Shown: positions 1-64,000 of the stretch, one piece after another
How the letters are laid out: every line of letters begins with the position of its first letter
How positions within the stretch are numbered: position 1 is the first letter of the stretch
Origin: a virus
Taxonomy: Duplodnaviria > Caudoviricetes
Strand: one strand, 5' to 3'
Virus record (IMG/VR): IMGVR_UViG_3300005611_000001
DNA length: 64,000 nt
Translations under genes and position numbers: made by a program
The notes under the pieces: model-generated
Databases searched by the model: none
What the model was told of the DNA's origin: nothing
What the model saw: the letters and a program-made list of their open reading frames with translations, nothing else

Positions 1-192
1 TAAAGTTACTATCTTTTTTAGAAGTTTTGTATGTTTCTGAGGCCAGTACCACTTCTTTTGTAGCCTCCAGCCGTCAATAATATCCCCAACAAGATACAAC
101 TTTTCTGGTTGAACAGAGCACAAAAACTCATAGCATTGTTCAGCTTTTGCGTGTCGAGAACCTAAATGAATATCAGAAATAAAAACTATCAT
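1..192 (-). CDS. plcP: PlcP-like / LpxH-family metallophosphoesterase, N-terminal 64 aa only (runs off the window)
   Basis: Not in ORF track. Manual translation from ATG at 192: MIVFISDIHLGSRHAKAEQCYEFLCSVQPEKLYLVGDIIDGWRLQKKWYWPQKHTKLLKKIVTL; DxHLG and LVGDIIDGW..W.WPQ.H motifs as in alphaproteobacterial PlcP. Confidence 0.75.
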   Translation of the reverse strand, partial: MIVFISDIHLGSRHAKAEQCYEFLCSVQPEKLYLVGDIIDGWRLQKKWYWPQKHTKLLKKIVTL

Positions 193-281
193 AAGTAACC
201 TTATAAAATGCTTCTTTCCCTACTCGAGGTTTACTAAGTCCCTGATTTTTTCAAGTATGAATAGGAAAAGAAGCAATACAT

Positions 282-587
282 TTAATCTAATAAAGCGTTT
301 AGAGGATCTTTTATCCATTTTTCAAAAAACTCCGTTTCCCTTCTGTTTTGTTCCAGCAAGTCATCTTCCAGAAGTTCTTTGCGCTGAGGAGGCATTTGTC
401 TTAGTTGTATGAACTCAGCACTCGAAAATAGGGGTTTCTTGCCTGGATAAGTTCCACGGACTTCATAATAATAATTCATTGGGTCTGAGCGAGACCCTTC
501 GGGATCGAGTAGTTCGAGCGACCCCGAGATAGAGCATCCGCCTAGCAACGCAAATCCTAAGAGGTATGCTTTGCTACAGCTTGACAT
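282..587 (-). CDS. hypothetical protein, possible lipoprotein
   Basis: LLGFALLGGC lipobox-like N-terminus; in line with minus-strand block. Confidence 0.5.
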   Translation of the reverse strand: MSSCSKAYLLGFALLGGCSISGSLELLDPEGSRSDPMNYYYEVRGTYPGKKPLFSSAEFIQLRQMPPQRKELLEDDLLEQNRRETEFFEKWIKDPLNALLD

Positions 588-1069
588 AGTTTAATAAAGT
601 ATTTATTATCATAATGTTGTTTCATCATATTAATATGTTTATGAACAACTTGAACATTTCCTTCTACATAACCCTTAGAAGAATCAATTCTATCCAAAGA
701 TACTGTAATATTATTAACAGGAATACCTTCCCAGTCAATTGGCACGCCTGAAAGAGCGCAGCAGCAATTATTCTTTTCCCATAACTCTTGCACATATTCT
801 GGAGTTATAGAGAACTCTAATCCTCTGGTTTCTGCGCCTACCTTAAACTTATTAAAGTGGGATATTCTAACCTTACCTACAAAACCTCTATGGCAGTTCT
901 CAGTTTTTCTATTAGAACACTTTTTGCAGGTTTTTCCTAGCCGAAAAGATTCAATGGCATAATTTCTTCTTAGGTAATCTTGCATTTCTCCGCATTCTGG
1001 GCACGGCTTACACCATCTTCCATCTTCTCTTTGAAAAACTTCAGGCGGTAATTCTAGTGCTTTTGGCAT
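557..1069 (-). CDS. HNH-family endonuclease with N-terminal CxxC pairs
   Basis: SLDRIDSSKGYVEGNVQVVHKHIN motif; CPEC/CKKC. Confidence 0.75.
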   Translation of the reverse strand: MPKALELPPEVFQREDGRWCKPCPECGEMQDYLRRNYAIESFRLGKTCKKCSNRKTENCHRGFVGKVRISHFNKFKVGAETRGLEFSITPEYVQELWEKNNCCCALSGVPIDWEGIPVNNITVSLDRIDSSKGYVEGNVQVVHKHINMMKQHYDNKYFIKLCQAVAKHTS

Positions 1070-1116
1070 ATTTAGTCTCCTTTTTTATGCTATTTTGATT
1101 AATTTACCACTTTACC

Positions 1117-1145
1117 ATAATAGCACAATAGACTAAAAATGTCAA
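1117..1145 (-). promoter_or_regulatory. sigma70-type promoter for HNH gene
   Basis: TTGACA-17-TATTAT on minus strand with A-rich upstream element. Confidence 0.7.
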
Positions 1146-1189
1146 AGAATATTTTTGCTTAGTTAGTAATAAAAACCTATACAGCGGGG

Positions 1190-1480
1190 CTACCATTTAA
1201 TTTTGTTGGCCCACCAGGCTGCACTCATTTTGCCCTTTGCGATATTTCTGGCATGCCGAGCTTTGAAAGAGGCGCGCTTCTTTTTCATTGCTTCGCTTTC
1301 GCCTTTCTTAGGCTTGCCTGCTGTTTTTGCGCCTTGCTGACCGAATCGAATGGTTTTTACCTTGCTACCCACCTTTGCAACCACAATGTGAGATTTTTTG
1401 GGATGGCTGGGAGTGCGCTTCGGCTTGTTGTAGCCTTTTACGCCTGCTCGCTTCAATCTGGAGTCTGCTTTACGAGGCAT
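1190..1480 (-). CDS. small highly basic conserved phage protein
   Basis: 96 aa K/R-rich; IRFGQQG...SFKARH...SAAWWANKIKW family motif. Confidence 0.75.
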   Translation of the reverse strand: MPRKADSRLKRAGVKGYNKPKRTPSHPKKSHIVVAKVGSKVKTIRFGQQGAKTAGKPKKGESEAMKKKRASFKARHARNIAKGKMSAAWWANKIKW

Positions 1481-1734
1481 TATCTTCTCAATTTTGCTCT
1501 ATTTGTACGTTTGTTGTACTTATAGGCCCTTGCAGGACGTCCAGAGGCTTTTGCAGCCCTTGCTTTTGCTCTCTGGCCTGGAGTCATTGCGTTTCTTCGT
1601 CGTCCTTTTGCAGTAAGTTTAGTACCTTTGAGTAATCCAGCTTTATTTAAAAGGCCATACGCGGCAGTTTTGGGGTTCTTGACCCCCTTTCCGCGCAGCT
1701 GGCGCATAAGGCGAGTTACAATTTTAGCGGGCAC
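1480..1734 (-). CDS. small highly basic protein
   Basis: 84 aa, K/R-rich, no acidic residues; GTG start coupled to neighbours. Confidence 0.7.
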   Translation of the reverse strand: MPAKIVTRLMRQLRGKGVKNPKTAAYGLLNKAGLLKGTKLTAKGRRRNAMTPGQRAKARAAKASGRPARAYKYNKRTNRAKLRR

Positions 1735-1870
1735 GCTTCTTTCTTTTCATAATTGCTCGCTGAAGAGCCATCGGCAGCTTTTTCTGCTTTGCTGTCAAGC
1801 CCATAGACTTCTTGCCGCCTTTCCGCTTTTTGCCGCCCATCGGCTTTTTGTTACCATAATGTCCTGGCAT
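1724..1870 (-). CDS. 48-aa highly basic protein
   Basis: Not in ORF track: MPGHYGNKKPMGGKKRKGGKKSMGLTAKQKKLPMALQRAIMKRKKRAR, RBS GGAG upstream. Confidence 0.7.
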   Translation of the reverse strand: MPGHYGNKKPMGGKKRKGGKKSMGLTAKQKKLPMALQRAIMKRKKRAR

Positions 1871-1880
1871 TTACTTTCTC

Positions 1881-2603
1881 CTAAGCTCCGTCGACGAGAA
1901 TAATGTCGAACGCACAAGTAACTTTAAAGTTATTATTTGCTGTAGTAAAGCGAATGTCAATATCCGATTTTTCTGAAATTCTTAAAGGTACGGGAAAGTC
2001 ATAACGATAAGAGTTATCATATAGTTCTGCTATATGAGCGACTCGAAAACCTCCTTCTCCGAAAATTCGAGCCATCATCGTAATTTGCCCGTCGCCGCCC
2101 TTGGAAATGGAAGAGTCTCCGCAAAGAAGATACCCCGTCTTGCCTGCGGGAACTGTATAAACTCCCATAAGACTTTGCCCTCGTCCAGCAGCAATCTGTG
2201 CTACGACGGTTGCTCCGATGCTGGCATTTACAGTTCCTGCTACTCCCCCATTTGAAGTTCCGTACATACGAAAGACTCGAATAAAACTATTTTGAGTAGT
2301 AGCATTCGTGGGGGTACCGTCAGCCGCAGTAAGAACTACAACTTCTCGAAGAGGATTATAGTTTGCATCGAGACCTTCAATTGCTACGCTCTCTCCAGTA
2401 TCGTCATCCGTAGAAGAAATTACATCCAACGCAGTAGCGGTAGCTAAAGTTCCCCAAGGATAAATACCCCCAACCGTCCAAAGAGTCTCCGTTCCTTGAT
2501 CACAGTCAAAATTTGCACCAAACTTATGAATAATACTTGCACCAGGAACGAGCCCTCTTGCAATGTTGAGATAATTCCACTCTACAAAACTATTTCTTGA
2601 CAC
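1881..2603 (-). CDS. conserved beta-rich phage protein (possible virion component)
   Basis: HKFGANFD...ETLWTVGGIYPW motif; GTG start at 2603 preceded by GGAGA. Confidence 0.65.
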   Translation of the reverse strand: MSRNSFVEWNYLNIARGLVPGASIIHKFGANFDCDQGTETLWTVGGIYPWGTLATATALDVISSTDDDTGESVAIEGLDANYNPLREVVVLTAADGTPTNATTQNSFIRVFRMYGTSNGGVAGTVNASIGATVVAQIAAGRGQSLMGVYTVPAGKTGYLLCGDSSISKGGDGQITMMARIFGEGGFRVAHIAELYDNSYRYDFPVPLRISEKSDIDIRFTTANNNFKVTCAFDIILVDGA

Positions 2604-3183
2604 CTGAATCTCCGTATTCAAACATTTCCAGGTCTTTGGCAAATTTCTCTGCAACCTTCAAAGCGGTTTGTATGCTATAATACTCTCGCCAAGGGCGATG
2701 AGTAGAAGAGTTAATAAGTTTTAACTTTGGAAGACCAAACCATTTCATCATATTCTCCCAGTCTTGTTCTAGTGTCTCAAACTTAATGAGATAATCCCAG
2801 CAGGGAATATGAAGATGCATTGGCCTAAAATGAATATTGTGTTCCTCAAAAGGGAGTTCACACACTCGATCAATAAATTCATCAAAAGGCATCTTTGCGT
2901 AAAAACCCTTCGTGTCTGTGATACTGCTTTTACCGCCTTCCCAGAGTTTTTGTTTCCAGCAAGACACTAAGCGATCATAAGGATTTCTTACGCAAGCTAC
3001 CTTAAAAAGAGGGCTGAAAGGAATCTCTTCAAGAGGGACTCTTTTCCAGCCTCCATGTAGCTTGTCTGGGTGAGTACTTCCGCCTGCCCACTCACGAATA
3101 GCTGTTTTCATAGCGCTATTCGCAGCTTTCGGCGTAAACATCAAAAGAAACTTATTTTCTGCGACGAGGTTTAAATCCGCCAT
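2590..3183 (-). CDS. PAPS-dependent sulfotransferase (Sulfotransfer_2-like)
   Basis: FTPKAANS (5'-PSB-like) and VRNPYDRLVS (3'-PB) motifs. Confidence 0.8.
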   Translation of the reverse strand: MADLNLVAENKFLLMFTPKAANSAMKTAIREWAGGSTHPDKLHGGWKRVPLEEIPFSPLFKVACVRNPYDRLVSCWKQKLWEGGKSSITDTKGFYAKMPFDEFIDRVCELPFEEHNIHFRPMHLHIPCWDYLIKFETLEQDWENMMKWFGLPKLKLINSSTHRPWREYYSIQTALKVAEKFAKDLEMFEYGDSGVKK

Positions 3184-3275
3184 ATTCAATTGCTCTTAGT
3201 AGACGAACCATTTTACCTGCACTGCTTTTAGATTTGGCTGTCGCTATTTTCTTTCCGGTTTTCTTGTAAACGGTC

Positions 3276-3671
3276 TTACCTCTTACGACGTAGGGCATCT
3301 TTTAATTCCAATACTAAAGACCAGAAAAGTTTTCCGATGAGTATGAAACGAGGGTAGACCCCTTTAAAATCATGAAGTTTCATTTCTGGAACTAGAGCTC
3401 GATAAAAGTTATCGATGTATTTACCTTGGACTTCAAGAACCGCGTGACCTCGGCCTTTCTTAGTAGTAACGTACCACATTTTGTAGTACCCGGTCATCCA
3501 ACGCCAAAAGAAAGTTTTCCAGCTTCCAGAGTGCAGATAAGAAATTGTAAGAGCATAGTCCTCACAATCTCCTTGCATATCGGAACCCATTACTTCCCAG
3601 CGATCAATACCTTCGTCTTTTTTATATTTAAACTTAGCGTTTACTGCGTCGATTGCGTCTTGAAGTTCCAA
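3276..3671 (-). CDS. transglutaminase-like cysteine protease (BTLCP/C93-like)
   Basis: GDCEDYA and GHAVL catalytic motifs. Confidence 0.75.
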   Translation of the reverse strand: MELQDAIDAVNAKFKYKKDEGIDRWEVMGSDMQGDCEDYALTISYLHSGSWKTFFWRWMTGYYKMWYVTTKKGRGHAVLEVQGKYIDNFYRALVPEMKLHDFKGVYPRFILIGKLFWSLVLELKDALRRKR

Positions 3672-3849
3672 GCCTCACCCTTTCATTTACCAGCGCTTGA
3701 GGAATGCGTTTTCCCTCTTTATATAATTTGGCAATTCTTTTAATTACAGACGCAAGGCGAACTCGTTCTCCGCCCTTTACTCCGCTAAGATACTTCTTCG
3801 GAATTTTACTTTTTGCGTCTTTTGGTACGCGTCTTCTTTTTTGCGGCAC
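3634..3849 (-). CDS. small highly basic protein
   Basis: 71 aa K/R-rich, overlaps neighbours in operon fashion. Confidence 0.65.
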   Translation of the reverse strand: MPQKRRRVPKDAKSKIPKKYLSGVKGGERVRLASVIKRIAKLYKEGKRIPQALVNERVRLGTSRRNRRSKR

Positions 3850-4075
3850 TTTTGTTTCTCGTACGACGAATATCGGTGTCGTGCTTGCGAGAACCTCGCA
3901 AAAACGAATTCACACGAGCATAGGCCCATCTCTGCATTGTCATGCCTGGACGAGACCCACTCGAAAGAAAGGCACCTTGCCCACGACTATATACTTTTAC
4001 AAGATCTCCGGTCGTAAACTTGGTGCCCTTTGCTTTTTGTGCGAGTGTCTTTCGTACAGTCGCGGAAACAGCCAA
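3806..4075 (-). CDS. basic conserved phage protein (DUF5824-like)
   Basis: LVKVYSRGQGAF..GSRPG...WAYARVNSF motif; basic C-terminal tail. Confidence 0.7.
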   Translation of the reverse strand: MAVSATVRKTLAQKAKGTKFTTGDLVKVYSRGQGAFLSSGSRPGMTMQRWAYARVNSFLRGSRKHDTDIRRTRNKSAAKKKTRTKRRKK

Positions 4076-4360
4076 TTAGCCTCTCCGAACCATCCGAGTA
4101 CGACGGCGACGGCGAGCAGGTGCAGCACCGATGCCCCGTACAGAAGTTTTAAAGCTGCCGGTCCGGGGGGTCGCTGCTTTCGTCGTCCGAGTGTTCCGAC
4201 GCACTGCTGTCGAGCCCGTCGAGGCCACTGAGGTCACTTGCGTCCCCGCTGCTCGGTTCATCTCCCGAGAGAGGCCCCGACCCTGCGTGTGCTTCGGTAG
4301 TTTCAGAGAGACGTGCGGACGAGGAACCCCCGTCAGAACTCCGCCTGTTCGTGTTGCCAT
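4076..4360 (-). CDS. small Arg/Thr-rich basic protein
   Basis: 94 aa, AGGAG RBS, ends ARRRRRTRMVRRG. Confidence 0.65.
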   Translation of the reverse strand: MATRTGGVLTGVPRPHVSLKLPKHTQGRGLSREMNRAAGTQVTSVASTGSTAVRRNTRTTKAATPRTGSFKTSVRGIGAAPARRRRRTRMVRRG

Positions 4361-4450
4361 TGTATTCTCCTAAAAAGGCTTCAGCCTCTTTCTTTGTAGG
4401 AAATCTATATAGGCGGTCAGTGCGAACGCGCCAGTATCCTCTACGATAAA

Positions 4451-4654
4451 TCATTGTTTCACCAGTATTTCGAGTTGTGCATGAACTCTAGCAACATCGA
4501 CTTGAAGCTGGTTTACTTTTTCAAGCATTACTTCTTGCTTGTTGAGAGCTTCTTCATGAGCCTCTACTTTTTCGGAAAGTGCAGAAGCCCACCAAATTAC
4601 AGCAGCAAACTCAAGAGTAAAGCCCAGAAGTAGGCTAAGACTTAGTTTCTCCAT
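4451..4654 (-). CDS. membrane-anchored coiled-coil protein
   Basis: N-terminal hydrophobic helix then heptad-like tail. Confidence 0.6.
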   Translation of the reverse strand: MEKLSLSLLLGFTLEFAAVIWWASALSEKVEAHEEALNKQEVMLEKVNQLQVDVARVHAQLEILVKQ

Positions 4655-4661
4655 GAAGTAA

Positions 4662-5297
4662 TTACCCTACAACAAACTTGTTGCTCTTAGCCAAATTTTC
4701 CTTGGCGGGAAGGTATTGTAAGTTACTCAAAACATGAAGACCGCTCACTAGAGGGTTCTGTAGCGGAACGATGTGGTCTACATGGTGTCCCTTCGGGCAG
4801 TTAGCGTAAAAGAGACGTATTTGTTCTTCTTGAGAAGGAATCACCATTCTATTCAACAAGATTGCTTTTCTTTTTGACGCATGGTGTTTTGATACTTCTG
4901 GATGTCTTTTATAGTACTTTTTTGACCTTTCATTGTCGCACTTAGAGCACCAAATACTAAGACCGTTAGACGTAGAGCTCCAGTTACCGAAAGCGTTGTT
5001 TTCTTTGTATTTATTACAGCTTCCACAATATTTGAAATCGCTCAAGTCTAAAAAATAAGTTTTCCAGCTTTTTCCTTTTTCTTTGTTTGCATCGGGGAAA
5101 GTTTTGTTAGTTATTCTTGAAACTGTGTCTTTATTAACATACAGCTTTTTTGATATACTTTCAATATCCCCTTCGTTTAAGTACAAAGAAACTAACTCGT
5201 ATAAAGTGACTTCGGGGCTCTTTCCGCGTTTTCTTTTTACAACCTCTTTTCCAGAACGGCTTAGACAGGTTAAAATATTATTTATTACTTGATTCAT
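4662..5297 (-). CDS. HNH homing-type endonuclease
   Basis: [35 protein letters not shown] motif; CxxC pairs. Confidence 0.85.
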
Positions 5298-5733
5298 CTA
5301 TACCACCCAGCAATTTTGTCATAAGTTTGCCGTAGTTGCCTTGCCCAAATGGAGTTTCATTTATCTGGACATTTGTCTGATTTTTAATCGTTGTTTGCTG
5401 TTGCTGAGCCTTTAGCTCATCCATTCTCATCTTGTGCGCAAGTTGAATGAGGTCCACAAGGTCTTTGCTGGTATACATATCCGATTCTTGCGCTTCTTCA
5501 AACTTTTTCTCAATAATCTCATCCAGAAGGCTACCTAAACGAAAACGATTGCGATAGCCTAGGTCAAGATAAACTTGATCAATATAAGAACGCACTTCTC
5601 GACGATCAAGAATCTCAGCAGCCTTATCTGGAGAGATCGCCAGAGAGGACGCCGCCTCTTTTAGCGATCCAAACGACAGATAAGCGTTGGCCAGCTCGAG
5701 ACCTTCTGGAGAGATCGTCGGGAGTTTATTCAT
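5278..5733 (-). CDS. terS: terminase small subunit, T5 type
   Basis: [12 protein letters not shown]...[19 protein letters not shown]...[13 protein letters not shown]...NQTNVQIN...NYGKLM matches my recollection of T5 TerS throughout. Confidence 0.85.
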
Positions 5734-6041
5734 TACCAGGGCAGACCTGTTGCAGTCTTGGGAGCTTTTTGCTCTTCGATTTGTGCGGCGAGAGAGGTCT
5801 CTGTTGCTTCTTTGTCAATGGTCTGGAAGCACCAGTCGAGAACATCACTTTCAGTAAGGCTTTCAAAAGCAACAAAGCCATCAGCATCTGCATCGGGAGT
5901 GAATCCACAGGTACCGTAGGAAGAAGCATAAAACTTATCTTCGCCTACAGTTTCTGTTGCGTCTACACGCCAATGGGCTACGGTGACTCCACCGTCTGCG
6001 GTATTTCTTTCAAGCTGAGCGATGCTCCAGGTAACTTCCAT
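5733..6041 (-). CDS. conserved acidic phage protein of the type usually found next to tail-fibre genes
   Basis: TWSIAQLER...VAHWRV...LTESDVLDW...GLPW. Confidence 0.7.
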   Translation of the reverse strand: MEVTWSIAQLERNTADGGVTVAHWRVDATETVGEDKFYASSYGTCGFTPDADADGFVAFESLTESDVLDWCFQTIDKEATETSLAAQIEEQKAPKTATGLPW

Positions 6042-6085
6042 TTCTTATCTCCAAAAAATCGAATTAAAATTCGGTTATGTTGTAT

Positions 6086-6114
6086 ATTGTAATCTGTTGT
6101 GTGGCCTAGGTCAA
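6086..6114 (-). promoter_or_regulatory. sigma70-type promoter for the terS block
   Basis: TTGACC-17-TACAAT, A-tract upstream. Confidence 0.7.
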
Positions 6115-6142
6115 GTGATATTTTTTAGAACCTTCGGCCGAA

Positions 6143-6340
6143 CTATAATACTTTTGCTCTTGCCCACGCATTACACTGATGAATGGCAGATACTCTTATC
6201 ATTGGTGAGGGAACAGCACGATTGCTAAAAGAATTCATGCACTGTTCCCGTAAATGACGAACTTGAGCGAGTTGTGCTTCTTCCACTATTGAAGTCGAAG
6301 CACACCCGCCGAGAAGAAATATAATTAAATACTTAGCCAT
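6143..6340 (-). CDS. small lipoprotein
   Basis: MAKYLIIFLLGGC lipobox. Confidence 0.65.
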   Translation of the reverse strand: MAKYLIIFLLGGCASTSIVEEAQLAQVRHLREQCMNSFSNRAVPSPMIRVSAIHQCNAWARAKVL

Positions 6341-6872
6341 CTGACAAAGGATTATCCAGCGCTTTTTGTAGGGTATCTCTTAAATCTTCGTCTAGCTTTT
6401 GCATCTTCATATCAATACGATCTTCTACTTCTCGCATTGTATTTCTAACATCTTTTTCTGACTCTCGAGAAAGGTCAGATACTTGTCGTAGTCGAGAATC
6501 AATCTCGTCTTGTACATCTTTCATTCGCTTGCTTGTATCTTCTGTCACTCTTTCTACTCGAAGAATGTCGTCTCTGAGACTATTCTTAATATCTCTTGTA
6601 TAATCAATTGCATCATCAAGTTTACGCTCAATTGCAACATTGCGAGCTTCTACAGCTTCGATGTCAAGTACCTCTAGCTTTTCTGCCATTTCCTGAAAAG
6701 CCTTATAGGACTCGAAACCTGCGTAAAGTGTTCCTAGCAGAGAGCCAAGAAGTGCAAATGCTGCTCCAATCGTGGTAGGCGTCATCGAAATACCTGCCAC
6801 TGTAAATTTTGTGTTTTTGAGATTTTCAATCTCTTCTTCGACTTTCTCTACTCCGTCCCCCAGATCAGCCAT
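6333..6872 (-). CDS. membrane-anchored long coiled-coil protein
   Basis: TM segment IGAAFALLGSLLGTLYAGF followed by ~120 aa charged heptads. Confidence 0.7.
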   Translation of the reverse strand: MADLGDGVEKVEEEIENLKNTKFTVAGISMTPTTIGAAFALLGSLLGTLYAGFESYKAFQEMAEKLEVLDIEAVEARNVAIERKLDDAIDYTRDIKNSLRDDILRVERVTEDTSKRMKDVQDEIDSRLRQVSDLSRESEKDVRNTMREVEDRIDMKMQKLDEDLRDTLQKALDNPLSDG

Positions 6873-6874
6873 AT

Positions 6875-7297
6875 TTAGTTCTCAAACTTGAGGTTATTGA
6901 GGGCGTTTATTTCCGCTCTCAACTTCTGCACCTCCAATCGTCGTCTTTCCAGCTCTAACTGGTAAAGAGTATTACAATTTAATCTCTCTGCGGGTGCTCC
7001 AATCGGTATCGTTATCTTGCCGTACACACCCACATCTTTCATCTGGTCATTTGTAATTACAGGATCCACAAAAGTGTTTCCAAGTTGATTTCCCTGATTA
7101 ATAATACCCACTACTCCAAACTCAACATTCGTCGCGGACCCAATGGCACTAGAGCAATCTAAGTCGCCCGCTCGAAATCTATCTGTTTGAAAACTTTGCT
7201 GAGTCTGAGGAATTGCAAGGTTCAAAGAACTTGTCTGTGCAAATACGCTCAAAGGTAGCAAAAAAAGTATTAATCTTTTCATTTTACCTTGGAACAA
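6875..7297 (-). CDS. exported protein, Cys-flanked beta-hairpin plus C-terminal coiled coil
   Basis: Signal peptide MKRLILFLLPLSVFA; DLDC...RLNC. Confidence 0.7.
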   Translation of the reverse strand: MFQGKMKRLILFLLPLSVFAQTSSLNLAIPQTQQSFQTDRFRAGDLDCSSAIGSATNVEFGVVGIINQGNQLGNTFVDPVITNDQMKDVGVYGKITIPIGAPAERLNCNTLYQLELERRRLEVQKLRAEINALNNLKFEN

Positions 7298-7716
7298 ATT
7301 TTAGAAGAAATTACAGTACCTTTTACCCCGCGCAGAATCTTGGACATTGAGCAAATATACATTACACGCGTCGAGTCAATCTCTCTTATATAAATGTCAA
7401 TCTTACGTCGACCTAGATGCGGTATTTTTACAATTCGTTCTGCTGTTGCAAAAGGTACTGGAAGCCAGTCTGCGTCATAAACATCAAACTGGTAGTATTC
7501 AATCTCTCGTCGACTGTTAAACAGCTCCATACGAGTTTGCAGTATGCCCGGCATGTAAGAGGGCAAAAGCTGCGGATAGGTAGGAGTAAACTGATGTGCG
7601 CTAGCACTCGATGCGATTAAAGCGCAACACACTCCGCATTTACCACGGAGGTATATTCGCCTCCAGGAAACGCCTTGTCCGCACCATAGTCTGCTTGTGA
7701 ACTTACTCCAAACCAT
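7279..7716 (-). CDS. exported beta-rich protein (fimbrial-chaperone-like?); real start probably GTG 7632
   Basis: ASA-HQFTP cleavage site; alternating hydrophobic strands; two C-terminal Cys. Confidence 0.6.
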   Translation of the reverse strand: MVWSKFTSRLWCGQGVSWRRIYLRGKCGVCCALIASSASAHQFTPTYPQLLPSYMPGILQTRMELFNSRREIEYYQFDVYDADWLPVPFATAERIVKIPHLGRRKIDIYIREIDSTRVMYICSMSKILRGVKGTVISSKICSKVK

Positions 7717-8108
7717 ACTGTACCTGCTACTGTGAGATCAAATTCTGACACATTGTTGTATGTACGCTTATTCGTGTCATAGTCCGCCTGAAGAGGATCT
7801 GTAACTTCTGCAACGCTCACCGACCCCGTCCAGTTTACAACGTCACTCAACGCGGGGCTGGAAGAAAACACTTCGGGTGTGGAAATCACAGCCTTGTAGA
7901 AGTTCGCACTGATTACATCAAACCGAATCACCGGCTCCACACCTCCGTCTGCCGCAGCAGTGCTCAAGCGACTCGGAGTCGGGTTGCCATACACGCCGGG
8001 AGTATCTGTTACAATTACACACTTGGAAGCAACCGTTCCCATAATGGGGGTGTCTTCCGCTAGCACAGGCCCCGCCAAGAAAGCGATTGCCAAAGCCAAC
8101 TTTTTCAT
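7617..8108 (-). CDS. exported pilin-like (Csu/spore-coat-U-like) protein
   Basis: Signal peptide, N-terminal GTVASKC, C-terminal PGGEYTSVVNAEC resembling chaperone-usher pilin ends. Confidence 0.55.
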   Translation of the reverse strand: MKKLALAIAFLAGPVLAEDTPIMGTVASKCVIVTDTPGVYGNPTPSRLSTAAADGGVEPVIRFDVISANFYKAVISTPEVFSSSPALSDVVNWTGSVSVAEVTDPLQADYDTNKRTYNNVSEFDLTVAGTVWFGVSSQADYGADKAFPGGEYTSVVNAECVAL

Positions 8109-8891
8109 TTATTTCTCCTCATACTGTGCGTTTACCATTTCATCATGTAAACGCTGTTGGGCAAAGTTCATTCTACGTCCTTGCCTATTATCAGAAATGT
8201 CCTTCCCAGGAAGAAAAGAGTCTTGTATTGATCCACCCGGCATCGCAACGTAGTAGCTCGCTGGAACAATATCGAGTGCAAAAAATTGTGCTGCAAGCTC
8301 CGCTTGAGCAACGGCGTTCGACCCCGCTTCTCTTGTTCTTTCTTTTACCTGCATCTGGCGGCGCTCGAGATCCTCTTGATTCTGATCTCGTAGAGCGTCC
8401 AGAGTATACTCAACCGAAGGAATCTCTACCGAAGGCGCTGGAGGAATATAGTTAGGACATCCAAGAGTCGGCTCAGCGCAGGAATCGTACTGATAGGTAT
8501 AGACGATGTTTTCGTTGAATACAGTTCCCTGGCCTTGTAGGCTCAAAGCACCAGCACCCATAGTCTCCCCTAAAATATTCAGAGGTGCGCCTCTTGTAAT
8601 TGTGTTGCCTGGCAATCCATTCCAGTTATCTGTGAAAGTAAATAGTCGAGAACCGGCTACTGAGTTCTGCTCAATATTGACTTGAAAATCGTCTGCGGGG
8701 TTTTTGCTCACGGCATAACGCCAGGCGATTCCATTTACGACAAGTCCTGTCTCTGGAGGAAGCACATTCTGCATATTCCAGGTTCGGCCGAGCGCGACGA
8801 CATTCGGCGTACTCTCGAAAACCTCAGATTGCGAGTAGCAGTGCGAGGAGGCTAGCAATGCCAATACCACCAAATGCAGTCTTCTTACCAT
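8109..8891 (-). CDS. exported hypothetical protein
   Basis: Signal peptide; beta-rich N-domain ending YDSC...CPNY. Confidence 0.7.
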   Translation of the reverse strand: MVRRLHLVVLALLASSHCYSQSEVFESTPNVVALGRTWNMQNVLPPETGLVVNGIAWRYAVSKNPADDFQVNIEQNSVAGSRLFTFTDNWNGLPGNTITRGAPLNILGETMGAGALSLQGQGTVFNENIVYTYQYDSCAEPTLGCPNYIPPAPSVEIPSVEYTLDALRDQNQEDLERRQMQVKERTREAGSNAVAQAELAAQFFALDIVPASYYVAMPGGSIQDSFLPGKDISDNRQGRRMNFAQQRLHDEMVNAQYEEK

Positions 8892-9330
8892 TTGAAATTT
8901 CCTTCTCCGGCTGCTCTTCTTCGTGTGCGAGCCATGCAGCTTTTGCCTCTGGACCGATTAGCCCATCGTAGGGGCAGGGTGTCCCGGCATTCATCATGGC
9001 GTCGAACACACGCTTATCCTGGCACATCGTAGAGACGGCGGCAACTTTCATACCCATATCATAGAGCGTCTTTGCGTTCTTGAGGCGCTCGCAGTTCATG
9101 TCTCGTACAGTTGCGCCTGCACTGAGACCAAGAATTTGTGTCTGGACTGCGCCTGCCACTCCGACTGTGCAAAGATCCGAATTACTGAAGTTCATTGTCG
9201 GAATGATTGCGGACGGAGGCGGACTCTCTACGGTTGTCCGAACTGTACTATCTGTTGTGGCCTCCGTCACGATGGGCGCTTCTTGTGCGAGAGCGGTAAT
9301 CGGAAGAAGAAGTAAAATTAGTTTTTTCAT
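8824..9330 (-). CDS. exported protein with Cys-flanked Gly-rich hairpin and C-terminal TM anchor
   Basis: MKKLILLLLPITALA; SPPPSAI..DLC...DMNCERLK...MCQD...GTPCP; hydrophobic C-terminus. Confidence 0.75.
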   Translation of the reverse strand: MKKLILLLLPITALAQEAPIVTEATTDSTVRTTVESPPPSAIIPTMNFSNSDLCTVGVAGAVQTQILGLSAGATVRDMNCERLKNAKTLYDMGMKVAAVSTMCQDKRVFDAMMNAGTPCPYDGLIGPEAKAAWLAHEEEQPEKEISNGKKTAFGGIGIASLLALLLAI

Positions 9331-9364
9331 AATTTGTTTTGGGGGTGGTCCTATCATGTATCAA

Positions 9365-9393
9365 ATTATAAGGGGTTGTGGGGCGGTTGTCAA
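9365..9393 (-). promoter_or_regulatory. consensus sigma70 promoter for exported-protein operon
   Basis: TTGACA-17-TATAAT. Confidence 0.85.
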
Positions 9394-9491
9394 GGATTGT
9401 TTTTGCTTGGGTTCGGTTTTGTAGGCTATAGCGCCTTTTTGGAAGAAGAATTTCTTGCGTGTTACACGTGTGGGTGTGTGGCGAGCAACTA

Positions 9492-9510
9492 AATGAGAAT
9501 GAGTCTCATT
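9492..9510. promoter_or_regulatory. Fur-box-like inverted repeat
   Basis: AATGAGAAT-G-AGTCTCATT (9-1-9, one mismatch). Confidence 0.45.
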
Positions 9511-9537
9511 ACCGCCCCCCGTTATAATATATAACTA

Positions 9538-9564
9538 GCCCCCGTTATATATTATAACGGGGGC
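9538..9564. repeat. 12-bp-arm inverted repeat near putative genome end
   Basis: GCCCCCGTTATA-TAT-TATAACGGGGGC; a partial copy lies immediately upstream (~9516-9535). Confidence 0.85.
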
Positions 9565-9797
9565 GCGTTATTACTTGCGGTAATCACGCCTTATATATGT
9601 AACTAGATGCCCTTTATAATAATAAGAACGCCATGCTACAACGGGCGACTTATAATAATAAGCGTTAGTTATTAGGCGCATTATTTTCTCCAAATAATCG
9701 GATCAGTTATAATTGCGTAAACAAGCGCGCCTAGGGGGATTAAAACCATAATAGCCATAATAATATAAAGCATATTTAAACCCTGTTATAAGGCGCC

Positions 9798-10418
9798 TTA
9801 TAAGGCGCCTTTATTATATAGAAACTGCGCAATAGGTAATTCATAATCACGCGCATCTTCCAAAGCTGTATGCGGCTCCGCTTCTAATTGTTCGCCTATA
9901 ATATAGCGCGCTACATTGTCGGCGGTCATTTTAGGCTTACCCGTTTTAGTTAACGCATTATTAGCATGGCAATATTTAATATAATTCGCGTCATTACTAA
10001 AATAAGCGCGAGCCTTTTGAAGCAAACAAAAACGCTTTCTGAATAATCCTAAATTAATATCTGTCGCCATACACTTTGGATAATCAAAAGAGATATTAAA
10101 TGCGGTGACTGCCGGATTATAGCGCCCCACATTTTTAGATAACCAAATATTAATTAAATGATTAGATGCAATAGAACGCGAACCGGATTCAATGCGTGAC
10201 ATATAATGTTTACGGCGTGCCCTAACATTTTGAATTGACCAAAACTCGCCAGGCTTAGAATGGGGATTGGACCATAATTCCATTTTATCAAACTGATTAT
10301 ATATAAGCGTTCCAATTTCATCTAATACTTCACCGGAATTTAAATCGGCAATTACTGCTCCGAAATCGGCAACAGTATTCCCCGAGGTTGTTTCCGTATC
10401 CACTAAACAGATAATCAT
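9798..10418 (-). CDS. DEDDh 3'-5' exonuclease
   Basis: ExoI VDTETT, ExoII AFNISFD, ExoIII HTALEDA. Confidence 0.85.
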   Translation of the reverse strand: MIICLVDTETTSGNTVADFGAVIADLNSGEVLDEIGTLIYNQFDKMELWSNPHSKPGEFWSIQNVRARRKHYMSRIESGSRSIASNHLINIWLSKNVGRYNPAVTAFNISFDYPKCMATDINLGLFRKRFCLLQKARAYFSNDANYIKYCHANNALTKTGKPKMTADNVARYIIGEQLEAEPHTALEDARDYELPIAQFLYNKGAL

Positions 10419-10858
10419 TTTAAAGCCTCATTTATTAAGGTTGCATCTAGGGCGTTGATGCCCAACTCTCGGGCCATTGCTAGAACCGAGTGATTGTCAT
10501 CATAGAACGTAACGCCGCGCAGGTCCACTCCCAAGGAAAGCAGTTTTTCTCGCTTCAATTCTGCATCCGAACGATTGTCCCCTTCACTGCGCGCCAGAAT
10601 TACTGGCGCTTCTAGGCCATGCTTGCGAAGGTATGCCCTGTCAGCATCACCTAAAACTCGAGCGGTACATATTGCCACCTGCTTATCCGTGGCGAGAGCA
10701 TGGCGCATGAGGCGAGCCAGGGGAAGCAGCGAATCCTGCTCAATTTTTTCCGGCGTGGAATGTTCGCGCCATGCGTCTAGGTCCAGGGAACCATCGGGGC
10801 ACGCCAGCTGGCGATGGCGAGAGCAAACCACGGTCCCATCTAAATCAAAAATAAGCAT
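10415..10858 (-). CDS. dmp: T5 Dmp-like deoxynucleoside-5'-monophosphatase (HAD); start corrected to ATG 10858
   Basis: IFDLDGTVVCSRHR...DGSLDL...QDSLLPL...ICTARV...YLRKHGL...YDDNHSVL; GGAG RBS before 10858. Confidence 0.8.
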   Translation of the reverse strand: MLIFDLDGTVVCSRHRQLACPDGSLDLDAWREHSTPEKIEQDSLLPLARLMRHALATDKQVAICTARVLGDADRAYLRKHGLEAPVILARSEGDNRSDAELKREKLLSLGVDLRGVTFYDDNHSVLAMARELGINALDATLINEALK

Positions 10859-11055
10859 TATATTAGGCTCCAGTAGCCAACAATGGAAACAATATTTAGG
10901 CCCACCAAATTCCAAGCCCGGAGCCTGGCTGCTTGCGTGGTGAGTAGGGCGAGCCCTACGCAAGCGAGCCAGTAACCCCTGACCCCTGGCATATGGTAGG
11001 GAGCGAGGGCGAGCGCGCAAGCGCCCACCCACCCCATAACGTTATCCCAGCGCAT
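10858..11055 (-). CDS. small membrane protein
   Basis: Mostly hydrophobic 65 aa, coupled to dmp. Confidence 0.6.
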   Translation of the reverse strand: MRWDNVMGWVGACALALAPYHMPGVRGYWLACVGLALLTTQAARLRAWNLVGLNIVSIVGYWSLI

Positions 11056-11341
11056 TGAAAAGCGCTCCCAGGCTTTCTTTAGTAGCCTTTTCCAAGCCGG
11101 GAAGGCTAACGCCTAGCCTGTCAGAAATGGCTCGCACGATATCTTCCTTCGATTGAACCGGCGAGCCGTCCTTGCTACGCTTTGCTGCGCGCTCGTATTG
11201 AATACCGGCGCGAACTGCTGCAGCAATAATGGCACGCGGCTTTTCCCCGAATTGTTCGGCGATAGCCGTAGCTTTCGCCATATCCAAGGGCGCAGCTGCT
11301 ACCATAGCAGCCATCACCTCACCTTCAAACTTGCTAGCCAT
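11042..11341 (-). CDS. T5 A2-like DNA-binding protein, copy 1
   Basis: IAEQFGEKPRAIIAAA...SKEDIV...GLEKATKESL; pre-early position next to dmp. Confidence 0.65.
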   Translation of the reverse strand: MASKFEGEVMAAMVAAAPLDMAKATAIAEQFGEKPRAIIAAAVRAGIQYERAAKRSKDGSPVQSKEDIVRAISDRLGVSLPGLEKATKESLGALFNALG

Positions 11342-11384
11342 ATTGAAACTCCTTAATTGAAACGTTTTCCTTTACTGCCCGAGC

Positions 11385-11413
11385 ATTATGGCCCCCGAGA
11401 GCGAGAAAGGCAA
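11385..11413 (-). promoter_or_regulatory. promoter for A2-like/dmp/exonuclease unit
   Basis: TTGCCT-17-CATAAT. Confidence 0.65.
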
Positions 11414-11469
11414 GGTTTTTATCATTGAAATTTTCGATGATAAAAGCGCTTTTCATCGAAAAAAACTGC

Positions 11470-11765
11470 TTGACAGCCCGGCACCAAAAAATGTTATAAT
11501 GGAAATAGCGGCTTCGCCGCGCGCCAAAATAGCATACTTCGGAAGCTAGGTCAAGCCGAGCCGACGAATGGTCGCAAGCAATTTTCATGCCAGGTCTGTT
11601 TGTCCAATTGATTATTTGAATGGGTCCGGGCCTTTCGATAGAAAAAAACAATTGGACAAATGGGCGGGCGGGCTGCTATAATAAAGGTAGCGACCAGGGG
11701 TCGCGCCAAAATTTTACCCGCACCCCTCTTGGGAGATTTTACGCGAGCGGGCGGGGGTCTGTCAA
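11470..11765. promoter_or_regulatory. cluster of promoter-like sites with no downstream CDS
   Basis: + TTGACA-19-(TGn)TATAAT 11470-11500; + TGGACA-18-TATAAT 11653-11682; - TTGACA-18-TAAAAT 11736-11765. Confidence 0.55.
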
Positions 11766-11907
11766 TAGGTTTTTTAGTCTTTTTTGTTATATGCTTATTC
11801 CAAAATAATCCTTGACTTTTGAGATTGGCACGGTTCTTGCATAAGAGCGGGGCCTGCAATATCCATGCCAATTTCAAAAGTCAAGCCCGAGCCGACGAAC
11901 GGTCTTT

Positions 11908-11929
11908 TGCGAATGATTCTCATTCCGCA
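11908..11929. promoter_or_regulatory. Fur-box-like inverted repeat
   Basis: TGCGAAT-G-ATTCTCA-TTCCGCA directly before the tandem array. Confidence 0.4.
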
Positions 11930-11935
11930 AATTAG

Positions 11936-12070
11936 TTGCATTCAACAACTATTACATTCAACAACTATTGCATTCAACAACTATTACATTCAACAACTAT
12001 TGCATTCAACAACTATTGCATTCAACAACTATTGCATTCAACAACTATTGCATTCAACAACTATTGCATT
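11936..12070. repeat. tandem array, 8 full + 1 partial 16-bp units
   Basis: Unit TT(G/A)CATTCAACAACTA; units 2 and 4 carry A at position 3; no spacers. Confidence 0.95.
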
Positions 12071-12205
12071 TGACAATCAAATGCGCGCTTCGCGCCAAAG
12101 TGCAAAGTCAACAATCTATTGAGTTTGCGCTCCGCGCCAAAGTGCGAAAGTGATAAACCTAAAAAACGTGCCGCAGGCACCAAAGTGCGAAACCTAGCCC
12201 ATTAT

Positions 12206-12235
12206 ATTGTACCACGAAAGCACGCGCGTTGTCAA
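12206..12235 (-). promoter_or_regulatory. promoter firing toward the 16-bp array
   Basis: TTGACA-18-TACAAT. Confidence 0.6.
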
Positions 12236-12278
12236 GAAAAACTTTCGATGTCTCTCGACAGACGGTCGAAAATTTTTC

Positions 12279-12307
12279 TTGCTTTTTTGCTCGGCCCTCC
12301 GTATAAT
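12279..12307 (+). promoter_or_regulatory. promoter for A2-like copy 2
   Basis: TTGCTT-17-TATAAT. Confidence 0.75.
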
Positions 12308-12365
12308 ATCTTTTCAAACATAGGGGAAGCAATGGGCATCCCCGGAGACTCTAGGAAAAACTATT

Positions 12366-12662
12366 ATGGCATCTCGTTTCGACGACGCAGTACTCGCAGC
12401 AATGCAGGCAGCAGCTCCTCTCAACCTGGAAAAAGCAGAAGCACTTGCTGAGCAGTTTGGTGAAAAGCCGCGTGCTATTATCGCTGCCGCAGTTCGTGCT
12501 GGCATTCAATATGAGCGCAAGGCTCGTATGTCCAAGAATGGCGGTCCGGCTGTCTCGAAGGAGGACCTGGTTGCGCAGATTTCGGAGAAGGTTGGCGCTA
12601 ACCTGTCCGGGCTTGAGAAAGCTACGAAGCAGTCGCTACAGGCCCTTCTCTCAGCCGTGTAG
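12366..12662 (+). CDS. T5 A2-like DNA-binding protein, copy 2
   Basis: Shares an identical 24-aa block AEQFGEKPRAIIAAAVRAGIQYER with copy 1. Confidence 0.7.
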   Translation: MASRFDDAVLAAMQAAAPLNLEKAEALAEQFGEKPRAIIAAAVRAGIQYERKARMSKNGGPAVSKEDLVAQISEKVGANLSGLEKATKQSLQALLSAV

Positions 12663-12670
12663 TCCGAACC

Positions 12671-12698
12671 AAGCCGGGGCAACTGCCCCGGCTTTTTT
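12671..12698 (+). terminator. rho-independent terminator
   Basis: AAGCCGGGGC-AACT-GCCCCGGCTT + T-tract. Confidence 0.85.
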
Positions 12699-12802
12699 AT
12701 GCTTTACAAAAATGGGCAGCGTAGCTGCGCCAAATAAAGTGCGAAAGCTAACTGAAATTTGCGCGCCTGCGCCGAACCGCACGTTCTCCCCCATTTTCAT
12801 AT

Positions 12803-12831
12803 ATTATACGCGGGCCGGCAAGGTTTGTCAA
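12803..12831 (-). promoter_or_regulatory. consensus promoter antisense to A2-like copy 2
   Basis: TTGACA-17-TATAAT on minus strand, no credible CDS downstream. Confidence 0.7.
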
Positions 12832-12985
12832 GGCTTATTTTCGGTTGTCTCGGGGTAAGCCGGGGCGGGGCAACATAATTTTTGAAAATTTAGTTTAATT
12901 GCAAATAATTCTTGACAATTTTAGGTCGTGTGTGGCCCCCCGAAATACAGTGCGTTCTGCTTCCGACATACCCCGAAAATAAATC

Positions 12986-13014
12986 TTGACTCCAAAGACT
13001 CCTTTGCGTATAAT
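12986..13014 (+). promoter_or_regulatory. early promoter
   Basis: AAAATAAATC-TTGACT-17-TATAAT. Confidence 0.85.
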
Positions 13015-13045
13015 ATGCGCATACTTTGGAAAAGCGGAGAAGATT

Positions 13046-13189
13046 ATGACGAAGGCCCAGTTAGATATGCTAACGGCTTATTACGGTATGGTTCAGGACG
13101 GCTGCTCCAAAGAGCAAGCCCTAAGCTATATTCTGCTCATGAAGTTTGATGCCAAAGATGTGGTGTGGCTTGTGGAGAAAGTAAAATGA
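13046..13189 (+). CDS. hypothetical early protein (start corrected)
   Basis: GGAG RBS before ATG 13046; ORF-track start is the -35 box. Confidence 0.6.
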   Translation: MTKAQLDMLTAYYGMVQDGCSKEQALSYILLMKFDAKDVVWLVEKVK

Positions 13190-13449
13190 AGCGTCCTACT
13201 CGAAAGCAGTTAAACGGTTACTCTTTGAGTGAGCTTAAAACTATGCTCAAACGAGCAGGCCACAAAGTTCCTCGAAACCTAGAGCGAGAGGCATATGTCA
13301 CTGAATGTGATGGGCGTTTGTTTCGGTGGCGTTGGTGGGCGGAAGAATTCGTAGTTGATCGCAGCGAGCCTATTGAAGATTTCGACCGTTGGGCAAATAG
13401 TGTAGAGGGTAGTTTCCCGGTTAGTTCGTTATTTGGAGAAAAAGCATGA
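13186..13449 (+). CDS. hypothetical early protein
   Basis: Coupled start/stop, GGAG RBS. Confidence 0.6.
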   Translation: MKRPTRKQLNGYSLSELKTMLKRAGHKVPRNLEREAYVTECDGRLFRWRWWAEEFVVDRSEPIEDFDRWANSVEGSFPVSSLFGEKA

Positions 13450-13799
13450 TTGTACGAGTAATGTTTGACGCAGCTGACGCGCAGTTCTCTTTCTTTCAGC
13501 CGATGGAATGGACGGAGAAAGTGCGTCGGCATCGTGAGTCGCTGATTGATGCAGGCGAGCTGAATGAAATTGTAGCTGAGCAGTTGTACGACTTTGAAGT
13601 TGTCGAGATGTTCTATGGCGATGAAGTGTTTACTGATGCTTTCCATGTTGAGCGCAACACCAACTACATGATGTTCTTTGATCAAGAGACGAATGATCTC
13701 AATGTTTTCACGCTACATGAGTGGGATAATGTGCTGCAAGAGTTGGCCGACGAAGATGCTGATATGAATCAAATTTTCTATGCGCCTCTGATTGTCTAA
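13446..13799 (+). CDS. hypothetical acidic early protein
   Basis: ATGA overlap with upstream gene. Confidence 0.65.
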   Translation: MIVRVMFDAADAQFSFFQPMEWTEKVRRHRESLIDAGELNEIVAEQLYDFEVVEMFYGDEVFTDAFHVERNTNYMMFFDQETNDLNVFTLHEWDNVLQELADEDADMNQIFYAPLIV

Positions 13800-13802
13800 G
13801 GA

Positions 13803-13988
13803 GTGATGAATATGGTTGAGCAGAGAATAACTTGGACATACCAGTACGGAAATGAAAAAGTCGTCTTTAAGTTTAACATGGATGACAAGACTCACAAAGA
13901 AGTGTTTATGAAATGGGTTGACTTCATGAACGCTATCGGTTATACCGTAGATCCGACTGAAATGGAAGCAATGTGGAATGGTGAGTAA
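13803..13988 (+). CDS. hypothetical early protein
   Basis: AAGGAG RBS. Confidence 0.6.
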   Translation: MMNMVEQRITWTYQYGNEKVVFKFNMDDKTHKEVFMKWVDFMNAIGYTVDPTEMEAMWNGE

Positions 13989-13997
13989 AAATAATTC

Positions 13998-14026
13998 TTG
14001 ACAACACACCTCCAACACCGTATAAT
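13998..14026 (+). promoter_or_regulatory. consensus early promoter
   Basis: AAAAATAATTC-TTGACA-17-TATAAT. Confidence 0.9.
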
Positions 14027-14057
14027 ATGTACATATTTTGAAATGGAGCAATACGCA

Positions 14058-14498
14058 ATGCGAGCAAAAGTTTTTTGGGAACGGTGCTGGAGTACGGAAG
14101 ATGCTCTGCTTACGGAACAGCTGGTTGACTTTGCTATTCGTTATTTTGATCTCGGCAAAGGTAAGCTAGAAGTTCTGATGGATGAGGAAATTGAAAGCGG
14201 TAGTATTGCAGAAGCTCTGAAACTCGGCAAGAAGAAGTTCATGATTGTTCTCTCAAAAAATCAGATTGACTCAGATGAAAGTCTTGCTCGCAGTGTCTTT
14301 CATGAGATGACGCATATCAAGCAGTATATGAAAGACGATTTTAAGATTGGTGCCAAGAAAGTAAGCTGGCAAGGTGAAAAATTCAATGTGAGGTCGGAGA
14401 AAGACTATTGGCTATCTCCGTGGGAAATGGAAGCACGAGCAATGGAAGAGGCTATGCTTCGATTCTGGGAGATTGATTGTGAAGAGCGTGGTGCATAA
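14058..14498 (+). CDS. HEXXH zinc metallopeptidase-like protein (start corrected)
   Basis: FHEMTHIKQY ... PWEMEAR; GGAG before ATG 14058. Confidence 0.8.
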   Translation: MRAKVFWERCWSTEDALLTEQLVDFAIRYFDLGKGKLEVLMDEEIESGSIAEALKLGKKKFMIVLSKNQIDSDESLARSVFHEMTHIKQYMKDDFKIGAKKVSWQGEKFNVRSEKDYWLSPWEMEARAMEEAMLRFWEIDCEERGA

Positions 14499-14610
14499 AG
14501 ATTGTCGGAGTCCGAAGTATCGGGCTCGAGTAGAACGCAACAAGAAAAAATATCATCGACCTGCGGAGAAACGAAATGACCGAAATGGATATGATCGTCG
14601 AGAAGATTAA
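14488..14610 (+). CDS. 40-aa basic ArfA-like peptide
   Basis: Not in ORF track: GTG start, ...HKDCRSPKYRARVERNKKKYHRPAEKR...; weak RBS. Confidence 0.4.
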   Translation: MVHKDCRSPKYRARVERNKKKYHRPAEKRNDRNGYDRRED

Positions 14611-14773
14611 TGAGCAGCTTCGTACTGCTCGTAGTAATTGTGACTTCTTTAATTATGACGAAGATATGCTAGGCTTTCTTCGTGGACGTATTGACGCGCT
14701 AATGGATGCAAAGCGCCTCGTTCGAGAAGCCCAGTTCGAGATTATGAAAAATAGTTCTTGCATGGAATACTGA
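14576..14773 (+). CDS. hypothetical protein
   Basis: GGAG RBS, operon context. Confidence 0.6.
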   Translation: MTEMDMIVEKINEQLRTARSNCDFFNYDEDMLGFLRGRIDALMDAKRLVREAQFEIMKNSSCMEY

Positions 14774-14786
14774 AAAGCCCTATAAT
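14758..14786 (+). promoter_or_regulatory. early promoter
   Basis: TTGCAT-17-TATAAT. Confidence 0.8.
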
Positions 14787-14821
14787 ATATTTTTAAATCA
14801 AAGAGCCACTGGAGGCACGAC

Positions 14822-15139
14822 ATGAGCGAAGTTAAGTACACTGAAGAAATGGTTGAGCGTATGGTCCAGCTTTACACCGCGAATCCTACTCGTGAGACGG
14901 TGGACGCGATTGCAGAGGAGTTCGACAAGCCTGCTCGTTCGATTATCGCCAAGCTCACTCGCGAAGGCGTTTACCAGGCGCAGCCCCGTACTTCTAAGAC
15001 CGGCGAGCCTGTGATTCGTAAGGAGCAGCTTGTGGCATTCATCGCAAACAAACTCGCAGTTGAGCTGCCTTCTCTTGCAAAAGCTACGAAAGCAGACCTC
15101 ACGAAGCTGGCTGCTGCTATTCAGCGAGATGTTGCATGA
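14822..15139 (+). CDS. A2-like DNA-binding protein, copy 3
   Basis: YTEEMVERMVQLY...IAEEFDKPARSIIAKLTREGVY...SKTGEPVIRKEQLV...SLAKATKADL. Confidence 0.65.
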   Translation: MSEVKYTEEMVERMVQLYTANPTRETVDAIAEEFDKPARSIIAKLTREGVYQAQPRTSKTGEPVIRKEQLVAFIANKLAVELPSLAKATKADLTKLAAAIQRDVA

Positions 15140-15384
15140 TGCTTCCTAGCACCAAGTGGACGGAACTGGGCGCTTGGGAAAACAGGCACGACACGAAAGT
15201 GTTCGTGTCTGTTTGTACTCAAGATATTGTTGACTATCTCAAGGAGCAGGGACTTTTTGCTGCCAAAAGCGATATTGTGGATGCTATCGACGAAGCCTGG
15301 GACGAGGACGACATGTCCGAGCTCTACGAAGAAATCTACGATTCGGTAGTAAAAAAGCTATCGAATAAAGTACAAAAAGTATAG
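15136..15384 (+). CDS. hypothetical acidic protein
   Basis: ATGA overlap. Confidence 0.6.
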   Translation: MMLPSTKWTELGAWENRHDTKVFVSVCTQDIVDYLKEQGLFAAKSDIVDAIDEAWDEDDMSELYEEIYDSVVKKLSNKVQKV

Positions 15385-15386
15385 TG

Positions 15387-15413
15387 AAAGGGGTGGCACT
15401 GTCCACCCTTTTT
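15387..15413 (+). terminator. rho-independent terminator
   Basis: AAAGGGTGG-loop-CCACCCTTT + T-tract. Confidence 0.8.
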
Positions 15414-15437
15414 CTTTATAGGTTCAAAAAATAAATC

Positions 15438-15466
15438 TTGACATTTTTTCTCTGCTATGGGATAAT
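15438..15466 (+). promoter_or_regulatory. early promoter
   Basis: TTGACA-17-GATAAT. Confidence 0.8.
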
Positions 15467-15491
15467 ATGTTCTTCGCGCAGGAGTATAAGT

Positions 15492-15779
15492 GTGGGCGAC
15501 ATAATAAAGTTTCCAAACTCAGCTAAAAAGCACGGGCAGCAAGCACAACAAAGACTCAATGAGTTGATTGATATTGTGCATGACTACAGTGTAAAAAACA
15601 GCGAGGCTTGGGTTAATCTTGCGATCAGTTTTACTGAATATCAGCAAGCATTTATGGCCTATGCCTACCTTGTAGGCGAAGATAACGTCGAGGAAGAATA
15701 CTGGGAACTCTTTCTTGGCGGTGAGTATAACTCCCAGGACACATTTCAGTGGGACTTTGAATATGTCTATGACTGGTGA
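15492..15779 (+). CDS. hypothetical protein (start corrected to GTG)
   Basis: AGGAG RBS; begins MGDIIKFP. Confidence 0.6.
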   Translation: MGDIIKFPNSAKKHGQQAQQRLNELIDIVHDYSVKNSEAWVNLAISFTEYQQAFMAYAYLVGEDNVEEEYWELFLGGEYNSQDTFQWDFEYVYDW

Positions 15780-15945
15780 TTATTATATGGACGGCTACGA
15801 TCTTGCTTGTGCATATGCTAACGAAGAGGATGCTCTTTCCGCTCTTCGTGCACAAGGCTACTCGCAGTCTGACATTCAAGCATTTATGGAATACCGCTAC
15901 ACTCTCGATGGGTTTTACGAGGGAGACGTAGAGGATGTCTATTAA
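15763..15945 (+). CDS. hypothetical acidic protein
   Basis: Operon context. Confidence 0.5.
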   Translation: MSMTGDYYMDGYDLACAYANEEDALSALRAQGYSQSDIQAFMEYRYTLDGFYEGDVEDVY

Positions 15946-16291
15946 TTACACTGCAGAGCAGACTACTTACGTTATTGACGAGTACCTGAAGAACAAAGAC
16001 GATGATGAAGTAATTAAGCGTCTAGCCCAGGAACTCAACAAGAGTGAGAAGTCGATTATTGGTAAACTCTCCAAGGAGAATGTTTACGAAAAACGTGTTT
16101 ATCGCAGCAAGTCGGGCGAACTTCCTGTGACGAAAAAAGAGTTAGTTGCAAATCTATCTTCTTTGATTAGTGCAGACCCCGAGAGACTGCAAGGGTTGGA
16201 AAAAGCACCTAAGCTAGAGCTTAAATATCTTATCCAACGATTAGAGGACACACTGCGTGAAACAAGTACTTGCGACGGTCAAGTATTATGA
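15935..16291 (+). CDS. A2-like DNA-binding protein, copy 4
   Basis: YTAEQT..V..EY...LAQELNKSEKSIIGKLSKENVY...SKSGELPVTKKELV...GLEKAPKLEL. Confidence 0.65.
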   Translation: MSINYTAEQTTYVIDEYLKNKDDDEVIKRLAQELNKSEKSIIGKLSKENVYEKRVYRSKSGELPVTKKELVANLSSLISADPERLQGLEKAPKLELKYLIQRLEDTLRETSTCDGQVL

Positions 16292-16478
16292 AACTGCAAA
16301 CGGTAGAGACTGGAATTATAGAGGTCTCAGAGAAGTAGACCTTGGCTATGTCCATGACGAGGATCTGGAAGATGACATGGAAGAGTGGGCTCGTGGCAAG
16401 TTATATCGCTATGGTAACACTCTGACCTGTAAACAAAAACAAGAACTTGTAGGATGGACAGTTAGGGACTCTTACTAA
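16257..16478 (+). CDS. hypothetical protein
   Basis: GAGGA RBS, coupled to next gene. Confidence 0.55.
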   Translation: MKQVLATVKYYETANGRDWNYRGLREVDLGYVHDEDLEDDMEEWARGKLYRYGNTLTCKQKQELVGWTVRDSY

Positions 16479-16951
16479 TGCTTGCAGATGCGGTCATGTG
16501 TTTGGCTTTAAATATTTATTGGGAAGCTCGTAATCAGCCGATTAAGGGGAAGAGGGCGGTTGCAGAAGTAGTGATCAATCGATCATATTCTCCAAAGTTT
16601 CCTAATCATCCGTGTGATGTTATTTACCAAGCTAAAACCTGGCCGAGCGGTCATCCCAAGAAGCACCGGTGCCACTTTAGCTGGTATTGTGATGGCCTGT
16701 CAGACTACCCAACCGATTGGCGAGCATATGCTGAAGCGCTAATACTTGCTAATCGTATTTGGAGCGGGCAAGAAGATAGAGTAGCCCCGTGCGAATTATA
16801 TTATCATACAATTCAAGTGGACCCCGATTGGGCTATGAGATTTGAGCCTACACAAATAATCGGCGACCATATATTCTATAGAGAAAAAGATGAAAAAGAT
16901 TGTACTTCCCCTAGTTTTCGCAAGTTTGATTTCCACGGCCAACGCTGGTGA
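16478..16951 (+). CDS. cell wall hydrolase, SleB/Hydrolase_2 family
   Basis: CLALNIYWEARNQ...AVAEVVINR...FSWYCDG...IGDHIFYR. Confidence 0.9.
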   Translation: MLADAVMCLALNIYWEARNQPIKGKRAVAEVVINRSYSPKFPNHPCDVIYQAKTWPSGHPKKHRCHFSWYCDGLSDYPTDWRAYAEALILANRIWSGQEDRVAPCELYYHTIQVDPDWAMRFEPTQIIGDHIFYREKDEKDCTSPSFRKFDFHGQRW

Positions 16952-17123
16952 TGACACCAAAGATTATAACGCTTGTCTTCAATCCATTAAGCATGAGTAT
17001 CAAGATGTTGCTAAAACCCGCATTTCTCGTATGAACCGGCACAAGATTAAGATTATTGTGTGGGATTTGACTGGCAAGCACGTTGTTTACTGTGATCGTA
17101 AGACGAAAGAGGTGCATGAGTGA
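16890..17123 (+). CDS. small exported protein
   Basis: Signal peptide MKKIVLPLVFASLISTANA. Confidence 0.6.
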   Translation: MKKIVLPLVFASLISTANAGDDTKDYNACLQSIKHEYQDVAKTRISRMNRHKIKIIVWDLTGKHVVYCDRKTKEVHE

Positions 17124-17653
17124 TCGGTGAGAAAGTACCAAATGTTACTCTCTACACGAGAGTTCGTGATGAAAGTATTGAAGGACCAAATCCGTTTCGT
17201 TGGGAACTTGTGCAGACAGGCGAGCTTTTTACAGGAAAGACTGTAGTAGTCTTTTCTCTGCCTGGAGCATTTACTCCAACGTGCAGCACTTATCAGCTTC
17301 CGAACTTTGAGAAGCTGTATAATAAGTTTCAGTTGCAAGGAGTGGACGAGGTCTATGTGTGCAGTGTAAATGATGCGTTTGTCATGAATAAATGGCTAGA
17401 GCATCAAGACGTGAAAAACGTTAAGGCACTTCCTGATGGAAATGGTGACTTCACTCGCGCTATGGGTATGCTCGTGGATAAAGAAAATCTTGGTTTTGGA
17501 AAACGAAGCTGGAGATATGCCTTTATCGCTCGAGACGGCAATATCTCGCATTGGTTTGTGGAGCCTGGTTTCCGTAACAATGCTGACGACGATCCTTATG
17601 GTGAAACAGATCCTGAACATATCTTGAAAATTTTTCTTGATTCTTTGGACTAA
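17120..17653 (+). CDS. peroxiredoxin (Prx5-like)
   Basis: SLPGAFTPTCS, SVNDAFVM..W, PDGNGDFT, RSWRYA. Confidence 0.9.
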   Translation: MIGEKVPNVTLYTRVRDESIEGPNPFRWELVQTGELFTGKTVVVFSLPGAFTPTCSTYQLPNFEKLYNKFQLQGVDEVYVCSVNDAFVMNKWLEHQDVKNVKALPDGNGDFTRAMGMLVDKENLGFGKRSWRYAFIARDGNISHWFVEPGFRNNADDDPYGETDPEHILKIFLDSLD

Positions 17654-17665
17654 AAGCCATATAAT
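17637..17665 (+). promoter_or_regulatory. promoter for ncRNA/tRNA unit
   Basis: TTGATT-17-TATAAT. Confidence 0.75.
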
Positions 17666-17671
17666 ATATAA

Positions 17672-17860
17672 GAAATGGGGGCAGCCGGACCCATAAATCC
17701 GGCATTATAGAGCCCTCCAAGCCTCTTAACAATGCTCAAATCGTGAGGGCCGTTTACCGGTTGTTGGTTCGCCCGGTCTGTCGTTAGCAAGCGCCATCAG
17801 CCACGATTAAGTTGCGTATAGGGGTGGTGCCCAAGGGCGAGATGCAGATAAAAACCATCA
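17672..17860 (+). ncRNA. candidate structured RNA leader before tRNA-Thr
   Basis: Non-coding, GC-rich hairpins GCCGGA..TCCGGC, GCCCTC..GAGGGC, ACCGG..CCGGT. Confidence 0.4.
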
Positions 17861-17867
17861 TTTTTCT

Positions 17868-17942
17868 GCCTCCTTGGCCGAATGGTAAGGCAACTGATTT
17901 GTAATCAGTAGATTGGGAGTTCGATTCTCTCAGGAGGCACCA
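17868..17942 (+). tRNA. tRNA-Thr(UGU)
   Basis: Acceptor GCCTCCT/AGGAGGC, anticodon arm ACTGA-TTTGTAA-TCAGT, TTCGA loop, encoded CCA. Confidence 0.9.
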
Positions 17943-17957
17943 GTTTTTGGAGTGGCT

Positions 17958-18122
17958 ATGTTTACGGAAAAAGAATTATTTCTTATTTTAAAAAATCTAA
18001 GAAGTCAGGAAACGATACTTAACTTTAAGTACGTTGACGATGATAGTGCTGACGTAATTGAAGAGTTGTCTGAAGTTCGTAGTCTAATCAATAAAGTTCA
18101 AGAACTCATTCTGCCCGCTTAG
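17958..18122 (+). CDS. hypothetical protein between tRNAs
   Basis: GGAG RBS before ATG 17958; stop overlaps tRNA-Arg 5' end. Confidence 0.5.
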   Translation: MFTEKELFLILKNLRSQETILNFKYVDDDSADVIEELSEVRSLINKVQELILPA

Positions 18123-18189
18123 CTCAGCTGGATAGAGCATCTGCCTTCTAAGCAGACGGTCGGGAGTTCGAGCCTCTCAGCGGGTACCA
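18113..18189 (+). tRNA. tRNA-Arg(UCU)
   Basis: GCCCGCT/AGCGGGT, TCTGC-CTTCTAA-GCAGA, TTCGA, CCA. Confidence 0.95.
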
Positions 18190-18192
18190 ATT

Positions 18193-18342
18193 ATGACGAA
18201 AGAAGAAATCACGGCGGGGTTGCTCAAAGCCCTTGAAAACGAAAACAAAGCAGAAGCTAGAAGATATTTGCGTCTGCTACGAAAAGCAGGAGAAGAGGAA
18301 TGGGAACTCGAGGCATACGAAGTAATCCTGGAGAGCGAGTAG
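18193..18342 (+). CDS. 49-aa hypothetical protein
   Basis: MTKEEITAGLLKALENENKAEARRYLRLLRKAGEEEWELEAYEVILESE. Confidence 0.45.
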   Translation: MTKEEITAGLLKALENENKAEARRYLRLLRKAGEEEWELEAYEVILESE

Positions 18343-18462
18343 CTCTTGCAAAATGTCATGCGTTGCTAAGATACCTGGAAACGCATAAAGACCCCGTAGT
18401 GGGGCAAAAAGCTCGAATACTCCAGCGTGAGATTGAAGATTTGATACCGGGGCTGCCCCGCT

Positions 18463-18485
18463 AAACCCGCCTAGAGCGGGTTTTT
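18463..18485 (+). terminator. rho-independent terminator
   Basis: AAACCCGC-CTAGA-GCGGGTTTTT. Confidence 0.8.
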
Positions 18486-19064
18486 ATTGCCGGCGGGGTC
18501 ATCGTAAGACCTACTGAGCTAGAAAATATAGACAGTCACGGCGGGGCCTTCCTCACAATTTTCGTTTACGTAAGCTAGGAGAAACTTCGTGTGAAAGAGG
18601 GATAACTTTGAGTAATTTTATTACTTATTCTCTTAAATACGTCCCTTACGAAGGTAACGACTCATATTAGACTTATGGGCTTCAACAAGTGGGAGTGAAG
18701 TATAACCCCGCTTTAGTTTCGTTGAGAAAATCGCGAATTGTCGCATACCCGTCTTAAAAAGTAAATTACATATGGAAGTTTGGTTTCTTCCAGTTATTAT
18801 GCAATAACGGGGATTTAGAGAACCATGCAATTAACTCTAGAGCATTCCAACGATATATCGAAAAAGAAAGGTTTTTATTACACCTGGAGAGAAAGGGTTC
18901 CGCTAAGGCTACACCTTTCGCTCCGACGCTGTAAAAAACGATTTCAATTGCGATATCACTTTGGAGGATTTCACTCTAGGCTTAAGCGCAGCTTCTCATC
19001 AGATTTTAGCTCGGCAGTAGCGAGGCAGAAGTAACTAACATAGCTGCTTCTAAAGAATATAAAT

Positions 19065-19093
19065 ATTTTATCATACATCTATTTGAATGTAAA
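19065..19093 (-). promoter_or_regulatory. promoter into a largely non-coding region
   Basis: AAAAATAATTC-TTTACA-17-(TGn)TAAAAT. Confidence 0.65.
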
Positions 19094-19157
19094 GAATTAT
19101 TTTTGAGCAGGTATGACTACTTTCAGCTGTGTGCTTCGATAGCCATAAAAAAGGCTC

Positions 19158-19532
19158 TTAAAAGGGCCTTAGTGAGTAAGTAAATTTTCTTATCTTTCCT
19201 GCCGCTTTTGAATCGATTTCTTCTGCATTATAGTGCGCAAGCAATGCATTTCCGTACATACATTTCCAGGGAACTTCCCCGGGGTCAGTGCGCGTTGTAT
19301 GTAACTTCCAGATTTCACTCGTAGGACGTTTCATACAGGTCAAATAAAGCCATACGTTCGGAGTCTTCTCAAGTTTACACATTTTACAATGCCCTCTCTG
19401 TAGTAGTGCTCGAGGACTCTCTTTCCAGCGATGTCCTCGCTCACACTCATGTTCGATCGGTCGATTCATACTCCAGTATCGACCTACCGGCCACATTCCT
19501 TCAAGTCGTAAAGTGTATTCTCGTGTATTCAT
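19158..19532 (-). CDS. hypothetical protein with zinc-ribbon-like motif
   Basis: CERGHRW...GHCKMC. Confidence 0.6.
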   Translation of the reverse strand: MNTREYTLRLEGMWPVGRYWSMNRPIEHECERGHRWKESPRALLQRGHCKMCKLEKTPNVWLYLTCMKRPTSEIWKLHTTRTDPGEVPWKCMYGNALLAHYNAEEIDSKAAGKIRKFTYSLRPF

Positions 19533-19696
19533 AGTTTTATTGCTACCATTACTATAAGAGCAATCAGTAGAATATTGACCATCAATAACTCAAGTGCGAG
19601 TATCGTATGATACCAGATCCATCGCGTTTTGTACGCGTTATCAACAGTCAAGTCCTCTGGATCAGGAGACTTGAAAATGTACTTTCGTATATTCAT
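19529..19696 (-). CDS. 55-aa membrane protein
   Basis: Not in ORF track: ...PDPEDLTVDNAYKTRWIWYHTILALELLMVNILLIALIVMVAIKL. Confidence 0.6.
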   Translation of the reverse strand: MNIRKYIFKSPDPEDLTVDNAYKTRWIWYHTILALELLMVNILLIALIVMVAIKL

Positions 19697-19898
19697 ACAT
19701 TATCTCGTTCAGACTGAGACAGTGTTTGCTCTCAAAGTTCTCAATAAAGTTTTCAAATCTTGGAGTATAACTCGTGAAATACTCTCTCACGGGGTCGACG
19801 CAAAGTGGATCAAAGCACAATATAAACCACCCCTCTTTTCTTTTCTCTAGACTATATCTCCACATTGGGGGAAATCCATCATTACTACCCAGGGCCAT
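19662..19898 (-). CDS. hypothetical protein
   Basis: TAATG coupling, operon context. Confidence 0.5.
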   Translation of the reverse strand: MALGSNDGFPPMWRYSLEKRKEGWFILCFDPLCVDPVREYFTSYTPRFENFIENFESKHCLSLNEIMYEYTKVHFQVS

Positions 19899-20068
19899 TA
19901 ATGAACAGGGCTCCAGTTAAACAATTCAGGAAACATATTTAAAGTGCGGTACATAGAATTAGGATCAAGCTCCCAGAACTCTTTCCACTCAGGATCTTCA
20001 TTCATCGAAACTACGTAACGAACATATGGTTCAGTAGGATGCTTTAGATAGAAGAGTCTTATTTCCAT
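19898..20068 (-). CDS. 56-aa hypothetical protein
   Basis: Not in ORF track; MEIRLFYLKHP...; fills gap in operon. Confidence 0.5.
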   Translation of the reverse strand: MEIRLFYLKHPTEPYVRYVVSMNEDPEWKEFWELDPNSMYRTLNMFPELFNWSPVH

Positions 20069-20451
20069 ATGCAGGGTTCCAGATTCGGCTCACGATAGTT
20101 AGGGCCTTTCATTACTTTACCATCTTCACGCCGCAGAGGCTTACCGTCAGCCCCGAGCTTACTCATGTTGCTTGAATGTACTTCTTCAAAGCAAGAGTCT
20201 AGATCAATACCGAAAGCATGACCGGCTCCTAGGGTGACATAAAGAATGTCCGTAAGAGCGTCGGCCACTTCAATAAGTGCTTCTTTCTCATCAATAAGCC
20301 CCTGCTCGTACTTATACAGGCCGTCTCGAAGTTCCTGAACTTCTTCCTCAATAAGATGAAGTCGAAGTTCTAGCGGGCGATTCTTTAGCGCCGGTTCTTC
20401 GTGAACGTGCTGCCCGAAAGAGCGCATAAACTCTGCTACTTTGTTAAACAT
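20059..20451 (-). CDS. MazG-like NTP pyrophosphohydrolase (PRA-PH-like family)
   Basis: LIEEEVQEL...EVADALTDILYV...EVHSSNMSKL...DGKVMKGPNY. Confidence 0.85.
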   Translation of the reverse strand: MFNKVAEFMRSFGQHVHEEPALKNRPLELRLHLIEEEVQELRDGLYKYEQGLIDEKEALIEVADALTDILYVTLGAGHAFGIDLDSCFEEVHSSNMSKLGADGKPLRREDGKVMKGPNYREPNLEPCIWK

Positions 20452-20474
20452 AATAATCCTCCACTTGGAAGAAT

Positions 20475-20503
20475 ATTATAGCTTACACCACACAGAAAGT
20501 CAA
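20475..20503 (-). promoter_or_regulatory. early promoter
   Basis: TTGACT-17-TATAAT. Confidence 0.85.
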
Positions 20504-20520
20504 GTAGTATTTTTTAGCAC

Positions 20521-20548
20521 ATAAAAAAGCCCTCTTCGTGAGGGCCTT
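20521..20548 (-). terminator. rho-independent terminator
   Basis: GCCCTC-ACGAA-GAGGGC + T-tract on minus strand. Confidence 0.75.
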
Positions 20549-20601
20549 ACTGCAGCTGCGCCGAACACGCTTTTTCAGTATATAAAAACGTTTTCCGTGT
20601 G

Positions 20602-20835
20602 TCAATCCGCAGCCTGACCCAGAATCTTTACTAACTCATCATAGCCACCAATCCAGTGCCCGTCGATAAGTATCTTCGGATAAGTACGACTTCTAGGAAA
20701 CTCCTCACGAGCCTCGCTTTCATCAAAGTCATAATGAAGAAGCCGGTACTTATAAGGTAGTCCGGCTTCTTCAAGTAATATTTTGCTTTCTTCGCAGAAC
20801 TTACAGAAGTTCTTGCCCCAGATTTCTATGTCCAT
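20602..20835 (-). CDS. glutaredoxin-like protein
   Basis: CKFC active site, TYPKI..DG.WIGGYDEL. Confidence 0.85.
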   Translation of the reverse strand: MDIEIWGKNFCKFCEESKILLEEAGLPYKYRLLHYDFDESEAREEFPRSRTYPKILIDGHWIGGYDELVKILGQAAD

Positions 20836-21206
20836 AGCGTCGCCAAGTATTTCCCGAAGAGTTCGTAACCTCTTTGAATTCTAGCTTCGTACTCTTCCGT
20901 TAAGTTTACGCCCCCTTCAAACAGAGTGCCGGGCTCACGATATATGGGAGCTTCCAGAGTTACCTGTTCAAAGGTCCAAATTAATTCATTAAGAAGCCAT
21001 TGCCAGCGATCATAATCGTACTCGTTCATGTTTCTTAGATCCACGGGTACGTCAGAATTGTCGACTGTGCCGAAACTCACATCGTTTTCCTGCAACTTGA
21101 GTAACATGGCATAGACTAAAGGAGCAAGTGTACTTTCAAAAGACATGATGTCTTCATCTTCTACATTTAACTCTTTTACTTGCAGATTATGTCTTCGGTA
21201 AATCAT
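20826..21206 (-). CDS. conserved phage hypothetical protein
   Basis: TLAPLV..ML..L...DVP..L...RWQWLLNELIWTFE...RIQRG.ELFGKY..LW. Confidence 0.7.
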   Translation of the reverse strand: MIYRRHNLQVKELNVEDEDIMSFESTLAPLVYAMLLKLQENDVSFGTVDNSDVPVDLRNMNEYDYDRWQWLLNELIWTFEQVTLEAPIYREPGTLFEGGVNLTEEYEARIQRGYELFGKYLATLWT

Positions 21207-22183
21207 ATGTGAGCCAGCCTTTCCATAAAGGTGGAATAACATTTTTCCCAGGACCACTCAGGTCCGGAAACTCGTCCAAGACTTTTGCATTTTTCTATAG
21301 CTTCTTCTAAGTTATTGCTGAGATATCCTGTTTTATTTATCTCTACAATATCGCAGGGTCCGGGTACTGGATAAGCTGCAACCGGAGTTCCTAGTGCTAA
21401 ACTTTCGATAAGTACAATTCCAAAGGTATCGGAGCGGCTGGGAAAGCAAAAAACTTCAGAAGAAGCATATTCATCTGCAAGTTCTTGACCTTTTTTGTAC
21501 CCAACAAAATTTACATTAGAATATTTTTGTTCGAGTATTTTTCTCTCGGGGCCGTCGCCTACAATATGAATGTCATACTTCGATCCCAATACACATAGGT
21601 CTTCTAAGTTTTTCTCTTTGCTAACTCTTCCAACGTACAGCACACGATTTTTAACTGGCTTTTTATTACTGATAAATTGAGCCTTATCTACCCCACGGCT
21701 CCATAATATTAAACTACCATTAAATTTTTTATCACGAAGCTGCAAGCGAATGGACTCTGTAGGAACCAAAGTATTTGCCGCTCTAGAGTGAAACCATCTT
21801 AGATACTTCCACGTAATACCAGAGGGAATTTTATACATCTTTTCTAAAAACATAGGAAATTGAGTATGATAGCTAGTAGTAAATTTCCAGTTTTTCTTAA
21901 TACAATAAAGTCGAGTTAAAAGCCCAAGAGGCCCTTCTGTAGCGATATGAATATGAGTAGGCTTATAGGAAGAAATTTCTTGAAAAACCTTCAAAGGCTG
22001 AACCGTAAGCCTTACTTCGGGGTACCCAAAAGCAGAAACATTGCGAAAGTCATCAGGAGTAAGAAGCCGAAGCTCCGCATAGTCTGGCATAAAAACTTTG
22101 GCAAGTTCTTGAATTTTATTTAGAGTTATTGCAACTCCGTTGACTTGACTTGTTAAGTTGTCACTTACTACTAAAACTCGCAT
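21203..22183 (-). CDS. GT4 glycosyltransferase, Agt-like (candidate diacylglycerol glycosyltransferase)
   Basis: QVNGVAITL, HIATEGPLG, FTTSYHT.FP, WSRGVD, LYVGRVSKEKN, VGDGP, FPSRSDTFG.V.IESLA.GTPVAAYPVPGP. Confidence 0.85.
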   Translation of the reverse strand: MRVLVVSDNLTSQVNGVAITLNKIQELAKVFMPDYAELRLLTPDDFRNVSAFGYPEVRLTVQPLKVFQEISSYKPTHIHIATEGPLGLLTRLYCIKKNWKFTTSYHTQFPMFLEKMYKIPSGITWKYLRWFHSRAANTLVPTESIRLQLRDKKFNGSLILWSRGVDKAQFISNKKPVKNRVLYVGRVSKEKNLEDLCVLGSKYDIHIVGDGPERKILEQKYSNVNFVGYKKGQELADEYASSEVFCFPSRSDTFGIVLIESLALGTPVAAYPVPGPCDIVEINKTGYLSNNLEEAIEKCKSLGRVSGPEWSWEKCYSTFMERLAHI

Positions 22184-22347
22184 TTCTTCTTGTTCCATCT
22201 TTTAATAGCAGCCTTACGAGCACGACGACGAGCGTCACTCGGTTTCTCATAAAACTGGCGCTCACGATATTCCTGGAGCTTCTCGCTCACACCGCGTTTT
22301 AGCTTTCTTAGTGCGCGATCAACATTGTTCTTCACTTGTACTTTCAA
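22171..22347 (-). CDS. rpsU: ribosomal protein bS21
   Basis: Not in ORF track (58 aa, TTG start, AGGA RBS): MKVQVKNNVDRALRKLKRGVSEKLQEYRERQFYEKPSDARRRARKAAIKRWNKKKCEF. Confidence 0.9.
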   Translation of the reverse strand: MKVQVKNNVDRALRKLKRGVSEKLQEYRERQFYEKPSDARRRARKAAIKRWNKKKCEF

Positions 22348-22543
22348 ACTGTAGTCCTAGTTGGCTGTCCACGAGACAGCGCATTGTCTGCAATACTTGC
22401 CCCGCATTGACGAGAAAATCGTCATCCTCAAGTGAACAGCCATACTCCAGACATTTTTTCGTAAATTCGGTAAACAGCTCGTCTACCATATCCTCTCTAC
22501 GGTCAAGAACCGTATACTTCTCACGAGGGAATTGAATAACCAT
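22319..22543 (-). CDS. hypothetical protein
   Basis: First gene after promoter; begins MVIQFP. Confidence 0.6.
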   Translation of the reverse strand: MVIQFPREKYTVLDRREDMVDELFTEFTKKCLEYGCSLEDDDFLVNAGQVLQTMRCLVDSQLGLQFESTSEEQC

Positions 22544-22614
22544 ATATTACTCTCAAAGGAAGTTATGCCTCTTGCTTAATAAAAAGCGGCTTAAATAACC
22601 CTCCATACTCGCGT

Positions 22615-22703
22615 ATTGTAGCTCACTTTCGTCTGGCTGTCAACAAACATTTTTAGGTAGCTTAAAAATAAGTGTTGACACGGCGGGGTCTTTCCCGTAT
22701 AAT
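22615..22703. promoter_or_regulatory. divergent promoter pair
   Basis: - TTGACA-17-TACAAT (22615-22643); + TTGACA-17-TATAAT (22675-22703). Confidence 0.85.
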
Positions 22704-22728
22704 ATATCCATAATTTAGGAGAAATCCC

Positions 22729-22899
22729 ATGAAAATTTTACCCGCTTCTCCCGTGTTTCCCATCAATCCGTTTCAAGAGAGAGTCGAGATTACGACTTAT
22801 CGAGTATCGAACGAGGATGTGCGAGAAGTAACCTACGTGTATGATTCCGAAGGAAATCTAGAAACAACTCGTGTTGTAACTGTGGATGTAGAAGTATGA
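22729..22899 (+). CDS. 56-aa hypothetical protein
   Basis: AGGAG RBS; not in ORF track. Confidence 0.6.
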   Translation: MKILPASPVFPINPFQERVEITTYRVSNEDVREVTYVYDSEGNLETTRVVTVDVEV

Positions 22900-23141
22900 A
22901 AGTAAAGATACCGGAACAAGAAACTCTCACTCAGACTCTTATTGATTGGGCCTGGGAAAAAAAGAAAGCTGGAATCACATTTAAAAAGACTCAAGAGCTA
23001 ATTAAATGTGATGCTACAGAATTTTCTCATCTTCGCAAAGGAAAAAGAAATTTCTCTCTAGAGCGTCTCATTGCAATGCTACGACGTACAGGTGAGTTTG
23101 AAATCGAAGTTATCGTGAGGAGAAAAAATGAAACACTGTAA
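22896..23141 (+). CDS. XRE-like helix-turn-helix protein
   Basis: TFKKTQELI..DATEFSHLRKGKRNFSLERLIAML. Confidence 0.65.
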   Translation: MKVKIPEQETLTQTLIDWAWEKKKAGITFKKTQELIKCDATEFSHLRKGKRNFSLERLIAMLRRTGEFEIEVIVRRKNETL

Positions 23142-23204
23142 GTTTTGGTCCTTTCATCAGCGCAAGTTTCTTTCCTATGACGAGTGGATTAAGGAGACTT
23201 GGTA

Positions 23205-23450
23205 ATGATCATTTTTGATCTTGAACAAGAAATTATGAAAGCCTGGAGTGTCGTAGACGATCTCAAGGATGCGGTAGAGTTTTTAAATGAGTGGCAAGGC
23301 GATGCTCTGAATCCTGAAGATAAGCGAGATAATCTTCTTCTGGGCATGGCAGCTCTCTATCAGATGCGCTTTGAACGTCTCTGGAACACTTTTGAAAAAG
23401 TTACGAAAGAACATCACGCTTTGCGTAGGAATCAAGCAGATGAAAAATAG
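23205..23450 (+). CDS. hypothetical protein
   Basis: FDLEQEIM..W.VVDDL...LLGM..LYQMRFERLW. Confidence 0.6.
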   Translation: MIIFDLEQEIMKAWSVVDDLKDAVEFLNEWQGDALNPEDKRDNLLLGMAALYQMRFERLWNTFEKVTKEHHALRRNQADEK

Positions 23451-23697
23451 ATACGGCGACGAGTATCATTGGGAAAAACTCAATGACAAAGAATACAAGT
23501 TTGTGATGGAAGGCGAGTCGATGGATTACTGTCTTTGGGGCGCGAAAGAAGGCCAAGATAAAATCGATATGAATGATCTTGGTATGTTCGATCCAAGTGG
23601 GGGCCCGTATGTTGCAATTGGATCTTTAGTAGAAGGTAAAGCCATCGAACACATTCGTAGAGCTGAAGAAGGTTTTATCGTAAAGGTAAAGCTATGA
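23440..23697 (+). CDS. hypothetical protein
   Basis: MKNRYGDEY...MFDPSGGPY. Confidence 0.6.
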   Translation: MKNRYGDEYHWEKLNDKEYKFVMEGESMDYCLWGAKEGQDKIDMNDLGMFDPSGGPYVAIGSLVEGKAIEHIRRAEEGFIVKVKL

Positions 23698-24149
23698 GCA
23701 ATAAGAAACTGTTGGAAGGACTTGACGAACTGCGCGAATCACTGCAAGAAGCACATGCTGAGTACGAAGCCGAGAACGATGCATGGTGGAACGGTCTCAC
23801 TGAAGAAGAACGTGAAGATGCGTTCTATGCGGTAATCAAGCGAATGTATCAAGCAGAAGTAATAAATCGCCGTACTTATCGTGGTGCACTGTATGATGTG
23901 TTTGGATTTGATATGGGTATGTACGGCCAAGGCATGAGTTGTGGATACTTTAACCTACACAATATGATCTTCGATAGTTTTGAGTTGAGTGCTATGAAGA
24001 ATGTAACTCGCTTTGAAGTGATTGATGATAAAGGTCGTACTTATGTTAAGTATCTAAAGGACGACGAAGTAATCAAGTATAGTTTACAAGATGATGACCG
24101 TACACTCAAAGTGTTTATTGACAACCTAAGGTGGAAAGAAGATTTATGA
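23694..24149 (+). CDS. hypothetical protein
   Basis: ATGA coupling; ends SLQDDDRTLKVFI motif. Confidence 0.65.
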   Translation: MSNKKLLEGLDELRESLQEAHAEYEAENDAWWNGLTEEEREDAFYAVIKRMYQAEVINRRTYRGALYDVFGFDMGMYGQGMSCGYFNLHNMIFDSFELSAMKNVTRFEVIDDKGRTYVKYLKDDEVIKYSLQDDDRTLKVFIDNLRWKEDL

Positions 24150-24367
24150 ACGAACGAATCCAAGACCTGTATCGAGAAGCAGAGAAATCTGTTGCGTTCG
24201 TGAGTAACTCAACGGAATCTAAACAACTGATCATACGGGAAAAGTTCGCCGAGTTGATTGTACAAGAATGTGCTAGTATTGTGTATAAAACTTGTCAAGA
24301 TGGTGATGCTGGTGCCCAGGCTATTTTGTATGAATTTGATATTGACAATGCCAGAAGTCAAAAATAA
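24146..24367 (+). CDS. small phage protein (EKFAELIV family)
   Basis: MNERIQDL...EKFAELIVQECA. Confidence 0.6.
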   Translation: MNERIQDLYREAEKSVAFVSNSTESKQLIIREKFAELIVQECASIVYKTCQDGDAGAQAILYEFDIDNARSQK

Positions 24368-24385
24368 ACATTTCGGAGTTGAAGA

Positions 24386-24586
24386 ATGAACCGTTTAGAA
24401 ATCTTTCAAGAAGTATATGGCAAGGACTATGTGTTTACTGAAACCGAACTAAGCCAGTTACAACAAGTCGCCGAGTTGATTGTGCGAGAGTGTGCTGCTG
24501 TATTGGATAAACGAATTGCGCCACCCAATCATCCCATGAACAGTTTGGGATATGAATTGAAACAACATTTCGGAGTTGAAGCATGA
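24386..24586 (+). CDS. small phage protein (EKFAELIV family paralog)
   Basis: AELIVRECA...KQHFGVE. Confidence 0.6.
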   Translation: MNRLEIFQEVYGKDYVFTETELSQLQQVAELIVRECAAVLDKRIAPPNHPMNSLGYELKQHFGVEA

Positions 24587-24798
24587 GCATTAAAGTAGAT
24601 CAAAGACGAGCAGTATTCGCAAAACTCAAAGACTATTGTATGCATAGTGGCGACCATGACTACATGGAAGTCACTGAGTGGTCGAACGGTGAAGGGTACG
24701 ACATCTGTATTGATCGCAAGAATGGCGGCGAGAAGTTCAGTCTCACTTACGGTGAGTGGGAACTGTTACAAGTGCTGATAAACTATAAGGGTGAGTGA
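24583..24798 (+). CDS. hypothetical protein
   Basis: [15 protein letters not shown]. Confidence 0.6.
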
Positions 24799-25010
24799 TT
24801 TTAAGTGGAGCTGATATTGTTAAAGTCGGCATTGATCTTGGTGGTGTGTGTGCTGCTCGTATTAAAACTGGCGTGGGATACCCACAACTATCTGCAGTCA
24901 TTGAATGCGCTGATGCTGCGTATGGCCTTAGTGGACACATTATTGCTGACGGTGGTTGTACTTGTCTTGGCGATGTGGCCAAAGCCTTCGGCGCTGGAGA
25001 TGCTAAGGTC
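24795..25010 (+). pseudogene. guaC: degenerate internal fragment of GMP reductase
   Basis: [48 protein letters not shown]; catalytic loop GIGPGSVCTTR mutated, N- and C-terminal parts missing. Confidence 0.75.
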
Positions 25011-25070
25011 CGAGAGTTTTTTGGAGCAGCAAAGCAGGTCGGAAGCAAATTGAGGGAGAGTGATGAACCA

Positions 25071-25244
25071 ATGAATAACGTAGTTCAGTTTCCGATCCAA
25101 GGCGTCAGCACCATCGACGCCTTACGCCACTGCGTTTTATATGCTCGTGAGCATGGGGAGATTGATGTTGTAGCCGGCGCTCATTTGCTAAATGCGCTTG
25201 ACACTGTTGAACAACTGTATCTGTCTCTTACAGAAGGAGAGTGA
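25071..25244 (+). CDS. hypothetical protein
   Basis: Own RBS (GAGGGAG); begins MNNVVQFP; in frame with guaC remnant. Confidence 0.55.
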
Positions 25245-25271
25245 GTGATATATACTAAATTCAAAAGTTAT

Positions 25272-25347
25272 GCCGTCATAGCTCAGTAGGTAGAGCGTCT
25301 GATTTGTAATCAGAATGTCCGGGGTTCGATTCCTCGTGACGGCACCA
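25272..25347 (+). tRNA. tRNA-Thr(UGU), second copy with a different body
   Basis: GCCGTCA/TGACGGC, TCTGA-TTTGTAA-TCAGA, TTCGA, CCA. Confidence 0.95.
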
Positions 25348-25364
25348 ATTCCGAGAAGAGTAAC

Positions 25365-25985
25365 ATGATTACAAAAACCAAGTTTCTTTTTATTCTTGTA
25401 GCCATGTATTGTTTTCTCACATGGGCAATAGAACCTAGTGACGGTAAAGTAAATCAACTTCACCCGATGATTCAAAGCCCGACAAAGAGTATTCCTCTGG
25501 AGCAGCCGCTTTCTCCTCCTCTCTCTTCAAGCAAAGCTGCTCCAGAGGAACCTATCTACGAAGAGCGCGAGATCGAATGCCTCGCGCTCAATTCTTATTT
25601 TGAAGCCCGCAATCAATCCCTTGCGGGCCAAATCGCAGTGGCTCAGGTAGTGCTGAATCGTGTACGCAGCAAAGACTATCCCGACACCATCTGTGAAGTG
25701 ATACAGCAAGGTCCTACCTACGAAAACTGGAAAGGCAACATTCTTCCAGTTCGCAATCAGTGTCACTTTTCTTGGTGGTGTGACGGCAAAAGTGACATAC
25801 CGCAAGACGAAGAAACATATCAAAACATTTTAAATCTTGTAACTCAAATTATACAAGACAAGCCTATTGACATTACAGAAGGAAGTCTGTATTATCATGC
25901 AGACTATGTAAAACCTTTCTGGGCACCTACATTAAAAAGAACACTTGTAATCGATAATCATATTTTTTATAAAAACATTCTGTGA
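25365..25985 (+). CDS. cell wall hydrolase, SleB/Hydrolase_2 family, N-terminal anchor
   Basis: CLALNSYFEARNQ...AVAQVVLNR...FSWWCDG...YYHADYV.P.WA...IDNHIFY. Confidence 0.9.
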   Translation: MITKTKFLFILVAMYCFLTWAIEPSDGKVNQLHPMIQSPTKSIPLEQPLSPPLSSSKAAPEEPIYEEREIECLALNSYFEARNQSLAGQIAVAQVVLNRVRSKDYPDTICEVIQQGPTYENWKGNILPVRNQCHFSWWCDGKSDIPQDEETYQNILNLVTQIIQDKPIDITEGSLYYHADYVKPFWAPTLKRTLVIDNHIFYKNIL

Positions 25986-25993
25986 GGTAAACT

Positions 25994-26644
25994 ATGAGTG
26001 AAGTGAATCTAATTGCGCTGAGCAAGCCTAGCGCAATGACGGGTTGCCATACTGCAGAAGAACTGGTCGCGTATGCTGCGCGCGTGAGCAACCCTGGCAA
26101 TCAGAACAATGCAAAGACTGCACCCAAGTTGCTGAAGTATCTGATTCAAAACGAGCATTGGTCGCCTCTTGAGATGGTGCATATTACCATGGAGATCAAG
26201 ACCACACGCGACATCTCACGGCAGGTATTGCGGCACAGGAGTTTTTCCTTTCAAGAGTTTAGTCAGCGCTATGCTGTATCGGAAAACTTCACCACGCGCG
26301 AATCTCGGCTTCAAGACCCTAAGAATCGACAGAACTCCATTGAGACTGACGACAAGCACCTTGCTGAGAAGTGGAATATGCTTCAGCAAAATGTAATCAA
26401 TCATGCTAAAAACGCCTATCAGTGGGCACTGATGAACGGCATTGCCAAAGAGCAAGCACGAGCAGTGTTACCCGAAGGCAACACCGAGACAACTCTGTAC
26501 ATGGCTGGTTCGCTTCGCTCGTGGATTCACTACTGCCAGTTGCGCATGGCAAACGGTACTCAGAAAGAGCATATGGAAGTGGCTCGCAAGTGTTGGGAGA
26601 TTATCGTTGGTCACTTTCCCGCTATCAAAGAGGCTCTAGAATGA
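25994..26644 (+). CDS. thyX: flavin-dependent thymidylate synthase
   Basis: EHWSPLE, RHRSFSFQEFSQRY, ARAVLP, TQKEH. Confidence 0.95.
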   Translation: MSEVNLIALSKPSAMTGCHTAEELVAYAARVSNPGNQNNAKTAPKLLKYLIQNEHWSPLEMVHITMEIKTTRDISRQVLRHRSFSFQEFSQRYAVSENFTTRESRLQDPKNRQNSIETDDKHLAEKWNMLQQNVINHAKNAYQWALMNGIAKEQARAVLPEGNTETTLYMAGSLRSWIHYCQLRMANGTQKEHMEVARKCWEIIVGHFPAIKEALE

Positions 26645-26790
26645 ACGGAAAGAAAGCAAAGTTGTTGCGTAAAGTAGGTAAAGTTGTACGACGAGAAAAA
26701 AAACTGTATAATACGCTGTCGCATCAAGAGAAAGCCATTCTCAGTGAAATTTATGAATCCGTTTTAGAGAAAAACAAGCCGAGCGAATAA
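26641..26790 (+). CDS. 49-aa basic hypothetical protein
   Basis: MNGKKAKLLRK...; coupled on both sides. Confidence 0.55.
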   Translation: MNGKKAKLLRKVGKVVRREKKLYNTLSHQEKAILSEIYESVLEKNKPSE

Positions 26791-27392
26791 TGAATGTATT
26801 TTATTTACATCCTGATCCAGTAGTTTGTGCTGAGCAACACTGCGATAAGCATGTGGTCAAAATGGTTGTTGAGTACGCGCAGCTAATGTCTACTGCCCAT
26901 CGTGTTGCTGACGGGCAGCTATGGTATGGTCGTTCAACTAACGGGCGACGAATCCAAAGATTCTTTCATCCAGACACTGCGATGAATCAAGAATTGTATA
27001 AAGCTTGCCATATAAATCACCCTTCAGCCATATGGGTTCGACACTCTGCAGAGAACTACAATTGGCTTCAAAACTTATGGGTCGCACTTGCAAGCGAATA
27101 CCAGTATAGATATGGTCGCGTTCATGAATCGTTTCACAAGCTTGAGTATTATCTGCTGTTTCCTCCTGCAAACTTGAAGTCGATTGGTTTTACACAACCA
27201 ACTCCTGCTATGGCGCAGTATCCTCATTGCATTGTTGAAGACGATTCATTAACTTCTTATCGACAATTTTACTGGGAAGATAAACGCCCATTTGCAAAGT
27301 GGACTAAACGAGATAAACCTGAATGGTGGAAAGAATATGAGCGGAAAGGGAAGCAAACCGAGACCTTTATCAGTAGATCAGAAGACATTTGA
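26790..27392 (+). CDS. pyrimidine-dimer DNA glycosylase (DenV)-family protein
   Basis: MNVFYL...CAEQHCDKHVVKM..EYAQLMSTAH...HINHPSAIW...EY..RYG. Confidence 0.75.
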   Translation: MNVFYLHPDPVVCAEQHCDKHVVKMVVEYAQLMSTAHRVADGQLWYGRSTNGRRIQRFFHPDTAMNQELYKACHINHPSAIWVRHSAENYNWLQNLWVALASEYQYRYGRVHESFHKLEYYLLFPPANLKSIGFTQPTPAMAQYPHCIVEDDSLTSYRQFYWEDKRPFAKWTKRDKPEWWKEYERKGKQTETFISRSEDI

Positions 27393-27657
27393 CGAGAACT
27401 GGGATCGCATCTTTGGTGTCAATAAGCCAGAGCCTGCGATTGAAGTCAGCAGTTATTGGTCAGACGACAGTCAGATTGAAGCCCTTGTTATGCAAGGCAA
27501 AGATAAGTCTTACTTCGTCGAAATTTATTCTGATGGCAAGTTCGTATCTAAAATAACAAAGGGCATTTATTGCCTTAAAGATGCAGAAGAAATTGCTGAA
27601 AATGCAGCCCATGAAAAATGGTGGCTTGAGGACATTTATGCCGAAGAATACAACTAA
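27337..27657 (+). CDS. hypothetical protein
   Basis: MSGKGSKPRP...FDENWDRIF. Confidence 0.6.
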   Translation: MSGKGSKPRPLSVDQKTFDENWDRIFGVNKPEPAIEVSSYWSDDSQIEALVMQGKDKSYFVEIYSDGKFVSKITKGIYCLKDAEEIAENAAHEKWWLEDIYAEEYN

Positions 27658-28381
27658 GCGAAAGAAGTTCACACCTCGCCCAAAGAAGACTCTGACGCCT
27701 GCGCCTGACTGGAAAAAACTCCAGCAAGCAAAGACTGAAGATGAACAGATTGCTGCTTGGCTAGAATGTGATGCTTTTGTCCATACTGAAGTTACAGACA
27801 AAGAGTATCTTCATTCTACCAAGAAGTGGATTCGCGACATAAGCGGCTGGGGTCTTTATGAGCAAGCGATTCGTATTCCTGACGTATACCTAGCTACGAT
27901 AGGTAAAAACGGCTGGAAAGCGTACAGACTTGGTTTCATGCCTGATCGTGTTAAAGAGCAGTTCAAAAAAGAATTGCTTGACATGATACGAGACGTTGAA
28001 AAACTTCGCGAGTCTATGGTATACGAAGCACCGATCCATCCTTCCTTAAGTGAACTAGAAGATGATCATCATCTTCATCCTTCGAAGGTCAAAGTTTGGC
28101 TAGAAGCGTGGAAAAAATATCTTTCTTCTTTTAAAAAGAATGAAACGGCGACTAGAGAACAGACGATTGCTCAAGTTTATGTTTACAATATGCAGATTTA
28201 TTTGAAGTCTGGTGTCTGGCTAGATTCTCATTATGGAGAGAAAAGAGAAAACAAAATTATGCCTGTATGCTCTTCTTTGGCGTATGATAAATATGGGGTA
28301 GTGAAAAGAAACGTCGGTGTTTACTATCCCGATATTCATAAAATCTGGACAAAGGAGTTAGAATGTCAATCACAGGATTAA
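27638..28381 (+). CDS. hypothetical protein
   Basis: Long ORF in operon directly upstream of gp33. Confidence 0.7.
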   Translation: MPKNTTKRKKFTPRPKKTLTPAPDWKKLQQAKTEDEQIAAWLECDAFVHTEVTDKEYLHSTKKWIRDISGWGLYEQAIRIPDVYLATIGKNGWKAYRLGFMPDRVKEQFKKELLDMIRDVEKLRESMVYEAPIHPSLSELEDDHHLHPSKVKVWLEAWKKYLSSFKKNETATREQTIAQVYVYNMQIYLKSGVWLDSHYGEKRENKIMPVCSSLAYDKYGVVKRNVGVYYPDIHKIWTKELECQSQD

Positions 28382-28596
28382 TGATGACGAAGACCAAGTT
28401 CTCTAAACATATAGAAGAACTGGTCTCTTATAAACAATTTGGTTACATTGATGCCATTTTATATTTCTGTGAGCAGAATAATCTTGATGAGCAAGATATT
28501 AAAAAATACATTTCGGAACCCATTAAAAATAAAATTGAAGTAGAAGCTATGAAACTTAATTTCATTCCAAAAAGAAACGAGTTACCGTTTGAATAA
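28363..28596 (+). CDS. gp33: T4-like late promoter co-activator gp33
   Basis: FS..IEELV....YIDAIL.FCE.NN.....I...IS..IK.KIE.EA..LNF. Confidence 0.85.
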   Translation: MSITGLMMTKTKFSKHIEELVSYKQFGYIDAILYFCEQNNLDEQDIKKYISEPIKNKIEVEAMKLNFIPKRNELPFE

Positions 28597-29126
28597 TGGA
28601 ACTTGGAACTTATGAAAAAAGAATCGTCTTTTCTTGGTCTAGTATTGAAGAACTGAGAAATACTGAATTTCCTTATGAAGATGCTGGTGTTTATGGTAAA
28701 GAAGGCGCTTCCAGTGTCAATCATAAAAGTAGAAAAACTCATATAAAACATCTACCCACAGGTCATCCAATTTATAAAGATATTATGTTAGACACTAGAC
28801 TTTTATATCCAGAATATAGAATTTCACAAATGGATATTCTGTTATATGAAGTAGGCGAGTTTTTCATGAAGCACAAAGATTATAGTAAACATGCCCCTCA
28901 AAGGGAATTAAGTCTTATCACTCTTTTAGATCGATCAGATGATTTAGAAGGAGGAGACTTATTGATATATCATCAGCGCGATGATAAAATACACAGAGGA
29001 AAATCAATTCCTAAGCTAAATATAGGTGAGTCGATAATTTTTAATTCTTCGACTTATCACGAAGTAACCAAAGTTACTCGTGGATGGAGAAAATCTTCGA
29101 TAACTTGGTTGTACAAAGACTCTTGA
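28596..29126 (+). CDS. 2OG-Fe(II) oxygenase
   Basis: Y..G.FF.KHKD, EGGDL, HEVT.VT.G.RKS. Confidence 0.8.
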   Translation: MELGTYEKRIVFSWSSIEELRNTEFPYEDAGVYGKEGASSVNHKSRKTHIKHLPTGHPIYKDIMLDTRLLYPEYRISQMDILLYEVGEFFMKHKDYSKHAPQRELSLITLLDRSDDLEGGDLLIYHQRDDKIHRGKSIPKLNIGESIIFNSSTYHEVTKVTRGWRKSSITWLYKDS

Positions 29127-29151
29127 AATTTAGAGTCTTATTTGTTATACT
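29123..29151 (+). promoter_or_regulatory. sigma70-type promoter of gp32
   Basis: TTGAAA-17-(TGn)TATACT. Confidence 0.65.
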
Positions 29152-29250
29152 ACAAGACTATATTATGCATCAAGTGGACAAAACTAAAATACTCTGAATA
29201 TAAAAAGAAACACAAAGCTATCTTTTGTGTACATACAAGGAAACATACAT

Positions 29251-30156
29251 ATGTCTTTTGCAAATCTCAAGCGTAATCGCAACTCTATCTCCGATCTAGT
29301 ATCTGCTGCAAGCGCAGACAATGGACCCAAAGACACCAAGTCTTACGTTGACGAGCGTCAATGGAAGCCCACTGTCGATAAAGCTGGCAACGGCTATGCT
29401 GTTCTTCGTTTTCTTCCCGCTGCTGAAGGTAATGAACTGCCCTGGGTTCGTTACTGGGATCACGGCTTCAAAGGTCCGACTGGTCAATGGTACATTGAGC
29501 GTTCGCTGACTTCTATCGGTCAACAAGATCCTGTCTCTGAAGCAAACTCTAAGCTTTGGAACAGTGGTAATGAAGATGACAAGAACATTGCTCGCGACCG
29601 CAAGCGTCGTCTGCACTATGTTGCAAATGTTCTTGTCGAGTCTGATCCTGCAAATCCTGCAAACGAAGGCAAAGTTTTTCTTTTCACTTTTGGTAAGAAA
29701 ATCTTTGACAAGATCATGGATGTCATGCAGCCTCAGTTTGCTGACGAAGCACCTGTCAATCCCTTTGACTTCTGGGAAGGTGCGTCTTTCAAGCTGAAGA
29801 TTCGTAATGTCGAAGGTTATCGTAATTACGACAAGTCTGAGTTTGCATCACCTGCGCCTCTTGCTGGTGGTGACGACTCTGAGCTTGAGCAGATTTACGA
29901 GCAACTGCACGATCTGAATGAGTTTACCGATCCTGCAAACTACAAGTCCTATGATGAACTGAAAGCCCGGCTTGCATTGGTGCTCGGTGAGTCTGCTCCT
30001 CGTACAGTTCGTCAAGAAGTGTCGATGGACACTGTGCAAGCACCTGCACCAGTCAAGTCTGCAGAGCCTACTCTACCGCCTGCTACTGATACTGGTGATG
30101 ATATGGAAGAGGAAGATACTCTGTCTTACTTTGCGAAACTCGCTGCTGAAGACTAA
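29251..30156 (+). CDS. gp32: T4-like single-stranded DNA-binding protein
   Basis: DERQWKP..DKAGNGYAVLRFLP, YWDHGFKGPTG.WYIE, GKKIFDKI, NPFDFWEGA.FKLKIR, acidic tail YFAKLA. Confidence 0.97.
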   Translation: MSFANLKRNRNSISDLVSAASADNGPKDTKSYVDERQWKPTVDKAGNGYAVLRFLPAAEGNELPWVRYWDHGFKGPTGQWYIERSLTSIGQQDPVSEANSKLWNSGNEDDKNIARDRKRRLHYVANVLVESDPANPANEGKVFLFTFGKKIFDKIMDVMQPQFADEAPVNPFDFWEGASFKLKIRNVEGYRNYDKSEFASPAPLAGGDDSELEQIYEQLHDLNEFTDPANYKSYDELKARLALVLGESAPRTVRQEVSMDTVQAPAPVKSAEPTLPPATDTGDDMEEEDTLSYFAKLAAED

Positions 30157-30169
30157 ACTGTCTGAAACG

Positions 30170-30196
30170 AAAAGGGCGCTTCGGCGCCCTTTTTTT
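30170..30196. terminator. bidirectional terminator
   Basis: AAAAGGGCGC-TTCG-GCGCCCTTTTTTT between convergent genes. Confidence 0.9.
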
Positions 30197-31526
30197 ATGC
30201 TCCCGCGTAAGCGTCTGCGCGCGTACCGTTTGACTGAGTAGGAGAAGGTAGAGACATATCACCGCCCATCATTGTCTGATTGCTGACGCTTGTAGGTGCG
30301 TTAGTGTTGTTATTGATAACAGTGATGTTACCTACAGAAGCTGCTTGTTCAGCCACATTTCGTTCCATTTGTTCTCTTCTCGCGGCTGCTCGTGTGCGAG
30401 GTCTTCTTATTTGAGCTTGAACTTCTTCGGGCGTAATTGCTGGAGTAGCAGCAATTGGGGTGCCGATGTCTTCAGCAGCAACAGCTGTTGCACCCGGAAC
30501 AGTTGGCGCACCAGCAGTATTAGCAGGAAGTGTTGCAGCCGCAGCAGTAGCAGCTGCGGCTTTTCTTTGACCGCGCCCTGTAATTGTTGCGCTAGCATTT
30601 GGGTCGTAGTCAATTTCAAAGCCAAATGATCGAAGCTTTTCAGCAAAGCCATCAAATCCAAACTTGTCTGCTACCCATGCAATACCATCTTTGATAAGGT
30701 CAAGCGGCATCATGATCAGCCCATTGATCAGACCAATTATTCCGCCTATAGCACCTGAAATTACTTTTTCACCAAAGTTGCCTTCTTTCTCTTGAAACCC
30801 TTTTACCGCACCGTTGACTATATCAACAATACTCAATAAAAATCCTAAAGGAACAAAGAGTCTACCGACTGCTGCACCAAATGCACGAATAGCACCGAAG
30901 AATTTTCCAAACGTTGCGCCTATCTTACTAAAAACACCACCAACGGCTTCTGCACCATCAGTGATTGGTCTAAAAATTTTCGCTAAAGCACCATCTGGAT
31001 CAAAGAAATTTTTTAATGCAGTGAACTTTTCACTTACAAAATTACCAAACTTTGTGAAAGGCTTGACAATATAATCATCGAAGTAAACATACGTTGTCGT
31101 AACAAGGTCATCAAGCATCGTGAAAAGTCTTGAGCCTCTTCCAAATTTAGTCTCTAACATTTCGGAGATTGGTCTGAAAAGATTTGGAATTTTGACTGCT
31201 CTGAAGATTGCTCGTACAGAATCGAAAACACCTTCAACAAATCCTAAAGCAAGTGCAGGCAAAGTAACTAAGCCACCAATAGCCAGCCCACCGAGCCCAC
31301 CGAATGTTGGTGTCGGCGCGGGTCCACCTGCGTCTGGTGCTGCTCCTGGAACAGGCGCTAGAGAAGGTGCAGGTGTAGCAACTGTTTTTATTTCGCGCAT
31401 CATTTCAAGCATGTCTAGCTTGTCTGCGCGGAGCATTGCGAAAAACTCTAAGAAACGATTATCGATTTCGTCTAATCGTAGATTCGTTTCTTCTTGTTCT
31501 TCAATTAAGTCTCTAAGCGTTGCCAT
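30195..31526 (-). CDS. probable tail length determinant / hub protein (gp29-like position)
   Basis: Helical amphipathic low-complexity core, ends NNNTNAPT..N; follows gp26/51. Confidence 0.6.
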   Translation of the reverse strand: MATLRDLIEEQEETNLRLDEIDNRFLEFFAMLRADKLDMLEMMREIKTVATPAPSLAPVPGAAPDAGGPAPTPTFGGLGGLAIGGLVTLPALALGFVEGVFDSVRAIFRAVKIPNLFRPISEMLETKFGRGSRLFTMLDDLVTTTYVYFDDYIVKPFTKFGNFVSEKFTALKNFFDPDGALAKIFRPITDGAEAVGGVFSKIGATFGKFFGAIRAFGAAVGRLFVPLGFLLSIVDIVNGAVKGFQEKEGNFGEKVISGAIGGIIGLINGLIMMPLDLIKDGIAWVADKFGFDGFAEKLRSFGFEIDYDPNASATITGRGQRKAAAATAAAATLPANTAGAPTVPGATAVAAEDIGTPIAATPAITPEEVQAQIRRPRTRAAARREQMERNVAEQAASVGNITVINNNTNAPTSVSNQTMMGGDMSLPSPTQSNGTRADAYAGA

Positions 31527-31704
31527 TGGCTGCCTCTCTCGCTTGTTTTTCTTCTTCTAAAGCCTGCAGTAACAGAATAATGTATATCTCTCGCTCCCAA
31601 ACCATCATGTTTTCTAATTCTGTTAGTGAGTATTTATGATGCCTTTGTAATAAAAAGTTAGTTTTAAAATGATTTGCTAAATCATCATGAGAGAGGCATA
31701 CTAA
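31513..31704 (-). CDS. gp51: gp51-like C-terminal domain, -1 frame, no upstream start codon
   Basis: LVCLSHDDLANHFKTNFLLQRHHKYSLTELENMMVWEREIYIILLLQALEEEK...; abuts T-TTT-TTT slippery run at 31704-31710. Confidence 0.75.
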   Translation of the reverse strand, partial: LVCLSHDDLANHFKTNFLLQRHHKYSLTELENMMVWEREIYIILLLQALEEEKQAREAANGNA

Positions 31705-32393
31705 AAAAAACTTTGAAGACCTTTCAATTCAAGTGTGTTGTGTTCTCCACATTTTTCACAATCAAACCCAATCGTGTGTTTGACTTGTGGCATTTCTAGT
31801 AGAAAAGAAGAGACGCTTTCGAACTGTTCTTTTGTCATAGACTCAAGAAATGCCCGAACATTTTCTGGTGTTTCATCTTCAATGTCAATTCTCTCATCTT
31901 CTGTTATTACCGCACTCAAGCTATTCGCTAGAACATTAAATCCCATTTCATTTTCATCACCATTAAGATCGATATTTCTGTAGCTAGGGTATTTCATTTC
32001 TACGGTGATTTTTTCATCAATATCAATCAATTTGTTTTTTGTACTTTTCGAACATTGTATTTCTTCTAAATTGATTGTATGTTCATTAGCTTCTTGACAA
32101 TGAACGCAATTGAGATTTATCGTAGAAAGTTCTCCTACTGATTTTGATCGCAATTTGATAAAAATATATTCGATGTCAAAAGTTGTTAGACTGTCAATGT
32201 TGACATCTTGTTGAATACAAGATTTAATTGTATCCAGAATGGCGTTGAGCATTTCGGTGCTGTCACGAGTTTCTGCTGCCATCATTAGAATTTTTTCTTC
32301 TTTGACAAGATAAGGTCTGAACTTGATTTTCTTGCCTGTCGAAGGTATTTCTAATTCATATTTTGGTGTGTCATTTAGTGTAGGTAATGCCAT
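31701..32393 (-). CDS. gp26: T4-like baseplate hub assembly protein (gp26 family)
   Basis: MALP....PKYEL.IPSTGKKIKFRP.LVKEEKIL, DIEYIF..LRSKSVGE, CxxC x2, ends GLQSFF. Confidence 0.85.
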   Translation of the reverse strand: MALPTLNDTPKYELEIPSTGKKIKFRPYLVKEEKILMMAAETRDSTEMLNAILDTIKSCIQQDVNIDSLTTFDIEYIFIKLRSKSVGELSTINLNCVHCQEANEHTINLEEIQCSKSTKNKLIDIDEKITVEMKYPSYRNIDLNGDENEMGFNVLANSLSAVITEDERIDIEDETPENVRAFLESMTKEQFESVSSFLLEMPQVKHTIGFDCEKCGEHNTLELKGLQSFF

Positions 32394-32406
32394 GATTTAA
32401 TCTCCA

Positions 32407-33090
32407 TTAAATATTAGCTGCCACTGCTCCCAATACTCCTGCAAGTGCATTTTTAAGTTTGCCTTTGGGTTGTAACTTCTCGCCTTCCCAATATTGATAA
32501 GAAAATTCTATATTGATTTGGCTGATTTCATTTGTTGCACCATCATTAAAAGTCTCATGAGTAACACTTATAGGATAAGCGCGATCAAGAGTCCATTTAT
32601 AATTCTTTTCTAATTGTGTACCAATGTCTAAATCGAAACTTAGATTGATCGGGCCAAGGCTCACATCTTTGTTAAAGATTGGATAACTCACACCTTTTTC
32701 TAATTGATAGATTTCGATTTTTTTACAATAAGTATCTGGGTAAGCTGAGCTATATCTTCCTTCAACATCATCGTATTTACTTAAAGATAGCTCTTGCCAT
32801 ATTTCAAAATACTCTCTTACCGCTTGATTGTTTAAAACGCGGAAATTCATATTTACATTTGGGTTTACAAATCCATACACAACATCTTGCTTGACAACAC
32901 CTAGCTCACGTTGTACACTAGTTAGCTGGCGTGATGGCAATGTAACATTGGTGCATAATACACCATATTCGTAAGAACTTGTTTCTGGCTGTAATGACGG
33001 AAGGTGAACATAGTATAGATTTGTACGAGCAAATCCTCTACCATCGGTCGCGATTGCTTTAAGTTCTTCGACTGTTCCTGATCTAAGCAT
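32407..33090 (-). CDS. gp54: tail tube initiator gp54-like
   Basis: GFARTNLY.V, LC.NV.LPSR, L..AYP.SV, I.FSY..W. Confidence 0.7.
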   Translation of the reverse strand: MLRSGTVEELKAIATDGRGFARTNLYYVHLPSLQPETSSYEYGVLCTNVTLPSRQLTSVQRELGVVKQDVVYGFVNPNVNMNFRVLNNQAVREYFEIWQELSLSKYDDVEGRYSSAYPDTYCKKIEIYQLEKGVSYPIFNKDVSLGPINLSFDLDIGTQLEKNYKWTLDRAYPISVTHETFNDGATNEISQINIEFSYQYWEGEKLQPKGKLKNALAGVLGAVAANI

Positions 33091-33673
33091 TTATTATTCT
33101 CCGTGAATCTTTGTACACTTGACCCATCGTGCCTTTCTGCCACTGAGCAACAGGCAAGAATGTAGCAATCTCCCACTCAGGTGGTGGAATATATGCAAGT
33201 CGACCTTCGACTTGACTAGTCAAGTAATGCTTGAAACAGGGCTTGAAGTATTTAAACTTTGCTGCCCTGTTTAAAAACTCATACGATACTTCGAACTTCG
33301 TCGTCTCATCGTATTTCTTATTATTCGTAATGTCCATTAGCCCGTCAAGAAACTTAGCGCGAAGCGGAATCGGCAGATAATGTACATTCATACCATAGAA
33401 ACCTTTAGGCGCTGGTCCGACTGCGATCACAAGAGGGAATGCGTCCCAGTAAGGCAGTGTCTCGCGATGCTTTGCGTCATAGAAAAACATGTACATCGAA
33501 CCAGAAGCAGAGCGCGCCCTCTTTTGAATCGGGTCTTCATTCATCAACGCGCGACGATTGATGTTACGCATGTTCTGTACTTTACGACGAAACCACTCGC
33601 GTGACTCTTTAGTCCGCGGTGTGATACCAGCACGAAACGCTTCTTGTTCTACTTTCTGAAAAAGATTACTCAT
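33083..33673 (-). CDS. gp2: DNA end protector protein
   Basis: MYMFFYDAKH...YWDAFPLV, GF.GMN.HYLP, PCFKHYL, EW..A.FLP. Confidence 0.9.
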   Translation of the reverse strand: MSNLFQKVEQEAFRAGITPRTKESREWFRRKVQNMRNINRRALMNEDPIQKRARSASGSMYMFFYDAKHRETLPYWDAFPLVIAVGPAPKGFYGMNVHYLPIPLRAKFLDGLMDITNNKKYDETTKFEVSYEFLNRAAKFKYFKPCFKHYLTSQVEGRLAYIPPPEWEIATFLPVAQWQKGTMGQVYKDSRRIINA

Positions 33674-34146
33674 GTTTTCTTTCTACGAAATGGTTTTAGT
33701 GGCTTGATAGATTTAGGCATAATGCCCTTGCTTTCAAGTTCTTTTTCTGTCCAAATCTCAAAGCCCCAACCCTGATCTTTTGCATATTCTTTAGCGGCTT
33801 CCCATTTATTTATATTCTTAATGTAAGTATAACCCTCTACAATGTATCGTTTTGTTCTACGATTGCCAGTCGGTGGCGATAACTCTTTTGCTGGCTTGAT
33901 TTCGACAAGCACTGTTTTTCCTGATTCGTAGACGATTTTTAAGTCCATGAAATATCGATGAATCTTTTTATCGACCTCATATAGATATGGTATGACAACT
34001 TCTTCGCTAGACCAGTATTTTACTTTGGGGTTTTCATCACACCACTTAAAGCAGTGTCTTTCCCACATAGAACGGTAGATCACATTCTTGCAATCGCCTT
34101 TATACTTCTCTATGTTCTTAACTTTGTATTTGCCTTTATATGTCAT
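33670..34146 (-). CDS. gp4: head completion nuclease (TnsA-like)
   Basis: YKGKY...N.EKYKGD, YRSMWE, WSSEE, HRYFMD, EIKP, NKWEAA. Confidence 0.9.
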   Translation of the reverse strand: MTYKGKYKVKNIEKYKGDCKNVIYRSMWERHCFKWCDENPKVKYWSSEEVVIPYLYEVDKKIHRYFMDLKIVYESGKTVLVEIKPAKELSPPTGNRRTKRYIVEGYTYIKNINKWEAAKEYAKDQGWGFEIWTEKELESKGIMPKSIKPLKPFRRKKT

Positions 34147-34155
34147 GAAAAACTC

Positions 34156-34163
34156 TATAAATA
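34156..34163 (+). promoter_or_regulatory. T4-type late promoter
   Basis: TATAAATA upstream of gp48-like gene. Confidence 0.85.
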
Positions 34164-34196
34164 GAAACAACACTCGCAACTATTTAGAGTATTTAA

Positions 34197-35402
34197 ATGG
34201 TAGACAATAGAAAGAGAGCCCAAGCTCAAAGAGCGCGCAATTTTCAAAAAGACAGAGAGCAGAGTCAAGAAAATCAAACTGCTACCGAAACTGTTGTCAT
34301 TGCGGAAGAAAAATCAACCGACGAACAGAACAAACAGGCGATTGATCCTGATGTTACGGCGCTTGAAAAAGTAAGACGCGACTTAAAATATCCACTTACA
34401 ATTTCAAGCAATTATCCTGCAAGAATTATTTTTAAAGCAATTGAAGTCGAGGGTGTAAACATAGGTGAAAAAATTGGTGATAGCTTTTCTTCTCTTGCAA
34501 AAAAATTCACAAACTTTTTTTCGTCTGAAGCTGAAGCTGTAGAAGGGGCAACAACTTCTATTTCTGACGGAAAGGTTGAAGCAGGCACCAAGCAAAGACT
34601 AGAAGAGCTTGAGCAAGCTGGAAATGATTTTAGTCAATCGTTCGATAATGTTAGCGCTAGCAATCTTGTTGTAGGTACTGTAACGCTTCCTCTTCAGCGT
34701 GATTTGAGATTTAGCGATAATGCACAATACGAAACAGCAAATCTTGGAGTCCTTGGTGGTGCGTTAGAACAAGGAATTCAAGGCAGAAACGCATTTGCCG
34801 GAATCACACAAAACAATCAATTGGTTCAAACTGCTTCTGCAATTGCAGCTTCAGCGGTTGCAAAAGGTGTTGGTGAAGCAGCAGGTGCTGCAATCGGTGC
34901 GACCGTTGCGAGGGGTCCAGGTGCTGTACTAGGTGTGGCTGCGCTTGGCGGTGCGTTCGAAGGCCTTTCTCCTGCTGTACGAAGCGCTACTCGCATTGCA
35001 ACTGCACCTAATCAGCGTACACTGTTTCAGCAAGTGAACATTCGAAACTTTGCCTTTACTTTTAAAATGGTCGCAAACAATCAAAGAGAAGCTGAAGAAA
35101 TTAAAAGCATTGTACAGTTTTTCAGACAAGAACTTTATCCCGAAAAAATACCTTTAGGCGAAACTGGTGTGCCCTTGGGCTATAAGTTTCCAAACATGTT
35201 CGAAATTGAAATCAAAAACAGACTTGATCGAAATCCAGCGTTCAAAATTCAGCGTTGTTATTTGCGCGATGTTCAAACATCATTTAACCCAACAGCAACT
35301 GGTATGCACGATGATGGTAGTTTTGTTGAGGTGGATATATCTCTAGCATTTCAAGAAATTGTTGCACTTGATAAAGCAAAAGTTAGGGATGGTGAATACT
35401 AA
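34197..35402 (+). CDS. gp48: baseplate tail-tube cap gp48-like
   Basis: YPL, PNQRTLF....R.F.FTFKM, YP, YKFPN.F.I, CYL..V..SFNP. Confidence 0.75.
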   Translation: MVDNRKRAQAQRARNFQKDREQSQENQTATETVVIAEEKSTDEQNKQAIDPDVTALEKVRRDLKYPLTISSNYPARIIFKAIEVEGVNIGEKIGDSFSSLAKKFTNFFSSEAEAVEGATTSISDGKVEAGTKQRLEELEQAGNDFSQSFDNVSASNLVVGTVTLPLQRDLRFSDNAQYETANLGVLGGALEQGIQGRNAFAGITQNNQLVQTASAIAASAVAKGVGEAAGAAIGATVARGPGAVLGVAALGGAFEGLSPAVRSATRIATAPNQRTLFQQVNIRNFAFTFKMVANNQREAEEIKSIVQFFRQELYPEKIPLGETGVPLGYKFPNMFEIEIKNRLDRNPAFKIQRCYLRDVQTSFNPTATGMHDDGSFVEVDISLAFQEIVALDKAKVRDGEY

Positions 35403-36151
35403 TGTCAAATTATTTTCAAAATTTTCCAAAAGTTCTGTATCTTTTCGGTGATGAAGAAGAGCCTGTTCTTTTTCAACAGCTGACGAAATATGTCGATCTT
35501 GTCGATACTTTACGCGACAATACTGGCGCATATATCGAATATGAGATTCGCGACGGTGATCGCCCAGACACTCTGTCATATAGATTGTATGGTAAAAGCG
35601 AATACGATTGGACTTTCTTTCTGATGAATGAAAGGCTGCGCGAAACTGGCTGGCCAAAAAGTTTATCGCAGCTGTATTCTTATGCACAATCGACCTTTTT
35701 TCCTAACTATACCGCAAAGTTAGCCATTACTGAAGCTGACAGTGCTACTGCAAGAAGCTTAGCTGACAAATATCCTGTTGGTCAAGCAGTGCTAGTGCAA
35801 GGAAGCGATGGCGTTGTTGTACGCAAGAATCTGGATCTGGGCGAAATTACAATTTCTTCTGATAGTGATATTACAGGCAAAACTGCTTTGTCTTACGCAG
35901 ACGGAACGAATCTTATTGCTTTGTCTGCAACTGTATATGAATATCAGGGTACACATCACTACGAAGGCGATTCAGGTCAATGGCTTGATTTTTTCTATGA
36001 CAGAACTGGTGTTGTTCCTGTCAAATTGCCTATTACGAATCTAGAATATCTAGTTGCAGAAAATGATCTGTCTAGAAAGATTCGCGTACTTAAAAAAGAA
36101 TATGTAGAAAAAGTCGTCGGTGAATTCAAGCGATTGATAGAGAGAACTTGA
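35402..36151 (+). CDS. gp53: baseplate wedge gp53
   Basis: YFQNFPK, Y.IRDGDRPD.LSY.LYG...Y.W.FFL.N. Confidence 0.85.
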   Translation: MSNYFQNFPKVLYLFGDEEEPVLFQQLTKYVDLVDTLRDNTGAYIEYEIRDGDRPDTLSYRLYGKSEYDWTFFLMNERLRETGWPKSLSQLYSYAQSTFFPNYTAKLAITEADSATARSLADKYPVGQAVLVQGSDGVVVRKNLDLGEITISSDSDITGKTALSYADGTNLIALSATVYEYQGTHHYEGDSGQWLDFFYDRTGVVPVKLPITNLEYLVAENDLSRKIRVLKKEYVEKVVGEFKRLIERT

Positions 36152-37515
36152 TGGCTCAAAATCAGTCACAGTTTGGTATACTTGAAGCGTCAATAATCTT
36201 ATCTTCTGCGAAGAACGAAGACAAGGTTGTAGATGTTCGTGGTAATATTGTCGAAGTAAACTTCTTCGAAAATCTTTACAAACCTTATGTAGACGCATCG
36301 ATTGCCATCATCGATGATTTCGGATTAAAAGATGCTCTTTCTTTGCAAGGAACTGAGCGAATCAGAATTGTGCTAGGAGATGCTGAGGCACCAGAAACAC
36401 CAATTATCGTCAAGTATTTTTTCTTTTCGAAAATAAATGACACTCGTCGCCTGAATGAAAGATCAGAAATTCTTTTCATTAATCTTGTTGAAGAACATGT
36501 TTACATAGATTCAATTAAACAGTTTAGTAGATCATATACAAACTCTCTTGAAAATATCGTATCTACCGTTGCCGAAAATGAATTAGGCAAAAAAGTTAGA
36601 CAAGATTTTTTTCAAGGTTCTGTGCAAGGGACAAGAAAAATAATAGTTCCTTATATGAGCCCTCTAGAAGCAATTCAATGGATCAAAGATCGCGCGACGA
36701 CAAGAACAGGGTCCCCTTTGTTTTTATATGGCTCTCTTTATACTGACGAACTAATTTTTTCTGATTTAGATAATTTGCTTAAAGAGCCTGTCATAAACAA
36801 CAAACTGCCTTTAAGATATACGAGCGCAATTGCTAGCGTAGACCAAGACCAAGAAAATTTACGACCATACTATGAAGTTATTTCTTTTAAAGAAATGAAT
36901 TCAGAAAACTCACAAGCGCTTTATGAGAATGGTGCTATAGGTTCATACTATGCAAACATCGATGCTGGAACTGGATCAGTTTCAGGAAGCCACATTAGTA
37001 TTCGTGATATCATTGATGAATTTTATACAAACGAATTAATTTCGCCAGACACTGCTCAGAGCATTTTTGATCCTTCGTTAGAAATAAATGGTAAGCTTTC
37101 AGACGAATATAATTCTCTTCATGTACATCAAGCTTTTTCAAGCGGCACATATAATCAATTTAAAAGCTATCATGACGAAGCTACCGTGCTAGATGAAAAT
37201 GGTGCGCTTACAGAATCTAAATTAAAAGTTAAAAACAAAATTATCAGAACAATATTGAAAAAGAATTTGATTGATATTGGTATGAACGGGTCGCTCTTTT
37301 TCAAAGGCAAAGTAACTGTTGGTCGAAAGCTTCGTGTTTTATTTTTGAATTCTAACGTTGATGGGGATAAAAGTGATCCCATCAAACAAGTTGATAAAAG
37401 AAAATCTGGCGACTATTTGATTCTAGCCATCAATCATAGACTTATCGATGAGAAGCACACATCAGTGTTGAGACTTACAAAGCTTGGCGAATTGCCTAGA
37501 GACTTTGAACTATGA
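36148..37515 (+). CDS. baseplate hub protein (gp27-like position)
   Basis: Between gp53 and gp5; ENLYKPY, SGDYLI..I.H. Confidence 0.6.
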   Translation: MMAQNQSQFGILEASIILSSAKNEDKVVDVRGNIVEVNFFENLYKPYVDASIAIIDDFGLKDALSLQGTERIRIVLGDAEAPETPIIVKYFFFSKINDTRRLNERSEILFINLVEEHVYIDSIKQFSRSYTNSLENIVSTVAENELGKKVRQDFFQGSVQGTRKIIVPYMSPLEAIQWIKDRATTRTGSPLFLYGSLYTDELIFSDLDNLLKEPVINNKLPLRYTSAIASVDQDQENLRPYYEVISFKEMNSENSQALYENGAIGSYYANIDAGTGSVSGSHISIRDIIDEFYTNELISPDTAQSIFDPSLEINGKLSDEYNSLHVHQAFSSGTYNQFKSYHDEATVLDENGALTESKLKVKNKIIRTILKKNLIDIGMNGSLFFKGKVTVGRKLRVLFLNSNVDGDKSDPIKQVDKRKSGDYLILAINHRLIDEKHTSVLRLTKLGELPRDFEL

Positions 37516-38381
37516 ATGTTTTAAGACCAATTCAAAAAGAGTTCTACGGTGATGACTATCGCTGGTTTTTTGGCACGGTCGTAAATGCTGTGCCGCCTAG
37601 TGGTCTTGAAGGGCGTGTCAAAGTTCGAATCTATGGCGTTCACAATCCACTGACAAATGAAATACCTGAAAAAGACTTGCCGTGGGCTCAAGTTCTGCTT
37701 CCGACAACCGAAGGTGGTTCGTCGGGTATTGGTCGAATTCCACAGCTAGTGACTGGTGCATTTGTGTTTGGAATTTTTCTTGACGGTATTTCGTCACAAA
37801 TTCCATTAGTTCTTGGTTCTTTGCCTCGCGTTGAGTTTCCTACTTCTATTCAAAGCGGAAGAGAACTGTCGTCTCCTGACAAGTTTCAATATGATCAAGG
37901 GCGTTTGCAAAACGTTGTTGCACAAACTTTCAAAGACGACAAAGAAGCAAAAGCAAGCGTCGGGCTAAGACGACAGCAAGCAATGAAGTTTTTTATCGAC
38001 AATGGATATGATTTGATTCATTCGGCTTCATTGACAGGTGCGATTGAAGCAAGCTCCGGATTTCAAACATATAACACAGATATAAACTCTGAAACAGTTG
38101 GTATTATTAATTGGAAAAATCGTGCAAAGACAGGCAGCAGGTTTAATGAACTTTTGAAATTTGCGGCACAATATTCTCCTAATTCTGATTGGAGACTATA
38201 CTCAATACAATTACAATTTGTGCTGTTTGAGTTGCGCAATCGATTTAATCTTGTTAATAGCAAATTTCTTTTTACCACAGATATAAAAAGCGCTAGTGAA
38301 ATTCTCAACCGTGACTACATAAAAGGTTCGAATCGCAGCGATCAGTTAGCGCAAAGAGCATATGAAGAGGTGTTGTCATAA
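37512..38381 (+). CDS. gp5: gp5 N-terminal OB-fold fused to tail-lysozyme-like domain
   Basis: GRVKVRIYGVH...LPWAQVLLP...G; C-terminal half resembles Phage_lysozyme2 with degenerate motif. Confidence 0.75.
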   Translation: MNVLRPIQKEFYGDDYRWFFGTVVNAVPPSGLEGRVKVRIYGVHNPLTNEIPEKDLPWAQVLLPTTEGGSSGIGRIPQLVTGAFVFGIFLDGISSQIPLVLGSLPRVEFPTSIQSGRELSSPDKFQYDQGRLQNVVAQTFKDDKEAKASVGLRRQQAMKFFIDNGYDLIHSASLTGAIEASSGFQTYNTDINSETVGIINWKNRAKTGSRFNELLKFAAQYSPNSDWRLYSIQLQFVLFELRNRFNLVNSKFLFTTDIKSASEILNRDYIKGSNRSDQLAQRAYEEVLS

Positions 38382-40285
38382 TGGTGGCTACAGGAAAAGA
38401 AAAACTTCAGGAAACAGTTAAGACGGCAGCGTCTTCTGTTGATACATCTCAGATTGATGAGACAGCACAAACCGCACAAGAAACACTCAACAATTCTGTC
38501 GAGACAGTTGTTGGCGGAGTTGCAGGTGAGATAGAAGGTGGTGTTCAAAGTTTAACACAGAAGTTTGACAAGTTTCAAGATAAGTTAAACAATACCACAA
38601 CCGAAGGCTTGATCGCTGATGGTGCGCAAACTCTAGAGAATCTTGCTACTGATTTTGTAAAAGAACAAGCAAGCAATCTTTTGTCGAAGTTTGGTGTAAA
38701 TGTAAACATTCAGTTTAGTGAACCCGATTCGAATGGTGTTGTTGTTCCTATCGATGCATCACTTGATGCTGACGGCGGCGTCAGTGGAACAATCGCGGAT
38801 GTTCTAAAACTTATTACTGGGCTTGGCATTGATACAGGTAATCTGCAAAAAGCGCTTGTTGAAGGTAGCCCCGAAGGTGTTCTATCTGCAGGAGAAGACC
38901 TTCTTGCAGGTAAAATTGGTGCGTTTGATGGTGCCGCAGCAATAAACTCTTTGACCGATGCTGCTGTATCTACTGTCACAGATACGCTTCAGACCACAGT
39001 ATTGAATGCTTTAGCATCTAATTCAAATCTCAACACAGTTATCAATGCAGTCTCAGCAGTTGAGTCTGACGGCTCGGGCGGTATTTCGTTTACAAGAACA
39101 GCAATTACTGCTTCGCGTATCGGTGCAGGAAACACCGACAGCGCTATATTTAATTCTGCAATCACAAAGAACAAAACAGATCCTCTTGCAGATTTAAATA
39201 ATATTGTCACAGATGCGAAGAATATCAAAGTAAATCTGGACAAAGCTAAATCAGATTTAGAAAATCTTTCGGGCGGTAAAGATCCAAGCACGGTTTTAAA
39301 TTCTGTAAAAGGTGCTGCTGCAGCAAGAGATTCTTACACACAAAAGGGCGACGAGTATCGTTCGCTTGTAAAGACTCGTGTAGCTAAAGGATCGCAAACT
39401 GGAGTTGTGCAAGGAATTAGCACAGAGATTCTAACAGATGTCAAGAAACAAATTCGTGACTTTGCTCCTAGACTCACTGGTGAGCAAGTCAATCAAGTAA
39501 TTGCACTTTCACAAGGTGATGCTGCTGACATTTCTCAAGCGGTTCGTCTCTTGTTTGACGCGACAGGAAAACAGTTCGATACCATTCGTCAGTTTATTAA
39601 ATCAATCGATACCTCAATTGAGAGCGCTACACGAGTTACACCCGAAGAAGCTATCTTTACTGAACCTTATGTCATAGGTTCATACGAAAAAGATTGGAAT
39701 CAAGGTGCAGGTAATCCTAAATTCCCATATATCTCTTCGTTAGAAGAACTACAGGCAGAACTTCGCAATGTCAATCGTGAAGTCACAGAGGTTGTGGTTC
39801 ACTGGACAGAGACACATACTGACAAGAATATTGGGTCAGAAGAAATAAATAAGTACCATGTTGATCTGGGGCTGAACGGCATTGGCTATCACTATGTTAT
39901 TCGTCGAGATGGCTCTTTGCAGAGAGGTCGACCAGTCAACATTCAAGGTCAACACGCACCAATCAATAATCATGATCAAAGAAGCATTGGGCTTGTGTTT
40001 GTAGGCGGTATTAATGTATCGTCGGGCACACCAAATCCTGAGAACTTTTTGTCTGCACAGTCACTGACAAGAAGTCAGATAAACACCTTTGACCATTTCT
40101 GTCGAGCGTTCTATGCAGTGTTTCCGGGTGGTCAGATTGTCGGGCACAGCGAGATTGATGCAGATGAGGTTGATCCTGGTTTTGAAGTGATTAATTACGT
40201 TGAGAACGTTTTCGGAAAAACATCTAAGTTTACTGACCCTCTTTCAGAAAGCCCGTTGACAATCGATGAGATATTAACACAATGA
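38381..40285 (+). CDS. tail-associated protein with C-terminal Amidase_2 (T7-lysozyme-like) domain
   Basis: VVVHWT, IGYHYVIRRDG..QRGRP, SIG..FVGG, VGHS...DPGF. Confidence 0.85.
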   Translation: MVATGKEKLQETVKTAASSVDTSQIDETAQTAQETLNNSVETVVGGVAGEIEGGVQSLTQKFDKFQDKLNNTTTEGLIADGAQTLENLATDFVKEQASNLLSKFGVNVNIQFSEPDSNGVVVPIDASLDADGGVSGTIADVLKLITGLGIDTGNLQKALVEGSPEGVLSAGEDLLAGKIGAFDGAAAINSLTDAAVSTVTDTLQTTVLNALASNSNLNTVINAVSAVESDGSGGISFTRTAITASRIGAGNTDSAIFNSAITKNKTDPLADLNNIVTDAKNIKVNLDKAKSDLENLSGGKDPSTVLNSVKGAAAARDSYTQKGDEYRSLVKTRVAKGSQTGVVQGISTEILTDVKKQIRDFAPRLTGEQVNQVIALSQGDAADISQAVRLLFDATGKQFDTIRQFIKSIDTSIESATRVTPEEAIFTEPYVIGSYEKDWNQGAGNPKFPYISSLEELQAELRNVNREVTEVVVHWTETHTDKNIGSEEINKYHVDLGLNGIGYHYVIRRDGSLQRGRPVNIQGQHAPINNHDQRSIGLVFVGGINVSSGTPNPENFLSAQSLTRSQINTFDHFCRAFYAVFPGGQIVGHSEIDADEVDPGFEVINYVENVFGKTSKFTDPLSESPLTIDEILTQ

Positions 40286-41745
40286 CAAATAAGTTAGACG
40301 ATCTACAAGAAAGAATCGATAGATTCGGCGAAGGTCAAGAAGAGACCGTCGGCGTCCCTCAAGAAGGTTTTGCAGACGCGACTGGTGAATATCCTAATCG
40401 CGATTATTTTTTCGGCACAAGCTTAAACAAAGCAGCAAAGGGCGAAAAAGTAAACAATCTTGATCTGGGTGGTGGTGATTATGGTGTTGCGCTGAAAGTT
40501 CCTGATCAAAAACCTTCACAATATCCACACAATCAAGTACAAGAAACACCATCGGGTCACGCTATCGAAGTAGATGATACGCCTGGTGGTGAAAGAATTC
40601 TAATCAAGCACCGCACGGGTGCTGGCGTTGAAATGCGCGCTGATGGTTCTGTTATTGTCTCTTCGAAGAATCAGCGCATTGAAGTTACGGGTGGTGATCA
40701 TACAACCATTGTCGAAGGAGAAGGAAATCTTGTTTACAAAGGAAATCTCAACCTTACTGTTACTGGCGATTTCAATGTGGATGTCGGGGGTAATTATACT
40801 CTTAACGTTGCCGGAGATAAATCTGAGGAAATCAAGGGACGACACACAAAAATAGTTGACCGAGATCAGAACTATACGATTCGTGGTGCGCGTGGTGAGC
40901 AGGTGGTCGGAATGGCGACCTCTACAGTGCTTGGCGACCAGAATCTAATTACAGCGGGCAATCTGAATCAGTTCACTCAAGGTAATACGGAAATACTTGC
41001 AGGTGGTAGTTTAATTACAACTGCAGTAGATGAATGGGTTGCGGCTTCTTCTACTGCAAACATCACAGCGCGGCATATTAGTATGATCGGGCACAAGGGT
41101 ACGATTGGTGGACCTCTGCTTGATTACTACGGCAAAACGTATGGTGGTTTTCCTGCAGGCATTACTAATCTATCTACTTTCTATGGTACGCTTGTAGGTA
41201 AAGCGGCTGAGTCTATTCGCGCAGATTATGCGATGGTATCTTCGCAAGCAGGGTGGTCTGGATTTGCGGGTGCTTCACTAACTGCAGTAACTGCAGCGAG
41301 CCTTGGTGCTGGGCCGCCGCCTGTAGTTGTTCCTCCGGTACCGGGTATCATGCCGTTCATTCCGATTCCTTCAACCGCGCCGCTGCCAAATCCTGCGATT
41401 GTTGAAATGCAGTTGTCGTCTAGCAACTATGGCGTTCGCGGTGTTACCGTTGATCCAAAACTGAAGAAAAAGATTCTACGTTCTGATGACTACAAAGGAT
41501 TGTTTAACTTCGATCCAAACATTCATGAGATTCGTTCGAAACTTCGTGATCCGCAACACTTTAACAATGGTGGGTTCACAAGCTATCTTGTTTCGCAAGG
41601 TAAGCTGAACAAAGACTTTAAAAAGAATCTGCCAAAGAATATTGGGCGCTCTGCATCAAAGACTGGCACGACCAGATTTGGTGTAAATCTACTTGGTAAT
41701 AATGCTGCTGATAATCGAAGCAAGCGATTTAAGGTGAATAAATGA
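40282..41745 (+). CDS. gp5: gp5 central/C-terminal spike (beta-helix) protein
   Basis: YP.NQVQETPSGH.IE.DDTPGGERI...HRTG, V.GD repeats. Confidence 0.8.
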   Translation: MTNKLDDLQERIDRFGEGQEETVGVPQEGFADATGEYPNRDYFFGTSLNKAAKGEKVNNLDLGGGDYGVALKVPDQKPSQYPHNQVQETPSGHAIEVDDTPGGERILIKHRTGAGVEMRADGSVIVSSKNQRIEVTGGDHTTIVEGEGNLVYKGNLNLTVTGDFNVDVGGNYTLNVAGDKSEEIKGRHTKIVDRDQNYTIRGARGEQVVGMATSTVLGDQNLITAGNLNQFTQGNTEILAGGSLITTAVDEWVAASSTANITARHISMIGHKGTIGGPLLDYYGKTYGGFPAGITNLSTFYGTLVGKAAESIRADYAMVSSQAGWSGFAGASLTAVTAASLGAGPPPVVVPPVPGIMPFIPIPSTAPLPNPAIVEMQLSSSNYGVRGVTVDPKLKKKILRSDDYKGLFNFDPNIHEIRSKLRDPQHFNNGGFTSYLVSQGKLNKDFKKNLPKNIGRSASKTGTTRFGVNLLGNNAADNRSKRFKVNK

Positions 41746-42479
41746 AAATTTTAGTTGATCCACAATATAATCCAGAGCTCCAGCCTCAGATCACTTCTGC
41801 GACTAAACTAGGTCCTGGTATTACATGTGCAAAGTTTCTGGGCGCGCGGGGCTCAAGAACACAGTTCGAAAAGCTGTACGCTCCTGGTTTTTTTGGTGCT
41901 GCGGATCGTAAGCAAATTGCTCGCAATTTAGTTCTGCATGCAAATGCCATGCAAACAATCATTGGCAATCCATCGTTTTATCAGCATCGTCTTGTAGTCT
42001 CTGAAGGTATCTACGAGCCAAATCCTAGTTTTGAGACACAAGAAATTCCAGCTGGTAGTGAGATTGCCGCACGAGCGCTAGCGAAAGCAAATTCTGGTGG
42101 ATCGTACGGTAATGGACCAGATGGGTGGGTTGCAAAGATTCCATTGTATGCTGGTGAGCGCCCAACACCTGGCGGTGTTAATGATTTACGTCGAACAGGC
42201 AGAGCAATCGTCTATCAGTTAATCAACAAAGACGGTAATACTGATCCAAGAACATCGTTTGATCTTGCATTGTTTTGGAAAGATTATATCGACTATGACA
42301 AGTTGACTCTTGACTACGACACTCTTGATCCAAACGGTGATTTGACTTGTCAAATCGTTCTTGAAATGCCAGAAGTTCCACCTTCGTTTGAAGTTTCTTT
42401 TGCATACAATATAGAGACGACATACAATGGTGAGCTTCAGGCGAAGAATGAAATCTTAGAAATTCTTCCCGACGATTGA
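41742..42479 (+). CDS. conserved T4-like hypothetical protein
   Basis: ATGA overlap with gp5C; TKL..GIT.AKFLG. Confidence 0.6.
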   Translation: MKILVDPQYNPELQPQITSATKLGPGITCAKFLGARGSRTQFEKLYAPGFFGAADRKQIARNLVLHANAMQTIIGNPSFYQHRLVVSEGIYEPNPSFETQEIPAGSEIAARALAKANSGGSYGNGPDGWVAKIPLYAGERPTPGGVNDLRRTGRAIVYQLINKDGNTDPRTSFDLALFWKDYIDYDKLTLDYDTLDPNGDLTCQIVLEMPEVPPSFEVSFAYNIETTYNGELQAKNEILEILPDD

Positions 42480-42487
42480 TATAAATA
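42480..42487 (+). promoter_or_regulatory. T4-type late promoter
   Basis: TATAAATA before gp25. Confidence 0.85.
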
Positions 42488-42509
42488 AAAAGAAAAGGTT
42501 TTCACACCT

Positions 42510-43265
42510 ATGTCAAAGATTTTTTCTACAGAAGATGGCAATCTTAGTTCAAGTATTCGCGTCGTAAAAGAGCGCGAGTACTCTGATATTGATTTGTCTC
42601 TCGGCGCAAGAACATCGACCGATGGTGATGTTTTTCGAAAGACGGATGCTGCTTCTGTAAAACAGGCTGTTAAAAATCTGATAATGACCAATAGGTTCGA
42701 AAAACCATATCGCCCTAATTATGGTGCGAATCTTGGCGGTATGTTGTTCGAATTGATGAGTGAAGATGTTGGCGAAGAAATTATAGACAACATTAAAAAG
42801 ACAATACAAAGATATGAACCTAGGGCAAAAGTTTTAAACATAAAAGTAACAGCAACGCCTGACTATAACTCTGTTACAGCAACAATAGAATTTAGAATTG
42901 TAAATACAAATCTTGTCGAATCATTAAAAGTTTCTCTGAACCCGATTTCAGAAGCTGTTATTCCTGTTCTGCCTCTTGACACTTCAGACATTGTTATCTA
43001 CGACAATATTATTCGTGCAGAAAATGATAACAGACTTGCAACATATTTGGGCGATCTTCTTCGTCGCGACTTGTTGATTCCGTCTGTTGATGCGTTATTG
43101 ACAGATCCAGATTCTGATATGATACATGCATTGTTTAATGGTTTTGTTGAAGGGGTGTTGTTAATCGATTCGGCAACGCTAGAAGGTATTCTTACTGTAC
43201 CAAACGAAGATCAGATATTCTTGCAAAATGGTGCTGATTTTATCATACCACAGCAATCAATTTAA
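42510..43265 (+). CDS. gp25: baseplate wedge gp25 with ~110-aa C-terminal extension
   Basis: YSDIDL, AVKNLI.TN..EKP..P..G.NL..MLFE, I..YEPR. Confidence 0.85.
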   Translation: MSKIFSTEDGNLSSSIRVVKEREYSDIDLSLGARTSTDGDVFRKTDAASVKQAVKNLIMTNRFEKPYRPNYGANLGGMLFELMSEDVGEEIIDNIKKTIQRYEPRAKVLNIKVTATPDYNSVTATIEFRIVNTNLVESLKVSLNPISEAVIPVLPLDTSDIVIYDNIIRAENDNRLATYLGDLLRRDLLIPSVDALLTDPDSDMIHALFNGFVEGVLLIDSATLEGILTVPNEDQIFLQNGADFIIPQQSI

Positions 43266-43277
43266 TCGGAGTAAAAA

Positions 43278-45065
43278 ATGGCAACCACCATTAAGTCAAC
43301 AGAACTAGACTTTAATACAATCAAGAACAATTTGAAACTGTTCTTATCTCAGAAGCCTGAGTTCGCCGACTATAACTTTGAAGCATCTGGTCTGTCGAAT
43401 CTATTAGATGTCCTAGCGTACAACACTCACTACAATGCTTTGCTTGCTAATTTTGCATTGAACGAGTCTTTTCTCAGCACAGCACAGCTAAGATCGTCGC
43501 TTGTTGGGCTTGCAGGAAGTCTAGGTTATAATGTTGGTTCTAGAAAAGCTTCTTTTGCAGTGGTAAATTTAAGCGTAACAAATCCAAGCAATCCTTCTAG
43601 TATGACAATGCCTGCAGGAACAACATTTACGACTACAATCAATAACAAGAGCTATACTTTTCAAACAAGAGATTCTTTGAGAGCGACTAACGATGGGTCG
43701 AATGTTTATAACTTCACGCTAGGTGGCAATAGAAACATTCCAATTTATGAAGGTGTTTCAAAAACAAAAACGTTCATTGCAGGTCCTACAAACGAAAATG
43801 ATACTTATGTAATACCAGTAACAAATCTTGATCTTGACACCGTGGTCGTTAAAGTTTACACCAGTCTTACGTCAAACAACTATTTACTGTACACAAACAT
43901 CATCGATGCTACAACCATCGATCAAACGTCAAGAATCTATGTAATGAAAGAATCGCCAAACGGCTATTACGAATTGACATTTGGTAACGGTGTGCGTTTA
44001 GGGCAAAGCCCATCTGCGGGTGATAAAATAGAAGTGACTTACACAACAGTGGCAGGTCCTGAAGCGAACGGTGGGCGAACTTTCACACCGACAGGAACAC
44101 TTGACGGCAGAACAATCAATGTAACAACTACGTCTGTTTCGACTAACGGCTCGTACAAAGAAGAAATTGAATCGATTCGAAAGAACGCTCCTTTCCAGTG
44201 GGCTGCACAGAATCGAATGGTGACAGCAGAAGACTATGCAGCACTGACTCTTCGTAATTTTTCGAATGTAATCAATGATATCAAAACTTGGGGTGGAGAA
44301 GAACACACCACACCAAAATATGGTACCGTCTTTATGTCGATAGTTTTTGACACTGATGATACAACAGTAATTGAGAATACAAAAAGTTCAATTACGACTT
44401 TAGGCAAAGATTTGTCTGTCGCTTCGTTTAATATCGAATTTGTCGATCCTGTCGAAACATATCTTGAAGTTTCTACTGTTTTCCAATTCAATCCAAATCT
44501 TTCTTCTCTTTCACAGACAGCGATTGAAGACGCAGTAAAACTTACAATGCAAACATATTTCGACACAAACGTTGGTGGATTTAATCAGTCTTTCCGTCGC
44601 TCAAGATTGTTAACGGACATCGATGCAACAGACGATGCGATTTTATCAAGCCGTGCTGATATCAAAATGCAAAATAGATTTGTTCCCAATGCTTTAGCAC
44701 CTCTGCAGACTATCTATTTCCCAGCAGCAATTTCTGCGCCTGATGATGTCAATAGAATTATTGAATCAGAGACGTTCTTCTATAACGGTAAAGTCTGCAA
44801 TCTTAAAAATAAGTTAGAAAGTGATGTGTTGCAAGTCATTGAAGTTGCTACCGGTTTGCCTTTGGTTGATAATGTAGGAACTTATTCTGCGACAGACGGC
44901 ACGCTAAGTCTTGTGAACTTTACCGGCACTTTAATTTCTGGTAATCATTTTAAAATCACTGCAATTCCAGCGAACCAATCTGTGATCAACCCTCTGAGAA
45001 ATAATATTCTTACTTATGATGCTCAAGCCTCTAGAGCAAGAGCCGTTCTCACAGATACTGTATAA
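43278..45065 (+). CDS. gp6: baseplate wedge gp6
   Basis: ELDFNTIKNNLK.FL, DYNFEASGLS.LLDVLAYNTHYN, ESIR.NAP..W.AQNRMVTAEDY. Confidence 0.93.
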   Translation: MATTIKSTELDFNTIKNNLKLFLSQKPEFADYNFEASGLSNLLDVLAYNTHYNALLANFALNESFLSTAQLRSSLVGLAGSLGYNVGSRKASFAVVNLSVTNPSNPSSMTMPAGTTFTTTINNKSYTFQTRDSLRATNDGSNVYNFTLGGNRNIPIYEGVSKTKTFIAGPTNENDTYVIPVTNLDLDTVVVKVYTSLTSNNYLLYTNIIDATTIDQTSRIYVMKESPNGYYELTFGNGVRLGQSPSAGDKIEVTYTTVAGPEANGGRTFTPTGTLDGRTINVTTTSVSTNGSYKEEIESIRKNAPFQWAAQNRMVTAEDYAALTLRNFSNVINDIKTWGGEEHTTPKYGTVFMSIVFDTDDTTVIENTKSSITTLGKDLSVASFNIEFVDPVETYLEVSTVFQFNPNLSSLSQTAIEDAVKLTMQTYFDTNVGGFNQSFRRSRLLTDIDATDDAILSSRADIKMQNRFVPNALAPLQTIYFPAAISAPDDVNRIIESETFFYNGKVCNLKNKLESDVLQVIEVATGLPLVDNVGTYSATDGTLSLVNFTGTLISGNHFKITAIPANQSVINPLRNNILTYDAQASRARAVLTDTV

Positions 45066-45068
45066 ATA
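45061..45068 (+). promoter_or_regulatory. T4-type late promoter
   Basis: TATAAATA before gp8. Confidence 0.85.
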
Positions 45069-45095
45069 AGATAACTTCAGATAGAGAATTAAACC

Positions 45096-46451
45096 ATGAC
45101 AGCATCCGTTACAAATAGCTTAAGATCATATCTGTTGAATCTTTTTAAAAAAGATATCGACAGTGATGGGATTGGTTATTACATTGGTATTTCTAAATCA
45201 GAACCTATCACTGCAGAAGATGCAATTACAACGGCAACGGTTGCTTCTATAAACAATCAAACAAAATTTCGTCACACTCTACAATCTGTAAAAGTTTTGA
45301 GTAATGCTTCGTTTGTTGTTCCCACAGTTACTTGGGAAGCTGACGCTGTTTATGAAGCATACGACAATAACAATCCTTTTCAAACAGATTTCTATGTGGT
45401 GAATTCTCTTCGTGAAGTTTTTCTTTGTGTCGAACAGGGAAAAAGACCAGATGGAAGCGCACAGCCTGCGTTTTCAGAGCCAGTAGCAGTAGCAGCAAGC
45501 GGGCAAGCAAAGACATTTAGAACTTCTGATGATTATCTTTGGAAGTACATGTATAAGATGAGCAATCTTGCTTATGGAACTTTTAGAACAGCCTCGTTCA
45601 CGCCAGTAAAAAGAATTACAAATCTCAGCACAACAATTCCAGAAGAAATTGAACAAATTCGACTTCAAGACAGTTCTGTCGGTGGAGAAATTCTAAACAT
45701 TGCAATTGACAGTGGCGGCAGAAATTATACTAATGCTACAGTCACCATTGACGGAAATGGAACAAACGCACAATTTGTTGCTGACATTGTAGATAATCGT
45801 ATCGTAAATATTCGATGCGATTCAAATGGCTTTGGTGGTTATTTGCACGGCTCTGGTTATGATTATGCTAAAGTTACTGTTACTGATCCTGGCGGTGGTG
45901 CTGGTGCTAAACTCAGAGCAGTCATTTCACCCAAGCTTGGCGTGACTTACGATCCTGCTGAGACTTTAAAGTCAAGACAATTGATGTTGCAAACTGATTT
46001 TATTGGCAATGAAAACGCATCTATTGTCACAGGCGACACTGAATTCTATCAAGTGGGTATTATTCAAGGGCTTCAAAAATTTGGTGTAGATTCTGCTTTT
46101 GTAGGTAATACAGCAAGCGCATTAAAAAGAATGGAACTTACTACTGTTCTAGGCTCTTGGTTCGATGATGGGCTGTTTACAAATGCTCTAGAAACAGTTA
46201 CAGCAAAGATTTTTCATCTTGACGCAAGCACACTTTATTATTATCAAGACGAAGAAACTGGATTTGGTTCTTTCACGGTCGGCGAAGAGCTTGTCAATCC
46301 AGAAGGCGGTACTGCAGAAATTGTTACTTTAACAAATCCTACAGTTGATGCTTATTCTGGTGATATTCTATACATAAATACACTTGACACTGCGATCACT
46401 CGCGAAAACGCTCAAACCGAAGACATTCGAATAGTTATTCAGTTAGGATAA
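45096..46451 (+). CDS. gp8: baseplate wedge gp8
   Basis: FYVVNS..EVFLC, D.YLWKYMY, YSGDILYI, EDIRIVIQ. Confidence 0.85.
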   Translation: MTASVTNSLRSYLLNLFKKDIDSDGIGYYIGISKSEPITAEDAITTATVASINNQTKFRHTLQSVKVLSNASFVVPTVTWEADAVYEAYDNNNPFQTDFYVVNSLREVFLCVEQGKRPDGSAQPAFSEPVAVAASGQAKTFRTSDDYLWKYMYKMSNLAYGTFRTASFTPVKRITNLSTTIPEEIEQIRLQDSSVGGEILNIAIDSGGRNYTNATVTIDGNGTNAQFVADIVDNRIVNIRCDSNGFGGYLHGSGYDYAKVTVTDPGGGAGAKLRAVISPKLGVTYDPAETLKSRQLMLQTDFIGNENASIVTGDTEFYQVGIIQGLQKFGVDSAFVGNTASALKRMELTTVLGSWFDDGLFTNALETVTAKIFHLDASTLYYYQDEETGFGSFTVGEELVNPEGGTAEIVTLTNPTVDAYSGDILYINTLDTAITRENAQTEDIRIVIQLG

Positions 46452-46454
46452 AAC

Positions 46455-49400
46455 ATGGCGACACAATTTACTTCTAGTACGTTATCTGGCATTTATAATG
46501 ACGATTGGTCAGAAGCAGATAACTATCACCAGATTCTATTCAATAATGGAAGAGCGCTTCAAGCACGAGAGTTGACGCAGCTTCAGACCATAATTTTCAA
46601 TGAGCTTGGTCGTCTTGGAAAAAACATTTTCAAAGAAGGTGCGACGCTTTCTGCTGGCGGCATTGCAGTAAACGCAGACTATGAGTATATCAAAGTTTCT
46701 GCGACAAATGCTGGTGGTGCTTTTGCGAGTATTCCTGTAGGTACAGTTTTTAAGAATCCTAATACAAACGTTGAAGCAAGAGTATTAGAAGTCAAGCCTC
46801 GTGATGGCGTCAACTTCATTCTTGATACTCTTTATGTTCAGTATATTAACAGTGGTGCTAGCGCAATTGGTTCGACTCCGACTAGATTTGGAGACGGTGA
46901 TGTTCTGTTTGATCAGTCTGGCGGTGGTTATCAGATTACAACAGAAACACCAAATGCTACAGGAAAAGGCGTAAGATTTACAGTAGGCGAAGGCGACTTC
47001 TTTATCATGGGTCACTTCGTTCACACACAAGAACAATCGCTTATTCTTTCGCCGTACACTGAAATTGCAAATGCAACTGTTGGTTTTAAAGTAATTCAAG
47101 AAGTTGTTACTGTCAACGATAACAGCGCACTTTTCGACAATGCTAGCGGTATTGTAAATACAGCGTCACCTGGCGCTGATCGATATCGCATCAGTCTTGT
47201 ACTCACAACACAAGATCAAATTGCTTCGGACGAAACCTTTGTTTTTATTGCAACGGTTGAAAATTCTAAAGTTACAGAAGAAATTGAAGAGAATGATGCA
47301 TATAACAAGATTGAAGAATTTGTTGCTCTAAGAACAAAAGAAGAATCTGGAAATTATGTAGTCAATCCTTTTGTCATCAACGTTCAAGATGCAGTAGTTG
47401 GTGACTCTAGCCTTGAGCTTGTGGTGTCTCCTGGGCTTGCGTATATCAACGGATATAGAATAAGCAAGTCTTCGTCTACAAAACTTAATATCCCTCGTCC
47501 ACAGCAAACAGAGACCGTTGCCAACGATGTTGTGCCCATTGTCTATGGAAATTATTTCATTTCTGATAGCAATAGAGGTCTTCCAAATCTTGACGCAACA
47601 CAAGTAAACGTGTATAATGCTTTTGGTGCCGGCGGCTCAGCTATAGGAACTGCTAGAATACGCGCAGTTCAAAAAGATGGTGCTAATCATCGTGTGTATG
47701 TGTTCGATATTAGCGTCGATTCTGATCAAAGCTTGCGTGATGCAAAGAGCATTGGTACAGGCGCAACAGACATCTTCAATCTCGTTCGCGAAGCTGACGG
47801 TGCTAAACTTTATGGGGTGACAGACAATGATCTTCTGTTCCCAACTTCACGCCCTCGCCCTGAATCTTTTGCTGATGTCATTCTAACAAAACAAATTCAT
47901 GAAGGTAGCCTTGTCGCTGACGGTAGCGGAATCATTACTCTGCAAACTCTTTCTTCTGGGCAAGCTTATACAGACACAACTCTTTGGGTTGTTGCTTCTG
48001 CTGATTCTTCTGCAAGGGCTCACACTGTAGGCGCACCCACGAACAGTGGGCGTGACGTTCAAATTTCTGGCCTTGTTGCAGGTAAAACTTACGAGGTTCT
48101 CTCGTATGTTCAAAAGACTGCTACAAGAAAGGCAAAGACACTCACCACAGCAACTGCAACTCTTCCGAAGCAAACTGACACTGTTAATAACATCACTTAC
48201 TACGAATTTACAGTGCCTGATATCTTCGAAGTTGATTCTGCGAAAGCGAATAGCTCGTCAGGCATCAACATGCTTCCAAGTCTTCTTCTTGATGACGGTC
48301 AGCGCGATAACTTCTATGCGAAGGGTCGTCTGATTATGAATCCTGCGGACAGCGCGCCGCCTAATCTTTTTGTTAATTATCGTTACTTTGCGCGTGGCGC
48401 TGGTGGCGATTTCTTTGATGCAACTTCTTATGGTAATGTGCCTGTTGCATACAAAGACATTCCTAATCATGTGCAAAAAGACGGTACGATTGTAAATCTG
48501 CGCAATTATCTGGATTTCAGACCTGACGAAACTTCGTTTGGCTCAGCGTCTGCCATTTTCGATCTGCCAAGAAATGGTGATAATATCACTGCAGATGTTA
48601 GCTATTATCTACCTCGTGCTGACAAGCTTCTTCTGACACAAGAAGGTGAATTCCAAATTCTGTTGGGGCAGCAAGCTGGTAATCCTCAGTATAAGCCAAC
48701 ACCTGATAATGCTCTTGAAGTCTACAAAATTCTATTAAATGCAAACACTCTTGATGAGAATGACCTCAAAGTTACGCCTGTTGAGCATAAGCATTACACG
48801 ATGGCAGATATTGCCAAGATTGAAGCCAAGCTTGATGATCTTGAAGAGTATACAACACTCAGTCTGCTTGAGCTTGAGCAGAAGCTGAATGCTGCGCTTG
48901 ACAGTGATGGCATTGAGCGTGTTGAAAGTGGTTCACAAGTCGACGACTTTAGTGATCAGACTGGTGCTGATACAAAGAATCCTGACTATGCGGCTGCAAT
49001 CGATCCGGAAAGTAAACTCATTCGCCCAATGATTGACGAAGACAACATTCGTCTCATCATTGACAATACGCTTTCTTCAAATATTCTTAAGAAAGGCGAC
49101 AATGTTTACATCAACTACGACTCTGCTGAGTGGGCAGTGCAGTCTCTTGCTTCTCGCTCTGTTAAGATCAATCCGTTTGGTCTTGTCGACAACGTTGGTA
49201 CGATCAAGCTTTCGCCGACATCTGACGAATGGAAAGAGTCCGTTCAAGAAGCAGAGAAAGCAGTATCAGGTTCGGGAAGACTAGATCGTAAACAAGCGCT
49301 TCTTTGGAACAACTGGTCTTGGAACTGGTTTGGGCGTAGTCTAGAAAATATTGAGTTTGACTATGCACAAATTCGTTCGCCTAATCCAAGAATTCGTCAA

Positions 49401-51845
49401 CGCGCATTGCTAGACTTGCGTGAGCAATATTCTTCTAGCTATACACTTCAGAAGAGAGAAAATTCTAATAGCGGTCGCTTCGTATCTCGTGTTGCGCCTT
49501 CTGATACACTTCGTCAGACAATTGGTAAGCGCATTGTTGACCTTGCTCTGATCCCATGGATTCGTTCTAGAAAGATTTATTTCCATGCGAAGGGGCTTAA
49601 GCCTAACACCAGATTTACACCATTCTTTGATGGTGAGAAAGTGACGCAATGGTGTCGTCAAGAAGTGACCTTTGTTCAGTATTCTGATCGCACAGACGAT
49701 GCTGGTAACCAACGTACACACCAAGCAATCACTGCACACCCAAGTGGATCTACCAGCCTTATCTCTGATGAGAACGGTGAGATCATTGGTTCTTTCTTTG
49801 TGCCTAACATTCGCCCTCAGTATTATCTGCCTAAAATCAATCAGAGCGCAAGATTAAAAGCACAAAACGAACGTTATCGTTCCGGTATTCGCGAATTCAA
49901 ACTGCTTGATATTGATACAAACGATTGGGCTGCTGCAGGTAGTAAAGCATTTACTTATTACTCTGCGAGCGGTACTGTCTGGAATCAAATTACTAATTTG
50001 AATTCAACTCGCCCAAGTGAGTACAATTGGCCGATTCCTTATTGGGCGAACTTCCCGCAGTCTTTCAGTTCTAAAGAACTACAAAACTATGTAAATCAGG
50101 TTCGCGAAGCTGAAGTTAAGCTGGTCGATCCTAAACTATCTGGTAAGTATGGTCCTGGCGCTGGTGCTCTGTCTGTTGCTGCTCTTCGCGGGCTTGACAA
50201 CACTGGGCAAATGTCGCAAGTTCTTTCTGACTATATCGACGTAGATCAGAATCAGTTTGCGTCTAATATTGTTTCGACAATGACTGCGCCTCAGAATCCA
50301 ATGGCACAGACTTTCTATGTCGACAATCAATTTGGTGTTGTGTTGACGAGTGTGCAGTTGTATTTCAGAACGAAGGACACTGGTAATCTTCCTGTTTCAA
50401 TTCATCTGCGCCCCGTAGTAAATGGTCGCCCGTCGAATCACGAGATAATTCCAGATTCTCATGTGTATTTGAATCCTGGCCAAGTAACAGCAATTGGTAC
50501 TAATCCAACTCTATCGGTGATTCAAGAAAGACCTACTACATTCACCTTTACTGAGCCTGTCTATCTTGATCCATGGACTCACTACGCAATTGTTGTGAGT
50601 TCACAATCTACTGAGTATGAGCTATTCAGCGCGAAGACTCAAGAGCCTGTGTTCGGTTCTACGTCTAGAATCGTTACAACTCAGCCTGCACCTGGATCAC
50701 TCTTCTTGCCTCAGAATGGTATGTTCTGGGTTGAGACTAAAGACCAAGACCTTATGTTCAAGTTGAAGCGCGCAAGCTTTGATCTTGGCGGCGCGAGTTT
50801 GATTCTTAAGAATGCAAACTTACCTGCTAAACTTCTGAACAGCAACCCTCTGCAGACATACAGTGGCACTAGAAAAGTTTATGTGCACCAAATGTGTCAC
50901 GGGCTTGAGCCTGGCGATTTAGCGTTTATCGACAGCGCAGAGAATATTGCTGGAATTACAGCGTCAACTTATCTCAACGGCAGTCATGTAGTTGATTCTG
51001 CTGACATTCATGGATTCACTTTCAGATATGATTCTGTCGGACCAGTTGCCAACAGTTCTTCAATTGGTGGCGGTGACAAGGTGCTTTCTCGTAGAAATGT
51101 AATCTTTAATGTGACCAACCCTTACATTGAGACTGTGATTCCTAACAATACTTCTATTGATGTTTCTGCTAAATTTACTGAAGGCAAAAACATTTCTAGT
51201 ACAAGAATCACTGCTTCAGGTCGTTGGACACAAGACGAAGAATATTCGCGTGTGACTCCAAGACAGAATGTCGAGTTTGCAACACCAAAAGCAATTTACA
51301 ATGTTGCTGCTGAAACATTAAATCTTGGTGCAGGCGTTGCTTCGGCTTATGTCAAAGTGGACCTAAAGACAGCAAACAACTATGTTTCTCCTGTTGTTGA
51401 TCTGCAAAGAGCATCACTTGTTCTTGTTGGTTTCTGTCAAGACAACCCTGATGTCACACCACACATCAATCCAGTCGCTGAAACTCAACCATCGGGTGGT
51501 ACAACTGGATCGAAACACATCACTGCGCCTGTGTTCCTCGATCAAGATGCTGTTGGTATTGAAGCACGAGCGCTCGTGAACATCCCTGACGCTGCTGATA
51601 TTGTAATGTATTATCGCACAGCGTCTGCGGATGAAAACATCTATGAAAAGTATTGGAAAGTTCAATCTCCTGTAGATGACATTCCTTTTGATAATAGCAT
51701 AAGATATCGTGACGCACAATGGCTTGCTGGCGGAAAAGGTGGTACTTTGAAACCATTCAATCAAGTGCAGGTTAAATTCGTGCTTAAAGGTGCTGATGCT
51801 GCACCTTCAATGAGAAATTTGAGACTTCGTTATCTGGCGGTGTAA
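46455..51845 (+). CDS. large virion structural / fibre protein (VrlC-like, DUF4815-type)
   Basis: YNDD....NY.QILF..GRALQARELTQLQ, ASPGADRY, RT.EESGNY, YYLPR.DK, YTM.DI.K. Confidence 0.85.
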   Translation: MATQFTSSTLSGIYNDDWSEADNYHQILFNNGRALQARELTQLQTIIFNELGRLGKNIFKEGATLSAGGIAVNADYEYIKVSATNAGGAFASIPVGTVFKNPNTNVEARVLEVKPRDGVNFILDTLYVQYINSGASAIGSTPTRFGDGDVLFDQSGGGYQITTETPNATGKGVRFTVGEGDFFIMGHFVHTQEQSLILSPYTEIANATVGFKVIQEVVTVNDNSALFDNASGIVNTASPGADRYRISLVLTTQDQIASDETFVFIATVENSKVTEEIEENDAYNKIEEFVALRTKEESGNYVVNPFVINVQDAVVGDSSLELVVSPGLAYINGYRISKSSSTKLNIPRPQQTETVANDVVPIVYGNYFISDSNRGLPNLDATQVNVYNAFGAGGSAIGTARIRAVQKDGANHRVYVFDISVDSDQSLRDAKSIGTGATDIFNLVREADGAKLYGVTDNDLLFPTSRPRPESFADVILTKQIHEGSLVADGSGIITLQTLSSGQAYTDTTLWVVASADSSARAHTVGAPTNSGRDVQISGLVAGKTYEVLSYVQKTATRKAKTLTTATATLPKQTDTVNNITYYEFTVPDIFEVDSAKANSSSGINMLPSLLLDDGQRDNFYAKGRLIMNPADSAPPNLFVNYRYFARGAGGDFFDATSYGNVPVAYKDIPNHVQKDGTIVNLRNYLDFRPDETSFGSASAIFDLPRNGDNITADVSYYLPRADKLLLTQEGEFQILLGQQAGNPQYKPTPDNALEVYKILLNANTLDENDLKVTPVEHKHYTMADIAKIEAKLDDLEEYTTLSLLELEQKLNAALDSDGIERVESGSQVDDFSDQTGADTKNPDYAAAIDPESKLIRPMIDEDNIRLIIDNTLSSNILKKGDNVYINYDSAEWAVQSLASRSVKINPFGLVDNVGTIKLSPTSDEWKESVQEAEKAVSGSGRLDRKQALLWNNWSWNWFGRSLENIEFDYAQIRSPNPRIRQRALLDLREQYSSSYTLQKRENSNSGRFVSRVAPSDTLRQTIGKRIVDLALIPWIRSRKIYFHAKGLKPNTRFTPFFDGEKVTQWCRQEVTFVQYSDRTDDAGNQRTHQAITAHPSGSTSLISDENGEIIGSFFVPNIRPQYYLPKINQSARLKAQNERYRSGIREFKLLDIDTNDWAAAGSKAFTYYSASGTVWNQITNLNSTRPSEYNWPIPYWANFPQSFSSKELQNYVNQVREAEVKLVDPKLSGKYGPGAGALSVAALRGLDNTGQMSQVLSDYIDVDQNQFASNIVSTMTAPQNPMAQTFYVDNQFGVVLTSVQLYFRTKDTGNLPVSIHLRPVVNGRPSNHEIIPDSHVYLNPGQVTAIGTNPTLSVIQERPTTFTFTEPVYLDPWTHYAIVVSSQSTEYELFSAKTQEPVFGSTSRIVTTQPAPGSLFLPQNGMFWVETKDQDLMFKLKRASFDLGGASLILKNANLPAKLLNSNPLQTYSGTRKVYVHQMCHGLEPGDLAFIDSAENIAGITASTYLNGSHVVDSADIHGFTFRYDSVGPVANSSSIGGGDKVLSRRNVIFNVTNPYIETVIPNNTSIDVSAKFTEGKNISSTRITASGRWTQDEEYSRVTPRQNVEFATPKAIYNVAAETLNLGAGVASAYVKVDLKTANNYVSPVVDLQRASLVLVGFCQDNPDVTPHINPVAETQPSGGTTGSKHITAPVFLDQDAVGIEARALVNIPDAADIVMYYRTASADENIYEKYWKVQSPVDDIPFDNSIRYRDAQWLAGGKGGTLKPFNQVQVKFVLKGADAAPSMRNLRLRYLAV

Positions 51846-52076
51846 ATGTCTAAATATGTACCAGTGAAAGGCTACTCTGGCTTAGTTCGTGATACAGAAA
51901 CAAATGCACTCATAAATACTAGTGTTTCTGAGATCGAACAAGCCAGAGAGCGAAAAAAACTAAAACAACAAAAACGACAACAAGAGAACGCATTAAGTTT
52001 AAAAGTCGAGCAAATAGAAAATGATGTTTGTGAAATAAAAAATATGCTCAAGACTTTGCTTGAAAAAAACTTATAA
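51846..52076 (+). CDS. small conserved coiled-coil protein
   Basis: V.G...LVRD.ETNALIN..., typical follower of VrlC-like genes. Confidence 0.75.
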   Translation: MSKYVPVKGYSGLVRDTETNALINTSVSEIEQARERKKLKQQKRQQENALSLKVEQIENDVCEIKNMLKTLLEKNL

Positions 52077-52079
52077 ATA
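52072..52079 (+). promoter_or_regulatory. T4-type late promoter
   Basis: TATAAATA before the giant ORF. Confidence 0.85.
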
Positions 52080-52111
52080 GATTACACCAGTCCTGATTTG
52101 TAGAGATTTTA

Positions 52112-55100
52112 ATGCCAGTACGCCCACTAAAACACTTAAATGCAGGCGCGCTCAAAGAACTTCTGATTTCTGAAGAAGATTATCTTGCATATCGTGCCGG
52201 TGTTCATTTAGGTAAAATGAACATCGAAAGCGCTGCTGCATTGTCGCAAGACACGCGCGGCGAATTAGTGGGTATTTTCGAAGATACTTTCTATGGTTCT
52301 GGTTCTGGACCAGTGACAGGGCAGACATATGCTAGAGCATATTCTGTCACACATCTTTCTGATCAGTCTAGTGCGCATCAGGTCACAATTGAAGAGCCTA
52401 TAACACCTTTACCATCAACAGTAAATGTTAACGATTCGCTTGCAATTACTGTGTCTGGTAATGCGATTAGCACTGGTACTGGATATGAAGAAATTGAATA
52501 TCAGCTAGGCTTGTCTGGTACTGCAAGCTATAGCATTACAAGTGTATCTACAACACCTGCAGCAACAAACGTTGCTGGTCTTCAAGCTTCTTGGGAAGAT
52601 TATGCGACCGGAAGTCTTTCTGGTTCGTATGAAGCGACGTTTACTATTCAATTTACAGCTTCTGGTACCGTTAACGTTACGCTGAACGCATCTTCTACTG
52701 ACATAGAAAACGCTGCTCCTGGTGCTTCTGACAGTCATAACTTTTCTACAATAAGTGTACAGCCAGGTGTTCAACCAATCGCGCTTGGTACTGTCAGCGA
52801 AATTTATCAAAACAAAGTTGAAGACTATCCTCTTGATTTGACGAACAATCTCGTTCGCAACCCTTTCTATTGGGATACCTCTAGAAATGGTTTGAAAGAA
52901 ATGAGTGGCGCTGAGCTTGATGTTGTGTGCGAGCGTCTTGTTAAGAAAATCATGGCAAATGAAATGCCAGGTTCTTTCAGACTTTCTGCGTTTTCTCCTG
53001 GTGCTGATTGGCAAGTTTTTCTAGAAGATGTCTTCACTGATACCAGAGGTGACGGTACTACTTTCGACTATTCTATTTGGATTAGAACAAGTGGAACTGC
53101 ACCAACTCCTGTTAAACCAGTAGGTCCTGTCCGCACAAATAATATTTTCTCAGGAATTCGTGAATTAAGCGATCTTGAAACAGAATACACTTTCGGCGAA
53201 AGAATGAAGAAAGTGATTATGGACACTGGGATCGGCACATATGAAATGCGAAAGTCTGGTGACGGTCCTCCTACCGCACCAGGCACTTGGGTCGCAAGAG
53301 GTAGTGCTGTAGATACTCGTCAATCGTTTGCTGCTGGCGCTTCATACGAAGGCACTTCAACTTATGAAGTCCCTTATAATACTGATTATGCAGGAACTTA
53401 CACTGGTGATTATTCTGGGAATTATACTCCAAATTATGAAGGAACTTATGTAAACGAGTATTCTCCTCAGTATACAGATTCTTATACTGGCGATTATACT
53501 GGTGATTATACTGGAACGTTTGAAGGTGATTATGTAGAAACCTACACTGGTAATTTCTTGCAACAGTATACACAAGATTATACTGGTGATTATGTTGGCT
53601 CTTACACACCAACTTATGCTGGTACTGACATTGAAGAGCCATATACAACACCGTACGAAGGTCTAGAATCCGAAGAACAGTACACTGTAGATTTTGAGAC
53701 AGCAAACTATACCGGGAACTTTATCGAAGAATATTCTGGTGATTTCACTACGAATTACACAGGCGATTATGTTGCTACATACGTTGAAGAATTGTATGCA
53801 GGTAATTACGTCTCTGAATATACTGGTGATTATGAGTCACCATACACAGGCAACTTCTTAGAGACTTACGTCGATGATCAGTATACAGGCAACTATGAGT
53901 CTGACTATACTGGTGACTATGAATCTGCTTATACTGGAGATTTCACAGAAACGTATGTCGACGATCAGTACACGGGAGATTTTCTTCAGGAATATACTGG
54001 TGACTTTCTAACACAATATGTTGGTGATTTTCTTGAGACTTATGTTCAAGAGCAATATACTGGTGATTTTTCTGACACATACACTGACGACTTGTACACT
54101 GGTAATTTCTTAGAAAATTACACTGGTGATTATGAGTCTAATTACGCAACACAGTTTCAAGAGACCTATGTTGATGATCAGTACACAGGTAACTTCTTAG
54201 AAAACTACACTGGTGATTACGAGTCTGATTACACTGGTGATTTTACCGAAAATTATATTGACGATACTTACATCGGCAATTTTACCGAAGTATACACTGG
54301 TGATTATGTATCTGCATACGCTGGTGATTATATATCGAACTACATTGATGATCAATATACAGGAAATTATATTGACGCTTACACCGGCGACTTTACTGTA
54401 GTTTACAGTGGTGACTTCGAAACAAACTATGTCGATGAAATATATGCCGGTAACTTTGTAGAAGTTTACTCAGGTGATTTTACCGATAGCTATATTACAA
54501 GCTATGTCGAGACATATCTTCAAGCAGACTATACTGGTAATTATCAGTCTCCATATACTGGCGATTTCATCGAGACTTACACTGGCAACTTTGAGACGAA
54601 TTACACTCAAGAAATTTATTCTGGTGACTTTGAATCTACCTATGCTGGCGACTATGAATCTACATACACTGGTAATTATACCAGTGATTATGAAGTTGCG
54701 CCATATACAGGTGATTATCTAACAGACTACACCGGCGACTTCATCGAAACTTATACTGGTGAATTCATCGAAAACTATGTCGATGATCAGTATTCTGGTG
54801 ACTATGAATCTGCGTACACTGGTGATTTTCTTGAAACATATACTGGTGATTTTGCTCAAAACTTTATTGATGCAGTCTATACTGGTGATTACGAGTCTCC
54901 ATACACTGGCGATTTTACAGAATCGTTCGAAGGTCAATACACCGGTGATTATGAATCGTCATACACAGGTAACTTCTTAGAGACATATAGTGGTGATTAT
55001 GTAACCTCTTTTGCTGGTAATTATATCACTGATTATACAGTAGATTACACTGGTAATTTCATTGAAGAATATATCGACGATATTTACACTGGCGACTACG

Positions 55101-58100
55101 AGTCTGTGTATAGTGGCGATTTTGTTCAGTCGTTTGAAGGGCAGTATACTGGTAACTTCTTAGAAATTTATTCTGGCAATTTTGAGACAGTTTACTCAGG
55201 AGATTTCACTGAAACTTTTGAGGGGCAATACACTTCGTCTTACGAAATTGACTATACTGGTAACTTCCTAGAAGAGTATGTTGATGATCAGTATACAGGC
55301 AACTATGTTTCTGAATATACTGGCGATTTTCTTACGGACTACACTGGTAACTTTGTTGAAAATTATATCGATGGTGTTTATCAGAGCGATTACGAACAAA
55401 CTTATACAAACGAATTCGGTACAAATTATACTGGTGATTTCTTAGACACTTACATCAGCGATAACTACGAATCTTCTTACGATACAAACTACCAAGACAG
55501 TCTCTACGCTAGCCAATATACACAAGAGTATACAGGCGATTATAATCAGGCTTACATTCTAATTTTCCAAGAAGCGTATGCTCAAGCTGAACTAACATAT
55601 AGCAGCTACGAAGGTGCTGCAACATACACTGGCGATTATCTTTCGGATTATCAGTTTGATTATGAAAGAAGATATGAAAGCACCTTTACTACAATTTATA
55701 ATTCAGAACAATATGAAGCGACATTTGACAATCCCACTCCCTACGAGACTCTTTACAACACGCCTGAAGTTTACTCGCAAGGATATGTCGAAGAATACGT
55801 TGGAACTGTCACAACAGCTTATGGCGGTTCTGATTATGTTCAAGATTTTCAAGGCGGAGGTTACACAACTGGTGATCAAGATGACGTAGATACTACCACT
55901 TATTTTAGAGGTGATGTAGAGATTTACGTTGGTGATTATCTTGGATCAGGATATTACGAACAGAATTATCAGCAAGGTGATGGTAATTATGTTAATAGTC
56001 AGTATCTGCCTCCGAATACTCCCCCAGGTGTTGCCCCAAATCTCGCGGCTGGCGGCATAACATATGTCGCTGGGACAGGTGATGGAAATATTTATGCGCA
56101 AACTTATCAAAGCCCGAGCACCAGTTCGGGCGCTGACAACTTTCTAAACACTGACTATTATCTTGGCGGTGTGTCTTACGTCCACGGCTATGTGCCTGGT
56201 GGGGATGATAATTTTATAAATTATACCTCAGGGGTGCCCGTCGCTCCAGATCGTGGAACGGTTTATTATGGTCCTAGTGGCAGTTATTCCGGCGAGAGGT
56301 CAATTGACTACACAGGAACACTTTCAGGCAGTTATCAAGCTGATTATATATTCTTCTCTATATCATATACTGGGCCTACTGGTTCTTATGTTGGTGGTGG
56401 CTACGAAGAAGTATATATTTCAGAAGGCGATCCTATAATAGTGACCGGCGAACCTACTGGGTATTCAGGTCCCTTGACTGGCGATCCTGGATATCCTACC
56501 GTCACAACTTTCACAGGACCTGAAACTCTAAGTGATGATGTGGCAGTTGGTTATGTCCCTTCATATGTAGGAACTTATACACCAGCAGATTACATAGGTA
56601 CTTATGTCGGAGGTTTCGAAAGCCCAGATGCTTTAGGTTATACTGGTGATTATACTGGCAATTATGATGCTGACATCTATTCTCAGTTTTTTGAGTCCGG
56701 GCTCTTCTCTCTTGATGATATTTATGAAGGTGTGATTTATAGCCCGAATGTTTATATAGAAGGCGGCCGCGGGCCTAACCAACTTGGTATCCCGCAATTG
56801 CTCGGGACCTTCTATTATGGACCGCAAGGTGTATTTACTGTAGCATACTTAGGTCCTTTAGGTTGGTTTATTGGGTCAAACCCTGCTTTTTACATTGGTC
56901 CTTATGTGGATACTTATGAAACATTATTTGCAGAAAGAAGTAATGTATACGAACAATCTTATCAAGATGGTTACTTAGACAGCAGCTATCAAGGGGAAAA
57001 TTTCGAAAGCGGGGATGTTTTCGAAGCTCCTCCTTATTCTGGAGATGCCGCCAACTATTTTGGCATCGTCCCCGGGGGCGCCACCGTTAATTATATAACC
57101 AACCCGACTTATGGTGCTTTTCCCGATGGCGGACCCGACGCTGGATATCTCTCACTAGGTGCAGCATTTACTGACGCTATACCCTATACGTCTGGTTATA
57201 CAGACGATCTTCAACCAGGAGACGGTCAAGATAACGTCTATCTGTCTGGTTATGGCGGTGGTTATGAGACTTCAAATGAAGTTTACCAGGGTAATCTCGG
57301 CAATACTTATACAGTTATTAACGAGTATATTGGTGATTATCTCACTGGTGGTTTTATTGCGACTTTTTCCATTAGAGAACAATCGTATGGAGGTTATGAA
57401 GGATATGAAGGTAGCTATCTTGCACCTCCAATTACCACCTATTATGGTCCTTTTGGGAGCTTCGGCGCGCTTTCAGTGTATCAAGGCGTTCCCGCTTATA
57501 CTACAGGATATAGTTACCCCGACTCAATAGATTATTTGGGTTCGTATGTAGGTCCTCCCTCTACTTATTATGGTCCTGGCGGGGGTTTTAGTACACCTCC
57601 TTATGAAGCTGGTAGTACAGACCTTGAAACTTTTGCGGGGACATATGGTTCTGGCGGTGATACAACTGTATATGTCGGTCCAGGTAATCCATATGAAAGT
57701 CAAAACTTATATACTCAAAATTCATATGAAGGACCTGACCAACTTTTTGGGGCGAAGGGATTTGCTACACCTTATAGTGGTTTTGAAAACCAAACTACTT
57801 ATTACGGGCCTCTGCAATATTATATTGGGGGCGAGGAGATCATACTTCCTGGTGATATTATAATACCCGGGCAGCTGCCCGAGGTTGAGCCTCCAGCGTC
57901 TGGTACGACAGACGGTATTGCTTTTGTCGGTGATCTTGCACCAGTTACTTATGGTGCTCATTATATAAATGAAGGCCCTATAACGTATGAAGGCCCTAAA
58001 CTTTTAAATTCGAGTGGAATTTATGCAGGACCAGGCAATTTTGTGGGACCTATAGTTTATATAGGGCTTGTTTACTATGGTCCCGCCGGACAGTTCGCCG

Positions 58101-61100
58101 CTGGGACTGTGTATTCAAGTGACACGAATTATCTAGGTGAGTCTTTTGCTGTTGAATATCTTAGTGACTCATATGTAGATTATTTGACGCCCGGGCCCGC
58201 GGTAGCAAATTACAGTGGTCCTATCGGCACGTATTCCGGTAATATTGCCTATGCGGGCGCTGGGTTCATTGCTTATGAAGGTACCGATTACATTTCAGAT
58301 CACTATATCGATCCTTATGTCTCAACATATGTTAGCGATATAGTTACTCTTTATCTTGGACTTCATGATGGATCTTATTCAAGAAGCTATGTAGGAACTT
58401 ATATAGATGGGTCTGAATCTGGAGAATACATTTCAGAAGAATATGTCGGTACAGGCGACGCTTATCTAGGAAAAGTGACAATCGGACAGTTTGAAGGTGG
58501 TGGCTTCGTTGGTGGTGTCGAAGATCCATACGTTGTTTCTTATGACGAAGCAAATGCTGAAGAATTGTACACAGTTACTTATGAAGCTCAAGAGCTTGAA
58601 ACGTTTACGACTGCAGAATATGAAATAGGGCCCTTTCATCAGATCGAACAATGGCCTGATTATATGGGCCCATTGTCGGATCTTGAAGTTACATACACGG
58701 AAATATTAGGTTATTCAGAGATATACGGAAATACTTATGCTGGCGGTATTGTTAGCACATACACTCCTGCGGGCACAACTTATACAGGTAATTATACAAC
58801 ACCTGTACCTCGAGGTGTAGGAGATTATATTTTTGGTACAGCTAGTTATGATAACCAAGCATATCTTAGCCCCTTTCCTCAAGTCACCTATGTAGGTCCA
58901 ACGGGAATCTTTACAGCTGTTACTGATTATCAAGCTGGCTATGTTGGATTCATTCAAGCTAACTATGGTGGTTACTTAAGACAAATAGTGGGTCCTCCAA
59001 CTTTGGGCGATTATGCCACTAATTTTACTGCTGGTGTTTACGAACAAACATTTTCTTCTGGTCCTTATATCACAGAAGCGAATATTGTTTTCGAACAATC
59101 ATATGTGACGCTTCTAGATGCTGATTACCAGACTGCATACACAGGAACGTTTGCTGCAAACTATGAAGCAACTTATATTGGTGATTATCTAACAGATTAT
59201 GTTAGTGCAACAGGAAAAAATGTTGTCTACACTGGTAATTTTGTTGTCGATTACCTGACAGATTCTTATATCACAGATTACGAGCAAGAAGTTCCTGTCG
59301 ATCAATACGGCGGCGAATATTCAGAGACATATGAGTCTGATTATGAGGGTACTTATTCTGGCACTTATACTTCAGGGTATGAGGGAATCTATACTGGTAA
59401 CTTCACAGTAACATATTCTGGCGACTACATTACCGATTACATTGAAATTTACAGCGGCGATTTTGAAGGTCAATACACCGGTGACTTCTTAGACACCTAT
59501 ACTGGTAACTTCACTGATAGTTACGCTTCTGATTACGAAGATGTGTTTGAAGGTCAATACACTGGTGATTTCCTTGAAACGTTCACTGACTCTTTTGAAG
59601 ATATTTATGTTCAAGAGCAATACACCGGTAACTTCTTAGAAAACTATACTGGTGATTATGTTTCTGATTACACTGGTGATTATGAGTCTGATTACGTTGA
59701 CGATCAGTATAGCGGAAACTATGTTTCTGACTACACTGGTAACTTCTTGCAGAACTTCCTTGGTACTTACACTGGTGATTTCCTTCAAGTTTATACAGGA
59801 AATTATGAAACGGATTATGAGCAAGACGTTTATGCTGGTAATTACATTTCCGATTACACTGGTGATTTTGTAAATACTTACACTGGTAACTTTGTCGAAA
59901 ATTATGTTGACGATTTGTACACTGGTAACTTCTTAGAAGAATACGTTGGTAACTTTACTGACAACTTTGAAGGGCAGTATACTGGTGAATATCAATCTGA
60001 TTATATCGGTAACTTTGTTGAAGAATATGTTGGCAACTTCTTAGATACGTTCGAAGGTCAATACACCGGCGATTATGCTAGCGACTATGAAGGTAACTAT
60101 ACTTCGGATTACGAGACAAATTACGAAGTCACTTTCTTGGGTGTTTACTCCGGCGATTTCTTGGCGAGCTATACCGGCAACTTCATTGAAGAATATACTG
60201 GTAACTTCATAGCGCCGTTTGAAGGTCAATATACAGGTGACTATGTAGACGAATATTCTGGTAATTTTGTCGAAGAATATATCGGCGATTTCCTTGACAT
60301 TTTTGCTGGTCAGTATACCGGTGATTATGTTGATCAGTACACTGGCAACTTCATTGAAGAATACACTGGTGATTTTGTTGACGACTTTGAAGGTAGCTAT
60401 ACCGGCAATTATGTTTCTGATTACACTGGTAACTTTACTCAGAACTACACTGGTGACTTCACAGAAATCTTCGAAGGGCAGTATAGCGGCAACTATGTTT
60501 CTGGATATGAAGGCAACTTCATTGAAGAATACACTGGTGACTTTACTGACAACTTTGAAGGGCAGTATACAGGCAACTTCTTAGACACCTACACTGGAAA
60601 CTATACCGAAGAGTACACTGGTGACTTCACAGAAGTCTTTGAAGGGCAATATGCTACTGACTATGAAAGCGAATACACTGGTAACTTCGAAACAATCTAC
60701 ACTGGCGACTTTACCGATAACTTCCTGGGTGAATATACTGGTGAATTCCAAGATACTTTTGAAGGTCAGTACAGTGCAGAATTTACTGAAATTTACGAAG
60801 GACCCTTCGTACTAGTTTACACTGGTGATTTCGAAGAGCCTTATGAAGGGCTTTACACAGGCGATTTCATCGACAACTACAGTGGTGAATATGCGTCGGA
60901 TTACACTGGTGACTTCACTGCTCAGTTCGAAGGTCAATACACAGGTAACTTTGTAGTTGAATACACAGGTAACTTTATCGATCAGTATTCGGGCGACTTC
61001 ACAGAAACATTTGAAGGTCAGTACGTTGATCAATATCTGACTGATTATGTTGCTGAGTTTGTTGACACTTTCGCAGCACCGCAATATACAGGCGATTACG

Positions 61101-63856
61101 AGTCTACCTACACTGGTGATTTCTTAACTCAATACACTGGTGATTTTTCTGATACTTATGTCGACGATCAATACACTGGTAACTTTGCTGTAGTATACTC
61201 TGGTAACTTCACAGAAACTTATGAAGATCGAGCAACTATCGTTTTCGATGCTGTACAATATACTGGTGAATTCGAAGAAAACTATGAAACCGATACTTAC
61301 ACTGGTAATTTTGAAACAAATTACACGGGCGACTTCTTAGACACTTACACAGCAGAGTTTACAAATAACTTCATTTCTGCACAGTACGAAGCATCGTTTG
61401 TCGAGACATACGTCGGCGATTTCTTGTTGGCGTACACTGGTAACTTTGTAGCATCATTTGAAGCCGCTGTGCAATATGAAACTTCGTTTGAATCAAACTA
61501 TGTTGATAATTTATACACAGGCGATGCTGTAGTACAATACACAGGAAACTTCGATTTCTCGTTTGAAGGTCAGTACACAGGCGACTACACTTCTGGATAC
61601 GAGGGTAATTTTGCAGGGCAATACACTGGTGACTTCTTAGTTGGCTTTGCTGGTGTTTACACAGGCGACTTCACTCAAATTTATACCGGCGATTTCTCTC
61701 AGACATACACCGGTGATTTTACTGCAAACTTCCAAGCAACTTACACAGGCAACTTTACACAGAATTTCGCAGGTGTTTATACCGGCGATTTCTCTCAGAC
61801 ATACACCGGTGATTTTGTCGGTACTGATCTAGAAACTTATACTAGTCCTGATGCTTGGACTTCATATTTTGAAAGCCTTAGTGCCCCAGTTTATTACTGG
61901 CGGGAGTTTAACGGTGTACCTACTACTCTTTATTGGAATAGTACGTTTATAGGAGTCCCACCTCCTAGCAGCCCTGCTACATGGACTACTGGCGGATATG
62001 AATATCAGCGCGCAATCAATCCTTTTACAACAGCCACTACAAAGGCGGGAACTGATAGGTGGTATGCTGTAAGAAGACGCTCTGTTTCTGTTAACTACAC
62101 CGGCGATTACTCTGCTGCTTTTGCTGAAAACTTTGTAGCGTCTGGAACAACGCAGTTCACTGGACCTAGTTACACTGGTGATTTTACATCACCTTTCTCT
62201 GCTCCAATTTACACTGGTGATTTTGCTGAAAACTTTGTAGCGTCTGGAACAACGCAGTTCACTGGTAACTTTACAGCAAGCTATGAAGCACCCACATATA
62301 TTGGTAACTTCTTAGCAACATACACTGGTGACTATGCAAGCAATTTTGATTCTCCTTTCCAGAATACTTTTGCAGGCTCTTCATACACTAGTACGTTTGT
62401 CGAAACTTATCAAGGTGATTTTTCGCTTTCTTTCGAAGGGCAATACCTAGGTAATTATCTGAGCCAGTACGAAGGCTCTTATCTTGGTGACTTCGTTCAA
62501 AGCTATACAGGCAATTTTGCAGTTGAATATACTGGTAACTTTATTGCTCAGTTTGAAGGGCAGTACACAGGAAACTTTGCTGCAGAATATACTGGTAATT
62601 TCTTAGCAACTTTTACTTCTGACAATCCTCAAGACTACACAGGCAATTATATAGGTACTTTTGCAGCAAGCTTTAACGCAGAATATACTGGTGATTTCGT
62701 TCTAGAGTACACTGGTGACTTCTTAGAAGATTATCAAGCAGACTTTGTTGAAATCTTCGAAGGTCAATACGTTGGTGATTTCTCAGATACTTATGAAGGC
62801 AATTTCCTTACTGACTATACTGGTAACTTTACTCAAATCTTTGAGGGGCAGTACACAGGTAACTTCATCGACATTTATGTCGCTGATTACGAGACTACAT
62901 ACATTGATGATCAGTACACTGGTAATTTCATAGAGACATATGAAAGCGACTATGAATCTCCTTATCAAGGCGATTTCACTGCAGGATTTACTGATCAGTA
63001 TACGGGCAATTACCTTGATGAATATACAGGTGATTATGCTGGCACATATACTTCAGAATACGCTTCTGATTATGCTGGTACATACGTCGGAACTTTCGTA
63101 GAAATTTACGGCGGCGCTTATCAGTCTGAATACACTGCTGAATTTACAGAGAATTTTGAAGGTCAATATACCGGCAACTTCTTAGAAGAGTATGTTGGAA
63201 ACTTTGAAACAGTTTATACTGGTGACTTTACAGAAATCTTTGAAGGCCAATATACAGGTGATTTCCTTGAGACATATATCGGAAATTATCAAGATGAATA
63301 CACTGGAGATTTCATTCAAAATTATGAGCAAGATTATTCTGGCAATTTCCAAAGCATTTACACTGGTAACTTTACTGAAGCGTATAGCGGCGACTTTGTA
63401 GCTACATATACTGAAACAAATACGATTGATTACACTGGTAATTACCTTGCTACATTCAGCGATACATATAGCGGAAATTACACACCAGATTATGAAGCAG
63501 ATGGTGTTAATGAAGCTTATGCACAAGAGTATATTGAGCAAGATTACGAATCAGAATATCTGTCTGATTTTGACGGCAGCATATATACAAGAACAGTAGA
63601 GTCTACTTACGAAGGCGCTGCACAAGGGTTACCGTTTAGTGCAGACTATAGTGGTGCTGAAATCACTGAAGATTACACTAGTGATTTCGAAGGCGACGAT
63701 GACATTGAAACTTATCAGGACGATTATACAGGGATTAATTATGAAACCGCATATGCGGATGACATTGAAGTAACAGTTGCTTATCTAAGAGAAGCAGTTC
63801 TTTCTTCAACGCCAACAACAATAGAAACTTACACACTTTATGTTCGTGTTGCTTAA
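52112..63856 (+). CDS. 3914-aa acidic Tyr/Phe-tetrad repeat protein (probable late structural fibre)
   Basis: ~400-aa non-repetitive N-terminus, then ~3400 aa of mostly Y/F-x-x-x units (YTGD, YTGN, FEGQ), short C-terminal TIETYTLYVRVA. Confidence 0.85.
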   Translation: MPVRPLKHLNAGALKELLISEEDYLAYRAGVHLGKMNIESAAALSQDTRGELVGIFEDTFYGSGSGPVTGQTYARAYSVTHLSDQSSAHQVTIEEPITPLPSTVNVNDSLAITVSGNAISTGTGYEEIEYQLGLSGTASYSITSVSTTPAATNVAGLQASWEDYATGSLSGSYEATFTIQFTASGTVNVTLNASSTDIENAAPGASDSHNFSTISVQPGVQPIALGTVSEIYQNKVEDYPLDLTNNLVRNPFYWDTSRNGLKEMSGAELDVVCERLVKKIMANEMPGSFRLSAFSPGADWQVFLEDVFTDTRGDGTTFDYSIWIRTSGTAPTPVKPVGPVRTNNIFSGIRELSDLETEYTFGERMKKVIMDTGIGTYEMRKSGDGPPTAPGTWVARGSAVDTRQSFAAGASYEGTSTYEVPYNTDYAGTYTGDYSGNYTPNYEGTYVNEYSPQYTDSYTGDYTGDYTGTFEGDYVETYTGNFLQQYTQDYTGDYVGSYTPTYAGTDIEEPYTTPYEGLESEEQYTVDFETANYTGNFIEEYSGDFTTNYTGDYVATYVEELYAGNYVSEYTGDYESPYTGNFLETYVDDQYTGNYESDYTGDYESAYTGDFTETYVDDQYTGDFLQEYTGDFLTQYVGDFLETYVQEQYTGDFSDTYTDDLYTGNFLENYTGDYESNYATQFQETYVDDQYTGNFLENYTGDYESDYTGDFTENYIDDTYIGNFTEVYTGDYVSAYAGDYISNYIDDQYTGNYIDAYTGDFTVVYSGDFETNYVDEIYAGNFVEVYSGDFTDSYITSYVETYLQADYTGNYQSPYTGDFIETYTGNFETNYTQEIYSGDFESTYAGDYESTYTGNYTSDYEVAPYTGDYLTDYTGDFIETYTGEFIENYVDDQYSGDYESAYTGDFLETYTGDFAQNFIDAVYTGDYESPYTGDFTESFEGQYTGDYESSYTGNFLETYSGDYVTSFAGNYITDYTVDYTGNFIEEYIDDIYTGDYESVYSGDFVQSFEGQYTGNFLEIYSGNFETVYSGDFTETFEGQYTSSYEIDYTGNFLEEYVDDQYTGNYVSEYTGDFLTDYTGNFVENYIDGVYQSDYEQTYTNEFGTNYTGDFLDTYISDNYESSYDTNYQDSLYASQYTQEYTGDYNQAYILIFQEAYAQAELTYSSYEGAATYTGDYLSDYQFDYERRYESTFTTIYNSEQYEATFDNPTPYETLYNTPEVYSQGYVEEYVGTVTTAYGGSDYVQDFQGGGYTTGDQDDVDTTTYFRGDVEIYVGDYLGSGYYEQNYQQGDGNYVNSQYLPPNTPPGVAPNLAAGGITYVAGTGDGNIYAQTYQSPSTSSGADNFLNTDYYLGGVSYVHGYVPGGDDNFINYTSGVPVAPDRGTVYYGPSGSYSGERSIDYTGTLSGSYQADYIFFSISYTGPTGSYVGGGYEEVYISEGDPIIVTGEPTGYSGPLTGDPGYPTVTTFTGPETLSDDVAVGYVPSYVGTYTPADYIGTYVGGFESPDALGYTGDYTGNYDADIYSQFFESGLFSLDDIYEGVIYSPNVYIEGGRGPNQLGIPQLLGTFYYGPQGVFTVAYLGPLGWFIGSNPAFYIGPYVDTYETLFAERSNVYEQSYQDGYLDSSYQGENFESGDVFEAPPYSGDAANYFGIVPGGATVNYITNPTYGAFPDGGPDAGYLSLGAAFTDAIPYTSGYTDDLQPGDGQDNVYLSGYGGGYETSNEVYQGNLGNTYTVINEYIGDYLTGGFIATFSIREQSYGGYEGYEGSYLAPPITTYYGPFGSFGALSVYQGVPAYTTGYSYPDSIDYLGSYVGPPSTYYGPGGGFSTPPYEAGSTDLETFAGTYGSGGDTTVYVGPGNPYESQNLYTQNSYEGPDQLFGAKGFATPYSGFENQTTYYGPLQYYIGGEEIILPGDIIIPGQLPEVEPPASGTTDGIAFVGDLAPVTYGAHYINEGPITYEGPKLLNSSGIYAGPGNFVGPIVYIGLVYYGPAGQFAAGTVYSSDTNYLGESFAVEYLSDSYVDYLTPGPAVANYSGPIGTYSGNIAYAGAGFIAYEGTDYISDHYIDPYVSTYVSDIVTLYLGLHDGSYSRSYVGTYIDGSESGEYISEEYVGTGDAYLGKVTIGQFEGGGFVGGVEDPYVVSYDEANAEELYTVTYEAQELETFTTAEYEIGPFHQIEQWPDYMGPLSDLEVTYTEILGYSEIYGNTYAGGIVSTYTPAGTTYTGNYTTPVPRGVGDYIFGTASYDNQAYLSPFPQVTYVGPTGIFTAVTDYQAGYVGFIQANYGGYLRQIVGPPTLGDYATNFTAGVYEQTFSSGPYITEANIVFEQSYVTLLDADYQTAYTGTFAANYEATYIGDYLTDYVSATGKNVVYTGNFVVDYLTDSYITDYEQEVPVDQYGGEYSETYESDYEGTYSGTYTSGYEGIYTGNFTVTYSGDYITDYIEIYSGDFEGQYTGDFLDTYTGNFTDSYASDYEDVFEGQYTGDFLETFTDSFEDIYVQEQYTGNFLENYTGDYVSDYTGDYESDYVDDQYSGNYVSDYTGNFLQNFLGTYTGDFLQVYTGNYETDYEQDVYAGNYISDYTGDFVNTYTGNFVENYVDDLYTGNFLEEYVGNFTDNFEGQYTGEYQSDYIGNFVEEYVGNFLDTFEGQYTGDYASDYEGNYTSDYETNYEVTFLGVYSGDFLASYTGNFIEEYTGNFIAPFEGQYTGDYVDEYSGNFVEEYIGDFLDIFAGQYTGDYVDQYTGNFIEEYTGDFVDDFEGSYTGNYVSDYTGNFTQNYTGDFTEIFEGQYSGNYVSGYEGNFIEEYTGDFTDNFEGQYTGNFLDTYTGNYTEEYTGDFTEVFEGQYATDYESEYTGNFETIYTGDFTDNFLGEYTGEFQDTFEGQYSAEFTEIYEGPFVLVYTGDFEEPYEGLYTGDFIDNYSGEYASDYTGDFTAQFEGQYTGNFVVEYTGNFIDQYSGDFTETFEGQYVDQYLTDYVAEFVDTFAAPQYTGDYESTYTGDFLTQYTGDFSDTYVDDQYTGNFAVVYSGNFTETYEDRATIVFDAVQYTGEFEENYETDTYTGNFETNYTGDFLDTYTAEFTNNFISAQYEASFVETYVGDFLLAYTGNFVASFEAAVQYETSFESNYVDNLYTGDAVVQYTGNFDFSFEGQYTGDYTSGYEGNFAGQYTGDFLVGFAGVYTGDFTQIYTGDFSQTYTGDFTANFQATYTGNFTQNFAGVYTGDFSQTYTGDFVGTDLETYTSPDAWTSYFESLSAPVYYWREFNGVPTTLYWNSTFIGVPPPSSPATWTTGGYEYQRAINPFTTATTKAGTDRWYAVRRRSVSVNYTGDYSAAFAENFVASGTTQFTGPSYTGDFTSPFSAPIYTGDFAENFVASGTTQFTGNFTASYEAPTYIGNFLATYTGDYASNFDSPFQNTFAGSSYTSTFVETYQGDFSLSFEGQYLGNYLSQYEGSYLGDFVQSYTGNFAVEYTGNFIAQFEGQYTGNFAAEYTGNFLATFTSDNPQDYTGNYIGTFAASFNAEYTGDFVLEYTGDFLEDYQADFVEIFEGQYVGDFSDTYEGNFLTDYTGNFTQIFEGQYTGNFIDIYVADYETTYIDDQYTGNFIETYESDYESPYQGDFTAGFTDQYTGNYLDEYTGDYAGTYTSEYASDYAGTYVGTFVEIYGGAYQSEYTAEFTENFEGQYTGNFLEEYVGNFETVYTGDFTEIFEGQYTGDFLETYIGNYQDEYTGDFIQNYEQDYSGNFQSIYTGNFTEAYSGDFVATYTETNTIDYTGNYLATFSDTYSGNYTPDYEADGVNEAYAQEYIEQDYESEYLSDFDGSIYTRTVESTYEGAAQGLPFSADYSGAEITEDYTSDFEGDDDIETYQDDYTGINYETAYADDIEVTVAYLREAVLSSTPTTIETYTLYVRVA

Positions 63857-63870
63857 AATATGGAGTTATT

Positions 63871-64000
63871 ATGGGTTACAAATATTTAGATAATGCTTTT
63901 TGGGAAGCAGATGACAGATCGGTAATGAAATGTATTCGTTTGACTGATCAACCTGATGGTAAGCAGAAAAAAGAAGTTCTACAACTTGCTAGAATTCGAT
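63871..64000 (+). CDS. hypothetical protein, truncated by window end
   Basis: GGAG RBS; MGYKYLDNAFWEADDRSVMKCIRL... Confidence 0.6.
   Translation, partial: MGYKYLDNAFWEADDRSVMKCIRLTDQPDGKQKKEVLQLARIR

What the first reader, a model, noticed from the sequence alone, without database searches (positions are those of the whole stretch)
1..192. Phage-encoded PlcP-like phospholipase C: first half of a phosphorus-starvation lipid remodelling pair
Seen: an ORF missed by the track whose 64 visible residues carry DIHLG and LYLVGDIIDGWRL..KWYWPQ.H. Established: in marine and alphaproteobacterial heterotrophs PlcP (often annotated as LpxH-like) strips phospho-headgroups from phospholipids under P limitation to yield diacylglycerol, which Agt-type GT4 enzymes convert to P-free glycolipids. 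Inference: the same phage module also carries an Agt-like GT4 (21203-22183), so it may harvest host membrane phosphate for nucleotide synthesis while keeping the membrane intact. I am not aware of this pair being characterised in a T5-like phage.
Basis: partly seen in the sequence, partly recalled or inferred. Interest (0 to 1): 0.85.

Follow-up and report, generated by a model that had tools for sequence, protein, structure and literature searches.

The report
Phage PlcP phospholipase with Agt glycosyltransferase
A marine T5-like phage carries copies of the two bacterial enzymes that replace membrane phospholipids with phosphorus-free glycolipids during phosphate starvation, so the phage probably takes phosphate from its host's membrane; databases mislabel the first enzyme as the lipid A enzyme LpxH.

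Summary
Observation confirmed. Window 1-192 (- strand) encodes the first 64 residues of a 242-aa metallophosphoesterase. I recovered the whole gene from an identical metagenome contig.

It belongs to the PlcP family, not LpxH:
- It scores far below both LpxH model cut-offs.
- It has GNHD/GHIH and the WYWPQ insert instead of LpxH's GNRD/GHTH.
- In trees it sits with alphaproteobacterial, SAR11 and Pseudomonas PlcP-type proteins. True LpxH lies across a very long branch.

The GT4 at 21203-22183 belongs to the Agt/GTcp diacylglycerol glycosyltransferase clade. It is 35-43% identical to the GT4 directly downstream of plcP in 52 of 80 bacterial loci, and the experimentally defined Agt residues are conserved. 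Of the 80 viral contigs with the nearest GT4, 79 have PlcP immediately upstream.

In this phage the two genes lie 21 kb apart in different operons. No Pho box was found.

plcP is an accessory insertion placed exactly in front of the large terminase gene. The closest relative and 64 of 64 other marine T5-like contigs lack it.

Both genes most likely lie on one T5-like genome. The window beyond about 24.8 kb is T4-like, so the window is probably chimeric.

Function is inferred, not assayed. No paper on viral PlcP was found. This scan has noted similar cassettes on other phage DNA.

The parts
1..192 (-). plcP, codons 1-64 of 242. The rest lies beyond the window start. The full gene is L001:10878-11606 (+), and its last 25 nt overlap the large terminase start.
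193..281 (-). Upstream intergenic region with an AAGG-type ribosome-binding site. In the closest relative, L184, the same sequence sits directly in front of the TerL ATG. No Pho box here.
282..587 (-). 101-aa ORF with a lipoprotein-type signal (LLGGC). It is 90% conserved in L184, where it directly precedes TerL. Probably co-transcribed with plcP.
   Evidence: the lipobox is my reading of the sequence
557..1069 (-). 170-aa ORF with CxxC pairs and an HNH-like C-terminus (my reading; no Pfam hit). Absent from L184, so it is a second insertion/deletion beside plcP.
1117..1145 (-). Sigma-70-like promoter match (TTGACA-17-TATTAT, 11 of 12, TG extension). Candidate promoter for the 170-aa ORF, lipoprotein, plcP and terL.
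   Evidence: consensus match only
10415..10858 (-). T5-type deoxynucleoside-5'-monophosphatase (PF26880). Marks this part of the window as T5-like.
11936..12070 (.). Unique tandem array, 16 bp x 8.4 copies. Both k141 metagenome contigs, the plcP contig and the GT4 contig, end inside it with compatible unit patterns. It is the only physical link between the two genes.
20826..21242 (-). 138-aa ORF of unknown family overlapping the GT4 stop. Homologues recur near viral PlcP-glycosyltransferase cassettes in about 16 of 160 loci.
21203..22183 (-). Agt/GTcp-clade GT4 glycosyltransferase, 326 aa. An alternative ATG at 22198 gives 331 aa.
22171..22347 (-). Ribosomal protein bS21 gene overlapping the GT4 start. 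Same operon as the GT4.
   Evidence: L098 9837-10013, mapped onto the window

Best explanation
The ORF is the start of a phage-encoded PlcP, a binuclear-metal phosphoesterase of the LpxH-like superfamily. In bacteria PlcP works as a phospholipase C: it cuts the phosphorylated head group off PE, PG or PC and leaves diacylglycerol.

The same T5-like genome encodes an Agt/GTcp-type GT4. In bacteria this enzyme glycosylates diacylglycerol from UDP-glucose, UDP-glucuronate or UDP-galactose.

Proposed mechanism (inferred): during infection PlcP frees phospho-head groups. Phosphatases release phosphate from them for the phage's de novo nucleotide synthesis. The GT4 converts the diacylglycerol into phosphorus-free glycolipid, so the membrane holds until lysis.

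Shown here: family membership of both proteins, conservation of their catalytic residues, their tight linkage in other viruses, and the accessory, strain-variable status of plcP in this lineage.

Inferred: substrate, timing and purpose.
For: PlcP identity
- P0001 scores 49.7 and 39.5 bits on the two LpxH equivalog models, whose cut-offs are 134 and 190.
- That is the score level of the non-LpxH paralogue (39-42 bits) in genomes that also hold a true LpxH at 302-336 bits. Agrobacterium has no match at all, and the Pelagibacteraceae genome has only the paralogue at 39 bits.
- The best 80 cellular relatives (43-54% identity) are mostly Alphaproteobacteria, including A. tumefaciens and Pelagibacteraceae, plus Pseudomonas.
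- In the tree LpxH is split off with support 100 on a very long branch. P0001 sits inside the PlcP-type family, in a clade of phage and metagenome sequences (support 96).
- All metal-ligand motifs are invariant in the alignment: D7, H9, D37, N77-H78-D79, H112, H198 and H200.
- Family-specific GNHD, GHIH, WYWPQ and YWSLS motifs are shared with cellular PlcP and absent from LpxH.
- The AlphaFold2 model (pLDDT 88.9) has a metallophosphoesterase core plus a helical cap at residues 113-188. LpxH is the nearest solved fold, at TM about 0.6 and 17-21% identity.

Agt identity
- In 52 of 80 bacterial loci a full-length GT4, 35-43% identical, lies directly downstream of plcP.
- The residues shown by mutagenesis in SAR11 GTcp are conserved: the His/Asp dyad, GRVSKEKN, FPSRSDTFG, the Arg of WSRG, and Trp (bioRxiv 10.1101/2021.03.25.437072).

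Linkage in viruses
- Of the best 80 IMG/VR PlcP contigs, 36 also carry this GT4, mostly directly downstream, and 21 carry a GT2 beside PlcP.
- Of the best 80 viral GT4 contigs, 79 of the 79 that can be judged have PlcP within 1.4 kb upstream.

Links to phosphorus and lipids in relatives
- pstS lies next to plcP in pelagiphage Mosig and in L141. phoH lies within 10 kb in 8 loci. A DesA-type desaturase lies nearby in 6.

Accessory status
- L184 (TerL 97% identical) lacks exactly the plcP ORF. None of 64 relatives has it.
Against: - No biochemical data exist for any viral PlcP or Agt.
- No Pho-box-like site lies near plcP or the GT4. The E. coli-type consensus gave 4 matches in the window against 6.2 expected by chance.
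- plcP sits in what looks like the late packaging operon, while the GT4 sits among early-type genes. Co-expression is therefore not evident.
- The two genes are joined only through a tandem repeat that short-read assemblies could not cross, and read laying did not bridge it.
- 23 of 80 viral PlcP loci have no glycosyltransferase in the stretch examined. PlcP may therefore act alone or for another purpose.
- The window holds no pstS or phoH.
Confidence: 0.7

Rival explanations
1. PlcP and the glycosyltransferase remodel the envelope for a purpose other than phosphorus supply. Candidates are excluding superinfecting phages, changing receptor display, or weakening the inner membrane ahead of lysis.
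For: - plcP lies next to a lipoprotein gene and the late terminase gene, with no Pho box.
- Membrane lipid composition is known to affect phage attachment (PMC9938194, PMC9804370).
- 23 of 80 viral PlcP loci have no partner glycosyltransferase in the stretch examined.
Against: - Relatives repeatedly sit next to pstS or phoH.
- The GT4 is almost obligatorily linked to PlcP in viruses. That fits replacement of lost phospholipid.
- Cellular orthologues are phosphate-starvation genes (PMC4796936).
Confidence: 0.15
2. The two genes belong to different phage genomes, and the pairing is an assembly artefact.
For: - The window is clearly mixed. It is T5-like up to about 24.6 kb and T4-like beyond about 24.8 kb, where gp32 and gp5/6/25/53 baseplate genes appear.
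- It holds two different tRNA-Thr(TGT) genes.
- In the ENA assembly plcP and the GT4 lie on separate contigs that meet only in a repeat.
- Laid contigs did not bridge the repeat.
Against: - Both ENA contigs, from the same sample, end in the same unique 16-bp array with compatible unit patterns. Merged, they give about 10 units, longer than k = 141, which explains the break.
- The tetranucleotide signature of segment 12.1-24.2 kb correlates 0.65-0.73 with the T5-like parts and 0.29-0.56 with the T4-like part.
- Homologues of ORFs 12366-12662 and 14822-15139 lie beside the T5 dNMPase in bona fide T5-like contigs.
Confidence: 0.1
3. It is a true LpxH (UDP-2,3-diacylglucosamine hydrolase) or another lipid A or LPS enzyme, as GenBank and virome AMG pipelines annotate its relatives.
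For: - Relatives are annotated this way in phage Mosig, in S-SRM01 and by JGI.
- LpxH is the nearest solved fold.
- Viral 'lpxH' is listed as an LPS AMG in PMC10653327.
Against: - Both LpxH models score far below their cut-offs.
- The protein has GNHD where LpxH has GNRD, plus a different cap and inserts.
- It is separated from LpxH in both trees.
- Its cellular kin occur in LpxH-less Alphaproteobacteria, or alongside a true LpxH.
Confidence: 0.03

Closest known systems
Bacterial PlcP-Agt lipid-remodelling pathway (S. meliloti SMc00171; Phaeobacter MED193_17359; SAR11 HTCC7211 PlcP with Agt/GTcp; P. aeruginosa PlcP with Agt1/2)
   Same: - Same two protein families.
- All PlcP metal motifs and family-specific motifs are present.
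- The Agt catalytic dyad, UDP-sugar motifs and diacylglycerol-binding residues are conserved.
- PlcP is 43-54% identical and the GT4 35-43% identical to the cellular operon members.
   Different: - Carried by a virus.
- PlcP is shorter (242 aa against about 265-315), lacking the N- and C-terminal extensions.
- The genes are 21 kb apart rather than in an operon.
- No Pho box was detected.
- plcP is fused into the terminase transcription unit.
LpxH (UDP-2,3-diacylglucosamine diphosphatase, lipid A pathway)
   Same: Calcineurin-like metallophosphoesterase core with a helical lipid-binding cap. It is the nearest solved structure, at TM about 0.6.
   Different: - 17-21% identity.
- Fails both NCBIfam LpxH cut-offs.
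- GNHD instead of GNRD, GHIH instead of GHTH, a WYWPQ insert and a different cap sequence.
Phage PlcP homologues in T4-like marine and freshwater myophages (for example Pelagibacter phage Mosig Mosig_00120, annotated 'putative UDP-2,3-diacylglucosamine hydrolase')
   Same: Same viral PlcP radiation, 46-58% identity over the full length. They sit next to a GT4, a GT2, pstS or phoH.
   Different: - Those are myophages in which the partner glycosyltransferase is usually adjacent.
- Here the carrier is a T5-like siphophage, plcP is inserted before terL, and the GT4 is elsewhere in the genome.
Known phage phosphorus AMGs (pstS, phoA, phoH)
   Same: Host-derived phosphate-stress genes carried as strain-variable accessory genes by marine phages.
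   Different: Those act on external phosphate uptake or have unknown function. This pair would tap an internal pool, the membrane phospholipid.

Membership tests
PlcP (metallophospholipase C of the LpxH-like superfamily) | Calcineurin-like metallophosphoesterase with the complete set of metal-binding motifs (DxH, GD, GNH[DE], H, GHxH) | tested here: met
   Pfam Metallophos at E 1.9e-11. D7, H9, D37, N77-H78-D79, H112, H198 and H200 are invariant in a 32-sequence alignment.
PlcP (metallophospholipase C of the LpxH-like superfamily) | Phylogenetic placement with PlcP orthologues and apart from LpxH | tested here: met
   Trees. LpxH is split off with support 100 on a long branch. P0001 nests among proteins from Alphaproteobacteria (A. 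tumefaciens, Pelagibacteraceae), Pseudomonas and phages.
PlcP (metallophospholipase C of the LpxH-like superfamily) | Published operational criterion: BLASTP E < 1e-40 to Phaeobacter MED193_17359 (PMC4796936) | not tested
   The reference sequence was not obtainable with these tools. As a proxy, tblastn gives E 5e-79 to 3e-66 against the best 80 cellular loci, mostly alphaproteobacterial orthologues.
PlcP (metallophospholipase C of the LpxH-like superfamily) | Genomic association with a gene for synthesis of a non-phosphorus lipid (agt, btaAB and similar) | tested here: inconclusive
   The two genes are not adjacent in this phage. An Agt-clade GT4 lies 21 kb away, on what is probably the same genome. 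Adjacency holds in 57 of 80 viral relatives and 52 of 80 cellular relatives.
PlcP (metallophospholipase C of the LpxH-like superfamily) | PhoB/Pho-box control | tested here: not met
   With the E. coli-type consensus and up to 3 mismatches there is no site near plcP or the GT4. The window gave 4 matches against 6.2 expected. Pho boxes of the unknown host may differ.
PlcP (metallophospholipase C of the LpxH-like superfamily) | Phospholipase C activity yielding diacylglycerol | not testable with these tools
   Needs an enzyme assay or genetic complementation.
Agt/GTcp clade of GT4 (diacylglycerol glycosyltransferases) | GT-B GT4 domains | tested here: met
   PF00534 at E 4.9e-23 and PF13439 at E 5.9e-11.
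Agt/GTcp clade of GT4 (diacylglycerol glycosyltransferases) | His104/Asp256 catalytic dyad (Asp, not the usual Glu) and the UDP-sugar motifs GRVAxEKN and FPSxTDTFG | tested here: met
   The alignment with Pelagibacteraceae Agt orthologues shows TSYHT, GRVSKEKN and FPSRSDTFG. The motifs are defined in bioRxiv 10.1101/2021.03.25.437072.
Agt/GTcp clade of GT4 (diacylglycerol glycosyltransferases) | Diacylglycerol-binding residues Thr162, Arg163 and Trp320 | tested here: met
   WSRG (Thr replaced by Ser, Arg kept) and WSWEK (Trp kept).
Agt/GTcp clade of GT4 (diacylglycerol glycosyltransferases) | Well over 25% identity to clade members, which share less than 25% with other GT4 enzymes | tested here: met
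   35-43% identity over the full length to the GT4 next to plcP in 52 bacterial loci.
LpxH | Score above the curated cut-off of the equivalog models TIGR01854 and NF003743 | tested here: not met
   39.5 bits against 190.35, and 49.7 bits against 134. True LpxH proteins score 302-336 bits.
LpxH | GNRD motif (Arg80) and GHTH | tested here: not met
   P0001 has GNHD and GHIH.

The most novel reading that the evidence does not exclude
Phage-borne PlcP, with an Agt-type GT4 or an interchangeable GT2 partner, is a widespread and so far undescribed class of viral auxiliary metabolic gene. It would turn host membrane phospholipid into phosphate for phage DNA synthesis under phosphorus limitation. The 'lpxH' entries in virome AMG catalogues, now filed under LPS biosynthesis, would then be misannotated PlcP. 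The presence/absence polymorphism of plcP in front of terL in this T5-like lineage would be a natural test of its fitness value.
Probability: 0.5. Interest if true: 0.8.

Novelty: new variant of a known kind. Interest (0 to 1): 0.66.

Why it matters
Membrane phospholipid is a large, mobilisable phosphorus pool in ocean bacteria that are short of phosphate. If phages carry the host's own lipid-remodelling enzymes, infection could change the cell's phosphorus budget and the chemistry of marine lipids. It could also alter how susceptible the remodelled cell is to grazers and to other phages.

There is a practical consequence too. Viral 'lpxH' counts in AMG surveys would be assigned to the wrong pathway, and environmental plcP counts, which are used as a marker of bacterial phosphorus stress, would include viral copies.

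This T5-like lineage offers a clean comparison: near-identical genomes with and without plcP.

Tried and rejected
- No whole genome is held for the window.
- Megablast of window 1-6000 against GenBank phages found nothing.
- An exact 50-mer search in IMG/VR found nothing.
- The 331-aa GT4 start variant is not on record. The 326-aa form is.
- Read laying over window 9.5-14.5 kb gave only short Logan contigs. None bridges the tandem array, so it says nothing for or against linkage.
- The Pho-box consensus scan gave 4 matches against 6.2 expected, and none is near either gene.
- The window holds no homologue of the myophage GT2, the DesA desaturase, pstS or phoH.
- A single-sequence GT4 scan of IMG/VR found no close relative. 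The alignment-based scan did.
- GenBank phages hold no Agt-type GT4 above 30% identity.
- The GT2 partner's specificity could not be named. All its NCBIfam hits are below cut-off.
- Literature searches for viral plcP found nothing.
- I did not run complex prediction, because I make no claim that the two proteins bind.

Full report
**Observation.** The - strand of window 1-192 holds an ORF that starts at ATG 192 and runs off the window. Its 64 residues carry DIHLG and LYLVGDIIDGWRLQKKWYWPQKH. On its own the fragment is borderline for Pfam Metallophos (E 0.0012). No whole genome is held for the window. A look-up by identity of the neighbouring 170-aa protein found ENA contig ERZ27252103:k141_377486 (43 kb). 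That contig is identical to window 1-11069 and, over its first 11.6 kb, 99.99% identical to window 415-12029. It supplies the whole gene: 242 aa (P0001, L001:10878-11603). The gene's last 25 nt overlap the start of the large terminase gene. Behind that come a T5-type nicking endonuclease, portal, protease-capsid fusion, T5 p143, tail terminator, tube, a 1080-aa protein in the tape-measure position (my reading; no Pfam hit) and lambda-type tail-tip genes. TerL is about 50% identical to T5-like phages of enterobacteria and vibrios. This part of the window is therefore a marine T5-like siphophage.

**PlcP, not LpxH.**
- P0001 hits only generic Metallophos models in Pfam.
- It scores 49.7 and 39.5 bits on NCBI's two LpxH equivalog models, whose cut-offs are 134 and 190.
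- I searched TIGR01854 in five genomes that carry close cellular relatives. Two Pseudomonas genomes and one gammaproteobacterium have a true LpxH at 302-336 bits plus a second, sub-threshold protein at 39-42 bits, and that second protein is the phage protein's relative. Agrobacterium has no match. A Pelagibacteraceae genome has only the 39-bit protein.
- The best 80 cellular relatives (43-54% identity) are mostly Alphaproteobacteria, including A. tumefaciens, Rhizobium, Mesorhizobium, Bradyrhizobium, Rhodospirillaceae and six Pelagibacteraceae single-cell genomes, plus Pseudomonas. These are the groups in which PlcP has been characterised (PMC4796936, PMC9804370).
- In a 115-row tree LpxH is separated by a fully supported, very long branch. 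P0001 and its 66%-identical relative P0003 sit in a 28-member clade of phage and metagenome sequences (support 96) inside the PlcP-type family. A second tree with 83 viral sequences agrees.
- The alignment shows what separates the families. PlcP-type proteins, phage and cellular alike, share DxHLG, GDIIDGW...WYWPQxH, GNHDE, a YWSLSxYLK cap segment, GHIH and GDWVES. LpxH has GNRD and GHTH and lacks the insert. All metal ligands are invariant.
- The AlphaFold2 model (pLDDT 88.9) is a metallophosphoesterase core with a helical cap at residues 113-188. LpxH is the nearest solved fold, but only at TM about 0.6 and 17-21% identity.

**The GT4 is an Agt.** The 326-aa product of window 21203-22183 has GT4 domains. 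tblastn against the 80 bacterial plcP loci found a full-length GT4, 35-43% identical (E 1e-56 to 1e-80), directly downstream of plcP in 52 of them, including all six Pelagibacteraceae loci. This is the plcP-agt arrangement described by Sebastian et al. (PMC4796936). Wei et al. (bioRxiv 10.1101/2021.03.25.437072) defined the SAR11 enzyme GTcp by mutagenesis: a His104/Asp256 dyad, the motifs GRVAxEKN and FPSxTDTFG, and Thr162, Arg163 and Trp320 for diacylglycerol. The phage protein has TSYHT, GRVSKEKN, FPSRSDTFG, WSRG and WSWEK at those positions.

**Linkage in other viruses.**
- At least 577 IMG/VR contigs encode a PlcP relative. Among the best 80, 36 also carry this GT4, mostly directly downstream. 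A further 21 have an unrelated 235-aa GT2 next to PlcP, 23 have neither in the stretch examined, and 6 have a DesA-type desaturase nearby.
- Many of these contigs carry T4-like markers such as gp44, clamp, RegA, PolB, UvsX, RNR and PhoH.
- In the opposite direction, all 79 evaluable contigs among the 80 with the nearest viral GT4 have PlcP within -16 to +1359 bp upstream.
- On the PlcP tree the GT4 and GT2 partners alternate among close relatives. Well-supported branches force at least 10 changes for each. This suggests the two partners are interchangeable.
- pstS lies beside plcP in Pelagibacter phage Mosig and in L141, and phoH lies within 10 kb in 8 loci.
- None of the 80 bacterial loci has the GT2.

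**This phage is unusual.**
- The two genes are 21 kb apart.
- plcP follows a 170-aa HNH-like ORF and a lipoprotein gene, behind a sigma-70-like promoter match, and runs into terL.
- The GT4 lies in an operon with a bS21 gene, an unknown 138-aa ORF, a glutaredoxin-like gene and a MazG-like gene.
- No Pho box was found.
- Among 64 marine T5-like contigs (TerL 72-97% identical) with enough upstream sequence, none has plcP.
- In the closest one, L184, the shared intergenic region runs straight into the terL ATG. The 713 bp that make up the plcP ORF are missing, and so is the 170-aa ORF. plcP is therefore a strain-variable accessory gene inserted between the ribosome-binding site and terL.
- A more distant relative, L158 (TerL 58%), has TerS-PlcP-GT2-TerL.

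**Are the two genes on one genome?**
- In the ENA assembly the genes lie on two contigs of the same sample. Both contigs end inside a 16-bp tandem array at window 11936-12070, which occurs nowhere else in the window. Their unit patterns can be merged into about 10 units, longer than k = 141, and that explains the break.
- The tetranucleotide signature of window 12.1-24.2 kb correlates 0.65-0.73 with the T5-like segments and 0.29-0.56 with window 24.8-64 kb.
- Homologues of two ORFs from that segment lie beside the T5 dNMPase in bona fide T5-like contigs.
- Laid contigs did not bridge the array.
- I put the odds that both genes share one T5-like genome at about 0.9.

**The window is probably chimeric.** From about 24.8 kb on it is a T4-like myophage. 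It holds gp32, a T4 baseplate protein, gp53-, gp5-, gp25- and gp6-like genes and its own Thy1. It also holds a second, different tRNA-Thr(TGT). Two independent assemblies, ENA and JGI, continue differently beyond 24163. The T5-like contig already has a complete siphophage tail.

**Mechanism (inferred).** PlcP removes phospho-head groups from inner-membrane phospholipids. Phosphatases release phosphate for nucleotide synthesis. The GT4 glycosylates the diacylglycerol so the bilayer survives until lysis. From established knowledge of T5, not tested here: T5 dephosphorylates and discards host DNA breakdown products through its dNMPase, so it depends on de novo synthesis. A dNMPase gene is present at window 10415-10858.

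**Rivals.** They are envelope remodelling for exclusion or lysis, an assembly artefact, and true LpxH activity.

**Novelty.** GenBank phages hold only three distinct phages with a PlcP-like gene (four records), annotated as LpxH where annotated at all, and no Agt-type GT4 above 30% identity. Virome surveys list 'lpxH' as an LPS AMG (PMC10653327). I found no paper on viral PlcP. Earlier notes of this scan describe similar PlcP-glycosyltransferase cassettes in other, mostly jumbo, phages. The class is therefore not unique to this window. The T5-like carrier, the split arrangement and the precise presence/absence polymorphism are specific to it.

Noticed in passing
window about 24160-24800 (junction); 24800-64000: The window looks chimeric. 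Up to about 24.6 kb it is T5-like. Beyond about 24.8 kb it is a T4-like myophage, with gp32 at 29227-30156, a T4 baseplate protein at 31701-32393, gp53-like at 35402-36151, gp5-like at 37512-38381 and 40282-41745, gp25 at 42510-43265 and gp6-like at 43278-45065. The tetranucleotide signatures differ, and two independent assemblies (ENA, JGI) continue differently after 24163.
   Followed up: partly
window 11936-12070: A unique 16-bp tandem array (ATTRCATTCAACAACT, 8.4 copies; at least about 10 units when the two ENA contigs are merged) in an intergenic region next to the T5-type dNMPase gene. It breaks k141 assemblies. It could be an iteron or another protein-binding array.
   Followed up: partly
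window 17868-17942 and 25272-25347: Two tRNA-Thr(TGT) genes with clearly different sequences, one on each side of the suspected junction. This fits two genomes.
   Followed up: partly
window 52112-63856 (+) and 46455-51845 (+): A 3914-aa ORF with no Pfam hit, full of 24-nt and 84-nt periodic repeats (a YTGD/N-type motif). It follows a 1796-aa DUF4815 protein. Probably giant tail-fibre or adhesin proteins of the T4-like part.
   Followed up: no
window 22171-22347 (-): A phage-encoded ribosomal protein bS21 gene overlapping the start of the GT4 gene.
   Followed up: no
window 282-587 (-) and 557-1069 (-): A small lipoprotein-like ORF (lipobox LLGGC) is 90% conserved in relative L184, where it sits directly before terL. 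The neighbouring 170-aa HNH-like ORF is absent from L184, like plcP.
   Followed up: partly
L002, L004, L006, L104-L183 (viral loci): T4-like myophages carry PlcP translationally coupled to a 235-aa GT2 of unknown specificity; none of the 80 bacterial loci examined has this GT2. The GT2 and GT4 partners alternate among closely related PlcPs. A DesA-type acyl-lipid desaturase lies nearby in 6 of 80 loci.
   Followed up: partly
L141 (10001-12783); L008 = phage Mosig MT647606 93031-94866: A PlcP-GT4-PstS cluster in a 62-kb viral contig. In Pelagibacter phage Mosig, plcP is divergently adjacent to a pstS-like gene.
   Followed up: partly
window 20826-21242 (-); L098 4872-5408: A family of 138-178-aa proteins with no Pfam hit (C-terminal LFGKY..LW). 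It overlaps the GT4 stop here, has a paralogue in L098, and recurs near viral PlcP-glycosyltransferase cassettes in about 16 of 160 loci. Possibly a third component.
   Followed up: partly
window 2590-3189 (-): A sulfotransferase (PF03567, E 7e-15) among the late-region genes of the T5-like part.
   Followed up: no
L010 (JBCCBQ010000005.1, 348-kb contig of a 'Pseudomonadota' MAG): The best 'cellular' hit (54% identity) groups with phage Mosig in the first tree rather than with bacteria (unresolved in the second). The contig may be a large phage, or a prophage binned into a MAG.
   Followed up: no

Follow-up and report, generated by a model that had tools for sequence, protein, structure and literature searches.

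Evidence for an envelope-targeted operon with a predicted usher-less chaperone-subunit pair in a marine T4-like phage, and its possible role at lysis

What does a phage do with an operon whose products are all directed to the cell envelope? The question is raised by a locus in a stretch of viral DNA of 64,000 nucleotides (IMG/VR record IMGVR_UViG_3300005611_000001, called here the window), in which seven minus-strand genes are tightly packed behind a sigma-70 promoter (9393-9365). An earlier note, made from the sequence alone, proposed that these genes build a minimal pilus or pore at the cell surface, for superinfection exclusion, aggregation or protection against grazing. The reading favoured here is a trans-envelope module with a role at lysis, to which an usher-less pair of chaperone and subunit has been added. 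The probability of this reading is put at 0.4, and a surface pilus is considered less likely. The genes (g1 to g7, in the order in which they follow the promoter) and the promoters at the two ends of the operon are:

9365-9393, minus strand: sigma-70 promoter with the consensus TTGACA-17-TATAAT; the g1 ATG lies 35 bases downstream
8824-9330, minus strand: g1, 168 aa, with signal peptide, Thr/Ser-rich stalk, four-Cys domain and C-terminal membrane helix
8109-8891, minus strand: g2, secreted, 260 aa, with signal peptide
7617-8108, minus strand: g3, secreted, 163 aa, predicted beta-sandwich with signal peptide, GTVASKC...GEYTSVV motifs and weak pilin likeness
7279-7716, minus strand: g4, secreted, predicted single-domain PapD-N-like "half chaperone"; start at ATG 7716 or GTG 7632
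6875-7282, minus strand: g5, secreted, 135 aa, with signal peptide and C-terminal coiled coil
6333-6872, minus strand: g6, with a membrane helix at about residues 30-52, followed by a coiled coil
6143-6340, minus strand: g7, lipoprotein of 65 aa with lipobox LLGGC; 8 bases at its start are shared with the end of g6
6086-6114, minus strand: next sigma-70-like promoter, TTGACC-17-TACAAT, at the downstream end of the operon; it precedes the DUF7936 and terS genes

The perfect promoter and the seven envelope-targeted genes described in the earlier note are both confirmed. The window has four perfect sigma-70 matches where chance alone would give 0.04, and a signal peptide, membrane anchor or lipobox is present in all seven products; a rough screen of about 96 ORFs places the clear Sec signal peptides mainly in the operon. 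At the junctions, neighbouring genes overlap by up to 68 bases or are separated by at most 2, and the coding strand of the operon contains no terminator-like site, save one within g2. An alternative ATG for g1 is found at 9357. Searches of Pfam, NCBIfam and PHROGs gave a named family for none of the seven proteins, a DNA search of phage records, aimed at cultured phages, gave no match, and no published account of such a module was found in the literature.

The source phage is marine and T4-like, not T5-like, as indicated by its gp5/gp6/gp25/gp48/gp53-type baseplate and its TATAAATA late motifs. The parallel once drawn with phage T5, which encodes the receptor-blocking lipoprotein Llp at a supposedly equivalent genome-end position, is therefore inapplicable; g7 resembles Llp merely in being a small phage-encoded lipoprotein, and a search of 50,697 phage records gave no hit to it, even with a cutoff of E = 1.

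The fold of g4 (model pLDDT 87.7) is confidently predicted to be that of the N-domain of chaperone-usher chaperones. The top Foldseek hits are DraB, FaeE, SafB, PapD, Caf1M and CsuC (E from 1e-4, for DraB; TM 0.55-0.68), VIA-align gives Z 11.0 with FimC (rmsd 2.6, 98 aligned) and 10.9 with SafB, and the PapD_N families of the Atlas reach TM 0.73-0.74. At the level of fold, the "chaperone-like beta protein" of the earlier note is thus well supported. The mature protein, of about 105 aa, begins at an invariant His after signal-peptide cleavage, and ATG 7716 is the likelier start because GTG 7632 leaves a mere 12-residue leader. Longer forms of g4 were sought, and a second chaperone domain was present in none. 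Invariant Cys94 and Cys113 lie in the predicted strands 92-99 (F) and 111-115 (G), respectively, and would form a disulfide of the type found in FGL chaperones, where strands F1 and G1 are joined in this way (PMC4133393, Table 2). A copper-binding protein (histidine-brace or CopC-like), a candidate prompted by the invariant N-terminal His, was rejected on account of the PapD-like fold and of the position of this His within the predicted interface with g3.

The models suggest a beta-sandwich fold for g3, with a weak resemblance to pilins and SCPU. The pilin-like character claimed earlier is supported weakly: pilins (CfaB, SafA, FimG and Caf1) are the top PDB Foldseek hits (E 1e-3 to 4e-2, TM 0.4-0.5); the model has a pLDDT of 73, and VIA-align partners are generic beta-sandwiches with Z no higher than 7.5. 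Against the Atlas, SCPU gives TM 0.52 and DUF4402 TM 0.58. An invariant Cys29 lies in the first strand and an invariant Cys159 in the last, and the mature N-terminus carries a conserved alternating P-I-x-G-x-V-x-S-K stretch. In Pfam, at E up to 1, neither g3 nor g4 has a hit, including to PapD_N (PF00345), SCPU (PF05229) and the fimbrial families, and distant g3 relatives likewise have none. The protein search of phage records with g3 found no match, and an exhaustive profile search returned only the same small family, with five distant full-length relatives, mostly on contigs too short for context. The g3/g4 family is confined to phages; a bacterial origin was rejected, as the GTDB hits are only short MAG contigs that resemble binned phage DNA.

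The donor-strand complementation suggested earlier for g3 is also borne out at the level of prediction, since g3 and g4 are predicted to dock in this manner with an ipSAE of 0.70, against 0.00 for the best control, although this pass may come from predictor memory because solved chaperone-subunit complexes exist. Of 80 solved complexes, 58 attain the ipSAE mark, compared with 2 of 110 mismatched pairs. Three runs agreed in at least 93% of contacts, with partner pLDDT of at least 87, and placed g4 residues 107-115 and 13-19 against g3 residues 150-162 and 27-33. The pair resembles, in its predicted structure, the chaperone-usher systems (the FGL pairs Caf1M-Caf1, SafB-SafA and DraB-DraE, and archaic Csu/SCPU) in the PapD N-domain fold of g4, in the two Cys residues on its F and G strands, in the putative Ig-like beta-sandwich of the subunit, and in an interface formed by the A1 and G1 strands of the chaperone and the first and last strands of the subunit. 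It differs from them in that g4 has one domain instead of the two-domain PapD_N + PapD_C boomerang, in that both proteins fall outside Pfam PapD_N and SCPU, and in that their genes belong to a set of six whose other products include a membrane coiled coil and a tail-anchored protein. The phage module also lacks an usher, as previously remarked: none of the large ORFs of the window matches Usher, and PF00577 is absent from a complete 197-kb relative and from two partial relatives. No outer-membrane barrel was found in the window or in the complete relative.

The four-Cys domain of g1 is strongly conserved and includes an amphipathic Gly/Val/Ala hairpin. The protein matches PHROG 20531 (6.6e-13) and is related to at least 8000 metagenomic clusters; pelagiphage proteins are about 50% identical to it, and invariant runs occur inside the family. 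A PDB profile search with g1 gave nothing. The Thr/Ser/Asn stalk varies in length, and domain fusions were rejected because longer forms gain just low-complexity stalks. Also rejected was a GlyGly-CTERM protein, as there is no NCBIfam hit and the customary basic tail is missing. The unimolecular spanin of phage T1, gp11, consists of an N-terminal export signal, a periplasmic domain and a C-terminal membrane helix. The layout of g1 is alike, whereas its signal peptide is an ordinary one, with no lipobox, and the protein has a stalk of low complexity and a domain with four Cys residues. As for g2, it combines a beta domain at its N-terminus with a C-x6-8-C motif, an acidic linker and a conserved C-terminal end, ...AQQ.LH..MV..QY; its Atlas language-model search gave FlhE leads at 0.80, no better than chance, and no homology to g3 was detected by hhalign. 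The g2 signal peptide and the g1 membrane helix are encoded by the same DNA in different frames, and this overlap of 65-71 bases is kept in nearly every locus.

In g5, the mature N-terminus (SSLNL..P) is invariant, and two conserved amphipathic strands are closed by Cys43-Cys103, with a hypervariable loop between them. A PDB profile search with g5 found nothing, the Atlas language-model search returned its own viral clusters only, and hhalign detected no homology with g6. The earlier note had paired g1 and g5 as Cys-closed hairpin proteins that might form a pore. Invariant Cys pairs do exist in both, but the two are not detectably homologous (hhalign probability 0.4%) and neither is related to any pore family, which speaks against the pore.

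The end of the operon is spanin-like in its layout. g6 has its N-terminus inside, a single membrane helix, a periplasmic coiled coil of about 120 aa and an invariant C-terminal LDNPL; beyond the helix it is charged and heptad-like, with weak coiled-coil family hits only. To judge from these sequence features, its build is that of an i-spanin, as in the two-component spanins (lambda Rz/Rz1 and T4 PseT.3/PseT.2), where a membrane helix at the N-terminus is likewise combined with a long coiled coil in the periplasm. In addition, the gene for the small lipoprotein g7 begins before g6 has ended, the arrangement of o-spanin and i-spanin genes. In contrast with these spanins, g6 is always accompanied by g1 and a large secreted protein, the operon of the window lies outside any lysis cassette, and a match to a spanin, holin or lysis family in Pfam, PHROGs or NCBIfam is found for none of the seven proteins. 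Among about 20 loci, the lipoprotein gene is present only in the window and in three others (L003, L005 and L006); g7 is an accessory restricted to the closest relatives and, since it is missing from most relatives, g6/g7 is not an obligate spanin pair.

The remaining six genes are conserved as a unit, which supports the earlier note: g1 to g6 are found as a group on about 20 contigs from uncultured marine phages. Even in the highly diverged L030, where g3 is 27% identical and g6 has been relocated between g2 and g3, the six genes are still together, and this persistence through rearrangement and deep divergence argues for one function. The promoter varies. In L005, L006 and L009 a sigma-70 consensus precedes g1 by about 56 bases, while in L011 and L017 a T4-type late promoter, TATAAATA, stands in its place at -70/-77. 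Such a change of promoter class among relatives fits a product with a task only when infection ends and no harmful effect before then.

Eight podophages carry a shorter version of the locus, in which a g1-like gene is followed by a large secreted protein and a g6-like membrane coiled coil, without g3-g5. In HTVC023P, an M15 endolysin is directly downstream of the trio; in HTVC033P, an amidase is three genes upstream; and in MW202481, a holin-like gene and a signal-anchored lysozyme are two genes downstream. Proximity to an endolysin is limited to these three of the eight. The g1/g2/g6 set reads as an older core, common to many marine and freshwater podophages, whose lysis cassette often contains or adjoins it.

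From these observations we infer that the products of the seven genes form one complex that acts at lysis. Its core would be a periplasm-spanning assembly of g1 (a tail-anchored periplasmic Cys domain), the large secreted g2 and the inner-membrane coiled coil g6 with its conserved NPL tip, acting in a spanin-like manner on the outer envelope layers as infection ends. g3, g4 and g5 would be a later insertion in the marine T4-like lineage. After Sec export, the half-chaperone g4 would clasp the Ig-like subunit g3, its A1 and G1 edge strands pairing with the first and last strands of g3 by donor-strand complementation, so that g3 stays soluble or ready for hand-over within the complex with no usher involved. 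In the source phage and its nearest kin, the lipoprotein g7 would probably be the outer-membrane anchor.

Lysis is preferred to an early role in exclusion because of the late promoter in some relatives and of the podophage core beside endolysin genes. It is further favoured by the spanin-like build of g6/g7 in a genome with no rival spanin gene adjoining the endolysin candidate of the window (25365-25985, signal-anchored and SleB-like). Against lysis count the 16 kb between this candidate and the operon, which adjoins terS instead, the lack of family matches to lysis proteins mentioned above, the absence of g7 from most relatives, the small share of podophages with an endolysin nearby, the weak fold assignment of g3, and a conservation of g1 far above the usual level of spanins. 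In the complete 197-kb relative, three endolysin families were tried and none was found. To our knowledge, no known lysis system contains a pilin-chaperone pair.

An explanation that is unlikely overall but carries some weight is a periplasmic device with a different target, which might for instance block or hijack a conserved host envelope machine (peptidoglycan synthesis, Lpt/Bam, pili or secretins) so as to gain control of the envelope in the course of infection; g3-g4 would then be a stable heterodimer and not polymerise. The g1 domain is extremely conserved over alpha- and gamma-proteobacterial phages, which suggests a conserved host target, its family is very abundant, and the lack of both usher and two-domain chaperone agrees with such a device. 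Nevertheless, no similarity to inhibitor or enzyme families was found, and the spanin-like g6/g7 layout and the lysis-gene neighbourhood are left unexplained. Rather unlikely, too, is that the six proteins constitute an undescribed trans-envelope machine, in which the usher-free pair would build a donor-strand-linked strut or fibre from a g6 and g1 platform to an outer-membrane-inserting g5. If true, this would be a new usher-free assembly of Ig-like polymers and the missing device by which abundant marine phages without recognisable spanins disrupt the outer membrane or exit the cell.

A surface fibre or capsule, close to the proposal of the earlier note, appears improbable. Here g4 would chaperone g3, which would polymerise by donor-strand exchange into thin fibres that leave through a novel g5 and/or g1 pore or a host usher, and the resulting coat would block superinfection, grazing or re-adsorption. 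The predicted folds and docking of the pair agree with this, and the putative F1-G1 disulfide of g4 is shared with FGL chaperones, the builders of thin flexible fibres (PMC4133393). The P-I-x-G-x-V-x-S-K stretch could serve as donor strand, the hypervariable loop of g5 and the variable stalk of g1 are typical of exposed proteins, and the strong early-type promoter of the source phage suits exclusion. However, an usher or other outer-membrane barrel is found neither in the window nor in the complete relative, the candidate pore proteins are unrelated to each other and to any pore family, the late promoter of some relatives is too late for exclusion, and podophages carry the core beside lysis genes with no g3-g5 at all. 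Equally doubtful are two unrelated cassettes in one operon, a lysis-type g1-g2-g6(-g7) and an inserted g3-g4-g5 with a separate job. In favour of this, podophages have just g1, the g2-position protein and g6; against it, the T4-like lineage keeps the six genes together, and tightly coupled, despite the rearrangement and divergence of L030.

The T4-like identity of the phage, the podophage trio, the two promoter classes and the spanin-like overlap of g6 and g7 are new to this analysis; literature searches on phage-encoded chaperone-usher parts and on pelagiphage spanins yielded nothing relevant. The module is present in phages of dominant ocean bacteria. A role at lysis, if true, would fill a gap that has had no explanation, the absence of spanins from marine phages, and would bear on the release of carbon by viral lysis in the sea. 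Should the g3-g4 pair behave as predicted, it would represent donor-strand complementation in a natural, minimal and usher-free form, of interest to pilus biology and to protein-polymer engineering. The members of the module are all labelled as hypothetical or mislabelled ("lysozyme", "OmpA", "TonB").

Seven genes on the minus strand (g1-g7) lie downstream of a perfect sigma-70 promoter; neighbouring genes overlap by up to 68 bases or are separated by at most 2. The arrangement described in the earlier note, one promoter followed by seven genes for exported or anchored proteins, has been confirmed by the promoter match, the gene coordinates and a crude scan of about 96 open reading frames, in which clear Sec signals are concentrated in the operon.

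Features of the operon and promoter sites of the window
9393-9365, minus strand: sigma-70 promoter of perfect consensus (TTGACA-17 bases-TATAAT), upstream of g1
8824-9330, minus strand: g1, with signal peptide, Thr/Ser-rich stalk, four-Cys domain and C-terminal membrane helix
8109-8891, minus strand: g2, secreted, with beta domain, C-x-C motif, acidic linker and conserved C-terminal end
7617-8108, minus strand: g3, secreted beta protein
7279-7716, minus strand: g4, secreted, with a signal peptide and then an invariant His
6875-7282, minus strand: g5, secreted, with a coiled coil at the C-terminus
6333-6872, minus strand: g6, with one membrane helix and then a coiled coil
6143-6340, minus strand: g7, lipoprotein with lipobox LLGGC
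6114-6086, minus strand: promoter-like site that opens the next unit, a DUF7936 gene and terS
9365-9393, 12803-12831, 13998-14026 and 22675-22703: the four perfect sigma-70 sites of the window

Four perfect TTGACA-17-TATAAT sites compare with a chance expectation of 0.04, and consensus promoters of the host type evidently serve the non-structural genes of this phage. At 8824-8891 the same 68 bases encode, in two frames, the C-terminal membrane helix of g1 and the signal peptide of g2, and an overlap of 65-71 bases is kept in nearly all related loci. The likelier start of g4 is ATG 7716, the sole one with a workable leader in the sub-clade of the window; the invariant His of g4 immediately follows the end of the signal peptide in all relatives.

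The operon is conserved as a unit. The genes g1-g6 occur in identical order in about 20 IMG/VR contigs, with identities of 51-95% for g3 and down to 28-33% for g2 and g6, and all six are also kept in a far more distant locus (L030, g3 27% identical), rearranged there as g1, g2, g6, g3, g4, g5. In L030 a staphylococcal-nuclease-like gene (SNase, 4166-4633) directly follows g5. The lipoprotein gene g7 is present only in the window and in the related loci L003, L005 and L006, and in L005 it stands between g5 and g6. Close relatives are found only in viral and metagenomic DNA, the hits in species-representative genomes being restricted to short MAG contigs; those carrying the module in MAGs labelled Melainabacteria, Methanobacteriota and Polaribacter (L040-L044) most probably represent phage DNA that ended up in those bins.

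By far the most conserved member is g1, with long invariant runs, four invariant Cys and at least 8000 related metagenomic clusters, its longer forms differing only by added Thr/Ser/Asn stalks. An alternating Gly/Val/Ala hairpin lies between its first and second Cys. In g5, a hypervariable loop is flanked by two conserved amphipathic strands, which an invariant Cys pair closes off, and a coiled coil follows. Both proteins, previously grouped as Cys-closed hairpin proteins, have invariant Cys, but the two are not homologous. An invariant LDNPL motif is present at the C-terminus of g6.

The phage is T4-like and not T5-like, since the window contains a T4-type baseplate block (gp48-, gp53-, gp5-, gp25-, gp6- and gp7-like genes), its gp6 shares 41% identity with gp6 of phage C48C1 and 33% with gp6 of pelagimyophage HTVC008M, and T4-type late motifs stand directly upstream of four structural genes (baseplate and large structural).

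Late motifs of the window
34156, 42480, 45061 and 52072: TATAAATA

No such motif was found inside the operon of the window. The positional analogy with the llp gene of T5 therefore fails, and g7 has no match in phage records. Behind late motifs lie a 1796-aa DUF4815 protein (46455-51845, plus strand) and, after it, a 3914-aa open reading frame without any Pfam match (52112-63856, plus strand), both presumably giant fibre or baseplate-distal proteins. On the minus strand, a sulfotransferase (2590-3189; Sulfotransfer_2, 7e-15), a GT4 glycosyltransferase (21203-22198; 5e-23) and another small open reading frame (282-587, 101 aa), with a lipobox-like LLGGC N-terminus and no family match, were also noticed.

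A pilin-like subunit with an adjacent chaperone-like protein had also been proposed, and the two halves of that proposal fared unequally. The model of g4 is good (pLDDT 87.7), and N-domains of chaperone-usher chaperones top all three structure searches: DraB, FaeE, SafB, PapD, Caf1M, FimC and CsuC in Foldseek (from E 1e-4), FimC (Z 11.0) and SafB (Z 10.9) in VIA-align, and PapD_N families in the ESM Atlas (TM 0.73-0.74). The invariant Cys94 of g4 is located in predicted strand F and the invariant Cys113 in predicted strand G, positions that match the F1-G1 disulfide which is the mark of FGL chaperones (PMC4133393). The likeness of g3 to pilins is weak: its poorer model (pLDDT 73) is a beta-sandwich whose best solved matches in Foldseek are the pilins CfaB, SafA, FimG and Caf1, but with E values of 1e-3 to 4e-2, with TM 0.58 to DUF4402 and 0.52 to SCPU in the ESM Atlas and only generic sandwiches in VIA-align (Z at most 7.5).

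Co-folding of g3 with g4 gave an interface score (ipSAE) of 0.70 against 0.00 for the best control, a mark attained by 58 of 80 solved complexes and by 2 of 110 mismatched pairs. Three runs agreed in at least 93% of contacts, with partner pLDDT of at least 87, and place strands A1 (13-19) and G1 (107-115) of g4 alongside two strands of g3, its first (27-33) and its last (150-162). This predicted geometry is that of donor-strand complementation and shows likeness, not binding; since chaperone-subunit complexes of this type have already been solved, the high score may echo those known structures. The fold of g4 and the predicted docking resemble the chaperone-usher pathway, but neither g3 nor g4 matches Pfam PapD_N or SCPU, g4 is a single domain with no two-domain forms, and an usher, which the first reading had not seen either, is encoded neither in the window nor in a complete 197-kb relative. 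This combination suggests that g3-g4 would work like a chaperone-subunit pair outside that pathway.

Profile searches revealed a trio in eight podophages: a g1-like gene, a gene for a secreted protein of 260-530 aa, and a gene that resembles g6 in its membrane helix, coiled coil and C-terminal NPL. The carriers are the pelagiphages HTVC115P and HTVC023P, the roseophages CRP-207 and CRP-810, and HTVC033P, HTVC202P, Baldr and MW202481, and all eight lack g3, g4 and g5.

Neighbours of the trio, and the hydrolase of the window
HTVC023P: M15 endolysin directly after the g6-like gene
HTVC033P: amidase three genes upstream of the trio
MW202481: multi-helix holin-like gene and signal-anchored lysozyme, two genes downstream of the trio
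HTVC202P and Baldr: terL beside the trio
Window, 25365-25985, plus strand: SleB-type cell-wall hydrolase (Pfam Hydrolase_2, 8e-24; PHROG endolysin) with an N-terminal signal-anchor-like helix

The module of the window precedes terS, as the trio adjoins terL in HTVC202P and Baldr. Its sequence makes the hydrolase a candidate for a signal-anchored endolysin; the gene that follows is ThyX-like, and not a holin or spanin gene.

The promoter class is not constant. A sigma-70 consensus is located about 56 bases before g1 in the window, L005, L006 and L009, whereas L011 and L017 carry TATAAATA at -70/-77 instead. Tolerance of either early or late transcription fits a product that does no harm early and is required only when infection ends, as is the case for spanins; superinfection exclusion fits the mixed promoter classes less well than a spanin-like role.

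The reading ranked first, with a probability of about 0.4, is a layered trans-envelope module whose core acts at lysis. A core of g1, g2 and g6 would have a spanin-like role, the T4-like lineage would have added g3, g4 and g5, among them the chaperone-subunit pair that lacks an usher, and the phage of the window would have further added g7, an o-spanin-like lipoprotein overlapping g6. Action at lysis is weakened by the lack of any member matching a lysis family, the dispensability of g7, the distance of the operon from the endolysin candidate and a conservation of g1 unusual for a spanin-type protein; in addition, we know of no lysis system that uses a pilin-chaperone pair. A rather doubtful alternative is a device in the periplasm that would act on a conserved target in the host. 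Two unrelated cassettes sharing one operon, a reading for which the podophage trio speaks and against which the joint conservation of g1-g6 does, are less probable still, and the surface fibre or capsule of the earlier note is just as improbable. No paper was found on phage-encoded chaperone-usher-like parts or on the g1-g7 module; new here are the switch of promoter class, the trio of the podophages and its lysis neighbours, the putative disulfide of FGL type and the assignment of the phage as T4-like.

Module members seem to be misannotated in public records. The proteins labelled 'lysozyme' in CRP-810 (gp51, L025 5294-5716) and CRP-207 (gp73, L049 3292-3873) are g6-like membrane coiled coils: gp51 has no Pfam lysozyme domain, and the sequence of gp73 contains only the membrane helix, the coiled coil and the C-terminal NPL. 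An 'OmpA family' label in CRP-810 (L025 3908-4663) sits on a g1-like protein without a Pfam match, and a 'tonB' label in MW202481 (L045 3823-4929) on the protein at the g2 position.

Follow-up and report, generated by a model that had tools for sequence, protein, structure and literature searches.

One locus for a short and a long tail assembly chaperone: a probable -1 slip on a T run between gp26 and gp51 in an uncultured T4-like phage lineage

Introduction

How does a phage obtain a gp51-like product when the gp51 module lies directly behind gp26, in another reading frame and with no start codon of its own? This question is raised by a locus of an uncultured T4-like lineage, whose gp26 is at most about 40% identical to that of any isolate. 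The locus lies within a 64-kb stretch of DNA, all of which was analysed and which is called the window below. In 2004, Xu, Hendrix and Duda reportedly described a -1 frameshift that is conserved among the genes for tail assembly chaperones, such as gpG and gpGT of phage lambda. Here we ask whether the end of gp26 in the window is a site of this kind, which other readings of the locus have to be considered, and how far the arrangement extends among relatives.

Results

Layout of the locus

All genes of the stretch around gp26 are carried on the minus strand. Three ORFs frame the problem:

32407 to 33090, minus strand: upstream ORF of 227 aa, tail tube (gp19-like) family, from its match to phrog_45 (tail tube, 1.7e-21)
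31701 to 32393, minus strand, TAG stop at 31701-31703 included: gp26 ORF of 230 aa, putative short chaperone form (TAC-N), from the ORF list, PF12322 and phrog_150
30195 to 31526, minus strand: downstream ORF of 443 aa, tape-measure-like, from weak matches to phrog_1535 (5e-6) and phrog_58 (3e-5)

The gp26 ORF matches PF12322 (T4_baseplate) at 2e-60 over profile positions 2-218 of 219, with a cut-off of 24.5 bits, and phrog_150 at 1.2e-61. For the upstream ORF, a match to PF06841 was sub-threshold. For the 443-aa ORF, Pfam contained no match and the BLASTP similarity to T4 gp29 fell short of significance (E 0.14); in NCBIfam, none of the four proteins searched, this one among them, had a match. 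From the tube match upstream and the weak tape-measure matches downstream the order tube, chaperone-like pair, tape-measure-like gene follows; as read from these matches, tail tube, chaperone and tape measure stand in the canonical order. A second gp26 paralogue was sought within the 64-kb window and none was found; one gp26 and one gp51 module are present there.

The end of gp26 and the -1 extension

On the minus strand the 3' end of gp26 reads CAA AGT TTT TTT TAG, with the run of eight T at 31703-31710. The elements of the junction are as follows:

31704 to 31710, minus strand: slippery heptamer T TTT TTT, whose X XXY YYZ phasing is that of the gp26 frame, from the sequence; the 0-frame TAG follows it directly
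31513 to 31704, minus strand: -1 extension of 63 codons plus stop, gp51 C-terminal module, from its translation and its matches to phrog_634 and phrog_150
31513 to 32393, minus strand: predicted long form of 293 aa (230 + 63), a conceptual -1 fusion with the gp51 module appended to gp26 past ...GLQSFF

In the -1 frame the open stretch runs from 31725, only six codons upstream, to a stop at 31513-31515 and reads ...SSKFFLVCLSHDDLANHFKTNFLLQRHHKYSLTELENMMVWERE...; 14 nt at the end of the extension are shared with the start of the 443-aa ORF. ATG, GTG and TTG were sought in this frame ahead of the Met-Met at 31608, and none was present. The -1 frame, the junction peptide and the missing start had been described in the same way by a sequence-only reading of this DNA, and translation of the window agrees with it; that reading was also correct in noting that the MQHHKY of homologs here becomes LLQRHHKY. 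The 63-residue extension is matched by phrog_634 ('baseplate hub assembly catalyst', gp51) at 1.7e-23. It also matches phrog_150 at positions 229-277 of 282, a part of the profile beyond the reach of gp26 itself. In tblastn the gp51 module gave matches in 493 phage records. The long form is deduced from the conceptual fusion and would carry the junction peptide ...SFFLVCLSHDDLANHFK. Runs of eight T are depleted in the window (2 observed, 13.9 expected by shuffling), the end of gp26 being one of these two.

The sequence-only reading further noted a late-promoter variant embedded in the HHKY codons. The motif CATAAATA is indeed present at 31631-31638, but a role as promoter is unsupported: ATAAATA is not enriched in the window (20 occurrences against 14.8 expected), and in relatives the motif goes along with the H-K-Y codons, with no conservation at synonymous positions.

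The T run is not an assembly error

A split gene that hinges on a homopolymer could be an artefact or the product of decay, i.e. the T run could have been miscounted, the true gene being a single ORF with nine T, or the gene could be broken. Homopolymers are error-prone, and in L087, a relative that comes from an old metagenome, the reading frame is interrupted at a point deeper in the module. Yet contigs assembled from three DNA runs, each of a different study, and from one metatranscriptome run span the T run of the window with no gap. These contigs differ from the window by 2-16 substitutions and thus represent independent strains or assemblies. The same eight T are found in L011, a 99% identical IMG/VR contig from another metagenome. 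A homopolymer error at this site, a possibility that the sequence-only reading had itself raised, is thereby excluded for practical purposes. The same -1 offset moreover recurs at every one of the distinct junctions described below, finished isolate genomes included. We regard an artefact or a broken gene as an exceedingly improbable explanation of the locus.

Conservation of the junction in relatives

The comparison covered 89 loci, namely 9 isolate phages (six cyanophages, Sinorhizobium phiN3, Vibrio ValKK3 and Stenotrophomonas DLP6) and 80 IMG/VR loci. Removal of duplicates left 66 distinct junctions; the loci are related and not independent. By tblastn the gp51 module was found in 88 of the 89 loci; ValKK3, which was missed, shows the same arrangement on inspection by eye. 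The module lies in the -1 frame relative to gp26 in all loci but L087, the contig with the frame break inside the module. Besides cyanophages, the split type is represented among Vibrio, Sinorhizobium, Stenotrophomonas and other phages.

An in-phase T TTT TTN (X XXY YYZ) is present in 66/66 distinct junctions, at a distance of 0-2 codons from the gp26 stop. Conservation of the slippery run and of the -1 offset in T4-like relatives, suggested earlier as a check on the frameshift proposal, therefore holds throughout this set. The seventh base of the heptamer is T in 32 junctions, C in 29, A in 5 and G in none, and the T run is six long in 34, seven in 18 and eight in 14. The codon before the heptamer ends in T in all 66 junctions (AGT, AAT, GAT, TCT or GGT), and the first Phe codon is likewise TTT in all of them; in the rest of the same genes T-ending codons make up about 72% and TTT about 71%. 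The GC-richer Stenotrophomonas phage DLP6 has the junction AAT TTT TTC despite opposite codon use elsewhere: in its gp26 outside the junction, TTC is used 11 times and TTT never, AAC 4 times and AAT never.

These data also bear on a reading in which no fusion is made and the gp51 module is translated alone, as a product of about 30-65 aa, from a non-canonical codon near the junction or from the internal Met-Met. Many database records do annotate a separate short gp51 of 53-63 aa, with starts that, in the isolate records examined, lie not at the Met of MQHHKY but 4-6 codons past the heptamer, and the MM of ENMM is conserved. However, this MM comes after more than half of the conserved module and, in the window, is preceded by none of the three start codons sought. 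Start codons near the junction are absent in most of the 66 cases, and those that exist stand at no conserved position. In 8 junctions a stop of the -1 frame directly precedes the heptamer. The conserved part of the module begins with the first codon past the heptamer and there matches the interior of T4 gp51, and separate translation leaves unexplained why the heptamer is retained at synonymous sites even in a GC-rich phage. We consider separate translation of gp51 very improbable.

Comparison with gp26 and gp51 of T4

T4 gp26 (208 aa) consists of PF12322 alone, whereas T4 gp51 (249 aa) consists of PF12322 (residues 1-201) and a C-terminal extension, residues 147-246 matching phrog_634. This extension is homologous to the -1 module of the window, and the 293-aa conceptual fusion is collinear with T4 gp51 end to end, across the junction. 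The view of T4 gp51 as the fused form of the two parts, given in the sequence-only reading, is borne out by these profiles. As judged by sequence, T4 gp51 is the collinear unfused counterpart of the predicted long form, encoded as a single ORF. Single-ORF gp51 of the T4 type is found in about 1375 records, from enterobacterial, Acinetobacter and Aeromonas phages.

In T4 the gp26 protein ends three residues past the same G-L-x-x-F-F motif. Its two Phe are coded within the non-slippery GAG TTC TTT, and a T run is likewise lacking at the equivalent position of gene 51. With a run in the relatives and none in T4, the slippery run is kept only where the -1 extension follows. In T4, gene 51 lies just upstream of 27-28-29, gene 29 being the tape measure. 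Unlike in the window, the short and the long form of T4 are two separate genes, which are divergently transcribed.

Predicted fold of gp26

An AlphaFold2 model of gp26 was built from 24 homologues and reached a mean pLDDT of 82.7. When residues 1-90 were compared with 48,161 chains by VIA-align, the top rows were 3fgx (Z 7.9) and Bacillus YqbN 3klu (Z 6.7), followed in third place by the HK97 tail assembly chaperone 2ob9 (Z 6.6, 85 of 104 residues); unrelated rows had Z of 4.6 or below. A Foldseek search of the PDB with the gp26 model gave no match. The model thus supports a chaperone-type fold of the N-domain, at Z values below 8 that alone are not decisive. The rest of the model comprises a helical domain and a unit formed from two distant CxxC pairs. 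The four cysteines (C96, C99, C212 and C215) are invariant within the clade of the window, and the predicted unit resembles zinc ribbons at Z of about 3.

Candidate stimulators of the shift

Three kinds of element near the heptamer were considered as stimulators. The only one on the 5' side is:

31720 to 31724, minus strand: weak Shine-Dalgarno-like AAAGG, candidate stimulator 9 nt upstream of the heptamer, from its predicted anti-SD duplex of -3.4 kcal/mol

An SD-like element is also found in many relatives, where it ends about 10 nt before the heptamer. In relatives the anti-SD duplex has a mean energy of -6.3 kcal/mol; the rest of the gene gives -1.6, and synonymously recoded sequences give -4.8. 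The loci being related, the nominal p-value for this enrichment is inflated. Most of the SD-like signal across the family is accounted for by the conserved x-G-L residues. The 0-frame stop is a second candidate, as it directly follows the heptamer in 31/66 junctions. Downstream of the heptamer, RNAalifold on 40 junctions gave no conserved RNA structure. In the window itself the fold past the heptamer is nothing out of the ordinary (-5.4 kcal/mol, z -0.6), and the mean z of local downstream folds is -1.0; strong hairpins at a distance of 5-9 nt occur in several cyanophages (z -1.4 to -3.5). A stem-loop of the dnaX type 5-9 nt past the heptamer is thus found neither in the window nor as a consensus of the 40 relatives.

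Discussion

A model for the production of two chaperone forms

Taken together, we consider it very likely that this one locus gives rise to the short gp26 and to a 293-aa long chaperone through a -1 slip at the T run. According to this model, most ribosomes would terminate at the TAG next to the run and so produce gp26 (230 aa). A minority would slip one base back on U UUU UUU, where both Phe-tRNAs can re-pair with UUU, and would read 63 further codons in the -1 frame, which yields the protein collinear with T4 gp51. A tandem -1 slip should give ...GLQSFF followed by LVCLSHDD...; the same product would result from a slip in the P site with UAG standing in the A site. If lambda G/GT is a guide, the two forms may then act jointly on the tape-measure-like protein and recruit the tail tube. 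Neither form would be expected in the virion.

Ribosomal or transcriptional slippage

The same fusion could also arise without any ribosomal slip, if RNA polymerase slips along the oligo-T/A tract and some mRNAs thereby gain one U, so that gp26 and gp51 are read in a single frame. The invariant element of the junction is a pure homopolymer of 6-8 T, with the window in the longest class; no other type of heptamer occurs in 66 junctions, and the 40 relatives share no downstream RNA structure. All this would also suit slippage by a polymerase. Appreciable slippage of bacterial RNA polymerases, as known from Thermus dnaX, Shigella mxiE and IS elements, takes about 8-9 or more A/T, however, and 34 of the 66 junctions have only six. 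The eight T of the window likewise stay below the roughly nine or more expected for programmed slippage, although they are compatible with slippage at a low level. The seventh base also speaks against polymerase slippage, since C is found there in 29 junctions although T would lengthen the run and leave the Phe unchanged. The sole RNA contig across the site has the genomic eight T, but this carries little weight because contigs drop rare variants. In favour of polymerase slippage we also counted the title of Vladimirov et al. (Virology 2022), the paper discussed in the next section. We judge transcriptional slippage to be possible but rather unlikely as the source of the long form.

Of the two routes, we favour the ribosomal shift, to a moderate degree. 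Besides the run of only six T in over half of the relatives, the hairpins in some cyanophages and the SD-like enrichment beyond synonymous expectation point in this direction. Rather improbable, in our judgement, is a broader proposal on mechanism: either an oligo-U heptamer is aided by the adjacent stop and a dnaX-like upstream SD-like element with no downstream structure, or the long form arises in part or entirely from RNA polymerase slipping on a run of 6-8 T. If this were true, the stop- and SD-aided oligo-U sites would form a distinct mechanistic class of chaperone frameshift, and 6-8 T would be unusually short for slippage of a bacterial polymerase; either one would exceed what was confirmable as published.

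Relation to known systems

The likeness to lambda gpG/gpGT lies in the architecture. In both systems two overlapping frames are placed between the tail tube and the tape measure genes, an X XXY YYZ heptamer lies near the end of the short ORF, and the long form shares its N-terminus with the short one. The modelled N-domain of gp26 may have a chaperone-type fold as well, in view of its likeness to HK97 2ob9. In contrast, the proteins of the window have no sequence similarity to those of lambda, and the heptamer is oligo-T instead of G GGA AAG. The N-terminal part is about twice as long as that of lambda, with the helical domain and the four-Cys zinc-ribbon-like unit as predicted additions.

With E. 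coli dnaX the locus shares a heptamer made of one repeated base and, in many relatives, an SD-like candidate about 10 nt upstream. Unlike in dnaX, a downstream stem-loop is not conserved in the relatives and the SD-like element of the window is weak. The outcome differs as well, since the shift would extend the protein in the window whereas it truncates it in E. coli dnaX.

The sequence-only reading had proposed that the locus extends the G/GT strategy to T4-like myoviruses. Our analysis supports this reading of the locus but not its novelty: the extension is already covered by Vladimirov, Gautam and Davidson (Virology 2022), who reportedly recognised gp26 and gp51 of T4-like phages as tail assembly chaperones. 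PMC10274946 states in its passage on this work that some T4-like phages carry a short gene and a longer fused gene instead of frameshifting, and PMC12846349 refers to it when describing polyT signals for a -1 frameshift in TAC-N genes of T4-like phages. As far as these sources go, the published system and the locus of the window agree in the gp26/gp51 family, in the reading as a short and a long chaperone and in the polyT -1 signal of the members other than T4. On the same footing, there is no difference of substance; the window adds an uncultured lineage in which eight T are followed at once by UAG. A search of the literature on a gp26/gp51 frameshift gave no report besides Vladimirov et al. 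and papers citing it, and a search on transcriptional slippage combined with tail assembly chaperones found nothing further. The locus is hence a new uncultured representative of a published arrangement, and the finding as such is not new.

Consequences for annotation and for the T4-like phages

Current records do not reflect the arrangement. A joined CDS is annotated in none of the nine isolate records, and four of them (S-H9-1, S-CAM1, S-SSM4 and ACG-2014i) have no gp51 annotation at all, in keeping with the lack of a conserved start codon near the junction. The annotation of Kyanoviridae and related genomes could be corrected accordingly. Recoding would also explain an older observation: Sullivan et al. 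(2010, PMC3037559) describe the gp51 of cyanophages and marine vibriophages as lacking the first ~200 residues, and it is this 'truncated' look of gp51 in marine T4-like phages that the proposed -1 slip accounts for.

The remaining value of the locus lies in this annotation and in the question of ribosomal versus transcriptional slippage. For the family as a whole, the probable production of two forms from one locus means that the T4-like phages would come under the near-universal rule of long-tailed phages, by which a short and a long tail assembly chaperone are made.

Sequences around the slippery heptamer

Several cyanophages, namely P-RSM6, S-H9-1, S-CAM1 and S-PM2 (the related gp26/gp51 loci L001-L004), have strong local hairpins 5-9 nt past their TTTTTTC heptamer. 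These hairpins range from -14 to -18 kcal/mol with z between -1.5 and -3.5, and their sequence varies from phage to phage. In local folds of the window's clade there was no counterpart of these hairpins 5-9 nt after the heptamer.

In one related locus, L087, an IMG/VR contig from an old metagenome, the gp51 module is interrupted by a frame break (L087:2196-2290); the heptamer itself is intact. This break most likely reflects an indel introduced during sequencing or assembly.

Besides the T8 run of gp26, the window contains a single 8-base homopolymer, an A8 run at 26696-26703 on the plus strand. It lies within a small plus-strand ORF with an apparent start at 26641 and is read there as GAA AAA AAA CTG, thus presenting an in-phase A AAA AAA heptamer.

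Neighboring genes and a late-promoter candidate

The tape-measure-like ORF of the window (30195-31526, minus strand) encodes just 443 aa, whereas the cyanophage ORFs at this position exceed 800 aa; by record coordinates, they measure about 836 aa in P-RSM6 and 1167 aa in S-PM2. Some of these cyanophage ORFs are annotated as endolysin.

The sequence-only reading had noted a late-promoter variant within the HHKY codons of the gp51 module (31631-31638, ATAAATA-type). A more plausible position for a T4-type late promoter is the ATAAATA at 34157-34163 (plus strand), 34 nt 5' of the ATG of a 401-aa ORF at 34197.

Cysteine pairs of gp26

In the window's clade, gp26 carries two distant CxxC pairs (C96, C99, C212 and C215; window 31704-32393, minus strand), which are invariant across 24 homologues. 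In the structural model, the pairs together make up a zinc-ribbon-like unit, for which the VIA-align search returned matches to LysW, ZitP and NrdR, each with Z about 3. T4 gp26 and gp51 retain cysteine pairs at positions aligned with those of the window gp26. In two cyanophages, S-PM2 and P-RSM6, these pairs have by contrast been lost.
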